Below are positions 1-52,479 of a stretch of DNA of 52,479 bases, piece by piece. Below the pieces are notes generated by a model, which worked only from the letters and a program-made list of their open reading frames with translations, did not search any database and was not told where the DNA came from. Numbering within the stretch: position 1 is the first letter of the stretch; each line of letters opens with the position of its first letter. The stretch covers positions 1 through 52,479 of the forward strand of contig CALDCK010000210.1 of NCBI GenBank assembly GCA_937937315.1, given 5' to 3'. Both the position numbers and the translations under genes were made by a program. The stretch comes from an uncultured bacterium (GTDB lineage Bacteria; Myxococcota_A; UBA9160; SMWR01).

Positions 1-627
1 GTGGCCATACCACCACTGGATGTTGGCGTCGTAGACTCCCGCATAGACCGAGTAGGACTTCATCCAGGACACCGGCCAGGCGGCGCTGTTCACCAGGTGG
101 AGCATCGCGATCGTGATGACGGTGGCGATCCAGAACCAGATCGCCGCATACATGCTCTTCTCGCGTCGCTTGGCGAGGGTTCCGAACACGTTGATCGCGT
201 AGACGACCCACACCACGGTGATGGCGATGTCGATCGGCCACTCGAGCTCCGCGTACTCCTTCGCGGTGGAGTGGCCCAGGAGCAGCGAGACTGCGGCGGC
301 GACGATGATCGCGTTCCAGCCCCAGAGATTGATGCGCGACAGCGTGTCCGAGAACATGCGCACCCGGCACAGGCGCTGGATCCCGTAGTAGGTACCGGCG
401 AAGACCACGCCCAGGGTAAAGCCGAAGATCACCGCGTTCGTGTGCACGGGCCGGACGCGGCCGAAGTGGAGGTAGGGCCCCCAGTTCGCCTCGGGCCAGG
501 CCAGCTGGATGGCGGCCAGCAGGCCCACGAGCATGCCGACTCCACCCCAGAGGAGGGAGGAGATGGCAAACCCGCGCACCACGGCCATGTCGTAGGTCGC
601 CGCGCCGGAGTCGCTTCGTTGGGACAA
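1..627 (-). CDS. ccoN: cbb3-type cytochrome c oxidase subunit I (CcoN), N-terminal part; the gene runs off the left edge
   Basis: Reverse-strand translation reads ..ATYDMAVVRGFAISSLLWGGVGMLVGLLAAIQLAWPE..FGRVRPVHTNAVIFGF..KEYAELEWPIDI..YDANIQWWYGH, collinear with CcoN N-termini. It is absent from the ORF track because it has no in-window stop. The likely start is TTG at 627, with GGAGGA 7 nt upstream. An in-frame ATG at 588 would truncate the conserved YD..VVRGFA segment. Confidence 0.85.
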   Translation of the reverse strand, partial: MSQRSDSGAATYDMAVVRGFAISSLLWGGVGMLVGLLAAIQLAWPEANWGPYLHFGRVRPVHTNAVIFGFTLGVVFAGTYYGIQRLCRVRMFSDTLSRINLWGWNAIIVAAAVSLLLGHSTAKEYAELEWPIDIAITVVWVVYAINVFGTLAKRREKSMYAAIWFWIATVITIAMLHLVNSAAWPVSWMKSYSVYAGVYDANIQWWYGH

Positions 628-675
628 GATGGAATCCTCCGCCCGGCCCCAGGAGCAAGAGGGATGCCGGCTCTC

Positions 676-695
676 GGAAGCGCCTGGAAGCGCCT
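676..695. repeat. Perfect tandem 10-bp duplication GGAAGCGCCT GGAAGCGCCT in the ccoN / PQQ-ADH divergent intergenic region
   Basis: Read directly; coordinates were cross-checked against the codons of shadow ORF 429..722. Confidence 0.9.
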
Positions 696-826
696 AGAGA
701 GCTTCGGAGGGTCCATTTTCACCCCCGAGGGTGAGCGCCTGGGGCGATTCGCCCCAAGAGGCGGCGGCTCCCGTGGGCGGGCCGGAAGGCTACGTTGTGC
801 GCCGCGAATCCGGCCACGAGGAAGCC

Positions 827-3067
827 ATGCGAGACCTCACCCCTTCGCGGCTTCGCCGCGCCGCCGGCTGCGCCCTCGGAACGGCTCTAGCCCTCGCCGC
901 GGTCACGGTGTCCGCCGCTGCGGACGATCCCCCGGTCACCGCACCCGCCGGGGCGGATGGTTCTGCGCCGGTCTCCGCACCCCACGCGGTGGATGGCTCC
1001 GCGCTGGTCGCCGCGATCGACGGGCGGCGTGTCGCGGCCGCCGACGAGGAGCCCGGGAGCTGGCTCGCCCACGGCCGCACCTACGACGAGCAGCGCTTCA
1101 GCCCTCTGAGCGACATCGACCGGGAGAACGTGAGCGAGCTGGGGCTCGCCTGGTCCTACGAGACCGGGACCACCCGCGGGCTCGAGGCCACGCCCATCGT
1201 CATAGACGGCGTGCTCTACGCCACCGGAAACTGGGGAATCGTCTTCGCGCTCGATGCGGCGACCGGTCGAGAGCGATGGCGCTTCGATCCCCAGGTCGCG
1301 GGGCAGAAGGCGCGCGACGCCTGCTGCGACATCGTGAATCGCGGGGTTGCCGTCTGGCAGGGCCGCGTCTACGTGGGCGCCCTCGACGGCCGCCTGATCG
1401 CCCTCGACGCAGCGACGGGAGAGCCCATCTGGCAGGTCCAGACCACGGATCCCTCCCTGCCCTATACGATCACCGGCGCGCCCCGGATCGTGAAGGGTCG
1501 CGTCCTGATCGGGAACGGCGGCGCCGAGTTCGGGGTGCGCGGCTACTTCAGTGCCTACGACGCCGAGACCGGCGAGCTCGAGTGGCGCTTCTACACCGTG
1601 CCCGCCAGCAAGGCAGGCCCCCACGAGCATCCGGAGCTCGCTTTCGCGGCCACGACCTGGCCCGCCAACGCCCTGTGGGAGTCGGGGCTCGGCGGCACGG
1701 TCTGGGACGCGATGGCCTACGACCCGGAGCTCGACCTCCTCTACGTAGGCGTGGGCAACAGTTCGGTCTACGAGCGCAGCACGCGCAGTCCCGGCGGCGG
1801 CGACAACCTCTTCCTCGCCTCGATCCTCGCCCTGAAGCCCGAGAGTGGTCGCCTGGTGTGGCACTACCAGACGACCCCGGGCGAGTCCTGGGATTACACG
1901 GCCACCCAGCACATCGTGCTCGCGGATCTCGAGATCGAGGGACGACTTCGCAAGGTCCTCATGCAGGCCCCGAAGAACGGGTTCTTCTACGTACTCGACC
2001 GGGCCACCGGCGAGCTCCTCTCCGCGGATCCCTACGTCACTACGAGCTGGGCCACCGGGGTCGACCTCGAGACCGGGCGTCCCATCGAGCGTCCCGAGGC
2101 CCAATGGAACGCCGAGGAGCGGATCGTGACGCCCAGCATCCTGGGCGGGCACAACTGGCACCCGATGACCTTCAGCCCGGAGACCGGCTGGGTCTACATC
2201 CCGAGCATCACCGCGGCCTACCTGTTCCGCCCCGATCCGGATTTCCGCTTCACCCCTGGCCGATTCAACACGGCCGAGGACATCCCCGCGCTGATGGCGG
2301 AGTACGAGGGTCTCGAGCGCACGGTCCGCTTCTGCGATCCCACCCACATCACCGCCTGGGACCCGGTCGCGCGCAAGCAGGTCTGGCGTGTGAACCACCG
2401 CACCCCGGTGCCCGGGGGACTCCTCTCCACCGCCGGCGGCCTGCTCTTCCAGGGCCGAGGCGAGGGCACGCTCGTGGCCTACGACGTGCGCAGCGGTGAC
2501 GTGCTCTGGAAGACCTCTACACCCTCCGGCGTGATGGCGCCTCCGATCACCTACCGCGCCGGCGGAGAGCAGTACGTGGCGGTCCTCGCCGGCATCGGCG
2601 GATCTCACGGGGGCCACTTCACCGAGCTGGAGAATGGCAACGAAGGACACGTCCTCGCCTTCAAGCGCGGCGGCGGCGCCCCGATGCCCCCCACCACGCC
2701 GCGACCCACCCGGAGCGTGCAGACGCCGAGCCTGGACCTCAGCGAGGACTCCGTGTCCCGCGGCCGTGACCTCTACGCGGTCCACTGCATGCGCTGCCAC
2801 GGATCGGGCACGAAGGGCAGCGGCCTGCTGCCGGATCTCCGCTACGCGAGCCCGGAGGTCCACGCCTCCTGGAACGAGATCGTCCTGGGAGGCACCCGGC
2901 AGGAACGCGGCATGGCGAGCTTCGCCGACGTGCTGCTCCCCGCCGACGCCGAAGCGATCCACGCCTACGTCGTGGACCGCGCCCACCACGCCTCGGACCT
3001 GGTCGAGCGCGCCGCCGACTGGTTCGGTCGCACCTCCTGCATCCCGGTCACCTGGATGGTGGACTGA
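827..3067 (+). CDS. Secreted PQQ-dependent quinohemoprotein alcohol dehydrogenase (propeller plus C-terminal cytochrome c domain)
   Basis: Track ORF 731..3067. ATG 827 has GAGGA upstream and gives a signal-like MRDLTPSRLRRAAGCALGTALALAAVTVSA. PQQ-ADH motifs include WLAHGRTYDEQRFSPL, GLEATPIVIDGVLY and the vicinal-Cys ACCDIVNRG. A haem c site CMRCHG lies near the C-terminus. Confidence 0.85.
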   Translation: MRDLTPSRLRRAAGCALGTALALAAVTVSAAADDPPVTAPAGADGSAPVSAPHAVDGSALVAAIDGRRVAAADEEPGSWLAHGRTYDEQRFSPLSDIDRENVSELGLAWSYETGTTRGLEATPIVIDGVLYATGNWGIVFALDAATGRERWRFDPQVAGQKARDACCDIVNRGVAVWQGRVYVGALDGRLIALDAATGEPIWQVQTTDPSLPYTITGAPRIVKGRVLIGNGGAEFGVRGYFSAYDAETGELEWRFYTVPASKAGPHEHPELAFAATTWPANALWESGLGGTVWDAMAYDPELDLLYVGVGNSSVYERSTRSPGGGDNLFLASILALKPESGRLVWHYQTTPGESWDYTATQHIVLADLEIEGRLRKVLMQAPKNGFFYVLDRATGELLSADPYVTTSWATGVDLETGRPIERPEAQWNAEERIVTPSILGGHNWHPMTFSPETGWVYIPSITAAYLFRPDPDFRFTPGRFNTAEDIPALMAEYEGLERTVRFCDPTHITAWDPVARKQVWRVNHRTPVPGGLLSTAGGLLFQGRGEGTLVAYDVRSGDVLWKTSTPSGVMAPPITYRAGGEQYVAVLAGIGGSHGGHFTELENGNEGHVLAFKRGGGAPMPPTTPRPTRSVQTPSLDLSEDSVSRGRDLYAVHCMRCHGSGTKGSGLLPDLRYASPEVHASWNEIVLGGTRQERGMASFADVLLPADAEAIHAYVVDRAHHASDLVERAADWFGRTSCIPVTWMVD

Positions 3068-3128
3068 GACGGGGGCCCGGCGCCGCCCGGCCACTCAGGA
3101 CGGCGACGGAGCGCTATCTTTCGGAATC

Positions 3129-6100
3129 GTGCCGATCGACACGGCCGGCCATCGGGCGGGACCGGGAGACTTCTTCCTGCCCCGCACCGAGCGCTACGAG
3201 ATTCGCGACCGCCTCGGAATCGGGTCGCTGGGCGCGGTCTTTCGCGCACTCGACCGGGAGACCGGGCGCGAGGTCGCGCTGAAGACGCTGATCACCCGCG
3301 ACCCGGATGATCTCTATCTCCTGAAGCGCGAATTTCGCGCCCTCGCCGACATCTCCCATCCGAACCTCGTGCAGCTCTACGACCTCGAGGCCGACGGCGA
3401 GCAGTGCTTCTTCACGATGCAGCTCGTGCGGGGAACCGATCTCCTCGAGCACCTCTGCGGATCCGGACCGCGCCCTGCGAGAGACTACGAGCGGCTTCGG
3501 CGCTGCTTCGAGCAGCTGGCCGCGGGACTCGACGCGCTGCACGGACTGGGGAAGCTGCACCGCGACGTGAAGCCGCAGAACGTTCTGGTCGACGAGGACG
3601 GGCAGGTCATCCTCCTCGACTTCGGCCTCGTGATCGGGATGGACAGCGCCCTCTCGATCGCCAGCCAGCGCGACGGGTTCGCCGGGACCCTCCTCTACAC
3701 CTCGCCGGAGCAGGCCTGGGGCAACCCGATCTCGCCGGCAGCGGACTGGTACAGCGCCGGCGTCATGCTCTACGAGTGCTTGACCGGGCAGGCGCCCTTC
3801 GACGGGCCCGGTCTCGGCGCTCTGCTCGACCGCCAGCACCGGGCGCCCGAGCCCCCCCGAGCCCGGGTCCCGTCCATCCCGGAAGACCTGGACCTACTGA
3901 CCCTCGACCTGCTTCGCTACGAGCCCGACACCCGTCCCGGGTTCGACGAGATCGTGAAGCGCCTCGGAGGCGCCGACCTCCCGCCCGCCCCCGACGCGCC
4001 CCGGCGGCTCCCGGATCGGGGGATCGTCGGTCGCGAGGTGGAGCTCCGAAAGCTTCGGGAGGCCATGGATGCCGCCCGCACCGGATCCGGGGCCTGTATC
4101 CGGGTGGAAGGACCGTCGGGCATCGGGAAGTCCGCCCTGGTGGAGCACTTCCTCACCGCCCTCGAACGCGACCACGACGGCGTGGTCCTGCGTGCCCGCT
4201 GTCATCCCAACGAGTCGGTCCGCTTCGAGGCAGTGGATGGGCTGGTCGACGACCTCAGTCGCTTCCTGAGCCGCCTGCCCGAGGAAGAGCTCGAAGCCGT
4301 CCGGCCGCGGGGTCTCAGGGCCCTGCTGCGGATGTTCCCCGTCCTCGGCCGTGTCCCCTTCGCGGACCTCGAGGACGCGCCGGATCTGGCCGACGTCGAC
4401 CCCGGCGAGATCCGGCGGCGCGGCTTCGGTGCGCTCCGCGAGCTGCTGGCGCGCATCGCCGACCGTCGCCCCCTCGCCCTCTGGAGCGACGATCTCCACT
4501 GGGGCGATCTCGACAGCGCCGACTTCCTGCGATCTCTACTGCGACCGCCCGATCCTCCGCCGCTGCTGATGATCCTCTCCTATCGCAGCGACGACCGCAG
4601 GCAGAGCCCGCTCCTGAGAGCGCTCGACGAGGAGCCCGAAGCGGATCGTGCGAATCTCCTCGAGGTCGGCCCCCTGTCGCCGGACGAAGCCCGGGAGCTC
4701 GTAGGCGACCTCCTGCCCCTTGCACCGCCGATGGCGATCGACCGCATTCGCGCCCTGGTCCAGGAAGCGGGCGGCTCCCCCTTCTTCATCGGGGAGCTGG
4801 CCCGCTTCGCCAACCAGCCGACGGCGACGGGTGATGCACCGGGTGATCTCGGCGCCGTCATTCGTGCGCGCCTGGAGGCGCTTCCGAGCGAAGCGCTGGA
4901 GATCCTCGAGCTGGTCGCCGTATCGGGCGCGCCCATCGACACCCAGCTCGTCCTCGAGCTCTCGGGAGTCGCCGGCCGCGGACGACCGAGGGTCTACGAG
5001 CTCTGCAACGGATCGCTATTGCGCGCGAGCTCGTCGGGGCGGGAAGTCGAGACGTATCACGGCCGGATTCGCGACGCGATTCTCGACGGCCTCGACGATC
5101 CAGACCGAAGAAGACGCCACCGTCAGCTCGCCGACGGTCTGGCGGAACGACCCGAGACGAGAGCGGCGACGCTGTTGGAGCACACCCTCGGCGCCGGTGA
5201 CGAGGCCGGCGCAGTTCCGATCGCCCGGGCCGCCGCGGAGGAAGCAGACCGGGGCCTCGCCTTCGACCGGGCCGCCGAGCTCTACGACCTGGCCTGGAAT
5301 CTCGGCGGTTGCCGCGACGACGCCTGGGATCTCCTTTCCCAGCGCGCACGAGTGCTGGCGGCCGCGGGGCGAAGCGCGGCGGCGGCGGATAGCTGGGAAA
5401 CCGCATCCGCGGCGGCGGGGCGGGCCGACGCCGAGGGACACGTGCCCGCCACGCTCCGCGGGCGAGCCGCCGAGCAGCACTTCTACGCCGGGGAGCTGGA
5501 CGAAGGCATGGAAGCCCTGCGCGCAGCCCTGCGCGACCACCGCATCCGCCTTCCCCGCAACCCCGCCGCCGCAACCCGCTCAGCGCTGCGATCGCGGCTC
5601 TACTTCCTGATGCGCGGTGACGGCTTCACGGAGCGCCCGGCGGCGGATCTGCCCGAGGCGACCGTGGCCCGCCTCGACACGCTCCAGGGAGCCGCCCGCG
5701 GCACGTCGATGCTGGACCACACGCTCTCGGACGCCCTCGCCGTTCGGCACCTCCTCGCCGTCCTCGACGCGGGAGAGCCCTCTCGGGTGGTACGCGCCCT
5801 CGGACTCGAGGCGGGGATCGAAGCCAACGCCGGCGGCGCCTGGCTTCGACGGCGCAGCCTCCGCCTCCTCGATCGCATCGACGACCTGGCGAAGCGGACG
5901 GGCGATCCCTTCGATCGAGCCTGGGTAGAGCTCTCGCGATCGGTGGTCGGGTGGTATCACGGCCTCTGGCGCGAGTGCGTCGAGCGCTGCGACCGAGCCG
6001 TCTCCCTCATGCGCGCCGAGTGCATCGGCATCAGCTGGGACCTCGCGGCGAACCGGGCCTTCGCGCTCTCGGCCCTCGTCCAGCTGGGGCGAATCCGCGA

Positions 6101-6818
6101 GCTGGCCGAGCGCCTGCCCGCGCTGCTCGACGAGGCGCGCGAGCGGGGAGACCACTACGCCCTCGGGATCTACCTCACCGGCGACAGCGTCTTCGTTCCC
6201 CTCGCCGCCGACGATCCGGACCGCGCCCGTCAGGACCTCGAGCACATCGACCACACCTGGCAGAACGGTCTCTTCACGTCCCAGCACTTCCGGGGCTTCT
6301 ACAGCGCCGTCCACATCGCGCTCTACGAAGACGAGGCGGAGACCGCGTGGCAGCGCGTCGAGCACGACTGGAGAGCCCTGCGCGATGCGGGCTTCCTACG
6401 CCTCGACTGTGTGGGCAACGGGCTGCGGCATCTGCGAGCGCGAGCCGCGCTGGCTGCAGCGGCTCGGGGGGCGGGTCCGACCGAGCGCCTGGCACGGGTC
6501 GCCGAGGGCGAGCGCCGGCACATCGCGCGCTCCAGCCTGCCCCACGCCAGCGCGAACGCTGCAGCCATCGCCGCCGGCATCGCCAGCCTTCGCGGCGATC
6601 TCGCGGCCTGCAAGCGGGAGCTCGCCGCAGCAGCCGACGCATACGACGCCGCGGAGATGGGCCTCTGCGCTCGATCCGCGCGCTGGCAGCTCGCCGTCGC
6701 GACCGGCGACTCCGAAGATGGACGCCGCGCAGCAGAGGAGATGACGGGCGAGGGAATCCTCGATCCCGCCCGCTTCGCGCGCATGGCACTCCCCCTCCCG
6801 GCTACGGGCAGCGCCTGA
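3129..6818 (+). CDS. Ser/Thr protein kinase fused to a P-loop (AAA/STAND-like) NTPase and a ~600-aa helical-repeat C-terminus
   Basis: Frame of track ORF 2634..6818; the part before 3067 overlaps the ADH gene and is Arg/Pro junk. Kinase motifs are GIGSLGAV, VALK, HRDVKPQN, DFG and SPE. Walker A is GPSGIGKSALV. The long Ala/Leu/Arg-rich tail is TPR-like. The start is uncertain; GTG 3129 is the first in-frame start after the ADH stop. Confidence 0.8.
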   Translation: MPIDTAGHRAGPGDFFLPRTERYEIRDRLGIGSLGAVFRALDRETGREVALKTLITRDPDDLYLLKREFRALADISHPNLVQLYDLEADGEQCFFTMQLVRGTDLLEHLCGSGPRPARDYERLRRCFEQLAAGLDALHGLGKLHRDVKPQNVLVDEDGQVILLDFGLVIGMDSALSIASQRDGFAGTLLYTSPEQAWGNPISPAADWYSAGVMLYECLTGQAPFDGPGLGALLDRQHRAPEPPRARVPSIPEDLDLLTLDLLRYEPDTRPGFDEIVKRLGGADLPPAPDAPRRLPDRGIVGREVELRKLREAMDAARTGSGACIRVEGPSGIGKSALVEHFLTALERDHDGVVLRARCHPNESVRFEAVDGLVDDLSRFLSRLPEEELEAVRPRGLRALLRMFPVLGRVPFADLEDAPDLADVDPGEIRRRGFGALRELLARIADRRPLALWSDDLHWGDLDSADFLRSLLRPPDPPPLLMILSYRSDDRRQSPLLRALDEEPEADRANLLEVGPLSPDEARELVGDLLPLAPPMAIDRIRALVQEAGGSPFFIGELARFANQPTATGDAPGDLGAVIRARLEALPSEALEILELVAVSGAPIDTQLVLELSGVAGRGRPRVYELCNGSLLRASSSGREVETYHGRIRDAILDGLDDPDRRRRHRQLADGLAERPETRAATLLEHTLGAGDEAGAVPIARAAAEEADRGLAFDRAAELYDLAWNLGGCRDDAWDLLSQRARVLAAAGRSAAAADSWETASAAAGRADAEGHVPATLRGRAAEQHFYAGELDEGMEALRAALRDHRIRLPRNPAAATRSALRSRLYFLMRGDGFTERPAADLPEATVARLDTLQGAARGTSMLDHTLSDALAVRHLLAVLDAGEPSRVVRALGLEAGIEANAGGAWLRRRSLRLLDRIDDLAKRTGDPFDRAWVELSRSVVGWYHGLWRECVERCDRAVSLMRAECIGISWDLAANRAFALSALVQLGRIRELAERLPALLDEARERGDHYALGIYLTGDSVFVPLAADDPDRARQDLEHIDHTWQNGLFTSQHFRGFYSAVHIALYEDEAETAWQRVEHDWRALRDAGFLRLDCVGNGLRHLRARAALAAAARGAGPTERLARVAEGERRHIARSSLPHASANAAAIAAGIASLRGDLAACKRELAAAADAYDAAEMGLCARSARWQLAVATGDSEDGRRAAEEMTGEGILDPARFARMALPLPATGSA

Positions 6819-6840
6819 GCGAGTTCGGCGGACAGCTGGC

Positions 6841-9800
6841 CTAGGAGGGATCGAACTTCAGGAATGCATCGAGCAGGGAGCGCAGGGTCTTCACGAACTC
6901 GTCGCCCTCGGTGAAGCCAAGCTCCTCGTCGAGCCGTCCCAGGACGTGGCCCCAGAGCTTGCTGATCTGCCCGGGGAACTCGTCCTTCATCAGGTCCCCG
7001 GGAAGCCCTGCGACCCACTCGCCCAGGCGGAGGATCTCGAAGGCGTGGGGGAGCGGCACACCCCCGGACTTCGTGTCGTACACGGCGCCGTCCAGGCGAC
7101 GAAGGATCGCGAGGTCGTCGAACTCGTGAGCTTCCGGATCCCAGAAATCCGGATAGTCGCCGAAGAAGGTTCCCTGGCCGTTGTAGGTGGGCGGATCGGT
7201 CGGAGGGGCAAGGAGCGCGTGCAGGATCGAAGCGACTGCGTGACGCGCCGACTCATTCGCCGACTCCATGGTCGAGAGTCGGGTGAGAGTCGCCATCTGG
7301 TTGCCCGCCATGAGCCACCGACGACGGGTGAGGTGGTAGTAGATCCTCGATTTCGGGTTCCAGAACAGGTTCATCGGGACCGGGGTGGTTTCGAGCAGGG
7401 AAAGGAGGCCGGGGCGCTCCTTCCAGACCTCCGGCCCGTTGATGAGGAAGGGCGTGGCGTTGCGAACCGGTGTCGCCTCGTCATTCTCCAGCGAGAGCGT
7501 CGCGGATACGGGTCGGATGCGCAGTGAAGAGCCGGACTCGATCCGGAGGCGATGGGTGAGCGAATCCAGCGCCAGGACACTGAGCATCGTGTCGGGGGAC
7601 GCGAAATCCACGTGCAGCCGGGCGCCCTCGACCGCGCGGGCGATGGCGCCGGGAACGTGATCGTTGATGCCGTCCACGAAAGCATCGCGGATCTCGTCCT
7701 CGCTCTCTCCGGACGGCGTCATCTCGATCACTGGCGTGCTCCCGATCCGAATCCGGTAGGGGACCGGCGCGACACCGGCCACACGGATCACCGCCGACGC
7801 ACCCCACGCCGATGCGGCCACGAGCAGGCGGTGCGCCGGGCCGTCACCGGTGTTCACGGGCAGCGGAGCCGCCAGGAATGGGCGCGGGCCGGCGTCGATC
7901 TTCGCCGCGAGCAGGCGCGGAACGTCGCTCGCATCCTCGCCGCTCGTCAGAGTGATCGCGTAGGTCTGCCCCTCGATCGCCAGGGCATGGTCCGCAGCGC
8001 CTTCATCCGCGACACCCACCACCGCGCCGTCGGGGCCGAGCTTTCGCTCACCAACCTCGCCCTCGAACTCGATGGCCTGGTCGAGGTGGTAGTAGGCCGG
8101 GCGTGACAGCTTCCCGGAGAGAACGCCGTCGAGGCCCGCAGTGATCTGCCGCCAGACCTCCTCCGCGAGACCCTGCTTGGACGTATGCCAGGCCGGAGCG
8201 GGCGACCCATCGTCGCGATCGGGTGCTCGGGCGTAGAAGCGACCGATGTCCACGGAGAGCTGGCCGAGGAAGGCACTCCTGCGCGACATGCGCTCGCGCC
8301 AGTAGGCGACCTGAGAGATCGAGGACAGGCCCCAGGGCGCCCGCGGATAGTAGGTGTGGCCGCGCCCGATCCGGACCTGGTGGCTGAAGTAGTACTGGAT
8401 GCCAGACAGGTCGCGGAGCGGATACCTGGCGGGAGTGGGGCGACCGAGGACATCCCGCACGAGCGGGAGCTCGACACCGGCATCGGTGCGACGAGCCGTG
8501 GCCTTCTCGAAGCCCATCATCTGCGCAAAGCAGCCGTCGAGCTGCTGCGGCGAGTCGAGGGCGGCACCGTCCTCGTGAGCCTGCCAGACCAGACGCGATA
8601 CCTCGTCGAAGGGCAGGGCCATGACGTAGAAGTCCGGGCCGCCGCCCGCGCTGGACGGGCTCGGGTCTCCGCCTCCCGGATCGATCTCCACGTAGACCTC
8701 GTCGGGAATCTCCGGCGACGCACCGACGATGCCGACTGCCGGATCGTCGGTAACGATCCGTAGTGAGTCGCCGCGCAGAACGTCGAGCTGTGGAAACGCC
8801 TCTCGATCGACGCGCAGGTCCACACCGCGGCCGACACGGCCCCGCCAGCGCTTAACGTCCACGTGAACGATCTCTCCCTCGGCCTCGCTGGCGAGGCGGA
8901 TCCCCGTCTCGCCGGCTCGGTTCGGCTGGAGATGGCGCACGCGATCGGCGATCTCCACGAGCAGCCGATCGCGAATGTCCTCCGTCGAAAGCGGCGCTTC
9001 CTCCTCCTCCACCTCGATCTCGACTCTCCTCCCGTCGATCTCGGCGCCGTACCGCCCCGCGGCCCGGCTCCGGATCCAGAGCAGGGCCTCCCCCGGACGG
9101 GGGGAGACGAGGAAGGAGCCCCGAAGCACCTGCACCGCGACATCCTCGAGCGGCTCCCTTGCGGAGAGCAGGCTGAGATCCGGGCCGATCGGAACCTCGA
9201 GGCCGAAGAGCTGTATGCGCAGGTCGATGGCGGGACGCCGGATCCGCAGCAGGACGTCGTCTTCCGTGTGCCGCGGCGTGAGCCGCATCCGGCCTGCCCG
9301 GAGGTCTGCCTCACTCATCTGGACCGCGATCCCCAGATCCAGGTCCTCATCGATCTGCCTTGCCAGCCGCTTCGTCGCCTCCGCGAGGGAAACCCCTGCT
9401 TCGAGGGCCATCGAAGTTCGCAGGCCGTTGAGCTCGAGCTCGAGCGTACCCGGGTCGACGAGGATGATCTGGAGCGACGCGTCGCCACAATCATGGGTCT
9501 TCCGCGTCACGATCGGCAGCAGCTCGTCGCCGTGCCACTCGAGCTTCGAGAGCTCGCCGACGAAGAAGCGCACGCCCTGGCGCTGGAGGTAGCGCTTCCA
9601 GTGCCCTAGCCAGGCCTCGGAAGTCGGTCCGTTCAGCGTGCGATTCGCTTCGGACCCGTCTCGCATGACGTCGGTGAGGAGCTGGGCATAAACGGCGCCC
9701 TGGGTGCGCGCATCGGTCTCGTCGGCGCCCATCGCCACCAACGCCTCGGGCGTGGTGCGAAGGAGGTCGGCCATCTCGGCAGAATAGTGATAGCGAGCGT

Positions 9801-11301
9801 TTCCGTTCTCATCCTTCCCGACGAGGAAGTCCCACCAGCTCTGTTCTTCGTACTCTCCCCGGCGCCTCTCGGCGGAGGAGGTGAGGAACTGCATCATGCG
9901 CAGGGAGAAGAGGAGGAGGTCCCGCACGGTGAGATCCAGGAGCTCCCCGCCCAGGTGCATGCGCATGAGCTCTCGCAGCTCCTCGAGGGAGCGCGCTCCT
10001 CGCACCGGCACGCGATGGGGGCGGCGCTGGTCCTCGAGCGCCACATCGACCACTTCGACCGCCTCGAGCTGATCGAAGGCGGTCCGACCCGTCTCGCGGC
10101 CCTGGGCGTCGAGGATCGGCGTTCGCTTCATCGTGTCGAAGAGGTGGCGGTAGAAGCCGGGGAAGAAGCGGTAGCCGTGTTCCCCGGGGATGTGGTGCTC
10201 GACGATGCGCAGCTCCACCCGGTTCGCCCGACGGCGCCCGATTCTTCGCCGCGGATTCCCGAGGCGCTCGGCGCCCCCGACGCCGACCAGCAGGATTCGC
10301 TTCTCCAGGTCGGGGATCGGGCCCCCCGCAGCTTCGTTGCGCGCCACGAGCTCCTGGCGCACCAGATCCGCCCACTCGAGGCTGAGCTCGCGGTCCTTCC
10401 CGGGCGCGCCATCTCCATCGGTATGTCCGCGGATCTCGAGCAGGAACTCCTCGCGGCGGCGCATCCGTTCGCTCAGCCCATCCGAGTCGAAGCCGCCCTT
10501 GTCCGTCTTCTTCTCGATGTTGGAGGCAACGTCCGCGGTATAGGACTGATACGCCTTCAGAAGAGCGGCCCAGATCTCGTCGAGCTTCTGGGAGTTCTTC
10601 GTGCAGTGCTCGTCCTCGATCTCCCGCCAGTCGCCGTCAGACATCGGTCGCTCGAACTGCAGACGCTGAGGCAGGGGGATGCGCGGATGGACCGGCTCCA
10701 TCACAGAGGCACGCAGATGGGCGAGGGTGGAGAGGCCCTCGTAGCGGATGATCGGATTCGAGGGGTCCGCCACTTCGACCGATATGCGCGCCACCTCGCC
10801 CGGGGTCTTCGACGTCACCAGCACCGCGGCACTTCCGTGGAGCTCCGCGTCGAAGCCGGCGCCGATCGCTCCGTCCCGGATCCTCTCCGCAGTCTTCTCC
10901 ATGCTCGATGGGTGGGTCGTGATCTCGAACTCGCCGTCACCGACCCGGACCTTCACCTGTTCCTCCCCCAGGTGGTCCACCCAGATCTGGATGCTTCGCG
11001 GGTCCGGATCCACGGCGTCCTCGCCGGCTTTGTCCTCCTCGCTGAAGAGATAGGGGTGCACCCGCTCGATCTCCGCGGGAACGCGGCCGACCTGGTTCGC
11101 CGCGAGTCCGCCGACTTCGCAGGAGTACTCGTCGTCCGGATCCGGCCGCGCCTCCACCACCTGCACCCCGAACCCGCGCTCCACCAGCTCGTGGGCCAGA
11201 GAGAGGCCGGTCACCCCTGCACCGAAGATGGTGACGATGGGGGCATGCCGGGTCTCCTTCTCTCGTGCGAGATCCACGTCGATCCAGGCGTCGATGGTCA
11301 T
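6841..11301 (-). CDS. 1,486-aa mosaic FAD/NAD(P)-binding oxidoreductase (amine-oxidase / CrtI-like core) with three large insertions, one of them OmpA-like
   Basis: Track ORF 6841..11460. ATG 11301 (MTIDAW..) overlaps the SCP2 gene stop as ATGA. The Rossmann dinucleotide motif is IVTIFGAGVTGLSLAHELVERGFGVQVVE..EVGG. Core blocks are PGEHGYRFFPGFYRHLFDTMKRTPI, DFYVMALPFDEV, LSGIQYYF, GHTYYPRAPWGLSSISQVAYW, TPFLINGPEVWKERPG and LSTMESANESARHAVASIL. There is no signal peptide or TM segment. Confidence 0.75.
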   Translation of the reverse strand: MTIDAWIDVDLAREKETRHAPIVTIFGAGVTGLSLAHELVERGFGVQVVEARPDPDDEYSCEVGGLAANQVGRVPAEIERVHPYLFSEEDKAGEDAVDPDPRSIQIWVDHLGEEQVKVRVGDGEFEITTHPSSMEKTAERIRDGAIGAGFDAELHGSAAVLVTSKTPGEVARISVEVADPSNPIIRYEGLSTLAHLRASVMEPVHPRIPLPQRLQFERPMSDGDWREIEDEHCTKNSQKLDEIWAALLKAYQSYTADVASNIEKKTDKGGFDSDGLSERMRRREEFLLEIRGHTDGDGAPGKDRELSLEWADLVRQELVARNEAAGGPIPDLEKRILLVGVGGAERLGNPRRRIGRRRANRVELRIVEHHIPGEHGYRFFPGFYRHLFDTMKRTPILDAQGRETGRTAFDQLEAVEVVDVALEDQRRPHRVPVRGARSLEELRELMRMHLGGELLDLTVRDLLLFSLRMMQFLTSSAERRRGEYEEQSWWDFLVGKDENGNARYHYSAEMADLLRTTPEALVAMGADETDARTQGAVYAQLLTDVMRDGSEANRTLNGPTSEAWLGHWKRYLQRQGVRFFVGELSKLEWHGDELLPIVTRKTHDCGDASLQIILVDPGTLELELNGLRTSMALEAGVSLAEATKRLARQIDEDLDLGIAVQMSEADLRAGRMRLTPRHTEDDVLLRIRRPAIDLRIQLFGLEVPIGPDLSLLSAREPLEDVAVQVLRGSFLVSPRPGEALLWIRSRAAGRYGAEIDGRRVEIEVEEEEAPLSTEDIRDRLLVEIADRVRHLQPNRAGETGIRLASEAEGEIVHVDVKRWRGRVGRGVDLRVDREAFPQLDVLRGDSLRIVTDDPAVGIVGASPEIPDEVYVEIDPGGGDPSPSSAGGGPDFYVMALPFDEVSRLVWQAHEDGAALDSPQQLDGCFAQMMGFEKATARRTDAGVELPLVRDVLGRPTPARYPLRDLSGIQYYFSHQVRIGRGHTYYPRAPWGLSSISQVAYWRERMSRRSAFLGQLSVDIGRFYARAPDRDDGSPAPAWHTSKQGLAEEVWRQITAGLDGVLSGKLSRPAYYHLDQAIEFEGEVGERKLGPDGAVVGVADEGAADHALAIEGQTYAITLTSGEDASDVPRLLAAKIDAGPRPFLAAPLPVNTGDGPAHRLLVAASAWGASAVIRVAGVAPVPYRIRIGSTPVIEMTPSGESEDEIRDAFVDGINDHVPGAIARAVEGARLHVDFASPDTMLSVLALDSLTHRLRIESGSSLRIRPVSATLSLENDEATPVRNATPFLINGPEVWKERPGLLSLLETTPVPMNLFWNPKSRIYYHLTRRRWLMAGNQMATLTRLSTMESANESARHAVASILHALLAPPTDPPTYNGQGTFFGDYPDFWDPEAHEFDDLAILRRLDGAVYDTKSGGVPLPHAFEILRLGEWVAGLPGDLMKDEFPGQISKLWGHVLGRLDEELGFTEGDEFVKTLRSLLDAFLKFDPS

Positions 11302-11741
11302 TGGGGGGCCTCTGCTGCGGGTTTCGGTGCGGCTGCGAGTCGGCTCACACGGAGCTCGGCGAGGAGCGCGGGAAGGGACGGGCAGCGGATTGCGCCGCCG
11401 AGGTAGCAGACGAGGGCCTCGTCGAAGCGCGTCACGGCGTCGGCGCTCCCCGTGAGCCACAGCCTCTCCTCGAGAAGGGCTTCCAGGAGCGACAGCTCCC
11501 CGTCCACCAGGTCGAGGATCGTGGTCCAGTCGGTGCGCAGGAACATCTCCTCTCGATGATCCGGCTCCCGAAGCGCATGACGGGAGCCCTCGAAGCGAAG
11601 CGCGACGGTCGGCCCGTCCACCTCGCAGCGCAGACCTCGGCGCCCCAGGGTCGAGGCCAGCTCAGCGTGGTGATCGGGCGCTTCGACCCGGAGGATCGTG
11701 AGGGAGCGGTCCAGGAATGCGGGGAAGTCAGGCTGCCGCAC
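11298..11741 (-). CDS. SCP2 (sterol/lipid carrier)-like small protein
   Basis: 147 aa. TDWTTILDLVDGELSLLEALLEERLWLTGSADAVTRFDEAL resembles the SCP2 C-terminal helix-strand pattern. The GTG start overlaps the upstream stop by 14 nt, and its stop overlaps the downstream ATG. Confidence 0.5.
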   Translation of the reverse strand: MRQPDFPAFLDRSLTILRVEAPDHHAELASTLGRRGLRCEVDGPTVALRFEGSRHALREPDHREEMFLRTDWTTILDLVDGELSLLEALLEERLWLTGSADAVTRFDEALVCYLGGAIRCPSLPALLAELRVSRLAAAPKPAAEAPQ

Positions 11742-12786
11742 GATTCATCTCCACCAGTCCCGGGCCCTCGAAGCACACCGGCTCTCCCCGGACCTGGCCC
11801 TCGACCCGGACCTCGGATCGCACCTCGGAGACGATCGTGGCACCGCGACCGACGTCGTTGGGAATCGCGACCTGGGCGAGATCCCCGAGCTCGAACTCGA
11901 TGTCGAGGGCGTCCGCACCCCGCCGCGCCTCGACCCGAATGCGAGCCGGCAGATCCGCCGCTCGCCCCGGCGAAACGAGGGACATGATCCGCGGCACCCG
12001 CAGCGCCCCACGCGTGGAGGTCCGACCCTCGGAGTGAACCGACAGCTCCGATCCGTGGAGCGTGCGGAGATGGCGATCGCCGCGCCAGAGCAGGACGCCC
12101 TGGGAGAGGGTGCGCAGGCGGCCGCGATCGGAGATGCGCTGGAATACCAGGGTCCACGGCACCGCCTCGTCGGCGAGCCCGATGCCCCACTCCCAGGAGA
12201 AGTCGCCGCCCCAGCGGAAGCTTCCCCAATCGTGATCGTGATAGGCGGGCGCCCGAACGAGCTCCCGGCGGCCCCCCCGCCAGACGACGGTCCCCGAGGC
12301 CTCGAGCCTCGGCACCACGAACCAGCGCATGCCGGGCCCGTCGGCGAGAGGGACGCTGGTCGTGAGCGCCGGTCGCGAGGCCAGCTCGAGCCGAAGCCTG
12401 GCGCGCAGCGCCTGGCGCCTCAGGGCCAGGTCGAGCTCGTAGGCGCCGTCCCGAAAGCGCAATCGGTTCGGGCCCAGGCGCAGGTCGACGCCCCCTTCGT
12501 CGATCTCGAGCGCCGAGGATGCGTAGGCGTCGACGTCGCCGGTCCAGTCGCCGCCCGGCTCACGCATCAGCACGGTGAGGCGCGGGGTCTCGATCGCGCC
12601 GAAAGCATCCATCAGGCTGAAGTTGATCAGCAGGTCGAGGTCCCGCCCGAAGATGCAGAAGTGGGACCACTCCTTGTGTCCCGCCGGCCCCCCGACCGAC
12701 GCCGGCGAGCGCCGCCAGTGATCCGCCTGAAGCACCAGGGCTCCGAGGGTCGCCGGGTCGATGGCGCGATGAGCGTGGAGATTCAT
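11728..12786 (-). CDS. 352-aa beta-rich protein, CrtC/AttH-like (lipocalin-type hydratase-like); function unproven
   Basis: Track ORF 11728..13122; only the part from ATG 12786 (MNLHAHRAIDP..) looks coding. The motif APAYHDHDWGSFRWGGDFSWEWG resembles the YHDxNWG..W.WG signature I associate with hydroxyneurosporene-synthase/AttH family proteins. Confidence 0.4.
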   Translation of the reverse strand: MNLHAHRAIDPATLGALVLQADHWRRSPASVGGPAGHKEWSHFCIFGRDLDLLINFSLMDAFGAIETPRLTVLMREPGGDWTGDVDAYASSALEIDEGGVDLRLGPNRLRFRDGAYELDLALRRQALRARLRLELASRPALTTSVPLADGPGMRWFVVPRLEASGTVVWRGGRRELVRAPAYHDHDWGSFRWGGDFSWEWGIGLADEAVPWTLVFQRISDRGRLRTLSQGVLLWRGDRHLRTLHGSELSVHSEGRTSTRGALRVPRIMSLVSPGRAADLPARIRVEARRGADALDIEFELGDLAQVAIPNDVGRGATIVSEVRSEVRVEGQVRGEPVCFEGPGLVEMNRAAA

Positions 12787-12814
12787 GGGAGCGGGTCCCG
12801 CTGGGGGTGGAGAC

Positions 12815-13129
12815 TCATCGGAGCAGATCCAGGCGGGCCGACGGCTCGCGTCGTGCCGCTTCGTCGACGGCTTCCTCCGGCTGGGGCGACCGGGCGAGCC
12901 AGACATCGACCCTCGCTCCGAGGGCGAGCAGTCCGAGCCAGGCGGCGATCTCCGGGGGCACCTGCGCGCCGTCGGCGGACACCGCCGACGGCCGCTCCTC
13001 CCGCGCCGATTCGCCGGGTGCCTCGCGCTCGATCCATTCGCGAATCCGCCGGGCCAGTGCCAGGGCGCCGAGGGCGAGGAGCAGCACCTCGTCCTCCTGG
13101 GGCGCCGGTCCATGCTGCTCATTCAGCAT
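12815..13129 (-). CDS. 104-aa hypothetical protein with two hydrophobic segments (possible small membrane protein)
   Basis: This is the tail of track ORF 12815..13696, starting at ATG 13129 (MLNEQHGPAPQEDEVLLLALGALALARRI..IAAWLGLLALGARVDVWL..). It has high GC3. It fills the gap between neighbouring genes exactly and overlaps the upstream stop by 11 nt. Confidence 0.45.
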   Translation of the reverse strand: MLNEQHGPAPQEDEVLLLALGALALARRIREWIEREAPGESAREERPSAVSADGAQVPPEIAAWLGLLALGARVDVWLARSPQPEEAVDEAARREPSARLDLLR

Positions 13130-13727
13130 CGCCCTCGCCTCCGGGTCCGCCGAAGAGGCGGTCGAGGATCGCGTCCGGATCGTCCGAGGACGCCGCCATG
13201 AAAAGCCCGTCCAGGTAGGCGGAGGGCAGGGGGCCATCGTCGCCCGCCTCCATCGAGCCGAGGGAGGCGATCTGCCAGACGATGCGCAGGTGGTGCAGGA
13301 GATCCGAGCCCTCCAGTCGACGCCTCCACGCCTGCCCGTCTTCGGTCTCCGCATAGCGTCGCCCCTCGGCCACGAGGGCCCGCACCGCGGACTGGGCGGC
13401 GGCGGGGTGGCGCAGGATCGTGCGCTGGAGCGCCCGAAGCATGGCGACGGTCTCATCGTCGCCCTCCCCGCTGTCGGGAAGCGGGGGCAGGAGCTCGTCC
13501 GCGATCCGATCTCCCATCTCAGCCTGAGCGGCGAGCCTCGACATCCGATCGAAGAACACCCGACGCGCTCCCTCGTAGCCCGGGCGCGCGCCGCTCCCGG
13601 AGCTCTCGACCCGATTGCGCTCATGCCGCTTGCGGAGCTCACCCACGAGGCGTTCGAGGGAGTCTCCGGCCTCCCGATCCGCACCTCGAAGCTCACGAAG
13701 CGCGCGCTGCAGCGTCCCCTCCTTCAT
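13119..13727 (-). CDS. 202-aa helical hypothetical protein
   Basis: Track ORF. Coding-like composition, ATGA overlap with the prenyl synthase stop, and no motif I recognise. Confidence 0.6.
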   Translation of the reverse strand: MKEGTLQRALRELRGADREAGDSLERLVGELRKRHERNRVESSGSGARPGYEGARRVFFDRMSRLAAQAEMGDRIADELLPPLPDSGEGDDETVAMLRALQRTILRHPAAAQSAVRALVAEGRRYAETEDGQAWRRRLEGSDLLHHLRIVWQIASLGSMEAGDDGPLPSAYLDGLFMAASSDDPDAILDRLFGGPGGEGDAE

Positions 13728-14851
13728 CGGTCGCGTGCCACCACGAAGTCCACGAGACCCTCCAGGAAGTCCCGGTGGACGGAGCCGGGAAGGCTTCCTC
13801 CGATCGCCTCGAAGGACCGCCGCGCGCGATCGGCGTGCCGACGCGCCACGACGCGTGCGTGGTCCACGCCACCGCTGCGAAGGACCAGGTCTCGCAGGAA
13901 GGCCACGTCCTCCCGGGACTTCACATCGGCCGATTTCCGGTCCTGTCGGTTCACCTCGCAGGGCCGCGAGCGCCCGAGGATGCGGAGCGCCTCGCGACGC
14001 GCCGCGGGGCTCGCCTGGCGGATTGCGTGGATCAGCAGGAGGGTGTGCTTCCCCTCCCAGAGATCACCGTCGATCTCCTTTCCGTAGCGAGATGCCTCGC
14101 CCACCAGGTTGAGCACGTCGTCCTGGATCTGGAAGGCGATGCCCAGGGGCGTCACGCACCGGGCGAGGACGGCGAGCTCCGGATCTCGAGCTCCCGCCGC
14201 GATGCCGCCGACCAGCACGGGAGCGAGGAACGTGTACCAGCACGTCTTCTTGTAGACCATGCGCAGATAGGCGCGATCCGTTGGGGACCAATCCGCGCGA
14301 CGCACCCAGTCGAGCTCCATCATCTGGCCCTCGGCGGATTCCCGGGCCATGCGCGCAACGACGCGCAGGATCCGCAGGGCTCGACCCAGCCCGACGAGCT
14401 CGATGTTCTCGAGCAGCGGCTCCATGGTGAGGGCGAGCATCCCGTCGCCCACGTTCACCGCGATGGGAACGCCGTGGAGCTGGTGCAGGGTCCGTTCGTT
14501 GCGCCGCAGGTCGGAGCCGTCCTCGACGTCGTCGTGGATCAGGAAGGCGTTGTGGTAGAGCTCGAGCACGGCAGAGGAGCGCAGCACCGACTCGAGATGT
14601 CCGCCCAGGGCTCGGCAGGTGGCGATGCAGAGGGCCGGCCGCAGGGCCTTCCCTCCCCGCATCGGGTAGTCGAGCATCAGCTCGTAGAGGAGCCCCCCGG
14701 CCCGCGCGTCCCGGGGCACGATCTCGCGGATCTCGTCGACGACGCGACCGCGACAATCCTCCATGTAGGCGAGGAGTCGGTCCGGATCTTCGGCTGGCGT
14801 ATCGCCAATCAGGGGGGGCTGCAGCATCGGGTCCCTCGCTGCTCGACCCAT
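13724..14851 (-). CDS. trans-polyprenyl diphosphate synthase (FPP/GGPP synthase family)
   Basis: First Asp-rich motif FLIHDDVEDGSDLRR, second Asp-rich motif FQIQDDVLN, and KALRPAL. AGGA lies upstream of ATG 14851. Only 11 nt separate it from the cyclase stop. Confidence 0.85.
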   Translation of the reverse strand: MGRAARDPMLQPPLIGDTPAEDPDRLLAYMEDCRGRVVDEIREIVPRDARAGGLLYELMLDYPMRGGKALRPALCIATCRALGGHLESVLRSSAVLELYHNAFLIHDDVEDGSDLRRNERTLHQLHGVPIAVNVGDGMLALTMEPLLENIELVGLGRALRILRVVARMARESAEGQMMELDWVRRADWSPTDRAYLRMVYKKTCWYTFLAPVLVGGIAAGARDPELAVLARCVTPLGIAFQIQDDVLNLVGEASRYGKEIDGDLWEGKHTLLLIHAIRQASPAARREALRILGRSRPCEVNRQDRKSADVKSREDVAFLRDLVLRSGGVDHARVVARRHADRARRSFEAIGGSLPGSVHRDFLEGLVDFVVARDR

Positions 14852-14862
14852 CTTATCCTGAA

Positions 14863-15975
14863 CTAGCCCAGACGGGGGATCGAGTTCGCTTCGATCTCAG
14901 ACGCGACGTAGAGCGTGAGGGGATCCGCCAGTCCTCGCACCGACACCCCGTCGCGTCGCGCGAAGTGCCGCGCCGCGTCACCGCTGGCGCTCCAGGTCGC
15001 CTCGTCGAGCGCGATCGGAACCCGAAGCTCTCGAGTCAGCGTCTGGAGCCTGGAGGCGAGGTTCGTGGTGCTCCCCACCGCGCTCCAGATCAGGCGATCC
15101 TCTGCCGCGATGTCGCCCACATATCCCCGACCGCTCGCCACGCCGACCCCGATCGAAGGGGTGTCGGGCAGCTCCGACTCCAGCCGCCGGACCAGCGGCG
15201 GAACGGCGAGGGCCAGCTTCAGGGCGGCCCGGGCCGCCGCGCCCTCTTTCGCCTCCAGCGGATCCGGAGCGCCGAAGACCGCCATCATGCCGTCGCCGTT
15301 GAACTCGACGATCGTTCCGCCGTGGCGCCGGATGATCGACGAAGCGCTTCGCACGTAGCGGTTCAGCAGACGGAAGACCTGGGAGCAGCGCAGCATCGAC
15401 GCGGTGGTGGTGTAGCCACGAACGTCCAGGAAGAGCACGGTGATATCCCGCTCTCCAGAGTCTTGACCGCGATCGGCCTGGATGCGATCGGAGATGGGCC
15501 CCGGCACGTACCGGCTGAGCTGCTCCACGTGCTGGTGCTCGTGTCGGGCGACCGCCTCGATCCGAAGTCGCTCCAGCTCCGCGGCGGCTGCATGCGCTGC
15601 GATCGTCAGCCAGCGCCGGTGCTCCAGGGACACGCGCGTGATGCCGCCGATACGCAGGACCCCGAGAGAGCGCTCGCCGCGCCGCAGTGGCACGAGCATT
15701 TCGCGACGGTCCAGGCACGCGTCCTCCCCATCGTCACCTCGGCAGGGGGCGCACTCGAGATAGGGGCCGACGCGGACCTCGGCCGAGCAGCCCTGCGCGG
15801 CGAGGAGATCCTCGGCGAACCCGACGAGGACCTCCCCCACCTCAGCCGCATGGCTGCACGCCGCCAGCGCGAGGAGCACGCTCGCGGGGTCCGCGCCGAC
15901 CCGGGGCGGCGAAGGCACCGAACGCTGGGACGTCCGCTCGAACGTTCCGAGGATCTCGCTCTGCGGGTCCAGCAT
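14863..15975 (-). CDS. GAF-like sensor domain fused to a class III adenylate/guanylate cyclase
   Basis: Track ORF 14863..16227. ATG 15975 (MLDPQSE..) has GGAGGAG 7 nt upstream. Cyclase motifs are ITVLFLDVRGYT, IVEFNGDGMMAVFGAP and GVASGRGYVGDI..SAVGSTTNLASRLQ. Confidence 0.8.
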   Translation of the reverse strand: MLDPQSEILGTFERTSQRSVPSPPRVGADPASVLLALAACSHAAEVGEVLVGFAEDLLAAQGCSAEVRVGPYLECAPCRGDDGEDACLDRREMLVPLRRGERSLGVLRIGGITRVSLEHRRWLTIAAHAAAAELERLRIEAVARHEHQHVEQLSRYVPGPISDRIQADRGQDSGERDITVLFLDVRGYTTTASMLRCSQVFRLLNRYVRSASSIIRRHGGTIVEFNGDGMMAVFGAPDPLEAKEGAAARAALKLALAVPPLVRRLESELPDTPSIGVGVASGRGYVGDIAAEDRLIWSAVGSTTNLASRLQTLTRELRVPIALDEATWSASGDAARHFARRDGVSVRGLADPLTLYVASEIEANSIPRLG

Positions 15976-16011
15976 GATCGATCTCCTCCACTTCCCCGAG
16001 ATGTGGAGTAG

Positions 16012-16027
16012 AGCAATCGCCATGCCA
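16012..16027 (-). promoter_or_regulatory. Sigma-54 (-24/-12) promoter TGGCATG-GCGA-TTGCT facing the cyclase/prenyl operon
   Basis: The minus strand reads TGGCATGGCGATTGCT, with GG and GC separated by exactly 10 nt. This matches the consensus TGGCACG-N4-TTGCW. The element ends about 37 nt upstream of the ATG at 15975, and a bEBP gene is encoded divergently. Confidence 0.6.
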
Positions 16028-16066
16028 TGCGCCTCTGGCGTCCTGAAGAGGCGACAGCCCCCCGGG

Positions 16067-16084
16067 CGTCCTCCGGAGAGGACG
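16067..16084. promoter_or_regulatory. Perfect inverted repeat CGTCCTC-CGGA-GAGGACG, with a third GAGGACGG half-site at 16110-16117; candidate activator-binding site
   Basis: Read directly. It lies 40-90 bp upstream of the -24 element, inside the 250-bp divergent intergenic region. Confidence 0.4.
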
Positions 16085-16225
16085 GTCGACCGGATCGGTG
16101 TCCGGCCTGGAGGACGGATCTGGCGGTGCGCAGGCCTCTCACGGAGCCATCGAGGCGGCGCGGCGCTTGCACTCCGCTCCATCGCAATGGCAAGCTCGAT
16201 CTCCATCTGGAAGAGGTCTCGCTTC

Positions 16226-17776
16226 ATGGGCGGGGACGGCGAGCATCGACTACGGCAGGAGCGGGATCTCTATCACCGGCTCCTCGACCTCGGCACCCAG
16301 CAGCTCATCGAGCCCTTTCTCGCCGAGGCCCTGGCCCTTGTGGTCGAGGTGACCGGAGCCCAGCGCGGCTACCTCGAGCTGCGAGACGAGCTGGCCGACT
16401 CCGAAGACGCGCCGTGGTGGATGGCCCAGGGCTGCTCTTCCGACGACCTCGGCACGATTCGCGATGCGATCTCGCGAGGCATCATTGCCGAGGCGATCGC
16501 GACGGGGCAGACCGTCGTCACCTCGTCAGCCCTCCTGGACCCGCGCTTCCGGAAGCGCGAGAGCGTTCGCTCCCGCCAGATCCAGGCCGTGCTGTGTGCA
16601 CCCGTGGGAGGCCCCCCACCCATCGGGGTCTTCTACCTCGAAGGCGCCGAGGGCACCGGGCCCTGGTCCGACGAAGACCGGGAGCGCGCCGAGACCTTCG
16701 CCCGGCACCTCGCCCCGCTGGCCGACCGCCTACTCGACCGCCATCGGACCCGAGAGCGGGAGGACGCGACCCGCGGGCCGCGCCAGACGCTCCGGCTCGC
16801 GGGAGTGGTGGGACGCAGCGCCGCCCTGGCGAGCGTGCTCGAGCAGGCCGCCATGGTCGCCCCCCTCGACGTGAACGTTCTCCTCACCGGAGACTCGGGG
16901 ACGGGGAAGAGTCAGCTCGCCCGGGTGATCCACGAGAACGGCGGACGCGCCGGCGGCCCCTTCGTGGAGGTGAACTGCGCCGCGCTGCCCGAGAGCCTGA
17001 TCGAGTCCGAGCTCTTCGGCGCCGCGCGGGGAGCACACTCCACCGCGCACCAGGCCGCCGCCGGGAAGGTGGAGGCAGCCTCCCGGGGCACGCTCTTCCT
17101 CGACGAGGTCGGTGAGCTCCCGATCTCCGCCCAGGCAAAGCTCCTCCAGCTCCTCCAGTCGAAGCAGTACTACCCGCTCGGATCCAACGAGGCCGTGAGC
17201 GCCGACGTCCGCCTGATCGCGGCGACGAACACCGATCTGGAGGTCGCGGTGAGCGACAAGCGCTTCCGGGAGGATCTCTACTACCGACTCTGTGTGCTCC
17301 CGATCCGCATGCCGACCCTGGCGGAGCGTCCGGAGGACGTCGGGGAGCTCGCCGCCTTCTTCTGTGCCCAAACCTCCGAACGACACCGGCTTCCGCGCCT
17401 CGAGCTGTCCGAAGGGGCGCGGCGGGCGATCGAGGCTGCCGAGTGGCCCGGCAACGTGCGCCAGCTCGCGCACACCCTGGAGGCCGCGACGATCCGAGCC
17501 GCCGGGAAGCACGCAGCTCGGGTGGAGCGGCGCCACGTCTTTCCGGACCAGCCCGGCGAAGACGTTGGAGAAGCGGAAGAGCACCTGACCTATCAGGAGG
17601 CGACTCGGCGCTTCCAGCGCAGGCTCCTACACGAGACGCTGGTCGAGACCGGCTGGAACGTGAGCGAGGCCGCGCGACGCCTCGACCTGGCCCGCTCCCA
17701 CGTCTACAAGCTGATCCACGGCTTCGGGATGGACCGCGAGGACACAGTCGAGCCGAGTCGAGACGCGGAGCGCTGA
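16226..17776 (+). CDS. GAF-AAA+-Fis-HTH transcriptional activator (sigma-54 bEBP family) with a non-canonical GAFTGA loop
   Basis: Track ORF 15974..17776; the ATG is at 16226. Walker A is GDSGTGKS. It also has ESELFG, GTLFLDEVGELP and RFREDLYYRL, and a C-terminal HTH NVSEAARRLDLARSHVYKLI. The GAFTGA position reads GAHSTA (17030-17047). Confidence 0.8.
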   Translation: MGGDGEHRLRQERDLYHRLLDLGTQQLIEPFLAEALALVVEVTGAQRGYLELRDELADSEDAPWWMAQGCSSDDLGTIRDAISRGIIAEAIATGQTVVTSSALLDPRFRKRESVRSRQIQAVLCAPVGGPPPIGVFYLEGAEGTGPWSDEDRERAETFARHLAPLADRLLDRHRTREREDATRGPRQTLRLAGVVGRSAALASVLEQAAMVAPLDVNVLLTGDSGTGKSQLARVIHENGGRAGGPFVEVNCAALPESLIESELFGAARGAHSTAHQAAAGKVEAASRGTLFLDEVGELPISAQAKLLQLLQSKQYYPLGSNEAVSADVRLIAATNTDLEVAVSDKRFREDLYYRLCVLPIRMPTLAERPEDVGELAAFFCAQTSERHRLPRLELSEGARRAIEAAEWPGNVRQLAHTLEAATIRAAGKHAARVERRHVFPDQPGEDVGEAEEHLTYQEATRRFQRRLLHETLVETGWNVSEAARRLDLARSHVYKLIHGFGMDREDTVEPSRDAER

Positions 17777-17786
17777 GGAAGCGACG

Positions 17787-18566
17787 ATGCCCGAGGTCCA
17801 GCGCGCAGACGCATCGATCCACTACGAGGTCTACGGCGACGGCCCCGCCCTGGTGCTGGCCCACGGTGCCGGCGGCAACCGCCTGTCCTGGTGGCAGCAG
17901 ATCCCGATCCTCTCCCGGACGCACCGCGTCCTGGCCTTCGACCACCGCGGCTTCGGGCGCTCGACCTGCGAGGACTTCCACCCGAGACACTTCGCCGACG
18001 ACCTCACCGCGGTGCTCGATACCGCGGGAATCGAGCGGACCGCCCTGGTGTGCCAGTCGATGGGAGGCTGGAGCGGTCTCCCCTTTGCGCTTCGCAAGCC
18101 GGAGCGCGTGTCGTGTCTCGTCCTCGCCTGCACCCCCGGCGGCTACGCCAACGACGAGGTGCTCGCCTCTGCCGCTTCCGTGGGCGAGCGGATCGAGGCG
18201 GCGGGAATCGATCACACCCCCGCGCTGGGCGCAGACTTCGTACGCCGGCGCCCGGACCTGCGCTTCCTCTACGACCGGATCGGAGAGCTGAACACCGGAG
18301 TCGGCCTGTCCGCGGTGTCGAAGCTCTTCGACCCTGCCGCACGGATCTCCGCCGACGAGCTGGAGACCCTGCAGGTCCCGGTCCTGATGCTGAGCGGCAG
18401 CGATGACCTGCTCTTCCCCCCGGCGACGCTCCGCAGCGTCGCCCGGGACGTCCCCGGCGCGCGCTTCGAGGAGATCCGCGGCGCCGGCCACTCGATCTAC
18501 TTCGAGATGCCCGATCGTTTCAACGCCCTCGTGGGGAAGTTCGCGGCCGGCCACGCAGACGGCTGA
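17787..18566 (+). CDS. alpha/beta-fold hydrolase
   Basis: LVLAHGAGGN, nucleophile elbow CQSMGG, and C-terminal GAGHSIYFE. It starts 11 nt after the bEBP stop, with GAGGAAG upstream. Confidence 0.75.
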   Translation: MPEVQRADASIHYEVYGDGPALVLAHGAGGNRLSWWQQIPILSRTHRVLAFDHRGFGRSTCEDFHPRHFADDLTAVLDTAGIERTALVCQSMGGWSGLPFALRKPERVSCLVLACTPGGYANDEVLASAASVGERIEAAGIDHTPALGADFVRRRPDLRFLYDRIGELNTGVGLSAVSKLFDPAARISADELETLQVPVLMLSGSDDLLFPPATLRSVARDVPGARFEEIRGAGHSIYFEMPDRFNALVGKFAAGHADG

Positions 18567-18601
18567 GGCCCATTGCCGGGGGCGCTCCCCCAGGTCGACG
18601 C

Positions 18602-19036
18602 TCAGGGCTCGGGGAAGCGCGCCTCCGCGAGCCCGTCGAGCACACCGCGAAACAGGCGGGCGACGAAGAACCGAAAGATCGGACCGAGCCCCGGGACCTT
18701 CGACTCGAACTCGCAGCGCCACAGGATCCGCGTGCCCTCACCTTCCGGCTCGAGGGTCACCTCCCCGAGGTGCTTCCGGATCGGCAGGCCTCCACCGAGG
18801 ACGCGGTAGGTCATGCGCTTCGGCGCATCGAAGGAGAGGATCTCTTCCCGCGCAGCGAAACCGGGCGGACCGAGGACCCGCACGCAGCCGACTCCGTTCG
18901 GCGCCGGAACACCCTCGCGCTCGAGGCGCGCCCACCCCACGCCGCCCCACTCGGCCCAGCCCCGGTGATCGGTGTAGGCGTCCCAGACGGCCTGGGGCGA
19001 TCCGAGGATGAGACGCGAGACTTCGATCCGTTCCAT
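18602..19036 (-). CDS. SRPBCC (START/polyketide-cyclase-like) ligand-binding protein
   Basis: 144 aa with typical SRPBCC size and pattern (SPQAVWDAYTD..W..W). It lies 12 nt downstream of the P450 gene. Confidence 0.6.
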   Translation of the reverse strand: MERIEVSRLILGSPQAVWDAYTDHRGWAEWGGVGWARLEREGVPAPNGVGCVRVLGPPGFAAREEILSFDAPKRMTYRVLGGGLPIRKHLGEVTLEPEGEGTRILWRCEFESKVPGLGPIFRFFVARLFRGVLDGLAEARFPEP

Positions 19037-19048
19037 GACGGGACCCGA

Positions 19049-20290
19049 TCAGAACGAGACGGGCAGGGCCTGGGGGCCCCGCAGCAGCGGATTCGGTCGG
19101 TACTCCACCTCGTCCCGGATGAGCGCGAGGTCGGGAGCGTGCTCGAGCAACGCGTCGAGCACGACCCGCGCCTCCAGCCGCGCCAGACCGGCTCCGAGGC
19201 AGAAGTGTTGTCCGAAGCCGAAGGACAGGTGTTGGACCCGCTCGCGGGTCACGTCGAGCCGATCTGGCTCGTCGTAGGCCGCGGGATCGCGATTCGCGGC
19301 GCCGATCAGACAGACGACGAGCGCACCCAGGGGCAGGACCTCGTCTCCCAGCGGGATGTCCTCGGTCGGCACACGCACCGTCGCCTGCACCGGGCTGTCG
19401 TATCGGAGCAGCTCCTCGATCCCGTTCGGCAGCAGGGACCGGTCGGCGCGCAGGCGCTCCCACTGCTCCCGGTTCCGCAGCAGGGCCACGACCCCGTTCC
19501 CGACCAGGTTCGTCGTGGTCTCGTGCCCGGCCACGAGCAGGAGGAAGCTGTTGGCCAGAAGCTCGGCGTCGCTCAACGCGTCCCGGTCCTCCTGGGCGGC
19601 GATCATCCCGCTGATCAGATCCTCTCGCGGCGAGGCGCGCCGCTCTTCGATGACACCGCGCAGGTAGCCCAGGAGCGCCTCGAAGGCCGCCTCGAACTCC
19701 GGCCCGCGGGTCAGTGGTCCGCCCGTGCCCAACGCATTCACGAGATCCGCCGCCCACTGCTTGAACCGGCGATGGTCCTCCGCCGGCACGCCGAGGAGCT
19801 CAGCGATCACGATTGCGGGCAGGGGCTCCGCCAGGTCGTGCATCAGATCCATGACGCCAGCGGACCGCACCCCGTCGATGAGGTCGCCCACGATCCCGCG
19901 GATCCGCCCTTCGAGAGCTGCAACCCGGCGCGGCGTGAAGGCCTTGTTCACCAGACCGCGCACCCGGGTGTGGTCGACTCCGTCGAGCATGAGCATGCTG
20001 CGGGTCGGGCCCCCTTCGCCCAGGAACTGTGGGGGGAGGAAGGCCCGGAAGCGCTGGGCGACGTCGGCGCGCAGGCGATCCACCGAGACCCGCCCCTCGC
20101 GAAGCACCGACTCGACGTCGGCCTGACGGCTCAGGATCACCACGCCGGGGCCCTCGAAGGGCAGGGGCACGCGAAAGACCGGGTTCGAGGAGCGCAGCAT
20201 CGCGTAGAGGGGATAGGGGTTCGCACGCAGCGCCGGATCCTGGAACGGGTTCGGGAACGAGCCGGGCAGGGGACCCGAAGGCGCTGCCAT
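19049..20290 (-). CDS. cytochrome P450 (CYP) monooxygenase
   Basis: Track ORF 19049..20596. ATG 20290 has GAGGAGG upstream. Motifs are AGHETT, EELLRY and the haem-thiolate loop FGFGQHFCLGAGLA. Confidence 0.9.
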   Translation of the reverse strand: MAAPSGPLPGSFPNPFQDPALRANPYPLYAMLRSSNPVFRVPLPFEGPGVVILSRQADVESVLREGRVSVDRLRADVAQRFRAFLPPQFLGEGGPTRSMLMLDGVDHTRVRGLVNKAFTPRRVAALEGRIRGIVGDLIDGVRSAGVMDLMHDLAEPLPAIVIAELLGVPAEDHRRFKQWAADLVNALGTGGPLTRGPEFEAAFEALLGYLRGVIEERRASPREDLISGMIAAQEDRDALSDAELLANSFLLLVAGHETTTNLVGNGVVALLRNREQWERLRADRSLLPNGIEELLRYDSPVQATVRVPTEDIPLGDEVLPLGALVVCLIGAANRDPAAYDEPDRLDVTRERVQHLSFGFGQHFCLGAGLARLEARVVLDALLEHAPDLALIRDEVEYRPNPLLRGPQALPVSF

Positions 20291-20393
20291 GGGGACCTCC
20301 TCGGGGCGCGCAGGTCTCGGCGAAGCGGGCGACGACGAGCCGCCACTCGAGCCAGGATGACCGACCCGCGACGCACTTTCCACCCGCCCGGGA

Positions 20394-22580
20394 ATGACGC
20401 AGACCGCTCGCCTCGCGGCCATCGGCCGGTGTAGAGTGGCCCGCCCCATGGCCCCCGCAGACGTCGCGACGGAGTCCGCTCCGACCGATCGAGTCGCCCA
20501 CACCGCCTTCGCCCTGCTCTGGGCGGTCGTGGGGGGCGTCGCCTGTGCGACCGTGATCGGTCTCGAACCCAACCTCGTCGAAGAGGGCCTGGTCATCCAC
20601 GTGGCCCAGCGCCTCGTCGCGGGTGAGCATCTCTACCGCGACATCGTCTTCTTCACCGGGCCCCTGCCCTTCGAGCTGCTCGGAGCGCTCTTCCGGATCT
20701 TCGGCGAGGAGATCCTGGTGGGGCGCAGCGCGACCGCTGTGGTCCAGGGCGTCAATGCGGCCCTCGCCTACGGACTGCTGCGGCGAGCCGGCGGTGGCGC
20801 GCTCGCCCACGCCGCCGGGGCTCTCGTCGCGGCTCTACCGCTGCTTCTCTTCCCCCTGTTCTCGATCTTCTACTACACGCCCCTCGCCTTCAGCTTCGGC
20901 CTGTGGACGGCCTACGCGGCGACGCGCAGCGGGGAGAGCGCGCGCTGGGCCGTCGCCGCGGGCGTGGGCGTCGCCGCGGTCGCGCTCTGCAAACAGACCC
21001 TCGGGATGGTGCTCGCCGTGGGAATGCTGACCGCCCTCTTCGCCACCGCGGCACCGGGACAGCGGATGCGGATCCTCCGCTCCTTCGTGCTAGGCGGAGT
21101 GGCAGCCACCCTCGTCACGCTTGCGTTCTATGGCTTGCGCGGCGACCTCCAGCACCTGTGGCGATGTCTCGTCACGGTGCCGCTCTCCCTCGGTGAGACC
21201 TTCTCCTCCCGCTACCTGAACCTCTGGCCCCCAGGTGTGCTCGACCCGGAGCTCCACCCCCACAAGGTCGTGTACTTCCCGAATCTCTACTTCCTGAAGT
21301 ACGGGATCTACGCGCCTCTACAGCGCGACATCATCCTCGGCGTCCAGCTCCTCTACGCACTTCCGATCCTGGCACTTCTCGCGACACCCCTGGCCCGGAT
21401 CGCCGGGCCGCTCCCCCGCGCCGCCTGGATCAACGCCGCCTACCTGATCGCCATGGCGACGAATCTCTTCCCCCGGTCGGACTGGGGACACCTCGTCTTC
21501 TCCCTCGCGCCGGCTGTGATGCAGCTCATGATCCTGATCGCGCCGGTCCTGGCACGCGTCCCCTTCCTGCGACCGGCCTCGGCCGTCGCCATCGCCGCTG
21601 CGGCCGGCTGGTACTCCCTCGTCGTCGGCACCTGGGTGCACGAAGAAGCGGGCCCGGCGCGTTGGGGACCACGGGTCCCCCTGCGGCCGGTGAGCGCGAT
21701 CTATCGCGTGGTCACGATTCCCCGGGTCATCCGCTACATCCAGTCCCGGGTAGAGCCGGGCGACCCCATCTTCGTCGCGCGCTCCGAGCCCCTGCTCTAC
21801 TTCGCCACCGACACGACGAACCCCACACCCTACGGCGGCGTGCTCACCGGGATCTACGAGGAACAGCAGCGCAACATCCTCGCCGCTCTCGAAGACGTGC
21901 ACCTCGTCGTGATCAGCGATCTCGACCAGCCGATGTGGACCTACTACTCCGACGAGCTGCCCGCGGTGCAGACCTACCTCGAGCGCTTCTTCCGGATCGC
22001 CGACGGCTATCCCCTCGACGACGCCAGCTGGATCGTGGTGCTCGAGCGGGGCCCGGATCGCGGCGAGAGCTGGCTCGATCTGATCGAGGAGAGACCGAAC
22101 GCCCGGGCCTGGACCCGGGACGAGGATCGGGTGGAGCATCCCGACGAGCTGCCGCCGCCCCGACTCGTCGCCCGGCACAACCGACGTTCGATGCCGATGC
22201 GCCTCGGACATTGGGGCGGGGGAATCGACTACGAGCTCACGGTGCCCGCGGAAGGGGGGCGCTTCGAGTCCGGCGTGGGCTACCGGGGCATGGTCTCCCT
22301 CGAGGATCTCCACGTCCATCCGCGCAGCAGCGACATGGTGGTCGAGGTGGGACGCGACGGCGTCTTCGAGGAGATCGCGCGCCAGAAGGTGAGCGACGTC
22401 GGCGGGGCAGGGCGTCGCTGGACTCCGATCGCCGGCGATCTCACGCCCTACGCAGGGGAGCGCATCACCCTGCGTCTGACCATCGACCTGCGCGTTCCAG
22501 TGGCGGAGCGGGATCTGACCTGGTGGGCCAGCCCCCGGGTGGTTCGCGGCCCGGGCGCCGAACCCGCCGACGGCCCCTGA
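20394..22580 (+). CDS. Polytopic GT-C-type (ArnT/PMT_2-like) membrane glycosyltransferase-like protein with a ~250-aa C-terminal soluble domain
   Basis: About 12 hydrophobic helices. The early loop reads EEGLVIHVAQRLVAGEHLYRDIVFFTGPLP. An alternative start is ATG 20448. Confidence 0.55.
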   Translation: MTQTARLAAIGRCRVARPMAPADVATESAPTDRVAHTAFALLWAVVGGVACATVIGLEPNLVEEGLVIHVAQRLVAGEHLYRDIVFFTGPLPFELLGALFRIFGEEILVGRSATAVVQGVNAALAYGLLRRAGGGALAHAAGALVAALPLLLFPLFSIFYYTPLAFSFGLWTAYAATRSGESARWAVAAGVGVAAVALCKQTLGMVLAVGMLTALFATAAPGQRMRILRSFVLGGVAATLVTLAFYGLRGDLQHLWRCLVTVPLSLGETFSSRYLNLWPPGVLDPELHPHKVVYFPNLYFLKYGIYAPLQRDIILGVQLLYALPILALLATPLARIAGPLPRAAWINAAYLIAMATNLFPRSDWGHLVFSLAPAVMQLMILIAPVLARVPFLRPASAVAIAAAAGWYSLVVGTWVHEEAGPARWGPRVPLRPVSAIYRVVTIPRVIRYIQSRVEPGDPIFVARSEPLLYFATDTTNPTPYGGVLTGIYEEQQRNILAALEDVHLVVISDLDQPMWTYYSDELPAVQTYLERFFRIADGYPLDDASWIVVLERGPDRGESWLDLIEERPNARAWTRDEDRVEHPDELPPPRLVARHNRRSMPMRLGHWGGGIDYELTVPAEGGRFESGVGYRGMVSLEDLHVHPRSSDMVVEVGRDGVFEEIARQKVSDVGGAGRRWTPIAGDLTPYAGERITLRLTIDLRVPVAERDLTWWASPRVVRGPGAEPADGP

Positions 22581-22609
22581 AGGCCCCGCACCGCCGGGTC
22601 CGGAGCGCG

Positions 22610-23044
22610 TCAAGCCTCGCGGCGAATGGGCTCGAGCTCGCGGAAGAGATCTCCGGTCATCAGGCGGATGAAGCGCTCGGAGGCGAAGACGCGTTCTCCG
22701 CCCAGCTTCTCTCCCTCCGCGTAGAGGATCCCAAGAACCCGATGCGTCTCGACGGCGTCCTCGACCCGGAGCGACACGTCGTACTCCTGGGCGACCGATT
22801 GCTCGTTCGCCCACTCGCCGAGGAGCACATAGGAGTGCCGCATCGGCAGGAAACGCTCGCAGAACTGGGTGTAGAAGCGACGCACCCGATCGCCTCCGCG
22901 CATGCACAGGCCGATGGGGTGAAACTCGTAGAGCGGATCCGCCACCAGGGTCGCGAGCAGAGGTTCGAGCTCGCCCCGCGCCTCGAGGGTCGAGTGGCGC
23001 GTCCCCAGCTCGATCATGCGCTCGACGCTCCAGGCTCCCGTCAT
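22610..23044 (-). CDS. NTF2/SnoaL-like small protein
   Basis: Tail of track ORF 22610..23473, from ATG 23044 (MTGAWSVERMIELG..); 144 aa with an NTF2-like pattern. Confidence 0.45.
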   Translation of the reverse strand: MTGAWSVERMIELGTRHSTLEARGELEPLLATLVADPLYEFHPIGLCMRGGDRVRRFYTQFCERFLPMRHSYVLLGEWANEQSVAQEYDVSLRVEDAVETHRVLGILYAEGEKLGGERVFASERFIRLMTGDLFRELEPIRREA

Positions 23045-23164
23045 CGGGCAGACCCATAGCACGCGCGTCCGTGCATCCAGGGCTCCAGCCGGTAGATTGG
23101 ACACGCCGACCCCCGGACCCCGGCGGTCGCCCCGGCTGCGCCGGCTCTCGTCGACGGAGAACCG

Positions 23165-24383
23165 GTGACCACTGCGAAGACTCTCGGGCTCGCCTGCGTC
23201 CTCTGGATCTCGACAGCGACCGGCGCCCTGGGCGCGAGCCGGCTCCTCGAAGGGATCGACTACGGGGCGGGTGCGGCCGGAGCCGACCCTGGTTCTCCTC
23301 GCGGCCCAGAGCGACGCACCCGGAGCGCGCGAGTCCGCCGAGGCCCTCGCCGCGGCCCTGCGCGCCGCGGGCCATCCCGCCGCCGAGGCCCTCTTCATTG
23401 GAGGGCGCGACCACTGGACCCAGCTCGACCTTCGCGACGAGACCAACCCGATGCGGCGGCACCTCCTGGGCATGCTCGAGATCGACGAGACCTACGGCTC
23501 GATCGAAGACGTGATCGAGACGCGGCGCTTCTGGCGCAACCCCGCCTTCTCGACCGCCGGCTTCTGGGAGAGCGGCCTGGAGGTGGCGAGCTACGAAGCG
23601 GACGAGCGCTTCCTGCACACGCTCAATCTGCTCTTCGCGAAGCCGAGCCGCCCCCGGCCCCTCAGGCCCGGGCGCTATCACGCCATCGATCTGCTCGACT
23701 TCGTCGAGCGCCGGGCGACGGAGACCGGAGCCTCGGGCGACTACCTCACCCTGACCAACGTGCGCGGCGAGCAGGTGGTCTGGCGGATCTCCGAGCTGCG
23801 TCCCTTCGCACCGGTGATCGTGATCGGACTCGACGACGAGCGGGAGCTGTTTCGCCTGACCGACGTGTACCACACCCTGCGCCGCTACACGTGGAAGGAC
23901 CCGGAGCCCGTGCCCTGGGTGCTGGCGCGGCCCCTCGGCGCCTTCATCCAATTCCGGGAGCAGCCGCCGCCCGAGCTCGACCCGAACCTCTTCGGGCGCG
24001 TCGCCCTGCTGCCCGAGAGCTTCGCGCTCACCCGAGACGATCCCCTCGAGCCGCTGCGCTCGCTCCCGGAGCCGGTCCGGGCAATGGTGACCGAGGAGTT
24101 CCGCTGCGTGAGCTGCCACCAGCTGCGGGGTGTCGGCGCCGCTGCCGGGCACCTCCGCGCGACGGATGCCGCGCGCGTGGGCGGCGTCGCGTTGGCCCTC
24201 GAAACCTATCCGCCGGAGGTCTGGCGGCGCTACTGCTTCGAGCAGGGGGACGTGGCCGCCGAGATCGGCGCCAGTGTGGTGAACCTGGGAGACCGTGCCG
24301 GTCTGCTCTTCGAGCTGGTCGAGACGGAGCGGCGACGAAGCGGCGAACCGACCCCCACCGGCTCGACTCCGCCCGGCCCCTGA
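23165..24383 (+). pseudogene. Secreted CxxCH-motif protein split over two frames (signal peptide in the frame of 23165, body in the frame of 23271): frameshifted gene or assembly indel
   Basis: Frame A (GTG 23165) encodes VTTAKTLGLACVLWISTATGALGASRLLEGIDYG with about 85% GC3. The high GC3 then moves to frame B (track ORF 23271..24383). Frame B has a stop at 23166-23168 and no ATG/GTG/TTG before 23271. The body contains RCVSCHQLRG. Confidence 0.5.
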
Positions 24384-24474
24384 AGCTCGGTGGCCCGACA
24401 GCCTTCCAGTCGATAGGGTGCCGCCTGCCCGGGGAGTCCCCCCGGTGACCGAACGGAGACCGGAGGAACCCCCG

Positions 24475-25272
24475 ATGCCCGCGTTGCTCGCCGAGAAGGA
24501 CGGCCATGTACTGACCGTCACCATCAATCGTCCGGAGAAGAAGAACGCCGTTAACGCCGAAGTCCTGTGCGGGCTGTCCGACGCCTGGCACCGCCTCGAC
24601 GAGGACGACGACCTCCGGGTGGCCATCCTCACCGGGGCGGGAGGTGTCTTCTGCGCGGGCATGGACCTGTCGGTGATCCCGAAGCTCCGGGCCGGTCGGG
24701 CCGACGACGACTACGAGAAGCGCCTGCTCACCGACGGCGCCGTCATCTTCGACGGCTGGCTCAAGACCTACCGTCCGACGAAGCCCGTGATCGCCGCCGT
24801 CGAGGGCTTCGCCCTGGCGGGCGGCACCGAGATCCTCCAGGGGACCGACATCCGCGTCGCCGCCGAGGGTGCTCAGTTCGGCGTGACCGAGGTGCAGCGC
24901 AGCCTCTTCCCCATGGCGGGATCCTGCGTGCGTCTCCCCCGTCAGATGCCCTACACCGTGGCGGTCGAAATGCTCGTCACGGGCGAGCCGATCTCAGCGC
25001 GGCGTGCCGCCGAGCTCGGCCTGGTGGGACGGGTCGTGGCGGACGGCGAGGCACTCTCGGAGGCGCGACGGATCGCGCAGCGCATCGCCGACAACGGCCC
25101 TCTCGCAGTTCGGGCGATTCTCGCGACGATCCGCGAGACGTCGACCCTCCCCGAGCCCGAAGCCTTCGCCGTGGAGATGGCCCAGGGCATGAAGGTCATG
25201 ACGTCGGAGGATGCGGCAGAGGGGCCGCGGGCCTTCCTGGAGAAGCGAAGGCCGGTCTACCAGGGGCGGTGA
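24475..25272 (+). CDS. enoyl-CoA hydratase/isomerase (crotonase) family protein
   Basis: Track ORF 24295..25272. ATG 24475 has GGAGGA upstream. Motifs are LTVTINRPEKKNA, FCAGMDL and AAVEGFALAGGTEI. Confidence 0.85.
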   Translation: MPALLAEKDGHVLTVTINRPEKKNAVNAEVLCGLSDAWHRLDEDDDLRVAILTGAGGVFCAGMDLSVIPKLRAGRADDDYEKRLLTDGAVIFDGWLKTYRPTKPVIAAVEGFALAGGTEILQGTDIRVAAEGAQFGVTEVQRSLFPMAGSCVRLPRQMPYTVAVEMLVTGEPISARRAAELGLVGRVVADGEALSEARRIAQRIADNGPLAVRAILATIRETSTLPEPEAFAVEMAQGMKVMTSEDAAEGPRAFLEKRRPVYQGR

Positions 25273-25282
25273 GAGTGCATCC

Positions 25283-25311
25283 GGGGGGCCCGGGTCGTGC
25301 CCGGACCCCCC
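25283..25311. terminator. Imperfect GC-rich hairpin between convergent genes
   Basis: GGGGGGCCCGGG..CCCGGACCCCCC: a 6-bp G/C stem plus interrupted inner pairs, with no U-tract. Confidence 0.3.
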
Positions 25312-25340
25312 ATCTGCACTAGCTCCGCCGCGGTCGGGCG

Positions 25341-26468
25341 CTATCGCTCGAGCGCCGTGATCTCGGTGCGCCGGTTGCCAGCGCGACCTTCTTCACTCTC
25401 GTTCGTGTAGGCCGGAGCCTCTTCACCGAAGCCCTTCGCCGTGAGGCGGCTGGCGTCGATGCCGTTGCTCGTGAGGTAGCTCTTCACGGCCATCGCGCGC
25501 CGCTCCGAGAGGCCCTGGTTGTACTCTTCGGCACCGATCGAGTCGGTGTGCCCATCGATGCGCACGCGCATCGTCGGGTTCTCCCGCAGGACCCGCACCA
25601 TCTCGGCGAGCCGATCGTAGTAGCTGGGCTTGATCTCGTCCTTGTCGAAGGCGAAGCGAAGGCCCGGAACCACCCAGCAACCGCGACCGTCGGGGGTCAC
25701 CCCGTTCGGCGTACCCGGGCACTGATCGCGATCGTTGGGAATGCCGTCGCCATCCGTATCCGGACCGGGCAGCGCGATGTCACGCGCCGCCTCGCCGAGG
25801 AAGATCTCCCGCTGGAAGTTCTGGAGACCGGCCACGTTCTGGATGCCAACCGAGGCACGAGTGCTGCCGCAGCTGGTGGCCTCGGAGAGCCGCTTCAGGA
25901 ACGCGGCACCCTGCGGGTCGTCGCCCACCTGGACCGTGTGGAAGCAGAGCTCGCCGACCCAGCCTTCCCGCAGCGTCTTCGCAGCCGCGAGCACCGCCTC
26001 CTCGTCGAGGTCGCGTCCGACCGGGTCGGTCGGGCGTCCGTCACTGAAGACGATGACGAGTCCGCGGCCGAAGGTGTCCTCGGTCACGGGCTTGAGCTCG
26101 GCGAGAACGCGGTCGAGGGGCGTTCCCTCGCCCAGGTGCATGAGGTTGTCCGCACCCTCACGCAGATGGGCCCGGTCGAAGGGCCGAAGGTCTTCGGTCT
26201 GGCGCTTGTAGCCACCGAAGGAGATCGCGGCGACCTCGTAGCTGCCCTCGGGCATTCCCTGGACGAAGGACTGAGTCAGAGCCTTCACGCCCGGGAACTG
26301 CTCGGTGACAGATGCCGAGGCGTCGACCACGACATAGAGGTGGCTCACGTTGACCCGCTGGTCCGGGCCAGGTGCGATCGGGCTGACGTTCATCGGTGCC
26401 ACAGTCTTGGGAGCGGCACAGGCCAGCCCCCCCAGCAAACAGAAAGTAATCGCTACGCGGCGAAGCAT
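25341..26468 (-). CDS. Lipoprotein with VWA-like, thrombospondin type-3 and OmpA C-terminal domains
   Basis: Track ORF 25341..27029. ATG 26468 has GAGGAGG upstream. The lipobox is LLGGLAC. It also has DTDGDGIPNDRDQCP and the OmpA motifs IDGHTDSIGAEEYNQGLSERRA and NRRTEI. Confidence 0.85.
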   Translation of the reverse strand: MLRRVAITFCLLGGLACAAPKTVAPMNVSPIAPGPDQRVNVSHLYVVVDASASVTEQFPGVKALTQSFVQGMPEGSYEVAAISFGGYKRQTEDLRPFDRAHLREGADNLMHLGEGTPLDRVLAELKPVTEDTFGRGLVIVFSDGRPTDPVGRDLDEEAVLAAAKTLREGWVGELCFHTVQVGDDPQGAAFLKRLSEATSCGSTRASVGIQNVAGLQNFQREIFLGEAARDIALPGPDTDGDGIPNDRDQCPGTPNGVTPDGRGCWVVPGLRFAFDKDEIKPSYYDRLAEMVRVLRENPTMRVRIDGHTDSIGAEEYNQGLSERRAMAVKSYLTSNGIDASRLTAKGFGEEAPAYTNESEEGRAGNRRTEITALER

Positions 26469-26780
26469 TGTGTTCCTCCTCGGACCGACAGCGCGCGCTG
26501 AATCAGGTCTCGAACCCGCTTGGTTGAATCGACGTTTTGCCCGGGTCCACCCCGGGGCACGTCTGCGCGCTGCAAGCCAACGTTCTGGATCGCCCATGCT
26601 AACAGGCGTCCGGGTCGGTTTATAGAGATGTGTTGAAATTACAACGCCATGGGACACGACTTTTGCCGGCAAGGGAGCCGCAGGAAGTGCGCACCGGGGT
26701 GCCCCAAGAGACCTCGGAACTATAGCAATCAGCAGGTGCGCAGGGCGACCGACCCGCAGGCCCGGATCCGCGCCCCGCTG

Positions 26781-26819
26781 CGTGGCGGGGGTCGATCCCC
26801 GGGCCCGCACCCCGCCACG
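26781..26819 (-). terminator. 10-bp perfect GC stem hairpin 33 nt downstream of the cysteine synthase stop
   Basis: CGTGGCGGGG - 19-nt loop - CCCCGCCACG; coordinates were checked against the codons of shadow ORF 26782. Confidence 0.5.
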
Positions 26820-26851
26820 AGGCATTCTGCCGCACGCCCGGATGCCGTGGC

Positions 26852-27853
26852 CTAGAGCCAGCTCGGGGCGGGGAGCCCCTTCTCCCGAAGGAAGACGGGG
26901 TCGAAGAGCTTCGACTGATAGCGCGTGCCGTAGTCGCAGAGCACGGTCACGATCGTGTGTCCCGGACCCATGTCCCGGGCCATGCGGATCGCGCCGGCCA
27001 CGTTGATCCCGCTGGATCCGCCGAGGCACAGCCCCTCTTCCGAGAGCAGGTCGAAGATGATGGGCAGCATCTCGGCGTCGGGAATCGCGTAGGCGTCGTC
27101 CACCGGCGCGCCGTCGATGTTCCCGGTGATACGCCCCTGGCCGATACCCTCGGTGATGGAGCTCCCCTCGGTGCCCTTCACCTCACCGTGCTTGAACCAG
27201 TTGTACATGACGGCGCCGAGGGGATCGGCGGCCGCGATCCGCACCTCCGGGTTGCGGTCCTTGAGGAAGGTGGCGACGCCGCGGAGGGTTCCTCCGGTTC
27301 CGATGGCACAGGTGAATCCATCCACGGTTCCGTCGGTCTGCTCCCAGATCTCGGGACCCGTCGAGCGCACGTGGCCCTCCCAGTTCGACGGGTTGTCCCA
27401 CTGATTGGCGTAGAGGACGCCATTCGGCTCCGTCTCCGCCAGCTCCTTCGCGAGGCGCTCTGCGACGTGGACGTAGTTGTTCGGGTTCTTGAAGGGGAGA
27501 GCCGGCACCTCGCGAAGCTCGGCGCCACAGAGCCGCAGCATCTCCTTCTTCTCCCGGCTCTGGGTCTCCGGGATCACGATCACGGTGCGGTAGCCCCGCG
27601 CGTTCCCCACCAGGGCGAGCCCGATCCCGGTATTTCCCGCCGTGCCCTCGACGACGACGCCACCCGGCTTCAGGTCGCCCCGCTCCTCGGCGTCGAGGAT
27701 GATGTACTTCGCCGCGCGGTCCTTCACCGAGCCCCCGGGGTTGAGGAACTCGGCCTTCCCGAGAATGGTGCAGCCGGTCTCTTCCGAGGCCCGGCGCAGC
27801 TTGATGAGGGGGGTATTGCCGACGGTGTCGGTGAAGCCGTCTCGAATGTCCAC
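26852..27853 (-). CDS. cysK: PLP-dependent cysteine synthase / CBS-family enzyme
   Basis: GNTPLIKL, the PLP lysine in NPGGSVKDR, and TAGNTGIGLA and GTGGT. The GTG start has GGAGGA upstream. Confidence 0.85.
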   Translation of the reverse strand: MDIRDGFTDTVGNTPLIKLRRASEETGCTILGKAEFLNPGGSVKDRAAKYIILDAEERGDLKPGGVVVEGTAGNTGIGLALVGNARGYRTVIVIPETQSREKKEMLRLCGAELREVPALPFKNPNNYVHVAERLAKELAETEPNGVLYANQWDNPSNWEGHVRSTGPEIWEQTDGTVDGFTCAIGTGGTLRGVATFLKDRNPEVRIAAADPLGAVMYNWFKHGEVKGTEGSSITEGIGQGRITGNIDGAPVDDAYAIPDAEMLPIIFDLLSEEGLCLGGSSGINVAGAIRMARDMGPGHTIVTVLCDYGTRYQSKLFDPVFLREKGLPAPSWL

Positions 27854-27916
27854 GGAAATCCTCCGGATCGGGCCCTCGGGAGCGGCCAGTCTAGAACAGC
27901 GGTTTGCGCGCGCCGA

Positions 27917-28507
27917 TCACGCCCCCGCGGCGCGCTCGAGCAGTGCTCGCTCCCCCTCGCCCAGGGGCAGCGACCGGGCGTGGGACACCGCGCCCTCGCT
28001 CATCTTCGCCAGGGTCTTCCGGATCACACCGAGCAGCTTGTCTTCGTCGAGGCGCCCGGCGAGGTCGGCGAGCTGGGTCTCCAGGAAGACCAGGCAGAGT
28101 GCGTCCTCCAGCACCTGCGCCTCGGGATCGCTGCCCAGACCCTGCTTGCGCACCAGGGCGGCGACGCGCTCGATCTCCTCGGCGCCGTAGCCCTCGCCCG
28201 CGAGGATCTCCGAGGCGATGTGTGCGTGGTGATCCTGGAGCACGCGACGCCAGCGATGATAGCCGGCGCGGCCCGAGGGCTCGGTGTCGCGTGGGATCTC
28301 CCAGCGACGCACGTGATGGGCGCGGGCGGCCAGCAGCAGCGCGTCTCCGGGCGCCGCGCTGAGCGCACGCACCCACCCGGTTGCAAGCTCCGCGTGGGCG
28401 AGTTCCTTCGGCCGCAGCTCACCGCGGACGCGCAGCATATTCGGGTCGTCAGCGTTCGCGGCGTCGATGGCGTCAAGCGCGCGCGTGAGGCGATCCGCCG
28501 CCGCCAA
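27917..28507 (-). CDS. DUF4202-like protein
   Basis: 196 aa. AHHVRRWEIPRDTEPSGRAGYHRWRRVLQDHHA resembles my recollection of the DUF4202 core. TTG start. Confidence 0.5.
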   Translation of the reverse strand: MAAADRLTRALDAIDAANADDPNMLRVRGELRPKELAHAELATGWVRALSAAPGDALLLAARAHHVRRWEIPRDTEPSGRAGYHRWRRVLQDHHAHIASEILAGEGYGAEEIERVAALVRKQGLGSDPEAQVLEDALCLVFLETQLADLAGRLDEDKLLGVIRKTLAKMSEGAVSHARSLPLGEGERALLERAAGA

Positions 28508-28517
28508 CCCGGAGGCC

Positions 28518-28853
28518 TCAGTAGCGGGTCAGGCTCGGATCGATCCGATCGATCCAGGCCAGGATCCCGCCCTGCACGTTCCAGGCATTGGAGAAGCCGG
28601 CGCCGCGAAGGACCTCCACGGCCTTCGCGCTGCGGCCGCCGGACTTGCAGTGCACCACGACGTGGGCGGCGGCGTCGAGCTCGCCGATCCGGTCGGCCAG
28701 CTCGCCGAGGGGGATCAGGCGACCCTCCAGATTGCAGACCTCGAACTCGCGCGTCTCACGCACGTCCAGAAGGACGAACTCGGCCCCTTCGTCACGCAGC
28801 GCCTTCAGGGCCTCGACCGTCATGTCCCACTCGCTCTGGGGCGATGCACTCAT
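28518..28853 (-). CDS. single-domain rhodanese (sulfurtransferase)
   Basis: 111 aa with the active-site loop HCKSGGRS. ATG 28853 overlaps the upstream stop (ATGA). Confidence 0.8.
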   Translation of the reverse strand: MSASPQSEWDMTVEALKALRDEGAEFVLLDVRETREFEVCNLEGRLIPLGELADRIGELDAAAHVVVHCKSGGRSAKAVEVLRGAGFSNAWNVQGGILAWIDRIDPSLTRY

Positions 28854-29446
28854 CCCGAACCCTCCCCGCCCGTCAGGCGATTCGCCAGGTCGGCGGCCGA
28901 TTCGCGCTCCTGGCCGGTGGCCCGGAGCGCCAGGCACTTGCGCGAGTCCTCGGCGTGGGCCCGCGCCACCTCGACCTTCTCGCCGTAGAGCGCGGCCAGA
29001 ACCGGGGCCACCTCGTCGGCCAGGGCCGCGTAGGCGCCCTCGTCGTTCGGGGCCGCCAGACGGTCGACCACCTGGATCACGACCGCGCGCGGATCGAAGC
29101 AAAGCCCGGTGGAGCCGTCGCTCTCGATCGCATCGATCGCGCGCAGCCCCCGCTGCAGGGTGTCTCGCAGCGCATCGGTGAGGGACGCCCCATCGAGGCG
29201 CTTGCGCGTGGTGAGCAGACCCGCCCGCCCCCCGCCGAGATCGAGGCCGTAGTCCACGTCGTGTCCGACCAACAGCACACCCGGGCCCTCGGGCACGTGG
29301 GTGTAGTCGGCAACGTCGATCAGGAGACCCGGAAGTACGGCCTCCTGGATGAAGCGGTGGAATAGACCGATGCAGGGATGCAGCTCCACCGGCGCCGTCG
29401 GATCCGGCTCTACGAAGAACTTGCACGCGACTCGTTGGGGATTCAT
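28850..29446 (-). CDS. 198-aa hypothetical protein
   Basis: Tail of track ORF 28850..30217, from ATG 29446 (MNPQRVACKFFVEPDP..). Coding-like, with no motif I recognise. Confidence 0.55.
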   Translation of the reverse strand: MNPQRVACKFFVEPDPTAPVELHPCIGLFHRFIQEAVLPGLLIDVADYTHVPEGPGVLLVGHDVDYGLDLGGGRAGLLTTRKRLDGASLTDALRDTLQRGLRAIDAIESDGSTGLCFDPRAVVIQVVDRLAAPNDEGAYAALADEVAPVLAALYGEKVEVARAHAEDSRKCLALRATGQERESAADLANRLTGGEGSG

Positions 29447-29499
29447 GGCCTCGCGGGGATGCGGCCGGATGGCCGGGGTTCCGAGGGGGACCGCCCGGG

Positions 29500-31797
29500 T
29501 CAGGCGTCCGCCGGGTTCTCGATCGGCACGCCGCCGCCGGCGGCCAGCTCGGCGCTGACCCGAACCTCGCAGGCGTGGGCCGCCTCGATGAACAGCTGTG
29601 CCTCCTCGACACGCGCCGCGGCGTGATCGCGGCCGGCGTCGGCCGGGGGGTCCGCGTGCCGGTCCAGCAGGTACTGGCCGAACTTGCCCCGGGCGAAGCG
29701 GTCGAAGAAGCGCTCGTTGTCGAAGAAGCGCGAGCGGAACTCGGAGACGATGTCGTCCGGATCCTCGGTCACGTCGATGTACTCGGTGCGGACGAGCGCT
29801 CTCGCGGCGGTGAGCATTGCGCGGAAGGCCAGATCCTCCGCAGCCTCGTAGTCGCCGTCGTCCAGCGCCACCTGGGCGTCGAAGGCCTCCGACTCGGCGC
29901 GCACCACCTCGATGCCGAAGAGCGACACGACCTCGCCGGCGCACTCGCCGACGCCGAGGTCCCCGATCGTGAACTCGCGCACGTCGCTCCAGTCCGCGTA
30001 GAAGTCCGGCCCTTCGGCGTAGGGCGGAACGGCCATGAAGGGCTTGATGAGCTCGCGGACGTTGCGCTTGCCCATCCGCTTCACCCACGCAGCGAAGCCC
30101 TCCGCACCCTCGCGCCCGTGGGCGTAGGCGTCGGTGAGGGCGTCGACGGCCTGGGGGATCGCCTTGCTCGGCACCGAGCCCACGGCCATGCCGTAGGAGC
30201 CTGCGTTCTCGGTCCACTGCCCGCCGAGGATCACCTGGAAGTGGGGGACGGTCCGTCCCTCGATCTTCCGGCTGTTCCCGTAGAAGCCGATGTCGGCGAC
30301 GTGGTGCTGGCCGCAGCTGTTGAAGCAGCCCGAGATCTTGATCTTGAGATCGGTCACGGCCTGGGGAAGTGAGGCCGACTTCGCCGCCAGCCGCTGGCGC
30401 AGCTCGGCGCCGAGCCCCCGGCTCGCGGCGATGCCGAGCTTGCAGGTGTCGGTGCCCGGGCAGCTGGTCACGTCCACGATCGTCTCGGCACCGGGCGCCG
30501 CGAGACCGATGGCGTCGAGCCGGCGATGGACCTCGGGCAGGTCCGCGTCCGAGACGAAGCGCAGCACGATGTTCTGCTCGACCGTCGTCCGGATGTTGTC
30601 TCCGCAGTAGGCCCGGGCGAGATCGACCAGAGCGCGGGTCTGATCGGCCGTGATGTCGCCCAGGGGCAGATTCAGGGTGACGACCGAGTAACCCTCCTGG
30701 CGCTGGGGCTTCACGTTCGTGGCGAGCCAGGCGTCGAAGCCCTCCTGCCGATCCCCGGCAACGAGGCTCGCGGCGTCGCGAACCGCATCCCCCCCGGTCC
30801 GGGGCATGTCCTTCAGGAATTCGGTCCAGCGCTCGTCCTTCGGGAGGATCTTCCGCTCCTCCTCCACGAGCCGACGGAACTCCTCGATCCCGATCTTCGC
30901 GACCAGGAACTTGATCCGGGCGCGGCCACGGTTCCTCTTCTCTCCCAGCCGGGCGAACACGCGAGCGACGGCCTGGGTCTGGGGCAGCAGCTCTTCCTCG
31001 GGAGTGAACTCGGAGAGCACCTTCGCCTGGTGGGGAACCGGACCGAGCCCGCCGCCGACCACGACCTTGAAGCCGCGCTTGCCGTCCACGACGCGGGAGA
31101 CGTAGCCGGCGTCGTGCATCTGGACGAGTCCGCAGGCCTCGTGCTCACAGCCGGAGAACGCGGGCTTGAACTTCCGTCCGAAGTCCTGGACGTCCGGGTG
31201 GCCGAGCAGGAAGCGCATCATCGCCTCCGCGTAGGGTGAGATGTCGAAGGCTTCGGTCTTGCACACGCCGGCGAGGGGGCAGGCGGTGATGTTGCGCACC
31301 GAGTTTCCGCAGGCCTCGCGCGTGGTGATGTCCACGGCTGCGAGGCGGCGCATCAGATCCGGCGTGTCGCCGATGTGGATGTAGTGGAGCTGGAAGTCCT
31401 GGCGGGTCGTCACGTGGAGGATCCCGTCGGAGTACTCCTCCGAGAGCGCCGCGAGCACCTCGAGCTGCTCCGGCGAGACGCCGCCGAAGGGGATCTTGAT
31501 GCGCTGCATCCCCGGCGCGTCCCACAATGTGTCCGGTCCCTTGGTCGGACGGTCTTCGAAGGCCAGGGGGCGCTCGGCGGTTCCGTCGTGCCGCTTGCCA
31601 TTGTCGTAGCGCTGGCCGTAGACGCCCCTGCGCAGACGCGTCTCGGCGAAGACCTTCTCGTCGAGCTTGCCCTGGCTCCGCAGCACGGACTGGCTCTCGA
31701 AGTCGTCGATCTCGCTCTCCCAGCCGGAATCCATCTGGCCCGCGAGGGCCTCCTTCCAGGTGGAGGGCGAAGGGGTGGAGGAGGGGGTAGTGGCCAT
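29500..31797 (-). CDS. assimilatory sulfite (nitrite/sulfite family) reductase hemoprotein with a ~200-aa C-terminal extension
   Basis: Track ORF 29500..31887; the ATG is at 31797. The siroheme-[4Fe-4S] cysteines are in TSCPGTDTCK and SGCFNSCGQHH. It has a duplicated NIR_SIR fold pattern. Confidence 0.85.
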   Translation of the reverse strand: MATTPSSTPSPSTWKEALAGQMDSGWESEIDDFESQSVLRSQGKLDEKVFAETRLRRGVYGQRYDNGKRHDGTAERPLAFEDRPTKGPDTLWDAPGMQRIKIPFGGVSPEQLEVLAALSEEYSDGILHVTTRQDFQLHYIHIGDTPDLMRRLAAVDITTREACGNSVRNITACPLAGVCKTEAFDISPYAEAMMRFLLGHPDVQDFGRKFKPAFSGCEHEACGLVQMHDAGYVSRVVDGKRGFKVVVGGGLGPVPHQAKVLSEFTPEEELLPQTQAVARVFARLGEKRNRGRARIKFLVAKIGIEEFRRLVEEERKILPKDERWTEFLKDMPRTGGDAVRDAASLVAGDRQEGFDAWLATNVKPQRQEGYSVVTLNLPLGDITADQTRALVDLARAYCGDNIRTTVEQNIVLRFVSDADLPEVHRRLDAIGLAAPGAETIVDVTSCPGTDTCKLGIAASRGLGAELRQRLAAKSASLPQAVTDLKIKISGCFNSCGQHHVADIGFYGNSRKIEGRTVPHFQVILGGQWTENAGSYGMAVGSVPSKAIPQAVDALTDAYAHGREGAEGFAAWVKRMGKRNVRELIKPFMAVPPYAEGPDFYADWSDVREFTIGDLGVGECAGEVVSLFGIEVVRAESEAFDAQVALDDGDYEAAEDLAFRAMLTAARALVRTEYIDVTEDPDDIVSEFRSRFFDNERFFDRFARGKFGQYLLDRHADPPADAGRDHAAARVEEAQLFIEAAHACEVRVSAELAAGGGVPIENPADA

Positions 31798-31915
31798 GAA
31801 CTGGGGCTCCCGGCTGGCGCGATCGGCGCCCTGGATCATCCGCGATCCCAGTCTAGGCGATCGGGCGGGGCACTCGTCGCCGGCCAATCTACCCCGCCGG
31901 CTGACGAATCACAAC

Positions 31916-32015
31916 CAATTCACGACTCATTCATCGTAGATTATAGATTCAAAGATCTGCCCATATTCCGGGTAGATCAGCTCTCTACTCGGACGATGCT
32001 CCGCAATTCACGACT
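31916..32015. promoter_or_regulatory. Two perfect 12-bp direct repeats CAATTCACGACT (31916-31927 and 32004-32015) in the AT-richer divergent promoter region upstream of the sulfite reductase operon
   Basis: Read directly. The centre-to-centre spacing is 88 bp. Coordinates were cross-checked with the codons of shadow ORFs 31667 and 32019. Confidence 0.6.
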
Positions 32016-32098
32016 GTATTGATAAGGAATAAGAGAGCGCGCCGGACAGTCGGTGGATGGCCCCGGCGGGCCAACCGGCCCCGTGATAGCGTCCGCGC

Positions 32099-32611
32099 GT
32101 GCCGCTGCCGCGCCCCGCTGCGTACCTCCTCCTGGTCTCGGCCCTCGGCTGCGCGGCGCCGTCCCTCCCCGGCTGGCTGGGAGGCGCCGGCGGCAAGCCG
32201 GTCCTCGGGCCGGTGGAGATCTTCCACATCGAGGACGTCGAGCTCGACTTCGCCGGCCGCATCGACACCGGGGCCGAGGCGAGCGCCATCCACGCCACGG
32301 ACCTCGAGCTCGACACCCCCGTCGAGATCGAGGCGGCAGCCGGCCGAATCGTCGCATTCACCCTGGAGAACGAGACCGGTCAGCGCCGGCGACTCTCCAG
32401 GGTCGTGGCGGACGCGGTGCAGGTCCGAACGGCTCGCGGGACCGAGACCCGCCTGCGGGTGCCCCTCCACGTGTCCCACCGCGGCATCCGGAAATCGATC
32501 CTGGTGAGCCTTCGAGATCGCGAGGCGATGACCTACAAGCTGCTCATCGGTCGGGACTGGCTCGGCGACGACTTCCTGATCGACGTCTCGCGCGAGGCGC
32601 CGTCGCACTGA
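32099..32611 (+). CDS. Retropepsin-like / putative ATP-dependent zinc protease family (RimK-associated type) lipoprotein
   Basis: The lipobox is LLVSALGC. Other motifs are RIDTGAEASAIHA and YKLLIGRDWL. GTG start. Confidence 0.5.
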   Translation: MPLPRPAAYLLLVSALGCAAPSLPGWLGGAGGKPVLGPVEIFHIEDVELDFAGRIDTGAEASAIHATDLELDTPVEIEAAAGRIVAFTLENETGQRRRLSRVVADAVQVRTARGTETRLRVPLHVSHRGIRKSILVSLRDREAMTYKLLIGRDWLGDDFLIDVSREAPSH

Positions 32612-32618
32612 TCCGAGC

Positions 32619-33170
32619 CTAGACGGACGAGCCCCCAGCCCTGCGACTCGTGCGCAGGCGATCCGCCATCGACAACAGCGTCGTTCCCACCAGCGCCCAG
32701 CCGAGGGCCGAGACAGGGCCCGGGCCAGGCCAGTCGAGACCCAGGGCGTCGCGGGTGACCGGCACGGCGATGACCGCGTAGTAGGCGACGCCGTTCCAGC
32801 GACCCAGGGCACTGCCCCGCAGCGGCCGCGCAGCGCCCACTCGCGAATCGATCGCGTACTGGGTGAACGCCAGGGCGATCAGGACGGGGAGGAGTGCAGG
32901 CAACACGCCGACGAGCGCGAGGGCGGCGCACCCGGTCGTGACGAAGGCCGCATCCACCGCGTGGTCCATGAAGCCACCGAGAGGGGTCGCCTCGCCGTAG
33001 CGGCGCGCCACCCAGCCGTCGGCGAAGTCGGTGGCAACGGCGAAGGCGAAGAGCGCCAGGGCCAGCGCCATCTCGCCCGAGCAGATCGCTGCCGCCAACG
33101 CCGGCGCTGCAAGGAAGCGCAGCGCCGTGAGCACATTGGCGCGGGTCTGCCAGGACGAGACCGCCGACAT
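32619..33170 (-). CDS. CDP-alcohol phosphatidyltransferase family protein
   Basis: The signature D(x)2DG(x)2AR..G(x)3D(x)3D appears as TDFADGWVARRYGEATPLGGFMDHAVD. The protein has multiple TM helices. Confidence 0.85.
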   Translation of the reverse strand: MSAVSSWQTRANVLTALRFLAAPALAAAICSGEMALALALFAFAVATDFADGWVARRYGEATPLGGFMDHAVDAAFVTTGCAALALVGVLPALLPVLIALAFTQYAIDSRVGAARPLRGSALGRWNGVAYYAVIAVPVTRDALGLDWPGPGPVSALGWALVGTTLLSMADRLRTSRRAGGSSV

Positions 33171-33281
33171 CGGCCATCAACTCTACCACCGGCGCCCGAC
33201 GCCCTCGGAGCCGAATCGCGCTCGACGCTCCGGACCCGGTCGCTACCCTCCGCACGTCCAGAGAGGAGCGCGGAGCAGCCA

Positions 33282-33662
33282 TTGCGGGGGATAGAACGTC
33301 GGGCCGCGGCCCGGACGACATGGTGGCTCGCTGCGGTGATGGTCGGCGCACTCGCCTGCTCCGACGCCGATGACGGCGCGGGCGATCGCGACCCCCTCGC
33401 CGTCCGGGGCGAGCGGGTCTACCTGAACGTGTGCGTCGCCTGCCACCACGGCGATCCCGCCGAGGTGGGCAGCGTGGGGCCGGCCATCGCGGGCTCGTCG
33501 AGAGAGCTCCTCGAGGCGAAGGTCGTGCGCGGCGAGTACCCGCCGGGCTACACCCCGAAGCGCGAGACTGCCGCCATGCCGCCCCAGGCCTACCTCGCGG
33601 ATCAGATCGACGCCCTCGAGGCCTACCTCGCCGAGGCGGCCGAAACCGACGCGACGCCCTAG
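33282..33662 (+). CDS. small c-type cytochrome, probable lipoprotein
   Basis: Frame of track ORF 32961..33662. TTG 33282 gives the signal MRGIERRAAARTTWWLAAVMVGALAC. The haem site is CVACHH. The start is uncertain. Confidence 0.6.
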   Translation: MRGIERRAAARTTWWLAAVMVGALACSDADDGAGDRDPLAVRGERVYLNVCVACHHGDPAEVGSVGPAIAGSSRELLEAKVVRGEYPPGYTPKRETAAMPPQAYLADQIDALEAYLAEAAETDATP

Positions 33663-33695
33663 GCGCGAGCTCGCCGCGCTACCAGACGGCGAGCC

Positions 33696-34073
33696 CTAGG
33701 CCCCCGCGTCCCACTCCACGCGGTCGGGGTAGAAGGCGACGTAGTCCGCGAGCTCCGCGACCTGGTGGAACGGCGCCTCGTAGCCCCAGACGGCGTTCTC
33801 CTCGGCCCGGTCCCCCACCCGAATCGTCCAGTAGGAGGCCTCGCCCTTGAAGGGACAGAAGGTCTCGCGGTCGGTCTTCTCGAGCCACTCGAAGCGGACG
33901 TCCCGCCTGGGGAAGTAGACGACGGGATCGTGCTTCGTCTCGCACACGACCGCCGTGTCCTCGCTCTCGGCGATGATCTCCCCGTTGAAGCGGATGCACA
34001 CCCGCCCCGCGCCCGGCTCCAGGTCGACCCGGTAGTCGGGAAAGCGATGGTAGAGCGACTCCCGCTTCGCCAC
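33696..34073 (-). CDS. DUF427 domain protein
   Basis: 125 aa, GTG start. VVYFPRRDV..TFCPFKGEASYW..AVWGYEAP..YVAFYPDRV matches the DUF427 pattern. Confidence 0.75.
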   Translation of the reverse strand: MAKRESLYHRFPDYRVDLEPGAGRVCIRFNGEIIAESEDTAVVCETKHDPVVYFPRRDVRFEWLEKTDRETFCPFKGEASYWTIRVGDRAEENAVWGYEAPFHQVAELADYVAFYPDRVEWDAGA

Positions 34074-34081
34074 GCCCGGTC

Positions 34082-34792
34082 CTAGAGCGTGAAGGTCATC
34101 ACCAGATAGAGCACGAGGGTGAGGCCCAGACCCGCGTGGATGGTGCCGCTCACCGTGGCCAGCGGCTTCTGGCCAGCCGTCCCGGAGCCCACCAGGCAGT
34201 TGAGCTCCGTCAGGCCGATCACGACCAGTGCCACGATCCAATAGAGCCCCTGGCCCCCGTCGAGCCCGTTGCCGAGGAAGTTGAGGTGGGAGGCCGCGCC
34301 CATGAAGAAGAGCATGGGGATCGAGAACAGCGTGTTGGTGCGAGACGCTACGCCGGCGCGGGCGCCGCGCGCCGCGGCCGTCGGGTCCGCCTCGCCGCCG
34401 CCTGCGACCTTCTCCGCATTGGCGATCACCACCTGCTGCGCGGGCCAGATCACGAACCAGACGTTCGCCCACATCAGCGTCCCCATCAGACCCCCGGTCA
34501 GGATGCGCGTCATGTAGCCGCTGGTCAGCGGCACACCATCGTGGCCGAGCTTCGTCAGGACGATCAGCCAGCCCGTGATGAAGGTGAACATCGCACCCCA
34601 GCGGAACCACCACAGGGCGTTGGGCACGAGGCCCCGGACCACGGCGCTCCGCGCCTGGCCGCCCAGCTCGGTGCCGAAATAGGGCGTCTGGATGAAGTTG
34701 AAGTAGTAGAGGACGCCGATCCAGGTGATGCCGGCCAGGAAGTGGAACCAGCGAAGCAGGAAGTACCAGCCTTCCATGCTGAAGATCTCCAT
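34082..34792 (-). CDS. PuuD-like (urate hydroxylase membrane-domain family) integral membrane protein without a cytochrome c domain
   Basis: ATG 34792 has GGAGGA upstream. WYFLLRWFHFLAGITWIGVLYYFNFIQ resembles the PuuD N-terminal membrane region. There are about 6 TM segments. Confidence 0.45.
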   Translation of the reverse strand: MEIFSMEGWYFLLRWFHFLAGITWIGVLYYFNFIQTPYFGTELGGQARSAVVRGLVPNALWWFRWGAMFTFITGWLIVLTKLGHDGVPLTSGYMTRILTGGLMGTLMWANVWFVIWPAQQVVIANAEKVAGGGEADPTAAARGARAGVASRTNTLFSIPMLFFMGAASHLNFLGNGLDGGQGLYWIVALVVIGLTELNCLVGSGTAGQKPLATVSGTIHAGLGLTLVLYLVMTFTL

Positions 34793-34957
34793 GTCGGTCC
34801 TCCAATCGTGCCGACCGGGATTCGGCGGCGCCGGTCCGGGTCGATCGTCCATGTCTTGCGTCACACCGCGCTACGAGCCGCGCGTCCCTCCACGATCCCA
34901 TCGGGAGGGGCCTCATTCTAGCCGCGGCCACAGCGATTTGGGGCGAGAATTGCCGGT

Positions 34958-34996
34958 GCGGCGAAGTGCCGGCAGTCCGGGAAGATCCTTCGCCGC
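34958..34996 (-). terminator. Hairpin GCGGCGAAG - 21 nt - CTTCGCCGC immediately downstream of the thiolase-like operon
   Basis: A 9-bp perfect stem starting 5 nt after the stop at 35001, with no clear U-tract. Confidence 0.4.
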
Positions 34997-35000
34997 CCCG

Positions 35001-36158
35001 CTAGGGCTTCTCCTTGCCGAACAGGCACATCGAGAAGTACTGGGAGCCGCCCCCGTAGGCGTGGCCCAGCGCCTTCCGGGCGCCCTCGACCTGGTGCTCG
35101 CCAGCCTGGCTGCGCACCTGCATGGCGGCCTCGGCGTAGCGGATCATCCCCGAGGCGCCGATCGCGTTCGAGGAGAGCACACCCCCGGACATGTTCACCG
35201 GGAAGTCGCCATCGAGGGCCGTGGCCCCCTCGTAGACCATCTTCCAGCCCTCGTTCTCCGGTGCGAAGCCCAGGTTCTCCATCCACATGGCCTCGAACCA
35301 GCTGAAGGGAACGTAGATCTCGGCGCAGTCGATCTCCTGACGGGGGTTCTCGATGCCGGCCTGGCGGTAGAGATCCCGCGCGGCGAGCTGCCCGGCGACC
35401 GGGTTCACCGAGTCGCGGCCCGGAAACTGGGTCGGCTCGCTCCGCATCGAGGTGCCGTGGACCCAGGCCGCGGGCGTCGGCGCCTTCGCGGCCAGGTCCT
35501 CCCGGGCCAGCACCATCGCGCAGGCACCGTCGGAGGAGGGGCAGCTCTCCAGATAGCGGATCGGATCCCAGAGCATCGGGGAGCTCGCGATCTTGTCGAA
35601 GTCGATGTCCTCGATGCGCAGGTGGGCGTAGGGGTTCTTCAGCGCGTTCAGCCGATCCTTCAGGGCGATCCGGATGCCCGTGTCCTCGGGCGCACCGGAG
35701 CGCTGGATGTAGGAGCGGATCAGCGGCGCGAAGAAGCCGCCGGCGCCCGCCACCACGGCGACCGAGAAGGGCGGGCTCACGGTGAGTCCCCACATGGCGT
35801 TGCTCTCGGACTGTTTCTCCCAGGAGAGCGTCAACACCCGGTCGTGGATGCCGGAGGTGATCAGGCTGATCGCCACGTTGGCGGTGGAGCCGCCGACGCT
35901 TCCCGCCGTGTGCACGCGAAGCAGCGGCTTCCCAGTCGCACCCACGGCATCCGCCAGGTAGTTCTCGGGCAGCATGACGCCTTCGAACATGTCCGGCGCC
36001 TTGCCGATCACCACCGCGTCGATGTCTGCAAAGGTCAGGTCCGCGTCCTCCAACGCGCGCAGAGCCGCCTCGCGCACGAGCCCGGGCATCGACACGTCGA
36101 TGCGCTTCGCGTCGTACTTCGTCTGACCGATCCCGACGACACCGCAGAGGTTCGCCAT
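35001..36158 (-). CDS. thiolase-fold protein (SCP-x / Ltp-like), 385 aa
   Basis: CGVVGIGQTKY at the N-terminus and NMSGGVLSSNAIGASG near the C-terminus. Its start codon directly abuts the upstream stop (TAGATG). Confidence 0.75.
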   Translation of the reverse strand: MANLCGVVGIGQTKYDAKRIDVSMPGLVREAALRALEDADLTFADIDAVVIGKAPDMFEGVMLPENYLADAVGATGKPLLRVHTAGSVGGSTANVAISLITSGIHDRVLTLSWEKQSESNAMWGLTVSPPFSVAVVAGAGGFFAPLIRSYIQRSGAPEDTGIRIALKDRLNALKNPYAHLRIEDIDFDKIASSPMLWDPIRYLESCPSSDGACAMVLAREDLAAKAPTPAAWVHGTSMRSEPTQFPGRDSVNPVAGQLAARDLYRQAGIENPRQEIDCAEIYVPFSWFEAMWMENLGFAPENEGWKMVYEGATALDGDFPVNMSGGVLSSNAIGASGMIRYAEAAMQVRSQAGEHQVEGARKALGHAYGGGSQYFSMCLFGKEKP

Positions 36159-37208
36159 CTACTCGCCCTCCAGCACGCAGACCATGTTCTGCTGCAGGCA
36201 GTGGCCCTGGGAAGCGTGGGCCACGGCACGATCGCCCTCGCCCGCAGCGATCCGCTGGGCGGCGTCCCCGATCCGATTCAGTCCGCAGGACATCATGGTG
36301 TGGGCGCAGAGTGTTCCACCCGAGGGATTGATCCGGACGTCGTCGGCCAGCCCGAGCGCTTCGCGCAGGATCAGCTCCTGATGGGTGTAGGGCGCAGAGA
36401 GCTCCGCGAGATCCACCTTGTCGTCGCCGACGCCTGCCCGAGCTGCGGCGATCTCCGCCGACGGTGCGCGGGTGAGATCTCGCGCGCCCAGAGCCGGCGG
36501 ATCGATGCGATGATCGAAGCCCCGGATCCAGACCGGTCGCTCGCAGAGCGTCTTCGCGCGTTCGCCCGCCATCACCACGATCGCCGTCGCCCCGTCGCTG
36601 TTCGCGGGGCAGTCGTGGTCGCGCAGCGGCGAGGTCCGGTAGGGCTCGGCCAGCAGCTTCTCCGCATCCCGGTCACCCTTCGCGACCGCGTGGGGGTTCG
36701 ACTGGGCATCGCGCAGGCTGCGGGCCGCGACCTCGGCGAGGTCGCGCTCGCTGCGACCGGCGCGCTCCATATAGAGCCGCGCCTGGATGCCGGCGACGCT
36801 GTCTGCGTCGGGCCATAGCTGGGTGACGCAGTAGGGGTCGAGCTGGAGAGCCTGCACCTCGGCGAGGTCGCCGCTCGACGTCTTTCCGAAGGCGTAGACC
36901 AGGGCCGAATCGACTTCGCCCGTCTGGATCTTGACCCAGGCCTCGTAGAGGGCCCAGGCGCCATCCATCTCCACGTGGGACTCCTTGATCGGAGGCCACG
37001 CACCGACGCCGTCGAGGGCCATCACGAAGGCGAAGGGCTGACCCTGGAGGAAGTCGCTGCTCCCGGAGCAGGTGAACCCGATCTCGCTCCGCTCGAGCTG
37101 CGAGGACGCAACGGCCGCCTTCACGACGGGGAGCAGGATCTCGACCTCGTTGCGGTCCTCCCGCGCGGCGTTGGATTGCGCGAAGGAAACGATTGCAACG
37201 TCGCGCAT
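36159..37208 (-). CDS. thiolase-fold protein (SCP-x / Ltp-like paralogue), 349 aa
   Basis: Track ORF 36159..37415. ATG 37208 overlaps the upstream TGA by 1 nt. Motifs are FTCSGSSDF and INPSGGTLCAHTMMSCG. Confidence 0.7.
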   Translation of the reverse strand: MRDVAIVSFAQSNAAREDRNEVEILLPVVKAAVASSQLERSEIGFTCSGSSDFLQGQPFAFVMALDGVGAWPPIKESHVEMDGAWALYEAWVKIQTGEVDSALVYAFGKTSSGDLAEVQALQLDPYCVTQLWPDADSVAGIQARLYMERAGRSERDLAEVAARSLRDAQSNPHAVAKGDRDAEKLLAEPYRTSPLRDHDCPANSDGATAIVVMAGERAKTLCERPVWIRGFDHRIDPPALGARDLTRAPSAEIAAARAGVGDDKVDLAELSAPYTHQELILREALGLADDVRINPSGGTLCAHTMMSCGLNRIGDAAQRIAAGEGDRAVAHASQGHCLQQNMVCVLEGE

Positions 37209-37705
37209 CAAGCGTACTCCTCGATCTGCTCGAAGGGGACATCGGGCTCGTCGATGGGCTCGAAGTACCGGATGCTCGAGACGTTCTCCGTGAGCTGGTC
37301 GTCGGGCGCCCAGTGCGCCTGGACCCGCATGCCGATGCGGACCTCGTCGAGGGCGCAGTTCTGGAGCACGTGGAAGAAGCCGAGGTTCGCCCCGTCGAGG
37401 AGCACCGTGGCACACACGTAGGGCAGCTCGAAGGGGATGTTGTCGGAGGGCACGCGCACGATCGAGTAGGTCACGACCGTCCCCTTGTCCGAGACCTCGA
37501 CCAGCTCGGCGGCGAGCTCCGAGGTGCGCGGGTCCGCGCCGCGCGGCGGCACCAGTACGGGCTCGCCGGGCCCGGTCCGCGCTCCGAGGATCTTCTTCTG
37601 CGTCAGGCCGCGCAGGAACCCGGTCGCCGCGGCCCCGGCGGAGTGGTCGTACTCGAGTCGCACGGGGGTGACGATCGACTTCAGCGCGTTGGGGAGGTCG
37701 CTCAC
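37208..37705 (-). CDS. DUF35-like OB-fold protein lacking the Zn-ribbon cysteines
   Basis: GTG 37705 has GGAGGG upstream; 165 aa. VLVPPRGADPRT..VEVSDKGTVVTYSIV follows the DUF35 ribbon-to-OB transition, but no CxxC pairs are present. Confidence 0.55.
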   Translation of the reverse strand: MSDLPNALKSIVTPVRLEYDHSAGAAATGFLRGLTQKKILGARTGPGEPVLVPPRGADPRTSELAAELVEVSDKGTVVTYSIVRVPSDNIPFELPYVCATVLLDGANLGFFHVLQNCALDEVRIGMRVQAHWAPDDQLTENVSSIRYFEPIDEPDVPFEQIEEYA

Positions 37706-37707
37706 GA

Positions 37708-38163
37708 TCAGCCCTCCAGCTCGAAGCAGGCGATGTCGAGGATCCCGCCGCCGGGCTCCTCGGCCCAGCGCGGCGTCACCCGGGCTCCCACCGAGAGCTT
37801 CGACTCCTCTCCGGCGTCGACCGCGTGCAGCAGCGTGGTATCCGCGCCGTCGAGGCGGATCAGCGCGAAGGCGAAGGGGCGATCCAGGGGCTGCTTCGGG
37901 CGGGGCTTCGAGACCCAGCTCCAGGAGACGATCTCGCCACCGGGCCCGACGTCGACGAACTCTTCGAGGGCCTCGCCGGTCTGGGGGTCGTACTCCTGGG
38001 GTGGCACGAGCACCTTCCCCGACCTCATCCGGATTCCCAGGAGCCGATGCTCCTGGAGTCCCCCGAAGAAACGCCCGAGCACCGGTCCGAGCGAGCGCCG
38101 GTAGGGGTACTCGAGCACGTGCGGACCGCGGAGCACCTCGTCCGCGGCGAGGGTCTGCGCCAT
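37708..38163 (-). CDS. DUF35-like OB-fold protein lacking the Zn-ribbon cysteines
   Basis: ATG 38163 has GGAG 6 nt upstream (alternative ATG at 38175); 151 aa. VLVPPQEYDPQTGEAL..VDVGPGGEIVSWSWV. Confidence 0.55.
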   Translation of the reverse strand: MAQTLAADEVLRGPHVLEYPYRRSLGPVLGRFFGGLQEHRLLGIRMRSGKVLVPPQEYDPQTGEALEEFVDVGPGGEIVSWSWVSKPRPKQPLDRPFAFALIRLDGADTTLLHAVDAGEESKLSVGARVTPRWAEEPGGGILDIACFELEG

Positions 38164-38246
38164 GACTTTCTCCATCGTGAGCCGGCGCATCGGGCCGCCG
38201 TGCGTCGGGGCGGACCGCCGCACCGCGACGATGGGCTCGACGGGGG

Positions 38247-38266
38247 GCGCGTCCTGCCGGACGCGC
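38247..38266 (-). terminator. Perfect hairpin GCGCGTCC-TGCC-GGACGCGC downstream of the GT87-like gene
   Basis: An 8-bp stem with a 4-nt loop, 77 nt after the stop at 38343. Confidence 0.4.
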
Positions 38267-38288
38267 AACGCTATCACAGATCCCGTTC

Positions 38289-38321
38289 TCCGAGGGACGA
38301 GGACGCGTACGTCCGAGGGAC
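38289..38321. repeat. 10-bp direct repeat TCCGAGGGAC x2, separated by 13 nt, upstream of the DUF35/thiolase operon
   Basis: Read directly; coordinates were checked against the codons of shadow ORF 38162. Confidence 0.8.
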
Positions 38322-38342
38322 TGAGGTCCGCGCTCCGGCGCT

Positions 38343-39647
38343 TCAGTCGGCGGCGTTTTCGGGGCCTGCGGTGTCGGCGCAGAGGGCGAGGGCTGCCGCG
38401 AAGGTCCCGAGGGCAACGAAGAGCAGGAGCGACTGCAGCGGATTCCACGGCGTGCCCGAAAGCGCACCCAACCCGAGCCAGGGATTGCTCGCGATGGCGA
38501 CGGCGACGGCAAAGACCGGCAGGGTGGCCGCCGCGAGCAGCGGTCGACGGATCAGCTCGGGCAGCAGCAGAACGAAGATCGGCAGGAGCACACCGTAGTG
38601 GTGCTCCCAGGCGACCGGCGACGCCATGGTGAGCGCGAGCCCTGTGGCGGCGAGGTCGATGGGTCCCGCGCGGCTGCGGGTTCGCGCGGGGAGCCAGAGC
38701 GCCAGGGTGAGCAGGAGGCCCCCGCCGAGCAGCGTGCCCAGGTGCACGCCGAGGTGGTAGGGCGGATAGAGGTGGGGGTCCCAGTGGGTCGAGACCCCGT
38801 TGAAGAGCAGGCGATGCAGGAATCCGTTGATCGTCTGGTTCGGCCAGTACGCCTCGCCGAGGCGTGAGACGTGGCCGAGCACCGAGAGGTAGTCGAGGTG
38901 GGACTCCCACCCGAAGCGCAGCACCGAGATCGCCAGCAGCACCCCGCCGGCGGAGGCCGCCGCCGCCACGAAGCCGAGCTCGCGCCGCAGCAGACCCCAC
39001 AGGACGAACACCCCGTACTGGGGCTTCACCGCCGCCATCAGGGCAACCAGTACACCGGCGGATCGCCGGCGATGGGTCACCCAGGCGAAGAGGAACGCGG
39101 CGAAGAGCGCGTTCACCCACACCTGCATCTGGCCCAGGGTGTAGGCCTTCAGAATGGGATAGAAGGCGAAGGACGCCACGAGGCCCAGGAGCACCCGCGC
39201 GATCCGGTCGGCGCCATCCCGGGCCCGGGTTGCGGGCGCGGCCTCGAGCACGCGATCGAGGAGCGCCGTGCTGAAGACAGCGGTGAGGGCGACCAGGAGC
39301 CAGGAGAAGACGCCCAGCACCGCGCGAAGCGACGACTTCGAGAAGGTGGCGGCGATGGCGTCGATCAGCAGCAGCGACGTCGGCGGATAGATGAACTTGA
39401 TGCGCTGATCGAAGAACAGCCACTCGTAGAGAGGCCGTTCCGGGCCGGCGACCAGATAGGCGTGGGCCTGGTTCATCGGTCGCCAGGAGTCGACTCCCTG
39501 GACCCCGGACCCGAAGAGCCGGAGCTCCTCGGCGATCCCGTGCTGACCCAGACCCGCGAGCACGGCGTTGACCCCGAGCACTCCGACGACCACGAAGAGG
39601 GCGAGACCCCGGGTGAGAGGGGAGAAGCGCGAGGCAAAGGCGTTCAT
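38343..39647 (-). CDS. GT87/DUF2029-like polytopic membrane glycosyltransferase
   Basis: Track ORF 38343..40547. ATG 39647 overlaps the upstream stop (ATGA). The sequence contains FIYPPTSLLL and about 10 TM helices. Confidence 0.55.
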   Translation of the reverse strand: MNAFASRFSPLTRGLALFVVVGVLGVNAVLAGLGQHGIAEELRLFGSGVQGVDSWRPMNQAHAYLVAGPERPLYEWLFFDQRIKFIYPPTSLLLIDAIAATFSKSSLRAVLGVFSWLLVALTAVFSTALLDRVLEAAPATRARDGADRIARVLLGLVASFAFYPILKAYTLGQMQVWVNALFAAFLFAWVTHRRRSAGVLVALMAAVKPQYGVFVLWGLLRRELGFVAAAASAGGVLLAISVLRFGWESHLDYLSVLGHVSRLGEAYWPNQTINGFLHRLLFNGVSTHWDPHLYPPYHLGVHLGTLLGGGLLLTLALWLPARTRSRAGPIDLAATGLALTMASPVAWEHHYGVLLPIFVLLLPELIRRPLLAAATLPVFAVAVAIASNPWLGLGALSGTPWNPLQSLLLFVALGTFAAALALCADTAGPENAAD

Positions 39648-40921
39648 TCTCCGCTCCGCGCCTTGCCGAAGAGGCTCTCCTCGAGGATCCGGTCCGCGAT
39701 CACCTCCCCGACCCGGGCGTGCCCCTCCACCGAGAGGTGCGACCCGTCCAGGAACGCAGCCTCGGCACCGAGCGCGGCGAGGGTCGGCAGCAGATCCACG
39801 GCGGGCACGCCCAGGCCGTTGGCGAATCGGACCAGGCGGCGCTGGGGCCCGGACAGCTCTCCCGGAGCCTCGAGCTGGAACGCGTAGGGGAAGATCACCA
39901 ACAGTGAGGGAATGCCGCGCTCCCGCGCGTTCAGGACGATGCGACGCACGTTGTCGAGGGTGATGCGCCAGGCGCGTTCGAAGCTGGCCGGGTCCGTCAC
40001 GAGACGACGGACCGCCCCCATCTCGGCCGCCTGGGCCCCGAGGCGCACGTCGCGTCCGAAGCGGAGCACGGCGAAGCCCTCCCGCGCAGCGGTGGCCAGA
40101 GCGCTCCGGGAGAGCCAGTGATCCAGACGACTCCGTGCGGTGCGCGCCAGCTGCCAGCCGCGCTCGGATCCGCCGTAGCGCACGAGGGCCAGCTTCTCGG
40201 TCACGTCGTTGAGCACGAACCCGATCACGACCAGATCCGGGGCGTAGCGCAGCCCCTCGCGCTCCAGGAAGGCGAGCTCCTGCCAGGGCGAGTAGCCCCC
40301 GACCCCCGCGTTCACGACCTCGACGCTCTTCCCGAGCGCTTCCTCGAGGGACCGGCCGACACGGGACGGGAACACCTCGTCGACCTCCGCGACGCCGAAG
40401 CCGAAGGTCACGGAGTCGCCCAGGAAGAGCAGGCGCCGCACTCCCGGCGGCTTGCGGTCCTCGACCGCCGGGCCCCGCAGCCCGCGGCGGTTCACCCGGA
40501 CCTCGACGCCACCCCACTCGCCGACGGCGTCGGGGCGCATCCTCCACCCGAGCTCCGGATCCTCGACGAAGACCGAGGTCTTCGGATCGACGAAGGGCCG
40601 GAGCCCGAAGTCCAACAGGAGGATCGGCAGGAGACCGGCGAGCACCAGCAGACCGATCGACGGCACCCGACCGGACAGCCAGCCCGCGAGCCGGCGCGAG
40701 CGGCGCACTCCTTCGGAGAGGACGATCAGCACGGCGCCGGCCAGACCGAAGCCCAGCTCTACGGCGCGGATCTTCGAGCGGGTCAGCGGTGTGAAGGCCT
40801 CGCGCGCCAGGGGCGCCAGCACGAGCTCGTTGTAGAGCAGCGCAGCGGCCAGCAGCACCAGACCCGCACCCAGCAGGAGCGCCCTCGGCGCCGCACCGGG
40901 TGCGCCCAGGTCATCGCTCAT
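39644..40921 (-). CDS. membrane-anchored SGNH/GDSL hydrolase
   Basis: Three N-terminal hydrophobic segments. SGNH blocks are FLGDSVTFG, NAGVGGYS, GFVLNDV and DGSHLSVEGH. Confidence 0.75.
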   Translation of the reverse strand: MSDDLGAPGAAPRALLLGAGLVLLAAALLYNELVLAPLAREAFTPLTRSKIRAVELGFGLAGAVLIVLSEGVRRSRRLAGWLSGRVPSIGLLVLAGLLPILLLDFGLRPFVDPKTSVFVEDPELGWRMRPDAVGEWGGVEVRVNRRGLRGPAVEDRKPPGVRRLLFLGDSVTFGFGVAEVDEVFPSRVGRSLEEALGKSVEVVNAGVGGYSPWQELAFLEREGLRYAPDLVVIGFVLNDVTEKLALVRYGGSERGWQLARTARSRLDHWLSRSALATAAREGFAVLRFGRDVRLGAQAAEMGAVRRLVTDPASFERAWRITLDNVRRIVLNARERGIPSLLVIFPYAFQLEAPGELSGPQRRLVRFANGLGVPAVDLLPTLAALGAEAAFLDGSHLSVEGHARVGEVIADRILEESLFGKARSGE

Positions 40922-41054
40922 CGCGCCCGCAGCTCGAGACAGAAGCGTCGCTGCTCACTCTCGATCTCCAAGGGGGGGCAGCGGTTGCACGCGGGTCGCA
41001 TCTTGAGTCAGGCTCCCGGCCTCGATCGATCGTCGCGCGGCGGCGGAGCCGAAT

Positions 41055-42551
41055 ATGCCACAGGATGGAACGCGCCACGTTCTGAGAGACGCACTCGTGG
41101 TGGTCGCCACGGCCGCGTTCCTCGTGGTCGCACTGGAGGGGGGCGCACGCCTCCTGGGCATCGGGGCACCGGAGCGCCTCGATCTGCCCCCGAAGCGAGA
41201 CGGCGCCTTCCGCATCCTGGCCCTGGGTGGATCCACGGTGCTCGGGGTTCCCGATGGCACGGTCGGCTTCGTGACGCAGCTCGCCCAGGGGCTGCCCTCC
41301 CTCGCCCGGGGACGCCGGGTCGAGGTGTCGAACCTCGGCCGATCCGGTGCGCCGTCCTCCGCGGTGCGCGAGCTCTTCGCGGCGACCGGGGACGCCGAGG
41401 TGGACCTCGCCATCGTGCTGATCGGCCACAACGAGTTCATCGCACCCCGGGCGACCCGCGGGGTGCGCGGCGCCCTGCAGAAGCTCCGCGACGCCTCCCA
41501 GCTCCTGCGCGGCTTGACCCGGGGGAGCGAGTCCGTCGTCGCCGTCCGCTACGGCGAGCCGATCCCCGAGGTCGGTCCCGCGCTCCGGCGCGAGGTCGCC
41601 GAGGCCTTCGCGAAGAATCTCGCGGCCATCGTCGAGGACGCGCGACGCCGCGGTGTCCCCCTCTACCTCTGCACCGCGCCGGCGAACCTGGCCGACTGGC
41701 CACCCGCCCGGCGCCACGTGGCCCGGGAGTCCACCCAACCGGACAGGCAGCGGGAGTGGGCGTCGCTCGAGGCGCTGGCCAATGCCGGGGATCACGCCGC
41801 CGTCGTCGACGCTGCCGGCCTCTGGATCGATGCGCGGGGAGAGGATGCAGCGGTGCGCTACCAGCTGGCGGTTGCGCTTCGCGCCCTGAGCCGCGACGAC
41901 GAGGCCCGCGAGAGCTTCGCCCTGGCGCTGGAGAACGACCCGGTGCCGCGGCGCGCCCTGGGCACCTTCAACGACGCGGTGCGCGCCTACGGCGGGACGC
42001 CCGGAGTTCGCGTCGTCGACCTCGCGGAACGCTTCGCGGCCTACGCCGAGTCGGGTCTGATCGGCTTCGAGCTCGTCTGCGACAACTGCCACCCCACGCC
42101 CCTCGGAAACGCCCTCATCGCTCTCGAGATCGCCCGGGCGATGGCCGAAGACGGGCTCCTGCTCGCCTCGGACGTCGACCTCGGGACTCCCGACGCATGG
42201 CTCGAGGCTGCGAAGCGCCGAAAGGGAGGAGCGGCGCAGCAGCAGCGGAGCCAGGTGCGCTGGCTGCTCTCGAACGCCATCTACGCCATGAAGACGCCCT
42301 TCTACAACTTCGAGGCCTCCCGCATGTACCTCGAGCGGGCACGCGCCCTCGCACCGGATGACTGGCGGGTCCACGCCAATCTGGGAACCCTGTCCCTGCT
42401 CGAGGGCGACGCCGCCGCGGGACGCCAGGCCCTCTACCGCGCCACCACCCTGAAGGGCGGGCCCCTCGATCCCGAGGACCGCGGCCCTACTCCCTATCTG
42501 AAGGAGGCGCTGGCGGTGCTCCTCGAGACGCCTTCCGCAGGTGGATCGTGA
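41055..42551 (+). CDS. membrane-anchored SGNH-like (GGS variant) protein with a TPR-like C-terminus
   Basis: An N-terminal TM segment, then ILALGGSTVLG, NLGRSGAPS, LIGHNEF and CDNCHPTPLGN, followed by a helical-repeat tail. Confidence 0.55.
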   Translation: MPQDGTRHVLRDALVVVATAAFLVVALEGGARLLGIGAPERLDLPPKRDGAFRILALGGSTVLGVPDGTVGFVTQLAQGLPSLARGRRVEVSNLGRSGAPSSAVRELFAATGDAEVDLAIVLIGHNEFIAPRATRGVRGALQKLRDASQLLRGLTRGSESVVAVRYGEPIPEVGPALRREVAEAFAKNLAAIVEDARRRGVPLYLCTAPANLADWPPARRHVARESTQPDRQREWASLEALANAGDHAAVVDAAGLWIDARGEDAAVRYQLAVALRALSRDDEARESFALALENDPVPRRALGTFNDAVRAYGGTPGVRVVDLAERFAAYAESGLIGFELVCDNCHPTPLGNALIALEIARAMAEDGLLLASDVDLGTPDAWLEAAKRRKGGAAQQQRSQVRWLLSNAIYAMKTPFYNFEASRMYLERARALAPDDWRVHANLGTLSLLEGDAAAGRQALYRATTLKGGPLDPEDRGPTPYLKEALAVLLETPSAGGS

Positions 42552-44142
42552 AGCTCCCCACCGTCTCGCCCGGTCCGTAGCCCTCGCGAAGGAAGCGCAG
42601 GAGCCTGGGGAAGCGCGCGAGCATCGTGCGACTGTCGAGCTCGTTGCCGGTCGTGCCCGAGTGCACGTCGCCGGCCTCCACCAGGATCGCCGCCGGCGGA
42701 TCGCTCTCGAGTTCCGCCATCAGGGCGGGCCGCCCACGCGTGCGGTACCAGGCAGCACGCTGGGGCGCGTTATAGACGAAGCGACTCGCCGGGCGCCGCT
42801 CCGCAAGCCCGTAGAGCATCGGCTGGAAGCCCCACACGTAGATGGCGTCGTCGGGCTCCGTGTGGGCCGCGACCCAGGCCGCCACACGGTGCGTCTCCCG
42901 GTTGCTCGCGCGCCCATCGTCGACCCCGCGCGCCCGCTCGAGGAAGCCGCCGGGAATCGGCTCCTTGAGGCCGTTCGCGTTCGCGAGCAGGACGATCGCC
43001 GCGACCAGGGCGATCACGCCAGCTCCCACACGCTCTCCGACGCAGACGAGCTTGAAGAGTCCCCAGCCGGCGAGCAGCGCCAGCAGGGGAACGGCGGCGC
43101 CGTAGTGGTAGGCGAAGAACCGGCCCTGGAGGGCCACCCCCGCCAGCACGAAGGCCAGGACGCCGAGCACGTGCAGGGCGCCTTCGCGCTCACGCGGATG
43201 CAGCGGAGGCAGGGCGAAGAGGAGCAGGAGCCCCAAAGGATTGAGCAGCGAGAAGCGGAAGAACAGGAACTCGACGGCGCGGAACGCGAACACCAGCAGG
43301 TCGCCGGTGCGGTAGTTCAGCTTCGTGTACTCGGGCGTGAAGACGAAGAGCGCATCCATCAGCGCCGGGATCGCACCCCGCAGTCCGAGATAGGCACCGA
43401 GCACGAGCAGGGGCGCGAGGGCGCCGGCGCCGAAGGCCAGGATCGGCCCCCGGAGTGCCCGCGCCCGCTGCGGGGGCGGGGCCTGGCGCCACTCGCTGCG
43501 CAGCACGAGGCCCAGGCTCACGAGGAGTCCGCCTCCGAGGGGTGGCTTCATGAGGGCGGCCAGGACATACAGGGCGCCGGCCCCAGCCCAGGCGAGCCAG
43601 CGCCGACGGCGCGAGGAGGGATCGCCGCTGCCGGCGGGATGCGTGGCCAGCACCAGCGCCCAGGCGAGGAGCACCGCACCGAAGCTCTCGGGCTGACCGG
43701 TATGCCAGAAGCCGAGCCAGACGTGACCCGTGATGGCGAGGGCCGCGCCGAGGAGCCCCGGCCCCAGCAGGCCGGTGAAGCGGCGCGAGAAGAGACCGAA
43801 CGCCACGCCCAGGGACACCAGGGCGAGGGCCTCCAGGATCCTCGCGGCGGCCATCCCCTCGCCGAAGAGCGAGCGCGCCAGGGAGTAGACGAAGAAGATC
43901 CCCGGCGGCTTGAAGTCCCAGGCGTCCCGGTAGGGGACGCCCCCGGCGTGCATCACGTCGGCGACGGCGCCGTAGATGCCCTGGTCGAGGCCGTACTCGA
44001 AGCCGAGCAGCCGCCCCAGCAGCCAGGCAGCTCCCGTCAGCGCGAGTCCGACGACGACGGCAGCTCCGCCCCGCGCCACGGCGGTGTGCGGGGCGCGAAA
44101 CGCCGCCGCGTCCTGGCTCGATTCCGGGCGCACGGGTGACAT
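42487..44142 (-). CDS. GT-C-type (ArnT/PMT_2-like) membrane glycosyltransferase
   Basis: The first loop reads GVPYRDAWDFKPPGIFFVY. There are about 12 TM helices and a C-terminal soluble domain. An alternative GTG start is at 44079. Confidence 0.6.
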   Translation of the reverse strand: MSPVRPESSQDAAAFRAPHTAVARGGAAVVVGLALTGAAWLLGRLLGFEYGLDQGIYGAVADVMHAGGVPYRDAWDFKPPGIFFVYSLARSLFGEGMAAARILEALALVSLGVAFGLFSRRFTGLLGPGLLGAALAITGHVWLGFWHTGQPESFGAVLLAWALVLATHPAGSGDPSSRRRRWLAWAGAGALYVLAALMKPPLGGGLLVSLGLVLRSEWRQAPPPQRARALRGPILAFGAGALAPLLVLGAYLGLRGAIPALMDALFVFTPEYTKLNYRTGDLLVFAFRAVEFLFFRFSLLNPLGLLLLFALPPLHPREREGALHVLGVLAFVLAGVALQGRFFAYHYGAAVPLLALLAGWGLFKLVCVGERVGAGVIALVAAIVLLANANGLKEPIPGGFLERARGVDDGRASNRETHRVAAWVAAHTEPDDAIYVWGFQPMLYGLAERRPASRFVYNAPQRAAWYRTRGRPALMAELESDPPAAILVEAGDVHSGTTGNELDSRTMLARFPRLLRFLREGYGPGETVGSFTIHLRKASRGAPPAPPSDRE

Positions 44143-44173
44143 GATAGGCTCCGCCCCAGCCTCTGCGCCGCCG

Positions 44174-46012
44174 ATGTCGGATCTCCTGGCCCACCTCTTC
44201 GCCCTGGGCTCTTTGGCTGCGGCCTTCGGGCTCAGCGGCTACGCACTCGAGCGCGTCCTCTTCCGTCGCGCCCGGCTGGGCGACCTGCGCCCGCTGGCCC
44301 GGGCGGCGCTGGGGGTCCTGGCCTGGATGCTCGGCCTGTTCGGCCTGGCCGCCGCCGGCCTGCTGGCCCCCGGCTGGATCCTCGGCCTGGCGCTCGCGAG
44401 CGTCCTCGCTGCAGCGATCGCCCGCCGGTGTTGGGGGGGAGACCCCGGCGACGGCGACGCCGGAGCCGTCTTTGCCGGCGCGGCACTGGTCTTCACCTCA
44501 CCCTTCCTCGTGCTGGCCCTGCGGCCCGAGGTCTCCTGGGACGCCAGCGCCTACCACCTCACCCTGGCGAAGCGCTACCTGGCGGCCGGCGGCTTCGAGA
44601 CGGTCGACTTCAACGTCTACGCCCACTGGCCCCTGGCCACGGAGCTGCTCTACGCGGGCGCCATGGCCATCCAGGACTACACCCTCGCCAAGGCCCTGCA
44701 CTACGGCTTCGGCCTGGCCACTCTGTGGGCCGCCTACCTCGGTGCTCGTGCGCTCCACCGCGCCGAGAGCGGGTGGCTCGCCGCGCCGCTCATCCTGGCG
44801 AACCCGGTGCTCCTCTTCGAGCTCGGCATCGCCTACGTGGACCTGGCCTACGCCTTCTTCTTCCTCTGCGGCGTCCTCTTCCTCGCCAAATGGCGCAGCG
44901 CCGACGACCTCGAACGGGCGCCCCTGTGGCTGGCGGGGCTCTGCGGCGGCGCCCTCGCGGGCCTCAAGGTGACCGGGATCCTCGGCGCCGCGGCCCTCGG
45001 CGTCCTCGTGCTGCCCCGGATCGTCGCGCGCCTGCGCGCCGGGAGCCCACGCACAGCCTGGAGCCACGCCCTCGCCTTCGGTCTGCCGGTGGTGCTCCTC
45101 TGGCTGCCTTGGCTCTCCAAGGCAGCCCTCGCCACCGGCAATCCGGTCTATCCCCTGCTCTACGACACGTTCGGCGGACCCGACTGGAGCGCTGCCCTCG
45201 GCGAGCAGTTCGCCCAGTGGCAGCGCTCGATCGGGATGGGACGCACCCTCGTCGACTACGCGCTGCTGCCGGTGCGCGTGATCCTTTCGGGCGGACCGGC
45301 CTACGACCACTTCGCCGGTGAGATCGGCCCCCACTGGATCGCGCTCGTGCCCCTGGCGATCGCCTTCCATCGCCTGCCCCTCGCGCGCAGTGCGCTCGCC
45401 GCAGCGGGCGTCTACTTCGTCCTGTGGTCCGTCGGGTCCCAACAGATGCGCTTCCTCATCCCGCTGTTGCCCCCGCTCGCGCTCGCCTCGGCCGCCGCCG
45501 TGACGGAGTGGATCACGGGATCGGCCCGGCTGGGAACGCGGCGCCGGCGGGCGCTCCAGCTGGCGCTCCTGGTCGCGGCCACGGGCTTCGCGCTGCACAT
45601 CGGGCGGCGGCCCCTGGCCCGCGCCGCCGAGACGCTGCCGATGCTGGTCCGGCAACCCGATCGCCTGCGCGCGGCGGCGCGCACGAGCGCCGACCGCTTC
45701 GTCGACACCCTCCCGGACGACGCGCGGCTTCTGCTCCTCAACACCAACCAGGGCTTCTTCCTGGAGCGCGACTACCTGGCCGACAGCTTCTTCGAGGCGT
45801 CGCAGATCGCCGACTGGCTGGGACGAGCGGGCGACGTCGACGGCGTGAGCACCGCGCTGCGGGAACGCGGCGTAACCCACGTGCTGGTCGAGCACCGCGA
45901 CTGGGGCATCGCCTGGCCCGCGAGCCTCGAGGCGCTCCTGGCGGATCCGGAGCGGCGGACGCCCCGCTTCCGCTCTCCCGACGGTCGCTTCGAGCTCTTC
46001 GAGCTACGCTGA
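44174..46012 (+). CDS. GT-C-like polytopic membrane protein with a C-terminal soluble domain
   Basis: Track ORF 43976..46012; the ATG is at 44174 (MSDLLAHLFALG..). It contains RPEVSWDASAYHLTLAKRY and many TM helices. Confidence 0.5.
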   Translation: MSDLLAHLFALGSLAAAFGLSGYALERVLFRRARLGDLRPLARAALGVLAWMLGLFGLAAAGLLAPGWILGLALASVLAAAIARRCWGGDPGDGDAGAVFAGAALVFTSPFLVLALRPEVSWDASAYHLTLAKRYLAAGGFETVDFNVYAHWPLATELLYAGAMAIQDYTLAKALHYGFGLATLWAAYLGARALHRAESGWLAAPLILANPVLLFELGIAYVDLAYAFFFLCGVLFLAKWRSADDLERAPLWLAGLCGGALAGLKVTGILGAAALGVLVLPRIVARLRAGSPRTAWSHALAFGLPVVLLWLPWLSKAALATGNPVYPLLYDTFGGPDWSAALGEQFAQWQRSIGMGRTLVDYALLPVRVILSGGPAYDHFAGEIGPHWIALVPLAIAFHRLPLARSALAAAGVYFVLWSVGSQQMRFLIPLLPPLALASAAAVTEWITGSARLGTRRRRALQLALLVAATGFALHIGRRPLARAAETLPMLVRQPDRLRAAARTSADRFVDTLPDDARLLLLNTNQGFFLERDYLADSFFEASQIADWLGRAGDVDGVSTALRERGVTHVLVEHRDWGIAWPASLEALLADPERRTPRFRSPDGRFELFELR

Positions 46013-46017
46013 CGGGG

Positions 46018-47730
46018 ATGGCGAGCGCCCCGCCGGATCCGCCCGCAGCATCCCCTTCGCGCCACATCCACGCCGCCTTCGCCGCCCTCACCCTCGCGGC
46101 GCTCTGCTTCGGCATCTGGCGCGCCGTCGATCTGGCCTGGATCTGCGACGACGCCTTCATCTCTCTGCGCTACGCCGAGAACCTGGTCCTCGGCAACGGC
46201 CTCGTCTACAACCCGGGCGAGCGGGTCGAGGGCTACACGAATCTGCTCTGGACCCTGCTCCTCGCCGTCGCCCTGGCGAGCGGCGCGCCGGACGTGGCGA
46301 GCGCCATGGGACTCGGCATCGCCAGCTACGTAGCCGTCGCAGGGCTGCTGATCCACGCAAGTCTGCGTCGGACCCGGCGCGGCGGCGCCCCCTTCCTCCC
46401 CCTCGCGGCCCTCGTCGTGCTCGTGCTGCCGGACTTCCACGTCTGGGCCAGCGGCGGCCTCGAGACCTCGCTCTTCGCCGCCCTGGCCCTGGCGGGCCTG
46501 CTGCTGTCGCGGCGCGCTGCGCGGGACGGCCGCGGCGCACTGGCCGCGGGGGTCGTGCTCTCCCTGCTCACCCTGACCCGTCCCGACGGCCTGCTCCTGG
46601 CGGGCACCGCCGCCGCCGGGCTCCTCTGGGACGGGCGGCGACGATCCGCCGCACTGCTGCTCGCGCCGGTGGCGCTCACCGTCGTCGGGTGGTCCGCCTT
46701 GAAGCTCGCCTACTACGGAGAGCTCCTCCCCACCGCCTTCTACTCGAAGTCGGTGCTGCGACCCTACTACGCCCAGGGCGTCGTCTACCTCGGTCTCTTC
46801 CTCGCGAAGAACTGGTTCCTGACCCCGGCCGCGATCGGGATCGCCACCTGGCGGATCGCCACCGCATCCCCCCGCTCCCGGGACGCCACCGTGCTCGGCG
46901 GCAGCGCGCTCCTCTACCTCCTCTACGTCGTGCACGTCGGCGGCGACTTCATGTTCGCGCGCCGCATCGTGCCGGTGCTGCCGCTGCTGCTGCTGGCCCT
47001 GGAGGAGGTCCTCGTCGGCCTGCATCCCGAACGCGCACGCAGGATCGCGGCCCTCGCCTGCGTCGCGGCGGCGGCGCTCCCCTATCCGATCTATGGCGAC
47101 GGCAGCGCACGCATCCGCGGCGTCGCCGACGAGCGTCGCTTCTACACCGAGGGTGTCCTCGCGATGCGCCGCCAGCAGGCCGACGTCGTCGGACGTGCGC
47201 TCGCGGACGCCCCGGTCCGGGTCGTGTTCGAGGGAGGCATGTGCGTGTTCGGCTACTACAGCGGGCTGCCCTACCTGGCGGAGATGAGCGGACTCACCCA
47301 ATACTCCCTGGCGAAGCTGCCCCTCGAGCGACGCGGCTGGATCGGTCACGAGAAGCGCGCCAGCGACGTGTGGCTCGCCGAGAACGACATCCATCTGATC
47401 GTGAGCCAGCACTACCCGCCGGTTCCGGCACCGGCGGACCCCCCGCCCGTCGATCTCGTCTACTTCGGCGATACCGCGGTCGCGCGAATCACGCGCTACG
47501 ACCCCGCGGTGATGGAGGTGCTGGGTCGGGACCCGACCGTGTCCTTCGTTCCGATCGAGCGCACCCTCGAGCGCAAGCGCCGAGAGATCGAGCGCGTCTC
47601 CGCCGAGCGCGCCGAGAAGATCCTGGCCTGGCTCGAGGGCTTCTATCTCCACGGCGCCGGCGACCGGGCCCGCGGCGTGGCGGAGGAGCTGCGCGCTCTG
47701 GTGAAGGCGAAGCGCCGCTCAGGAAGCTGA
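46018..47730 (+). CDS. GT-C-like polytopic membrane protein
   Basis: Track ORF 45424..47730. ATG 46018 lies 5 nt after the previous stop. The first-loop acidic motif is ICDDAFISLRYAENLVLGNGLVYNPGERVEGYTNLLW. Confidence 0.5.
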   Translation: MASAPPDPPAASPSRHIHAAFAALTLAALCFGIWRAVDLAWICDDAFISLRYAENLVLGNGLVYNPGERVEGYTNLLWTLLLAVALASGAPDVASAMGLGIASYVAVAGLLIHASLRRTRRGGAPFLPLAALVVLVLPDFHVWASGGLETSLFAALALAGLLLSRRAARDGRGALAAGVVLSLLTLTRPDGLLLAGTAAAGLLWDGRRRSAALLLAPVALTVVGWSALKLAYYGELLPTAFYSKSVLRPYYAQGVVYLGLFLAKNWFLTPAAIGIATWRIATASPRSRDATVLGGSALLYLLYVVHVGGDFMFARRIVPVLPLLLLALEEVLVGLHPERARRIAALACVAAAALPYPIYGDGSARIRGVADERRFYTEGVLAMRRQQADVVGRALADAPVRVVFEGGMCVFGYYSGLPYLAEMSGLTQYSLAKLPLERRGWIGHEKRASDVWLAENDIHLIVSQHYPPVPAPADPPPVDLVYFGDTAVARITRYDPAVMEVLGRDPTVSFVPIERTLERKRREIERVSAERAEKILAWLEGFYLHGAGDRARGVAEELRALVKAKRRSGS

Positions 47731-48966
47731 GCCGGCGCCCGACAGCCCGAGGCGCTGAAGGACGGGCCGCATGGTGAGCCCCTGCACCGCGATCGAGAAC
47801 ACCACCACGATGTAGGTCATGTCGAGAATGACCTCGTAGGCCTGGGGGTTCTCGCGGCCCAGGGTCGACTTCAAGGACAGCGCCAGCGCCACCGAGATGC
47901 CGCCGCGCAGTCCTCCCCAGGTGAGCACCTTCACCGCGTGGGGCGTGAACTCGCGAAGCCGACGCAGGGAGATCACCGGAAGCCCGACCGCCACGAAGCG
48001 GGCGGCGAGCACGATCGGAATGGCCAGGAGTCCCGCCAGGATCCGGGACCCGTCGAAGGGAATGAGCAGGAGCTCGAGACCGATCAAAACGAAGAGGACC
48101 GCGTTCAGGATCTCGTCGGCGAGGGTCCAGAACGTGTCGAGGTAGCCGCGGACCGCCGGGCCCATGGCCAGCCGACGGCCGTGGTTCCCGATGAAGAGCC
48201 CCGCCACCACCATCGCGATCGGTCCGGAGATCCCTAGCGTCCGGGCGAGGGCGTAGCCGCCCGCCACGAGGGCGAGGGAGAGCAGGATCTCCACCTCGCG
48301 ATCCTCCACCGACCGCATCATCCGATAGGTGAGGTACCCGGCCGCGAGCCCGAAGGCGGCGCCACCGAGAGTCTCGACGATGAACAGGCCGACCACTCCG
48401 GAGAGACCGTCGTGGGCGCCGTGCCCGCTGCCGAGACCGGCGGCGCCGGCCACTGCCAGGAAGAGCACGACGGCCACTCCGTCGTTGAACAGGGACTCGC
48501 CGGCGATCTTCGTCTCGAGGCTCTTCGGCACACCGAGCCTCGACAGCACCGAGAGCACCGCGATGGGATCGGTGGGAGAGATCAGCGCGCCGAAGAGCAG
48601 GCACAGGAGGAAGGGGATGCCGAGGCCGAGCAGGTCGAGGATCCACCAGATGCTGACGCCAACCACGACGGTGGAGACGATCAGCCCGATCGTCGCGAGC
48701 AACGCGATGACGCCCTTCTGCTCCGACAGATCTTCGAGGTCGACGTGCAGCGCTCCGGCGAAGAGCAGGAAGCCCAGGAAGCCGTCCATCAAGGCCTGGT
48801 CGAAGTCGATCTGGCCGACCAGCGATACGGCGACCGCCTGAACGCCCGGCATGAACCGTCCCAGCACGAGCACCGCCGTCGATGCGGCGAGGCCGATCAG
48901 AAGCAGCCCGATCGTGGAGGGCAACCGCAGAAAGCGGTGATTCAGATAGCTGAAGAGGGCCACCAC
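47719..48966 (-). CDS. Na+/H+ antiporter (CPA1, NhaP-type)
   Basis: LFGALISPTDPIAV, ESLFNDGVAVVLF and about 11 TM helices. The GTG start is uncertain because the open frame continues 14 codons upstream without an ATG/GTG/TTG. Confidence 0.8.
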   Translation of the reverse strand: MVALFSYLNHRFLRLPSTIGLLLIGLAASTAVLVLGRFMPGVQAVAVSLVGQIDFDQALMDGFLGFLLFAGALHVDLEDLSEQKGVIALLATIGLIVSTVVVGVSIWWILDLLGLGIPFLLCLLFGALISPTDPIAVLSVLSRLGVPKSLETKIAGESLFNDGVAVVLFLAVAGAAGLGSGHGAHDGLSGVVGLFIVETLGGAAFGLAAGYLTYRMMRSVEDREVEILLSLALVAGGYALARTLGISGPIAMVVAGLFIGNHGRRLAMGPAVRGYLDTFWTLADEILNAVLFVLIGLELLLIPFDGSRILAGLLAIPIVLAARFVAVGLPVISLRRLREFTPHAVKVLTWGGLRGGISVALALSLKSTLGRENPQAYEVILDMTYIVVVFSIAVQGLTMRPVLQRLGLSGAGSAS

Positions 48967-49043
48967 CGTGAGCAGTGCACCCGCGATCCCGAACCAGTCG
49001 ATGGCGTCGCCCCCCTTCGGGCGAGCCTACCTCTCGGCCAGGG

Positions 49044-50228
49044 CTAAGTCAGGCGCCGGGGGCGGGTCAGGGACAGGCCGTTCTCGCGCATGATGAGGCG
49101 CAGGTCGTCCTTCCCGAAACCCTCGAGGTCGTCGACGAAGGAGACCGGCTCGGCGAGGCCCTCGCCGTGGGGAAAGTCGGAGCCGAAGAGCATGTGATCG
49201 GCACCGATCGAGTCGCGAAGCGCCAGCAGCGGATCCTCGTAGTAGGGCGAGACCCAGACGTGACGTTGGAAGACCTCGACCGGATCCTGCTGGAACGCAA
49301 AGGGCATCTGGCCGTAGGCCTTCTTCAGCTTCGAGAGCAGGCCAGGCACCCAGCTGCTGCCGGTCTCGATCGTGGCGACGCGCAGATTGGAATGCCGATC
49401 GAAGAGCCCACCACAGATCAGCGTCGCGAGCAGGTCGTGCACCGGCTGGGCGGACATGCACAGGCGCACCGGGTCGAAGTCGAAGGCCTTGAACTCCCTG
49501 CCGAGGCCCCAGGCTTCGCTGTACTTGAGGTAGCCCGAGTCGCCGGAGTGGTAGGCGACGGTGATGCCCGCCTCGTTCACCCGCGCCCAGAAGGGGTCGA
49601 AGCGGGGGTCGGCGGGGGAGAAGCTGTCCGTCTGCGAGTGGACCGGCGCCGCCCGCATCACGATCACCCGGGCGTCGTGCTCGAGGGCCCAGTCCACCTC
49701 GGCCACGGCGGCATCGACGTCGACCAGGGTGATGTAGGGGGCCGCGAAGATCCGCTCCTGATAGGCGAAGCCCCAGTCTTCCTCGAGCCAGCGGTTGAAG
49801 GCGCGGAATGCGGCGACCAGGGCCTCGGGGTCGTGATGGAGCGACTCCTCCATGCCGACTCCCAGGGTCGGGAACATGAAGGCGCCCTCGATCTGCTGAG
49901 AATCCATCAGGGCGAGGCGCGCGTCGCGCTGGCGATAGGCGGGGTTGATGGGCTCGAGGTCGCCGAAGATCTCCCGGATGCTCTTGCCCTCGGGGTTGCG
50001 ACCGCGGAAGTAGTCGTCGAGACAGCCGGGCTTCGCCACCGGATCGAAGGTCGGGTTGGGGATGAAGCGGTTCACCTTGCCGCCGACCAGGAGGCACCGG
50101 CGGCCGTTCACGTCCGCCCACTGCATTGCGCGACGCGCCAGCTTCGGATCGATGTGCCGGGTGAAGGCGTCCTCGGCCTCGTAGTAATGGTTGTCGGCGT
50201 CGAATGTGGGGTACCCGAGCTCGCTCAC
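49044..50228 (-). CDS. amidohydrolase-2 (metal-dependent hydrolase) family protein
   Basis: Track ORF 49044..50300. GTG 50228 has GAGGAG upstream. Motifs are FDADNHYYE and FGSDFPHGEG. Confidence 0.75.
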   Translation of the reverse strand: MSELGYPTFDADNHYYEAEDAFTRHIDPKLARRAMQWADVNGRRCLLVGGKVNRFIPNPTFDPVAKPGCLDDYFRGRNPEGKSIREIFGDLEPINPAYRQRDARLALMDSQQIEGAFMFPTLGVGMEESLHHDPEALVAAFRAFNRWLEEDWGFAYQERIFAAPYITLVDVDAAVAEVDWALEHDARVIVMRAAPVHSQTDSFSPADPRFDPFWARVNEAGITVAYHSGDSGYLKYSEAWGLGREFKAFDFDPVRLCMSAQPVHDLLATLICGGLFDRHSNLRVATIETGSSWVPGLLSKLKKAYGQMPFAFQQDPVEVFQRHVWVSPYYEDPLLALRDSIGADHMLFGSDFPHGEGLAEPVSFVDDLEGFGKDDLRLIMRENGLSLTRPRRLT

Positions 50229-50306
50229 GGGTCTCTCTCCTCGTCCTCGGGGTGGGGCCAGATCTGGTTGACCAGAAGTTCGAGTTGTGGATACTATCAT
50301 TCAAAT

Positions 50307-50326
50307 CTATGAACTTCAATTCATAG
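50307..50326. promoter_or_regulatory. Perfect inverted repeat CTATGAA-N6-TTCATAG; candidate TetR operator
   Basis: It lies in the AT-rich 132-bp divergent region between the amidohydrolase and TetR genes. Confidence 0.5.
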
Positions 50327-50360
50327 TCCTCCGAGAGGACTTCCCCTCGCCCGAGGCGCC

Positions 50361-50975
50361 GTGTCCACCGAGGCCCATGTGAGCCGCACCCGGGAGCGGG
50401 TGCGCCAGGCCCGCCAGGAGGCCTACCGAGCCGCCATCCTGGAGGCCGCCGAGCAGATCTTCGCGGACCGGGGCTACGCCGCCGCGAAGGTGCAGGAGAT
50501 CGCCGAGGCCGCGGGCGTCGCCACCGGAACCGTCTACGCGATCTTCCCGGGCAAGCGCGAGCTCTACCGCGCCGTGCACCGGGTGAACCTGGAGGAGCTG
50601 GCCCGGCGCTACGGCGAGATCCCGGCCCTCGACTCCTGCCGGGAGTTGCTGCTGGCCCGGGTGGAGGTGGCGACGCGCTTCCTCACAGAGCGCCCCAACT
50701 ACCTCCGGGTCTACCTGCGGGAAGCGGGCCGCTGGGGCTTCGACGCCAGCGAGCTCCCCGCCGGCGCGACGGCCTTCGTCGACGCGGACCTCTACCGCCG
50801 CGGCGTCGCCGCGGGCGAGCTACGGGACGAGGACCCGGAGCTCCTGCAGAGCCTCGTGATGTCGGCGAATCAGGTCCACTTCTACCACTGGCTCAAGGCC
50901 GGGATGCGGGAGCCGGCGGAGGAGCTGGTGACGCGGATCCGCGCCTACCACGAACGCGCGATCTTCCGCGCCTGA
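50361..50975 (+). CDS. TetR/AcrR family transcriptional regulator
   Basis: The N-terminal HTH is ILEAAEQIFADRGYAAAKVQEIAEAAGVATGTVYAIF. GTG start. Confidence 0.85.
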   Translation: MSTEAHVSRTRERVRQARQEAYRAAILEAAEQIFADRGYAAAKVQEIAEAAGVATGTVYAIFPGKRELYRAVHRVNLEELARRYGEIPALDSCRELLLARVEVATRFLTERPNYLRVYLREAGRWGFDASELPAGATAFVDADLYRRGVAAGELRDEDPELLQSLVMSANQVHFYHWLKAGMREPAEELVTRIRAYHERAIFRA

Positions 50976-50981
50976 GGTGAG

Positions 50982-51004
50982 GCCGCCCCTCGAGCCGGGG
51001 CGGC
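50982..51004. terminator. Hairpin GCCGCCCC-TCGAGCC-GGGGCGGC between convergent genes
   Basis: An 8-bp perfect stem, 7 nt after the TetR stop and 39 nt after the ACAD stop. Confidence 0.45.
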
Positions 51005-51042
51005 GCGGATTCAGCACTTCGGCTCGGGAGCCTGCTGGATCC

Positions 51043-52251
51043 TCAGGAGGAGGGACGCGGGTCCCGGGGCAGACCCAGACCGCGCTCGCCGATGATGTTG
51101 CGCTGGATGTTCGACGCGCCGCCGGCGATCGCCGGGCCCAGGGAGAACATGTAGTTGTGCACCGCGCTGCTCACGGTCCCGCTCGTCGCGTAGATCCCGT
51201 CCCGCTCCTCGGCGGGCTCGAGCAGCCCGCCGCCGCCCACGAGGTCGTAGGTGGCCTTCGCGATCATCTGCATCACGTCGGTCGAGTAGAGCTTGATCAT
51301 CATCATGGGGAGCATGGCCTTGAGCTCCTCCCCGTGGACCGTGGCCGAGAGCATGCGCAGATTCGTGGTCTCCGCGGCCCTTACGTAGCCCTCGATCTCG
51401 GCGATGCGATCGCGAACCCCCGGGTCCTCGATCGCCGGACGTCCGTCGCGCTGCGTCGAGCGCGCGCGGGCGACCAGCAGCTCGAACTGCTCCCCCATCA
51501 GCCTCGGGCTGCCGATCAGGTTGCGCTCGTGCTTGAGGGTCGCCCGTGAAACGGCCCAGCCCTCGCCTCGCTTGCCGATGATGTTCTCGGCGGGAGTCCG
51601 CACGTCGTCGAAGAAGACCTCGTTGAACTCCATGCTTCCCGTCATCTGCTTGAGCGGGCGCACGTCGATTCCCGACGCCTTCATGTCCACGATCAGGTAG
51701 GAGATGCCCGCGTGCTTCGACGCATCGGGCTCGGTGCGGAAGAGGCCGAACATGAAGTCGGCGTGGACGGCGTTGCTGGTCCAGATCTTCTGCCCGTTGA
51801 TCACCCAGTGATCCCCATCGAGAACGGCGCTCGTCTGGATGGAAGCGAGGTCGCTGCCGGAGCCGGGCTCGCTGTAGCCCTGGCACCACTGGATCTCTCC
51901 GGAGAGCGTCGACGGGATGAAGCGCTTCTTCAGCGCCTCGCCGCCGAACTCCAGGAGAGTGGGCGCGAGCATCCCCGGGCCCTGATCCAGCTTGTTTCCC
52001 GGCGCGCCCGTCCGCGCGTACTCCTCGAGGATGATCTGGTCGGCGATGGGGTCGTGGGGCCGACCGGAGCCGCCGTACTCGCTGGGGATGTCGCGGTAGA
52101 CGTAGCCGTGCTCGATCCCGCGCTTGCGAAAGATCTGCTCCTGCTCCGCCGGCGAGCGCTTCGCCTCCTCCCCCGTGAGGGGCCAGCCCTCGAGGAAGCG
52201 ACGGAGCTCCGCACGGAAGGACTCGTACTCGTCACCGAAGGAGAGATCCAT
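51043..52251 (-). CDS. acyl-CoA dehydrogenase family protein
   Basis: Track ORF 51043..52359; the ATG is at 52251. Motifs are QGYSEPGSGSDLAS, WVINGQKIWTSNA and GGASNIQRNIIGERGLGLP. Confidence 0.85.
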   Translation of the reverse strand: MDLSFGDEYESFRAELRRFLEGWPLTGEEAKRSPAEQEQIFRKRGIEHGYVYRDIPSEYGGSGRPHDPIADQIILEEYARTGAPGNKLDQGPGMLAPTLLEFGGEALKKRFIPSTLSGEIQWCQGYSEPGSGSDLASIQTSAVLDGDHWVINGQKIWTSNAVHADFMFGLFRTEPDASKHAGISYLIVDMKASGIDVRPLKQMTGSMEFNEVFFDDVRTPAENIIGKRGEGWAVSRATLKHERNLIGSPRLMGEQFELLVARARSTQRDGRPAIEDPGVRDRIAEIEGYVRAAETTNLRMLSATVHGEELKAMLPMMMIKLYSTDVMQMIAKATYDLVGGGGLLEPAEERDGIYATSGTVSSAVHNYMFSLGPAIAGGASNIQRNIIGERGLGLPRDPRPSS

Positions 52252-52253
52252 GC

Positions 52254-52479
52254 CTAGAAGCCTCCCAGATTCGTCGCACGGCGCGCGCGGTGCTGACCGG
52301 GCGTTCCGAGGAAGGCGCGATCGAAGAGGATGCGCTTGAACCACATCTGCACGTCGCACTCCCAGGTGAAGCCGGGGCCCCCATGGAGCTCCACCGCAGC
52401 GCGGGCGATCTCGGCAGCGCGATCGGTGATGTGGGCCTTCGCGATCGCGGCGGCGCGCGGCGCGTCGCCGGGGATCGCG
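52254..52479 (-). CDS. acyl-CoA dehydrogenase, C-terminal fragment; the gene starts beyond the right edge
   Basis: Reverse translation gives ..AVELHGGPGFTWECDVQMWFKRILFDRAFLGTPGQHRARRATNLGGF*. The stop lies 2 nt before the next ACAD start. It is not in the ORF track. Confidence 0.75.
   Translation of the reverse strand, partial: AIPGDAPRAAAIAKAHITDRAAEIARAAVELHGGPGFTWECDVQMWFKRILFDRAFLGTPGQHRARRATNLGGF

Follow-up and report, generated by a model that had tools for sequence, protein, structure and literature searches.

The 52,479-nt window analysed here, from an uncultured bacterium of the Myxococcota_A lineage (contig CALDCK010000210.1), includes a tightly packed run of minus-strand genes, and the question is whether these form a genuine unit and what such a unit would make. 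The seven ORFs claimed in a preliminary description of this DNA were all recovered, with the same coordinates and lengths. In order from the upstream end, they are assigned as a class III nucleotide cyclase with a sensor region at its N-terminus (g1, 14863..15975, 370 aa); a short-chain, GGPP-synthase-like trans-isoprenyl diphosphate synthase (g2, 13724..14851, 375 aa); a protein with a conserved C-terminal domain of ~110 aa (g3, 13119..13727, 202 aa); a small motif protein (g4, 12815..13129, 104 aa); an AttH/CrtC-fold two-barrel enzyme (g5, 11728..12786, 352 aa); an SCP2-like lipid-binding protein (g6, 11298..11741, 147 aa); and a giant FAD flavoprotein with a core of the phytoene desaturase (PDS)/amine oxidase type (g7, 6841..11301, 1486 aa). 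The junctions also lie where they had been placed. Gaps of 11 nt (14852-14862) and 28 nt separate g1 from g2 and g4 from g5, and the remaining genes overlap, by ATGA at g2/g3 (13724-13727) and g6/g7 (11298-11301), by 11 nt at g3/g4 (13119-13129) and by 14 nt at g5/g6 (11728-11741). These overlaps are mostly the same in the independently called orthologous loci L001, L003, L005 and L006. Neither a sigma-70-like promoter nor a minus-strand terminator was found inside the seven-gene unit. By hydropathy, all seven proteins appear soluble, none showing a clear transmembrane segment.

Across genomes, the conserved unit consists not of seven genes but of six, those for the synthase, g3, g4, g5, g6 and the flavoprotein, usually flanked by a gene for a Ser/Thr kinase/STAND protein. 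HMMs for g3, g4 and g5 match exactly the same 36 sequences, and the g6 HMM matches these and two truncated contigs. The synthase gene adjoins wherever the flank suffices, except in L050 and the fragmentary L087. The 36 sequences span Myxococcota (Sorangium, Nannocystaceae, Archangium and Labilithrix among the myxobacteria), Gammaproteobacteria (a MAG), Thermodesulfobacteriota, Binatia and mycobacteria (Mycolicibacterium chlorophenolicum, M. tusciae and Mycobacterium aurum). Fortuitous adjacency, or a set of ORFs without a common function, is thus scarcely credible and already contradicted by the synteny data. Gene order and the mostly overlapping junctions recur in the loci with gene calls, the giant protein is 35-69% identical, and g3 to g6 co-occur without exception in loci of several phyla. 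A point in favour of chance is the ambiguous start codon of g3, for which the database gene call gives 146 aa instead of 202 aa; the 202-aa form is kept at the protein level in L001 and L003.

The proposal that these genes represent an undescribed isoprenoid system, outside the carotenoid, hopanoid and quinone clusters, is supported on two counts. Homologues of the giant gene are co-located with synthase, AttH-like and SCP2-like genes at 35 further loci, which span several phyla, and no characterised cluster with this gene set was found in the literature search or in NCBIfam or Pfam scans. Given the conservation of terpenoid-type enzymes across phyla, sometimes beside an encapsulin, the strictly conserved and uncharacterised six-gene module probably makes an isoprenoid.

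The synthase assignment of g2 is firm (Pfam polyprenyl_synt, 3.5e-60). Among solved structures it is closest to two GGPP synthases, 1wmw (9.5e-47), with which it shares the second motif, DDVLN, and 1wy0. The NCBIfam matches are to short-chain and GGPP synthases, each below its cut-off, the top one being NF041169, 'family 2 encapsulin cargo polyprenyl transferase' (185 bits against a cut-off of 450). Judged from the nearest relatives only, the product of g2 would be an allylic prenyl diphosphate of short chain length, C20 most likely, or possibly C15.

The calls made earlier for g7, g5 and g6 held only when family-wide or structural evidence was added. By sequence, known families match only the N-terminal Rossmann motif of g7 (DAO and NAD_binding_8 in Pfam), and the OmpA match is weak. 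The PDS/amine-oxidase fold and the OmpA-like insert were seen in the AF2 model of a homologue, P0043, in which the insert is of low confidence. The top match of this model is rice phytoene desaturase 5mog (TM 0.63-0.75 on the target), followed by monoamine, nicotine and putrescine oxidases, and its insert matches the OmpA-like domains of YfiB and OprF. On this model, the g7 core would be closest to phytoene desaturase. It has the N-terminal dinucleotide-binding motif and conserved C-terminal segment of plant and cyanobacterial PDS and the flavin amine oxidases, but is only 8-10% identical to them, is interrupted by lineage-specific inserts, and belongs to a family whose members pair with a prenyl diphosphate synthase or are fused to one, with no source of phytoene. 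The core is split by the OmpA-like insert, at about residues 276-366, and by two other long inserts, ~800 aa in total. The protein is giant, as described, in this lineage; size and OmpA-like insert are both lineage-specific, and flavoproteins of full modules range from ~630 to 1716 aa. The 197 homologues are named 'hypothetical' or generically, where any name is given.

For g5, an AF2 model of high confidence (pLDDT 93) retrieved AttH (2ich, E 8e-12, TM 0.61-0.66) in Foldseek, together with kievitone hydratase, Fsa2/Phm7/CghA and 25-phosphosteroid lyase. The two-barrel fold is common (TM 0.6) to g5 and the AttH-fold enzymes that act on isoprenoid chains, which include kievitone hydratase, CrtC, tocopherol cyclase, 25-phosphosteroid lyase and the AttH hydratase involved in forming hydroxy-GDGTs (bioRxiv 10.1101/2025.10.20.683597). 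However, g5 is only 10-15% identical to solved members of the fold and has a signature of its own, YHD-H-x-WG, in which Y182, H183, D184 and G188 are invariant and H185 and W187 occur in at least 90% of the sequences; many Trp residues are also conserved in the alignment. No curated family was matched by g5 of the window, and weak matches in its family are to DUF2804 (23/53 members), Tocopherol_cycl (18/53) and CrtC (3/53). As the AttH fold also hosts Diels-Alderases, the chemistry of g5 is not fixed by its fold. The SCP2 match of g6 is marginal in the window (E = 0.025) and clearer among orthologues, 13 of 27 of which match SCP2 (best 3.4e-5) and nine of 27 Alkyl_sulf_C. All nine weak PDB profile matches of g6 appear to be of the SCP2 type.

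We regard it as moderately likely that the module encodes a self-contained pathway in which soluble, carrier-assisted enzymes make and modify a short acyclic isoprenoid, with g2 to g7 all acting as soluble proteins. We infer its substrate, reaction order and product as follows. The isoprenoid chain from g2 would be oxidised by g7 through dehydrogenation, or alternatively saturated or isomerised. On a C=C bond, g5 would catalyse a protonation-type reaction that adds water, closes a ring or eliminates the phosphate ester, and g6 would hold the hydrophobic intermediate in the cytoplasm. PDS-type enzymes normally take C30 or C40 hydrocarbons from a condensing enzyme. As noted in the preliminary description, such an enzyme, a terpene cyclase and UbiA are all missing, and no SQS_PSY, UbiA or terpene-synthase domain was detected in the window ORFs scanned; the absence of a condensing enzyme counts against the proposed action of g7 on C15 or C20 chains.

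The same enzymes could instead tailor the end groups of an acyclic carotenoid, with g2 as CrtE, g7 as a CrtD-like 3,4-desaturase, g5 as a CrtC-like 1,2-hydratase, and CrtB and CrtI encoded elsewhere. In purple bacteria and in Myxococcus, CrtC and CrtD work together. As in a crtE/crtD/crtC set, a trans-prenyl diphosphate synthase, a flavoprotein of the PDS/CrtI fold and a protein of the AttH/CrtC fold lie side by side here, the flavoprotein core being closest to phytoene desaturase and the synthase GGPP-synthase-like. Some sources label g5 homologues 'carotenoid 1,2-hydratase' or 'hydroxyneurosporene synthase', in line with the few weak CrtC matches in the family. However, profile scans gave no CrtC match for g5 of the window, and g7 aligns with the CrtD/CrtI models (E about 0.02) over the Rossmann motif alone. 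The module also lacks a phytoene or dehydrosqualene synthase, and no SQS_PSY gene is present in the Pfam tables of five related loci. The module moreover has three obligatory members, g3, g4 and the SCP2-like g6, that strictly co-occur with it and have no counterpart in carotenoid pathways. Finally, the module proteins appear soluble and have relatives linked to encapsulins, and a synthase-flavoprotein fusion beside an encapsulin sits badly with a membrane-embedded C40 substrate. Carotenoid tailoring is therefore quite unlikely.

The genes flanking the unit in the window (PMT_2, P450, SRPBCC and alpha/beta-hydrolase) bear on another possibility, remodelling of a polyprenyl-phosphate glycan carrier lipid, in which the prenyl primer would be saturated or hydroxylated for nearby GT-C glycosyltransferases. 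PMT_2-type genes do lie close to the cluster in the window and in L001, and also in L005, where STT3 accompanies them, and the wider PDS/CrtISO flavoprotein group includes double-bond saturases such as RetSat. This explanation is very unlikely, as the flanking genes of the window are kept only in L001, bar a few weak P450 and hydrolase matches, no cis-prenyltransferase was noticed in the module, and the module proteins appear soluble.

Relatives of the module provide a connection to encapsulins that lay beyond what the single window first described could show. In five loci, a single ORF joins a short flavoprotein of ~600 aa to a synthase of the g2 subfamily with the same DDVLN motif; in five others the two genes are neighbours. 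At all ten loci with this pairing a Family 1 encapsulin is encoded (1.4e-26 by profile against M. xanthus EncA), and in Alphaproteobacteria and some Actinomycetota the fusion comes after a classical encapsulin. The mycobacterial six-gene clusters begin with a diverged encapsulin gene, a 259-aa ORF aligned to the Family 1 profile with an hhalign probability of 95.6% (E 1.1e-8). The encapsulin ahead of the mycobacterial clusters and the fusions indicate that the chemistry of the module is probably sequestered or channelled. A third isoprenoid context comes from Spirosoma, where the gene for a stand-alone homologue of the flavoprotein overlaps that of a Pyr4-like membrane terpene cyclase.

These shells raise the question of the roles of g3, which matched nothing in Pfam, NCBIfam or the PDB, and g4, which matched no family. 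The g3 domain was found in 389 representative clusters (E <= 1e-3), at the C-terminus among the matches listed. In g4, two motifs of the LLG-x-x-S-L-x-x-R type are joined by Pro/Ala-rich linkers and followed by a C-terminal LLR; across 30 orthologues (alignment A6), one Gly per motif is invariant and the C-terminal L-R nearly so. The two hydrophobic segments reported for g4 correspond to these ~12-residue motifs, but a transmembrane reading was unsupported, and g4 was rejected as a clear membrane protein since its top 19-residue hydropathy window is 1.59. M. xanthus encapsulin cargo genes are dispersed in the genome, and the module might likewise be a cargo or accessory set for an encapsulin encoded elsewhere, with g4 and perhaps the C-terminal tail of g3 supplying motifs, similar to targeting peptides, that would load the enzymes into the shell. 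The motif L-G-[LIV]-x-S-[LV], present twice per g4 protein, bears a short resemblance to the Family 1 targeting consensus SDGSLGIGSLKRS given in PMC8346489. Together with the mycobacterial clusters and the ten paired loci this favours a cargo role, which is nevertheless fairly unlikely given that no encapsulin was detected in the window or in 29 non-mycobacterial full-module loci (up to 10 kb of flank). Moreover, g3 and g4 are missing from the fusion loci linked to an encapsulin and are thus not needed for encapsulation. In the soluble pathway preferred here, g3 and g4 would be accessory or scaffold proteins whose conserved short terminal motifs could tie the enzymes into one complex. As regards chemistry, a cargo role and the soluble pathway are compatible.

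Family 2B encapsulin terpenoid systems, with a terpene cyclase or polyprenyl transferase as cargo (PMC8346489, PMC11550324), resemble the module in that their prenyl diphosphate synthase belongs to a related subfamily (g2 against NF041169) and that cyclic-nucleotide signalling is associated with them, and relatives of the module also adjoin a shell gene. They differ in that the shells of these relatives are not Family 2B but Family 1 (Linocin_M18 type), in some cases diverged, and the window has no shell gene. Neither a PDS-like flavoprotein nor an AttH-fold protein is among the Family 1 and Family 2 cargo classes in the accessible text of PMC8346489.

Expression of the unit is probably sigma-54 dependent. 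The near-consensus -24/-12 promoter predicted ahead of it was found as TGGCATGGCGATTGC (16013..16027, minus strand). It lies 37 nt ahead of the ATG of the cyclase gene and has one mismatch to TGGCAC-N5-TTGC; the window has two sites with at most one mismatch, and only this one is upstream of the unit. The element is kept at the same position in L001 as TGGCATGGGGCTTGC, and TGGCAY-N5-TTGC also lies upstream of activator-led operons in L005, L017 and L026. Two palindromes, GATCCGTCCTCCAGGCCGGACACC and CCGTCCTCTCCGGAGGACGCC (16065..16120, minus strand), ~40-110 nt further upstream, have arms common to the window and L001 within an otherwise partly diverged intergenic region, and are candidate binding sites for the activator. 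The divergent gene (16226..17776, plus strand; start ATG 16226 probable from alignment with L001) encodes the GAF-AAA+-HTH enhancer-binding protein described previously (Pfam Sigma54_activat 1.4e-62, GAF 6e-13, HTH_8 5e-6). Its loop is GAHSTA instead of GAFTGA, and GAHS-type variants are kept in all eight cluster-linked activator orthologues. Because the activator lacks the canonical loop, sigma-54 dependence is not certain.

The cyclase part of the GAF-class III cyclase claimed for g1 is firm (Guanylate_cyc 5.8e-14 in Pfam), but the GAF part is weak (GAF_2, E = 0.005, below Pfam's cut-off). The closest solved relative is 2w01 (1.6e-23), and the Glu in tivEFnGDG is common to both. The cyclase is inside the operon only in the window and one close relative, L001. 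Both the cyclase and sigma-54 control are lineage-specific. A cyclase as first cistron, previously called unusual, appears less odd since the flavoprotein is found, in three different arrangements, with STAND regulators that bear a cyclase or a kinase. We infer a regulatory loop for the lineage of the window, in which the sigma-54-type promoter and divergent GAF-AAA+ activator would drive expression, and g1 would supply a cyclic nucleotide, possibly cGMP, that may feed back on GAF domains. The Ser/Thr kinase-AAA_16 (STAND-type) ATPase fusion encoded convergently (2634..6818, plus strand; Pkinase 3.8e-44, AAA_16 3.3e-26; longest ORF 1394 aa) would be a conserved signalling partner. A homologue is convergent and directly follows the flavoprotein gene in L001, L003, L005 and L006, and most full-module loci outside the mycobacteria have a kinase match no more than 6 kb from the flavoprotein.

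The preliminary description had claimed a coupled unit of seven minus-strand genes, and all seven ORFs were found where it placed them: g1 (14863-15975, 370 aa), g2 (13724-14851, 375 aa), g3 (13119-13727, 202 aa), g4 (12815-13129, 104 aa), g5 (11728-12786, 352 aa), g6 (11298-11741, 147 aa, GTG start) and g7 (6841-11301, 1486 aa). The junctions, again as described, are gaps of 11 nt (g1-g2) and 28 nt (g4-g5), ATGA overlaps (g2-g3 and g6-g7) and overlaps of 11 nt (g3-g4) and 14 nt (g5-g6), and the overlaps are mostly repeated in the independent gene calls of orthologous loci. Neither a sigma-70-like promoter nor a minus-strand terminator was found inside the unit, no clear transmembrane segment was detected in any of the g1-g7 proteins, and an Rfam scan of the whole window (G+C content ~70%) gave no match.

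HMMs built from orthologues detected g3, g4 and g5 in an identical set of 36 sequences, i.e. the window and 35 other loci, and g6 in the same 36 sequences plus two truncated contigs. The synthase gene adjoins wherever the flank suffices, with L050 and the fragmentary L087 as exceptions, and the co-localisation of the flavoprotein with synthase, AttH-like and SCP2-like genes was thus borne out in other genomes. The hosts include myxobacteria (Sorangium sp. So ce375, Nannocystaceae ST9, Archangium and Labilithrix), mycobacteria (Mycolicibacterium chlorophenolicum, M. tusciae and Mycobacterium aurum) and MAGs assigned to Gammaproteobacteria, Thermodesulfobacteriota and Binatia. In most non-mycobacterial loci, a convergent gene for a Pkinase-AAA_16 protein of ~1200 aa follows the flavoprotein gene, whereas a cyclase gene lies inside the operon elsewhere only in L001. 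The unit stands as proposed, but its conserved core consists of six genes (g2-g7) and the kinase, the cyclase and the regulation being lineage-specific. Neighbouring P450, SRPBCC, hydrolase and PMT_2 genes in the window were considered as further members and rejected, as they are kept only in L001, bar a few weak P450 or hydrolase matches; a PQQ dehydrogenase gene is likewise conserved only there. The stop codons of g7 and the convergent kinase/STAND gene (6818-6841) are just 22 nt apart, and this tight layout recurs in L001, L003, L005 and L006. The cultured strain Nannocystaceae bacterium ST9 carries two paralogous full modules (L021 and L046) on one contig, ~1.6 Mb apart.

A near-consensus -24/-12 element, TGGCATGGCGATTGC (16013-16027, minus strand), lies 37 nt upstream of the g1 ATG, with a GGAGGAG ribosome-binding site between the two. 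This GG-N10-GC element, at the proper spacing from the first gene, is kept in L001, the giant protein of which is 69% identical, as are two palindromes upstream of the promoter (16065-16120), and a matching consensus is found ahead of the activator-led operons in L005, L017 and L026. The divergent activator gene (plus strand, most likely 16226-17776) encodes the expected GAF, sigma-54-AAA+ (PF00158, 1.4e-62) and HTH_8 domains. Because the GAFTGA loop of the activator (around ESELFGAARGAHSTA) reads GAHSTA, sigma-54 dependence of the operon is probable rather than certain. A loop of the GAHS type is present in 8 of 8 cluster-linked activators (L001, L005, L011, L017, L021, L026, L027 and the window), and an unrelated activator in L071 keeps GAFTGA. 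Directly 5' of the probable ATG of the activator gene, a non-coding block of ~43 nt (16183-16225) is almost identical in L001, while the rest of the activator-g1 intergenic region has diverged; this block may serve the activator gene as promoter or leader.

The first gene, g1, had been described as encoding a GAF-class III cyclase. The cyclase part was upheld by a match to Guanylate_cyc (PF00211, 5.8e-14) and by a match to its best solved relative, 2w01 (1.6e-23), presumably the Synechocystis guanylyl cyclase Cya2, in which the FLDVRGYT and GDG segments, which we take to be the sites of the metal-binding Asp residues of class III cyclases, are aligned. The GAF part has only a partial GAF_2 match at the N-terminus (E 0.005) that does not reach the cut-off, and this region showed no significant similarity to the GAF domain of the activator. 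The substrate-specifying position before GDG is Glu (tivEFnGDG), as in 2w01, and Lys in the engineered adenylyl cyclase 6fht, so that the product of g1 may be cGMP and not cAMP.

The assignment of g2 as a polyprenyl diphosphate synthase with two Asp-rich motifs was confirmed (PF00348, 3.5e-60; DDVED and DDVLN). Among solved structures, the GGPP synthases 1wmw and 1wy0 come closest to it, and the second motif, DDVLN, is common to g2 and the Thermus thermophilus enzyme 1wmw. Given these relatives, the ranking of NCBIfam models and a Phe residue four positions ahead of the first Asp-rich motif, we infer a product in the C15-C20 range. Against the model for the polyprenyl transferase cargo of Family 2 encapsulins (NF041169), g2 scored 185 bits, below the curated cut-off of 450.

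No family match was obtained for the g5 protein of the window alone, including CrtC (PF07143) even at E <= 10, and its sequence profile gave nothing meaningful against the PDB. Weak matches were found among its homologues, to DUF2804 (23/53), Tocopherol_cycl (18/53) and CrtC (3/53). The AlphaFold (AF2) model of g5 (pLDDT 93) has a two-domain, lipocalin-like beta-barrel fold of the AttH/CrtC type and in a Foldseek search matched AttH (2ich) with an E of 8e-12 and a TM of 0.61-0.66. Thus, the preliminary assignment of a CrtC/AttH-like protein holds for the fold, though not for the CrtC family. The model also matches kievitone hydratase, the pericyclases Fsa2, Phm7 and CghA, and 25-phosphosteroid lyase, at a TM of ~0.6, and the g5 alignment shows a YHD-H-x-WG motif together with many conserved Trp residues. 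For g6, the window protein scored 15.3 bits (E 0.025) against the SCP2 profile, below the cut-off of 21.3; among its orthologues, 13/27 match SCP2 (best 3.4e-5) and 9/27 match Alkyl_sulf_C, and the nine PDB profile matches, all weak, all appear to be of the SCP2 type. As judged by these profile comparisons, g6 is a putative SCP2-like protein.

The sequence of g7 matches known families only in a Rossmann motif and, weakly, in OmpA. Matches to the CrtI/CrtD models TIGR02734 and NF045637 (NCBIfam) fell short, reaching an E of ~0.02 over residues 23-55 only. The model of the homologue P0043 (1088 aa, from a full-module locus; pLDDT 80.7) has rice phytoene desaturase (PDS) as its first match, followed by monoamine, nicotine and putrescine oxidases, and its insert matches OmpA-like domains, e.g. 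those of YfiB and OprF. The predicted structure thus points to a PDS-like core of g7 at the level of the fold. The OmpA-like domain of g7 (residues ~276-366, window ~10204-10476) carries TD-x-D-G and NRVE motifs, presumably like the hallmark motifs of the OmpA-like family, and g7 lacks a signal peptide. Among full-module loci, the NRVE motif was found only in the window, L001, L003/L004, L086 and L087. Across these loci, the flavoprotein is ~630-1716 aa long, and its inserts are lineage-specific; a BLASTP self-comparison of g7 revealed no internal repeats. The 197 homologues in the protein collection are named, where a name is given, 'hypothetical' or generically, and in one-genome-per-species data there are at least 523 relatives.

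The two small proteins encoded between the synthase and AttH-fold genes are unannotated. The C-terminal domain of g3 (~110 aa) is represented in 389 clusters by exhaustive phmmer, as compared with three homologues in a word-indexed search, and the domain has no known relative, its profile giving no meaningful match in the PDB. The database gene call for g3 is 146 aa, but the N-terminal 56 residues of the longer form are kept in the proteins of L001 and L003; there, g3 is 202-204 aa long and directly adjoins the synthase gene. The mycobacterial g3 proteins all end in RPEGFA. In some full-module loci, although not in the window, an extra ORF of 236-260 aa, the C-terminal part of which resembles a beta-sandwich, lies between the synthase gene and g3 (L006:7162-7872, L078 ~3500-4040, L086:5033-5815 and L019 ~7217-7561).

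The g4 protein contains two L-L-G-[LIV]-x-S-[LV]-x-x-R motifs with an invariant Gly in each, as well as Pro/Ala-rich linkers, and in the alignment of its orthologues (A6) the C-terminal LLR is nearly invariant. The core of the motif, L-G-[LIV]-x-S-[LV], which occurs twice per protein, resembles over only about six residues the targeting consensus of Family 1 encapsulins, SDGSLGIGSLKRS (PMC8346489). This likeness is a lead only.

Relatives of the flavoprotein occur in other settings. In five loci (L038, L042, L047, L061 and L076), four of them from MAGs of Alphaproteobacteria and one from a Pseudonocardiaceae MAG, a flavoprotein of ~600 aa and a synthase of the same DDVLN subfamily form an in-frame fusion, as in the single ORF of ~985 aa at L047:9806-12766 (Amino_oxidase, 1.4e-17; synthase, 2.9e-60). 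The two genes are adjacent and unfused in five more (L040, L063, L067, L071 and L085). A DUF3237 protein is encoded in 10/10 of these fusion or pair loci, a Family 1 encapsulin in the nine with enough upstream sequence (profile against Myxococcus xanthus EncA, 1.4e-26) and a cyclase-AAA_16 protein in several. The DUF3237 proteins were considered as carriers of a targeting peptide, and none was evident.

The mycobacterial clusters, which are preceded by a gene for an AAA_16-GAF-cyclase-TPR protein, start with an ORF of 259 aa (L035:5907-6686; orthologues in L030, L037, L041, L080 and L083). Pfam, PDB profile and pairwise BLASTP searches with this ORF were all negative for encapsulin. Profile-profile alignment with hhalign gave a full-length match to the encapsulin profile (95.6%, E 1.1e-8; six loci), and because of this match the ORF is taken to encode a diverged, unannotated shell protein. 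No HK97-fold shell gene (PF04454) was found among the window ORFs scanned. The giant flavoprotein inserts might have replaced a missing shell, but flavoproteins of only ~630-800 aa are encoded in the shell-less full-module loci L012, L016, L019, L021 and L024. As short flavoproteins also occur in encapsulin-less full-module loci, this explanation was rejected.

In Spirosoma panaciterrae (L031:9962-12540), a stand-alone flavoprotein gene overlaps the start of a gene for a Pyr4-like membrane terpene cyclase (PF25129, 9e-17), which is followed by a histidine kinase gene, and in Microcoleus the flavoprotein gene is followed by one for a Pkinase-AAA_16-GAF-PP2C protein. The flavoprotein is thus linked with isoprenoid enzymes in three independent settings and with STAND-type signalling proteins in four.

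The enzyme superfamilies of the module parallel those of crtE, crtD and crtC. It differs from a canonical crt cluster in lacking the defining condensing enzyme and in that the family-level matches fail. SQS_PSY, the family of the CrtB/CrtM condensing enzyme, had no match in the window ORFs scanned and is absent from the precomputed Pfam tables of L001, L003, L005, L006 and L086. With CrtI/CrtD and CrtC failing at the family level as well, the reported misfit to carotenoid clusters is sustained. Family 2B encapsulin shells are known to house terpene synthesis (PMC8346489, PMC11550324). Unlike these systems, a Family 1 encapsulin with a PDS-like flavoprotein has no described counterpart in the accessible portion of the literature. 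Searches on DUF2804, on AttH, SCP2 and polyprenyl synthases, on encapsulins with polyprenyl synthase, amine oxidase or DUF3237, and on AttH-like or CrtC-like terpene cyclases returned no description of the cluster from literature in which subscription journals were mostly not covered. A match to an already characterised cluster was therefore not found within that coverage.

The observation made in the preliminary description is thus confirmed and its interpretation as an isoprenoid-lipid system supported, with four refinements: the six-gene core plus kinase, the lineage-specific regulation, the lineage-specific flavoprotein inserts and the encapsulin-linked relatives. We class the locus as an isoprenoid biosynthetic cluster, a variant with two unannotated protein families. 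The best-supported reading of the module, and the one preferred here, is a soluble, carrier-assisted isoprenoid pathway. The GGPP-synthase-like g2 would supply a short prenyl diphosphate, the PDS-like flavoenzyme would oxidise or otherwise change the chain, and the AttH-fold g5 might then catalyse a protonation-type step, be it hydration, cyclisation or phosphate elimination. The SCP2-like g6 would carry the intermediate, and g3 and g4 could act as organisers of the complex. Channelling or sequestration of the chemistry is suggested by the fusions and by the encapsulin genes of relatives.

A bolder proposal, which we consider rather improbable, is that the module forms the enzymatic core of a sequestered terpenoid pathway of a hitherto unrecognised type, in which the synthase and the PDS-like flavoenzyme, fused in some lineages, would act with an AttH-fold enzyme, serving as hydratase, phosphate lyase or non-canonical terpene synthase, to make a new isoprenoid inside a shell or a complex held by g3 and g4, the product being a signal read by the STAND kinase and cyclase proteins that always accompany the flavoprotein. 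If true, bacteria would have a new terpenoid route that dispenses with a condensing enzyme, a UbiA transferase and a canonical terpene synthase and that occurs in cultivable myxobacteria (Sorangium, Nannocystaceae and Pyxidicoccus) and environmental mycobacteria. It would give a role to two unannotated families, the g3 domain with its 389 representative clusters and g4, and to a large group of PDS-like flavoproteins that has at least 523 relatives but no name. It would also link Family 1 encapsulins to isoprenoid chemistry and wire cyclic-nucleotide or STAND signalling to lipid or terpenoid synthesis. Since the module is small and its hosts include strains listed under culture-collection or strain names, the question is open to direct testing.

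Elsewhere in the window, thiolase-like genes occur at 35001-39423 and 51043-52479 along with genes for an acyl-CoA dehydrogenase and a ChsH2-type OB-fold protein, and an enoyl-CoA hydratase gene is found at 24283-25272. Together, these resemble a gene set for lipid or steroid side-chain beta-oxidation, unrelated to the module.

What the first reader, a model, noticed from the sequence alone, without database searches (positions are those of the whole stretch)
6841..11301. Flavoenzyme core interrupted by at least three 200-300-aa insertions (mosaic 1,486-aa protein)
Seen, using residue numbers of the track ORF that starts at 11460. The Rossmann motif (aa 75-120) is separated from the next recognisable core block PGEHGYRFFPGFY (aa 425) by about 300 aa (nt 10189-11097). 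The block ending GDELLPIV (aa 650) is separated from DFYVMALPFDEV (aa 943) by about 290 aa (nt 8641-9498). YYHLDQAIEF (aa 1123-1132) is separated from TPFLINGPEVWKERPG (aa 1336) by about 200 aa (nt 7462-8064). From my recollection, stand-alone members of this COG3349/CrtI-like family are about 450-550 aa and these blocks are near-contiguous in them. Inference: whole domains have been grafted into surface loops of the oxidoreductase. This may turn an enzyme into a scaffold or receptor.
Basis: partly seen in the sequence, partly recalled or inferred. Interest (0 to 1): 0.8.

Follow-up and report, generated by a model that had tools for sequence, protein, structure and literature searches.

The report
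Giant flavoenzyme with grafted surface domains
A normal ~550-residue FAD enzyme of the phytoene-desaturase/amine-oxidase type has grown to 1,486 residues by taking an OmpA-like domain and five flagellin-type repeat modules into three surface loops, and it is the last gene of a widespread, unstudied isoprenoid operon.

Summary
The gene at 6841-11301 (-) is one intact 1,486-aa ORF. Its four conserved blocks match stand-alone 541-581-aa homologues; 913 residues are extra. A spliced construct (insert 2 removed) folds confidently (pLDDT 89.6, pTM 0.89). Its best structural match is rice phytoene desaturase, followed by amine oxidases.

The inserts are real domains:
- Insert 1 is one ~80-aa module plus an OmpA-like domain. 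In that domain the peptidoglycan-binding Arg is Trp.
- Inserts 2 and 3 each hold two more copies of the module.

The module is a distant Flagellin_IN-type domain. It also occurs in giant repeat proteins (up to 27 copies) and in a flagellar hook protein, and it resembles phage tail-sheath and FliD outer domains.

Insert content varies among orthologues, which range from about 740 to 2,039 aa. All of them lie in one conserved operon: polyprenyl-diphosphate synthase, a helical protein, a small protein, a tocopherol-cyclase/CrtC-like protein, an SCP2-like protein and the flavoenzyme. A convergent STAND Ser/Thr kinase usually follows. Gene fusions support these links.

The protein is most likely an active isoprenoid desaturase or oxidoreductase with lineage-specific decorations. 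What the decorations do is unknown. No curated Pfam or NCBIfam model names the family. I rate it a new variant of a known kind, moderately to highly interesting.

The parts
6841..11301 (-). Complete gene for the 1,486-aa flavoprotein (ATG at 11301, stop codon at 6841-6843)
   Evidence: ORF. ATGA overlap with the upstream gene and uniform GC3. 197 homologues.
11086..11241 (-). Core block 1 (aa 21-72): Rossmann beta-alpha-beta with GAGVTG, acidic end of beta-2, and the GG motif (GGLAANQ)
   Evidence: Pfam DAO and NAD_binding_8 hits at aa 23-71. Nearly invariant columns. 98% identical to P0002.
10201..11085 (-). Insert 1 (aa 73-367), lying between the GG motif and PGEHGYRFFP. It is absent from stand-alone homologues.
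   Evidence: Alignment with short homologues. Variable coverage among homologues. This insert ranges from 150 to 475 aa across the family.
10741..11001 (-). Module A (aa 101-187): Flagellin_IN-like beta-beta-beta-alpha-beta-beta unit
   Evidence: hhalign to the insert-2 module (P 90%, E 1.7e-6) and to the insert-3 module (P 81%). Strands and helix with pLDDT >90. Weak hit of the external-only HMM (4.5 bits, against a maximum of 3.9 in shuffles).
10201..10704 (-). OmpA_C-like domain (aa 200-367). It carries Trp310 where the canonical peptidoglycan-binding Arg sits.
   Evidence: Pfam OmpA E 0.017. Family profile against PDB OmpA-like domains E 2.4e-7, with the alignment showing the canonical RRA opposite the family's 'ewA'. 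Trp in 56 of 79 and Arg in 17 of 79 family members. Confident beta/alpha model.
9526..10200 (-). Core block 2 (aa 368-592): PGEHGYRFFPGFY and a helical substrate-domain segment. It holds most of the family-invariant residues.
   Evidence: All 119 homologues cover it. Invariant H375, G376, R378, P381, Y384, M391, R393, D461, R479, W568.
8638..9525 (-). Insert 2 (aa 593-888), in the beta-hairpin that precedes DFYVMALP. An insert of 110 aa or more is present in only about 27 of the 115 homologues aligned.
   Evidence: Separate AlphaFold model with pLDDT 80.8.
9223..9486 (-). Module B (aa 606-693), Flagellin_IN-like
   Evidence: External-only HMM 14.5 bits, i-E 1.5e-6. Secondary structure E-E-E-H-E-E.
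8848..9096 (-). Module C (aa 736-818), Flagellin_IN-like. It is preceded by a degenerate all-beta unit (aa 694-735, nt 9097-9222) and followed by a beta-rich linker (aa 819-888).
   Evidence: External-only HMM 9.8 bits. hhalign between inserts. Model.
8089..8637 (-). Core block 3 (aa 889-1071): DFYVMALP ... GIQYYF ... PWGLSSISQ ... LSVDIG ... YYHLD. It includes a small extra loop at aa 906-948.
7501..8088 (-). Insert 3 (aa 1072-1267), between YYHLDQAIEF and NATPFLIN
   Evidence: This insert ranges from 4 to 554 aa across the family.
7771..8004 (-). Module D (aa 1100-1177), Flagellin_IN-like
   Evidence: External-only HMM 28.1 bits, i-E 9e-11. Model.
7561..7770 (-). Module E (aa 1178-1247), Flagellin_IN-like
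   Evidence: External-only HMM 26.0 bits, i-E 4e-10. Model.
7030..7500 (-). Core block 4 (aa 1268-1424): NATPFLIN, RPG, and the C-terminal FAD motif LTRLSTMESANESARHAV
6841..7029 (-). C-terminal helical extension (aa 1425-1486), absent from short homologues. The model is of low confidence here.
   Evidence: pLDDT 47-60.
11298..11741 (-). Upstream 147-aa gene, SCP2-like, translationally coupled to the flavoprotein through an ATGA overlap. It is fused to the flavoprotein in six homologues.
   Evidence: Pfam SCP2 E 0.025. The top PDB hits of the family profile are all SCP2 folds, E 0.16. Fusions with E 1e-30 to 6.5e-8. Conserved position.
11728..12789 (-). Gene of about 353 aa, a distant tocopherol-cyclase/DUF2804/CrtC-like protein with an invariant AYHDH.WG.F.WG.DF.WEWG motif. 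The 464-aa ORF call is probably over-extended at its 5' end.
   Evidence: 14 of 26 orthologues hit Tocopherol_cycl (best E 1.6e-4), 15 of 26 hit DUF2804, and 1 hits CrtC. Invariant columns. Orthologues are 335-374 aa.
13119..13727 (-). 202-aa helical protein with a conserved C-terminal domain (HPxAAQAxFxALVAEGRRFAxTxEG). It has no known relatives.
   Evidence: Conserved in 33 loci.
13724..14896 (-). trans-Polyprenyl diphosphate synthase, the first gene of the conserved cluster
   Evidence: Pfam polyprenyl_synt E 3.9e-60. Conserved position. Fused to a short flavoprotein homologue in four alphaproteobacterial loci.
2634..6818 (+). Convergent STAND-type Ser/Thr kinase (Pkinase + AAA_16 + a long C-terminal region that was not analysed). 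It is a conserved neighbour.
   Evidence: Pfam. Convergent and adjacent in L001, L003 and L004. A kinase gene lies close by in many other loci. Some of those hold a short flavoprotein homologue without the synthase, for example L061, L032, L042 and L071.

Best explanation
The gene encodes a catalytically competent FAD enzyme of the phytoene-desaturase / HpnE / amine-oxidase type. This is a two-domain fold that, in its known relatives, works on lipophilic substrates at the membrane.

The enzyme is the last gene of a conserved operon. That operon begins with a trans-polyprenyl-diphosphate synthase. It also encodes a tocopherol-cyclase/CrtC-like protein (a family that protonates isoprenoid double bonds) and an SCP2-like lipid carrier. 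The inferred job of the flavoenzyme is therefore to desaturate or oxidise a polyprenyl-derived lipid made by its operon partners.

In this lineage, three solvent-exposed loops of the core have received extra folded domains:
- Loop 1 lies after the GG motif. It holds one ~80-aa Flagellin_IN-like module plus an OmpA_C-like domain in which the peptidoglycan-contacting Arg is Trp.
- Loop 2 is a beta-hairpin of the FAD domain. It holds two modules plus beta-rich remnants.
- Loop 3 lies in the substrate domain. It holds two modules.

The inserts are decorations rather than part of the chemistry. Orthologues in the same operon carry anywhere from none to many of them, and the modules evolve much faster than the core. 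Their most likely role is to add protein-protein or envelope/membrane interaction surface, for example for oligomerisation, for docking operon partners, or for docking the adjacent STAND kinase.

Shown: the architecture, the fold, the repeat relationship, the operon and the gene fusions. Inferred: the substrate class, the cytoplasmic location, retained catalysis, and the role of the inserts.
For: Intact ORF and start codon.

Core and insert boundaries.

The core reassembles:
- The spliced model has pLDDT 89.6 and pTM 0.89.
- The best PDB fold match is rice PDS, 5mog (E 1e-8, TMt 0.57, 437 columns), followed by putrescine oxidase, NicA2 and MAO.

Family placement of the short homologues:
- Pfam Amino_oxidase over 1-443/443, E 1e-25.
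- Best NCBIfam models are HpnE, ZDS and PDS.

FAD motifs and invariant residues are conserved between giant and short forms.

OmpA-like domain:
- Detected.
- Arg is replaced by Trp in 56 of 79 members.

Module repeats:
- Cross-insert hhalign P 81-90%.
- An HMM built only from 153 non-flavoprotein copies finds all five positions at 4.5-28.1 bits. The maximum in 200 shuffles was 3.9 bits.
- The module profile has 486 hits among 1.84 billion proteins (E up to 0.001). Of the 150 best hits listed, 144 lack the flavoenzyme motif GEHG[YF]R[FY]F. They include proteins with up to 27 copies and a FlgE-like hook protein with 9 copies.
- The consensus of the external copies aligns to Pfam Flagellin_IN over 1-55/55, E 0.004.
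- Foldseek matches phage tail-sheath, nozzle and baseplate proteins and FliD/flagellin outer domains.

Operon:
- Conserved in Myxococcota, Gammaproteobacteria, Binatia, Mycobacterium and other Actinomycetota.
- SCP2-like::flavoprotein fusions.
- Flavoprotein::polyprenyl-synthase fusions.
- The third gene is tocopherol-cyclase/DUF2804/CrtC-like.

Rates of change: identity to P0002 is 73-98% in the core, 78% in the OmpA-like domain and 42-59% in the modules.

No signal peptide or transmembrane segment is apparent by eye at the N-termini of 16 homologues.
Against: - No biochemical data exist for any member. The substrate is inferred only from gene neighbourhood and fusions.
- The window protein alone matches Pfam only at its first ~50 residues. 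All NCBIfam matches are far below cut-off, so the chemistry could differ from desaturation.
- The full-length protein was not modelled. The main model lacks insert 2, and insert 2 was modelled from only 12 sequences. Coordinates could not be inspected, so whether the inserts block or shape the active-site entrance is unknown.
- The high pTM suggests that the inserts pack on the core in fixed positions, which could mean a functional rather than a decorative role.
- OmpA-like and Flagellin_IN-like domains are typical of extracytoplasmic proteins. That fits awkwardly with a cytoplasmic enzyme.
- The accessory-gene assignments (SCP2, tocopherol cyclase) are below family thresholds.
Confidence: 0.65

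Rival explanations
1. The enzyme has been converted into a non-catalytic scaffold or receptor. On this view the flavoprotein fold is only a frame that displays OmpA-like and Flagellin_IN-like binding domains.
For: - 913 of 1,486 residues are not core.
- The inserted domain types are binding or structural domains elsewhere.
- The high pTM implies a fixed, purpose-built assembly.
- A STAND kinase is a conserved neighbour.
Against: - All FAD-binding motifs and about 14 family-invariant core residues are retained. The core is the most conserved part of the protein: 73-98% identity to P0002, against 42-59% for the modules.
- Orthologues without inserts occupy the same operon. The conserved function therefore resides in the core.
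Confidence: 0.15
2. The protein is exported and works in the cell envelope. On this view the OmpA-like domain anchors it to peptidoglycan and the flagellin-type modules are exposed outside the cytoplasm.
For: - OmpA_C-like domains and Flagellin_IN-type repeats are overwhelmingly extracytoplasmic. The PDB matches are OprF, Pal, YfiB, PomB and TssL. The module also occurs in a hook protein and in giant repeat proteins.
- 17 of 79 homologues keep the canonical Arg.
Against: - No Sec or Tat signal or membrane anchor is apparent by eye in the window protein or in 15 other N-termini. The Rossmann fold starts at residue 21.
- The start codon is fixed by an ATGA overlap.
- The peptidoglycan-binding Arg is Trp here and in 56 of 79 members.
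- Its partners are cytoplasmic types: a polyprenyl synthase, an SCP2-like protein and a kinase, and some of them are fused to the flavoprotein.
Confidence: 0.07
3. The long ORF is an assembly or frameshift artefact that fuses several genes.
For: The only support is its unusual length and the lack of Pfam coverage beyond residue 71.
Against: - The codon-position GC pattern is uniform, with no frame change.
- The same architecture occurs in P0002 (69% identity) and about ten homologues at 38-40% identity from independent contigs and sources, at 97-100% coverage.
- The four separated blocks fold together into one confident PDS-like core.
Confidence: 0.01

Closest known systems
Plant/cyanobacterial-type phytoene desaturase (PDS, PDB 5mog), zeta-carotene desaturase and hydroxysqualene dehydroxylase HpnE (the COG3349 branch of the Pfam PF01593 amine-oxidase superfamily)
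   Same: - Two-domain FAD fold (best Foldseek match).
- N-terminal GxGxxG, a GG motif, an 'EHG..FF..Y' block after the GG motif, and a C-terminal T..ME.A..S motif.
- Stand-alone relatives of the window protein match Amino_oxidase end to end, and their best NCBIfam models are HpnE, ZDS and PDS.
- Genomic link to an isoprenoid synthase.
   Different: - About 11% sequence identity to PDS in the structural alignment.
- Scores are far below every curated cut-off (84 against 283 bits for HpnE, even for the short forms).
- No phytoene or squalene synthase (CrtB, HpnC/D) was found among the operon genes scanned.
- About 900 extra residues in three loops.
- The operon partners are different and uncharacterised.
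OmpA_C-like peptidoglycan-binding domains (Pfam PF00691; for example OprF, Pal, YfiB, PomB/MotB, TssL)
   Same: - The sequence profile of insert 1b matches them (E 2.4e-7 with the family profile).
- The GHTD and NRVE motifs are present.
- The predicted secondary structure is mixed beta/alpha.
   Different: - It is embedded in a loop of a cytoplasmic-looking flavoenzyme, not at the end of an envelope protein.
- It has a long extra helix.
- The Arg that binds the diaminopimelate carboxylate is Trp.
- There is no signal peptide.
Flagellin hook IN motif domain (Pfam PF07196) and the small outer 'decoration' domains of flagellin, FliD, hook, phage tail-sheath, baseplate-J and nozzle proteins
   Same: - The consensus of the module family aligns to Flagellin_IN over its whole length.
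- The same module occurs nine times in a FlgE-like hook protein.
- Local fold matches to a cyanophage A-1(L) sheath domain (75 columns, rmsd 2.3 A), to the phage Mu sheath and to FliD D2-D3.
- BFVD matches to baseplate-J-like, tail tubular B and sheath proteins.
   Different: - The score is below Pfam's gathering threshold (17.8 against 22.7 bits), and the window protein itself gives no hit.
- Here the module is an internal graft in an enzyme, not a unit of a filament or a tandem array.
Other enzymes with domains inserted into loops, for example flagellins that carry an inserted metallopeptidase (PMC5595980, seen only as a title and abstract)
   Same: The principle is the same: a host fold tolerates a whole foreign domain in a surface loop.
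   Different: The direction is reversed. Here the enzyme is the host and filament-type domains are the guests. There are also several sites and several copies.

Membership tests
Amine-oxidase / PDS-type flavoproteins (Pfam PF01593, COG3349 branch) | N-terminal dinucleotide-binding beta-alpha-beta with GxGxxG | tested here: met
   Pfam DAO and NAD_binding_8 hits at aa 23-71. GAGVTG, with nearly invariant G27, G29 and G32.
Amine-oxidase / PDS-type flavoproteins (Pfam PF01593, COG3349 branch) | Full-length match to the Amino_oxidase profile above the gathering score | tested here: inconclusive
   The window protein itself does not match, because the inserts break the alignment. Its stand-alone homologues do: 79-91 bits against a cut-off of 19.8, over profile positions 1-443.
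Amine-oxidase / PDS-type flavoproteins (Pfam PF01593, COG3349 branch) | Two-domain FAD/substrate fold | tested here: met
   AlphaFold model with pLDDT 89.6. Foldseek top hits are PDS 5mog, putrescine oxidase, NicA2 and MAO, all with probability 1.00.
Amine-oxidase / PDS-type flavoproteins (Pfam PF01593, COG3349 branch) | Binds FAD and turns over a substrate | not testable with these tools
   This needs purified protein.
Named equivalogs HpnE, PDS, ZDS and CrtI/CrtD (NCBIfam) | Score above the curated equivalog cut-off | tested here: not met
   For the window protein the best hit is 21.7 bits against a cut-off of 252. For short homologues the HpnE score is 84 against 283, ZDS 64 against 622, and PDS 49 against 569.
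Carotenoid or squalene desaturation pathway | A head-to-head synthase (CrtB or HpnC/D) in the same cluster | tested here: not met
   The operon genes give only a polyprenyl_synt hit plus unknowns. None is listed in the homologous loci.
OmpA_C-like domain (PF00691) | Profile match | tested here: met
   The window protein alone scores 15.9 bits, below the gathering score of 27.2. The family profile against PDB OmpA-like domains gives E 2.4e-7 and more than 30 such hits. Pfam OmpA is precomputed on many homologues.
OmpA_C-like domain (PF00691) | Asp/Arg pair that binds the peptidoglycan stem peptide | tested here: not met
   Asp295 is kept (59 of 79 members). The Arg position is Trp310 in the window protein and in 56 of 79 members. 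Which residues bind peptidoglycan is taken from my knowledge of the published OmpA and Pal structures.
OmpA_C-like domain (PF00691) | Extracytoplasmic location | tested here: not met
   No signal peptide or transmembrane segment is apparent by eye at the N-terminus. Not tested experimentally.
Flagellin_IN (PF07196) | Profile match above the gathering score | tested here: not met
   The window protein gives no hit. The consensus of 153 external copies scores 17.8 bits against 22.7, E 0.004, but over the full profile length 1-55/55. P0122 scores 16.3 bits with four stretches.
Flagellin_IN (PF07196) | Occurs in flagellar hook or filament proteins, and the fold matches their outer domains | tested here: met
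   Nine copies lie in P0129, which has Flg_bb_rod, FlgE D1 and Flg_bbr_C ends. Foldseek matches FliD D2-D3, flagellin and phage sheath domains, but weakly (E 1e-3 to 1e-1).
Tocopherol cyclase / DUF2804 / CrtC superfamily (for the neighbouring gene at 11728-12789) | Profile match | tested here: inconclusive
   14 of 26 orthologues hit Tocopherol_cycl (best E 1.6e-4), 15 of 26 hit DUF2804 (best E 2.5e-3) and 1 hits CrtC. The window copy itself scores E 0.21, 11.1 bits against a cut-off of 26.6. There is no PDB relative by sequence.
Known anti-phage defence systems (PADLOC) | Any cluster protein matches a system-specific model | tested here: not met
   Only generic kinase-domain hits for the STAND kinase, and a Rossmann-only hit for the flavoprotein.

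The most novel reading that the evidence does not exclude
The operon (polyprenyl-PP synthase, helical protein, small hydrophobic protein, tocopherol-cyclase-like protein, SCP2-like carrier, flavoenzyme, and usually a STAND kinase) specifies an undescribed isoprenoid lipid pathway found from Mycobacterium to Myxococcota. In some lineages its terminal flavoenzyme has become a display platform: loops that tolerate insertions have repeatedly captured filament-type Flagellin_IN modules, a re-purposed OmpA-like domain with Trp for Arg, and in one member biotin/lipoyl-like domains. On this reading the captured domains build a large, fixed-geometry cytoplasmic or membrane-face assembly that organises or regulates the pathway.
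Probability: 0.2. Interest if true: 0.75.

Novelty: new variant of a known kind. Interest (0 to 1): 0.6.

Why it matters
- It is a clear natural example of repeated domain grafting into several loops of one enzyme. Graded series of orthologues (about 545, 740-800, 880-1,100 and 1,300-2,039 aa) share the same genomic context. That is useful material for studying how folds tolerate insertions, and for engineering.
- It places a flagellin/phage-type surface module and an OmpA-like domain inside what looks like a cytoplasmic enzyme. This questions the usual reading of both domain types as markers of the cell envelope.
- It points to a conserved, unnamed isoprenoid operon. The operon occurs in cultivable bacteria (Mycolicibacterium chlorophenolicum, Mycobacterium aurum, M. 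colombiense), so its product and the role of the flavoenzyme can be tested directly.
- The ~80-aa module is widespread (486 hits, arrays of up to 27 copies) yet falls below Pfam thresholds, so it would merit a domain model of its own.

Tried and rejected
- PADLOC scan of six cluster proteins: only generic kinase hits, so this is not a known defence system.
- Sequence search of the whole protein against the PDB: only the Rossmann motif and the OmpA-like domain were found.
- Family profiles of the 202-aa and 353-aa neighbours against the PDB: nothing credible.
- NCBIfam on the neighbours: nothing except the polyprenyl synthase. Its best model is 'family 2 encapsulin cargo polyprenyl transferase' at 185 bits against a cut-off of 450. 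No encapsulin gene was seen among the Pfam-listed genes of L001, L003 and L004 or the window ORFs scanned, but the rest of the window was not searched.
- Literature searches for COG3349, DUF2804, heptaprenylcycline, Flagellin_IN, and combinations of operon terms: no paper on this family or operon.
- I considered that the mycobacterial copies might make the cyclic C35 terpene heptaprenylcycline. I dropped the idea because that compound derives from a Z-type polyprenyl diphosphate, whereas the operon synthase is of the trans type (PF00348).
- Intein or mobile-element origin of the inserts: no Hint or endonuclease hits, and the inserts are folded, conserved domains.
- Tat or Sec export: no signal apparent by eye, and the upstream in-frame extension to the GTG at 11460 overlaps the SCP2-like gene.
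- The first alignment was too large for structure prediction and had to be trimmed.


Full report
**1. The observation**

The window contains an uninterrupted ORF at 6841..11460 on the minus strand. The biologically likely start is the ATG at 11301, which gives 1,486 aa. That ATG overlaps the TGA of the upstream 147-aa gene as ATGA. The sequence further upstream is the end of that gene in another frame. GC at the three codon positions is constant along the whole ORF (GC3 0.80-0.90, GC2 0.40-0.59), so there is no hidden frameshift.

A database search found 197 relatives, all unnamed or 'hypothetical', of 841-2,039 aa. These include an identical-but-one-residue copy, a 69% identical protein from another contig, and about ten proteins at 38-40% identity that cover 97-100% of the query.

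**2. Core and inserts**

Blast coverage by 119 homologues separates four blocks present in essentially all of them from three stretches present in a minority:
- Conserved: aa 21-80, 361-600, 881-1080, 1281-1430.
- Variable: aa 81-360, 601-880, 1081-1280.

A scan of one genome per species found more than 525 loci encoding relatives that carry GEHG[YF]R[FY]FP. Among them are stand-alone proteins of 541-581 aa in Paenibacillus, Bryobacteraceae, Bacteroidota and Labilithrix, and proteins of about 740-800 aa in mycobacteria.

Alignment with seven short forms shows which window residues have no counterpart: aa 70-367, 593-888, 906-948, 1072-1267, 1303-1325, 1370-1383 and 1425-1486, 913 residues in all.

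Insert lengths vary widely across the family:
- Site 1: 150-475 aa.
- Site 2: 5-393 aa.
- Site 3: 4-554 aa.
- Some members also have extra material inside block 3 or at the N-terminus.

**3. The core is a PDS/amine-oxidase-type flavoprotein**

The window protein alone matches Pfam and NCBIfam only at its Rossmann motif. Its short homologues tell more. They match Pfam Amino_oxidase over the whole profile (E 1e-25 and 4e-22). Their best NCBIfam models are HpnE, zeta-carotene desaturase and phytoene desaturase, all far below cut-off.

I removed insert 2 to fit the size limit (aa 1-598 joined to 885-1486) and predicted the structure with 79 aligned sequences. The result was pLDDT 89.6 and pTM 0.89. 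Foldseek against the PDB puts rice phytoene desaturase (5mog) first, with E 1e-8, TM 0.57 on the target and 437 columns. Putrescine oxidase, nicotine oxidoreductase, monoamine oxidases and a carotenoid desaturase follow.

So the four blocks do reassemble into the expected two-domain fold. The dinucleotide motif, the GG motif, the invariant GEHGYRFFP block and the C-terminal TMESANESARHAV motif are conserved in both giant and short forms.

**4. What the inserts are**

*Insert 1, second half (aa 200-367).* This is an OmpA_C-like domain.
- The single-sequence hits are weak (Pfam E 0.017; PDB Rv0899 E 0.05).
- The family profile matches more than 30 solved OmpA-like domains, best E 2.4e-7.
- That alignment puts the canonical 'RRA' opposite the family's 'ewA'. 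The position is Trp310 in the window protein. It is Trp in 56 and Arg in 17 of 79 aligned members.
- From published OmpA and Pal structures (my knowledge), this Arg binds the diaminopimelate carboxylate of peptidoglycan, so classical peptidoglycan binding is doubtful.

*The repeated module.* The rest of the inserts is built from one ~80-aa module with the order beta-beta-beta-alpha-beta-beta.
- Profile-profile comparison of the insert alignments links the following pairs:
  - aa ~103-190 to aa ~738-834 (P 90%, E 1.7e-6);
  - aa ~103-190 to aa ~1168-1246 (P 81%);
  - insert 2 to insert 3 (P 89%).
  It also detects internal repeats in inserts 2 and 3.
- The two models show the matching secondary structure with high confidence.
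- The copies are A 101-187, B 606-693, C 736-818, D 1100-1177 and E 1178-1247. There is also a degenerate all-beta unit at 694-735.

*The module outside this family.*
- A profile of 40 copies, searched against 1.84 billion proteins, gave 486 hits (E up to 0.001).
- Of the 150 best hits listed, 144 lack the flavoenzyme motif GEHG[YF]R[FY]F. These include proteins with 15-27 tandem copies (P0121, 3,353 aa, E 1e-111). They also include a 1,681-aa protein with flagellar rod/hook termini and nine copies.

*Avoiding circularity.* I rebuilt the HMM from 153 copies taken only from those outside proteins. It finds exactly the five positions in the window protein, at 4.5, 14.5, 9.8, 28.1 and 26.0 bits. 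The maximum in 200 shuffles was 3.9 bits. Module A is therefore only marginal by this test. It is supported mainly by hhalign and the model.

*Relation to known domains.*
- The outside consensus aligns to Pfam Flagellin_IN over positions 1-55 of 55, at E 0.004, below the gathering score.
- Foldseek with the insert-2 model gives weak but consistent local matches. These are a cyanophage tail-sheath domain (75 columns, rmsd 2.3 A), the Mu sheath, T7-type nozzle proteins, baseplate-J-like proteins, FliD D2-D3 and flagellin outer domains.
- I therefore call the module Flagellin_IN-like: a small surface 'decoration' domain.
- Another family member (P0030) carries biotin/lipoyl-like repeats in its inserts. 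The same loops therefore accept other domain types.

**5. Genomic context**

The flavoprotein is the last gene of a co-directional cluster:
- polyprenyl_synt (13724-14896, E 4e-60);
- a 202-aa helical protein;
- a small ORF with two hydrophobic stretches (about 12815-13126);
- a protein of about 353 aa;
- the 147-aa protein;
- the flavoprotein.

A convergent Pkinase + AAA_16 STAND kinase lies at 2634-6818.

The same order, including the convergent kinase, is found around homologues of 1,491, 1,257 and 890 aa on unrelated contigs. tblastn finds the synthase / 202-aa / 353-aa / 147-aa / flavoprotein set in about 35 of 83 fetched loci. These include Mycolicibacterium chlorophenolicum, Mycobacterium aurum, M. 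colombiense, Pseudonocardiaceae, Myxococcota, Gammaproteobacteria and Binatia.

Gene fusions support the links:
- Six homologues carry the 147-aa protein as an N-terminal domain (E 1e-30 to 6.5e-8).
- Four alphaproteobacterial loci encode a short flavoprotein fused in frame to the polyprenyl synthase.
- Short flavoprotein homologues without the synthase still sit next to a STAND kinase in Labilithrix and Kofleriaceae.

Weak family assignments for the neighbours:
- The 147-aa protein is weakly SCP2-like (Pfam E 0.025; the top PDB hits of its profile are all SCP2 folds).
- For the ~353-aa protein family, 14 of 26 members hit Tocopherol_cycl, 15 of 26 hit DUF2804 and 1 hits CrtC. It has an invariant AYHDH.WG.F.WG.DF.WEWG motif.
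- The 202-aa protein has no detectable relatives.

No head-to-head synthase such as CrtB or HpnC/D is present, and PADLOC recognises nothing specific.

**6. Interpretation**

Shown:
- an intact gene;
- a PDS-type FAD core split by three domain-bearing inserts;
- an OmpA-like graft with an altered binding residue;
- five copies of a Flagellin_IN-like module;
- variable insert content among orthologues;
- a conserved isoprenoid-type operon backed by fusion evidence.

Inferred:
- The enzyme is active. The core is the most conserved part: 73-98% identity to the nearest homologue, against 42-59% for the modules and 78% for the OmpA-like domain.
- It oxidises or desaturates a polyprenyl-derived lipid.
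- It is cytoplasmic or faces the inner membrane. No export signal is apparent by eye in 16 N-termini, some of which are basic tails or SCP2 fusions.
- The inserts add interaction surface rather than chemistry. The mycobacterial orthologues, of about 740-800 aa, lack the OmpA-like domain and show no large insert at any of the three sites, yet keep the operon.

As a replacement for catalysis it is unlikely.

**7. Caveats**

- The full-length protein exceeded the size limit and was modelled in two pieces. Insert 2 rests on only 12 sequences.
- I could not inspect coordinates. 'Separate lobes' therefore rests on secondary structure, pLDDT and pTM, and on domain-level matches.
- All functional assignments of the neighbouring genes, and the Flagellin_IN relationship, are below curated thresholds.
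- The literature tools found no paper on this family or operon. That is absence from the searched library, not proof of novelty.

**8. Verdict**

The finding is real and the structural inference is right. The protein is a new, heavily decorated variant of a known enzyme superfamily, inside an uncharacterised and widespread operon. Interest 0.6.

Noticed in passing
window 11728-13122 (-) and about 12815-13126 (-): The 464-aa ORF is probably over-called. Its orthologues are 335-374 aa, and its first ~110 residues are Arg/Pro/Ser-rich, typical of an off-frame translation. A small ORF of about 104 aa in another frame (MLNEQHG..., with two hydrophobic stretches) fills the gap. It corresponds in position to 90-99-aa genes in L001, L003 and L004, but tblastn finds no sequence similarity.
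   Followed up: partly
window 2634-6818 (+); loci L061, L032, L042, L071, L028, L033: The STAND Ser/Thr kinase (Pkinase + AAA_16) is a conserved neighbour of the giant flavoproteins. It is also a neighbour of short ~550-630-aa homologues that lack the polyprenyl-synthase operon. This suggests a flavoprotein-kinase functional pair that is independent of the inserts.
   Followed up: partly
P0040, P0086, P0089, P0091, P0093, P0094 (N-terminal ~100-135 aa): In six homologues the SCP2-like 147-aa protein of the operon is fused to the N-terminus of the flavoprotein (hmmsearch E 1e-30 to 6.5e-8).
   Followed up: yes
L052 9770-12784, L053 9803-12766, L059 9803-12757, L062 9809-12781: In four metagenome-assembled genomes, three annotated as Alphaproteobacteria (L053, L059, L062) and one as Prochlorococcaceae (L052), a short flavoprotein homologue and a polyprenyl synthase lie in one continuous reading frame of 984-1,004 codons. 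This is a Rosetta-stone fusion.
   Followed up: partly
P0121 (3,353 aa), P0122, P0123, P0126, P0128 (5,570 aa), P0129 (1,681 aa): The ~80-aa module forms tandem arrays of up to 27 near-identical copies in giant proteins that Pfam does not annotate. It also forms nine copies in a FlgE-like hook protein. The domain family (486 hits) lacks an adequate Pfam model, and its consensus reaches only 17.8 bits on Flagellin_IN.
   Followed up: partly
P0030 (1,612 aa), aa ~780-1276: This family member carries Biotin_lipoyl / HlyD barrel-sandwich-like repeats in place of Flagellin_IN-like modules, so the insertion sites accept unrelated domain types.
   Followed up: partly
window 13724-14896 (-): The best NCBIfam model for the operon's polyprenyl synthase is 'family 2 encapsulin nanocompartment cargo protein polyprenyl transferase' (185 bits, cut-off 450). 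No encapsulin shell gene was seen among the neighbouring genes examined; the rest of the window was not searched.
   Followed up: no
window 14863-16269 (-), 15764-17776 (+), 698-3067 (+): Other genes in the window: a GAF-adenylate/guanylate cyclase whose ORF overlaps the 5' end of the polyprenyl-synthase ORF by 34 nt, a sigma-54 activator (GAF + AAA + HTH_8), and a PQQ-dependent dehydrogenase with a C-terminal cytochrome c domain. None of them is conserved next to the operon in other loci.
   Followed up: partly
window aa 1164 of the flavoprotein (nt ~7810-7812): The database representative P0001 differs from the window protein at a single residue (Ser in the window, Pro in P0001), inside module D.
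   Followed up: no
P0018-P0027, P0039 (insert 2): A second subfamily has a different insert 2. It begins with one module ('GDYTV.V.G..Y') and continues with a long helical, charged region and a conserved 'CPYFFR' segment. This was not analysed further.
   Followed up: no
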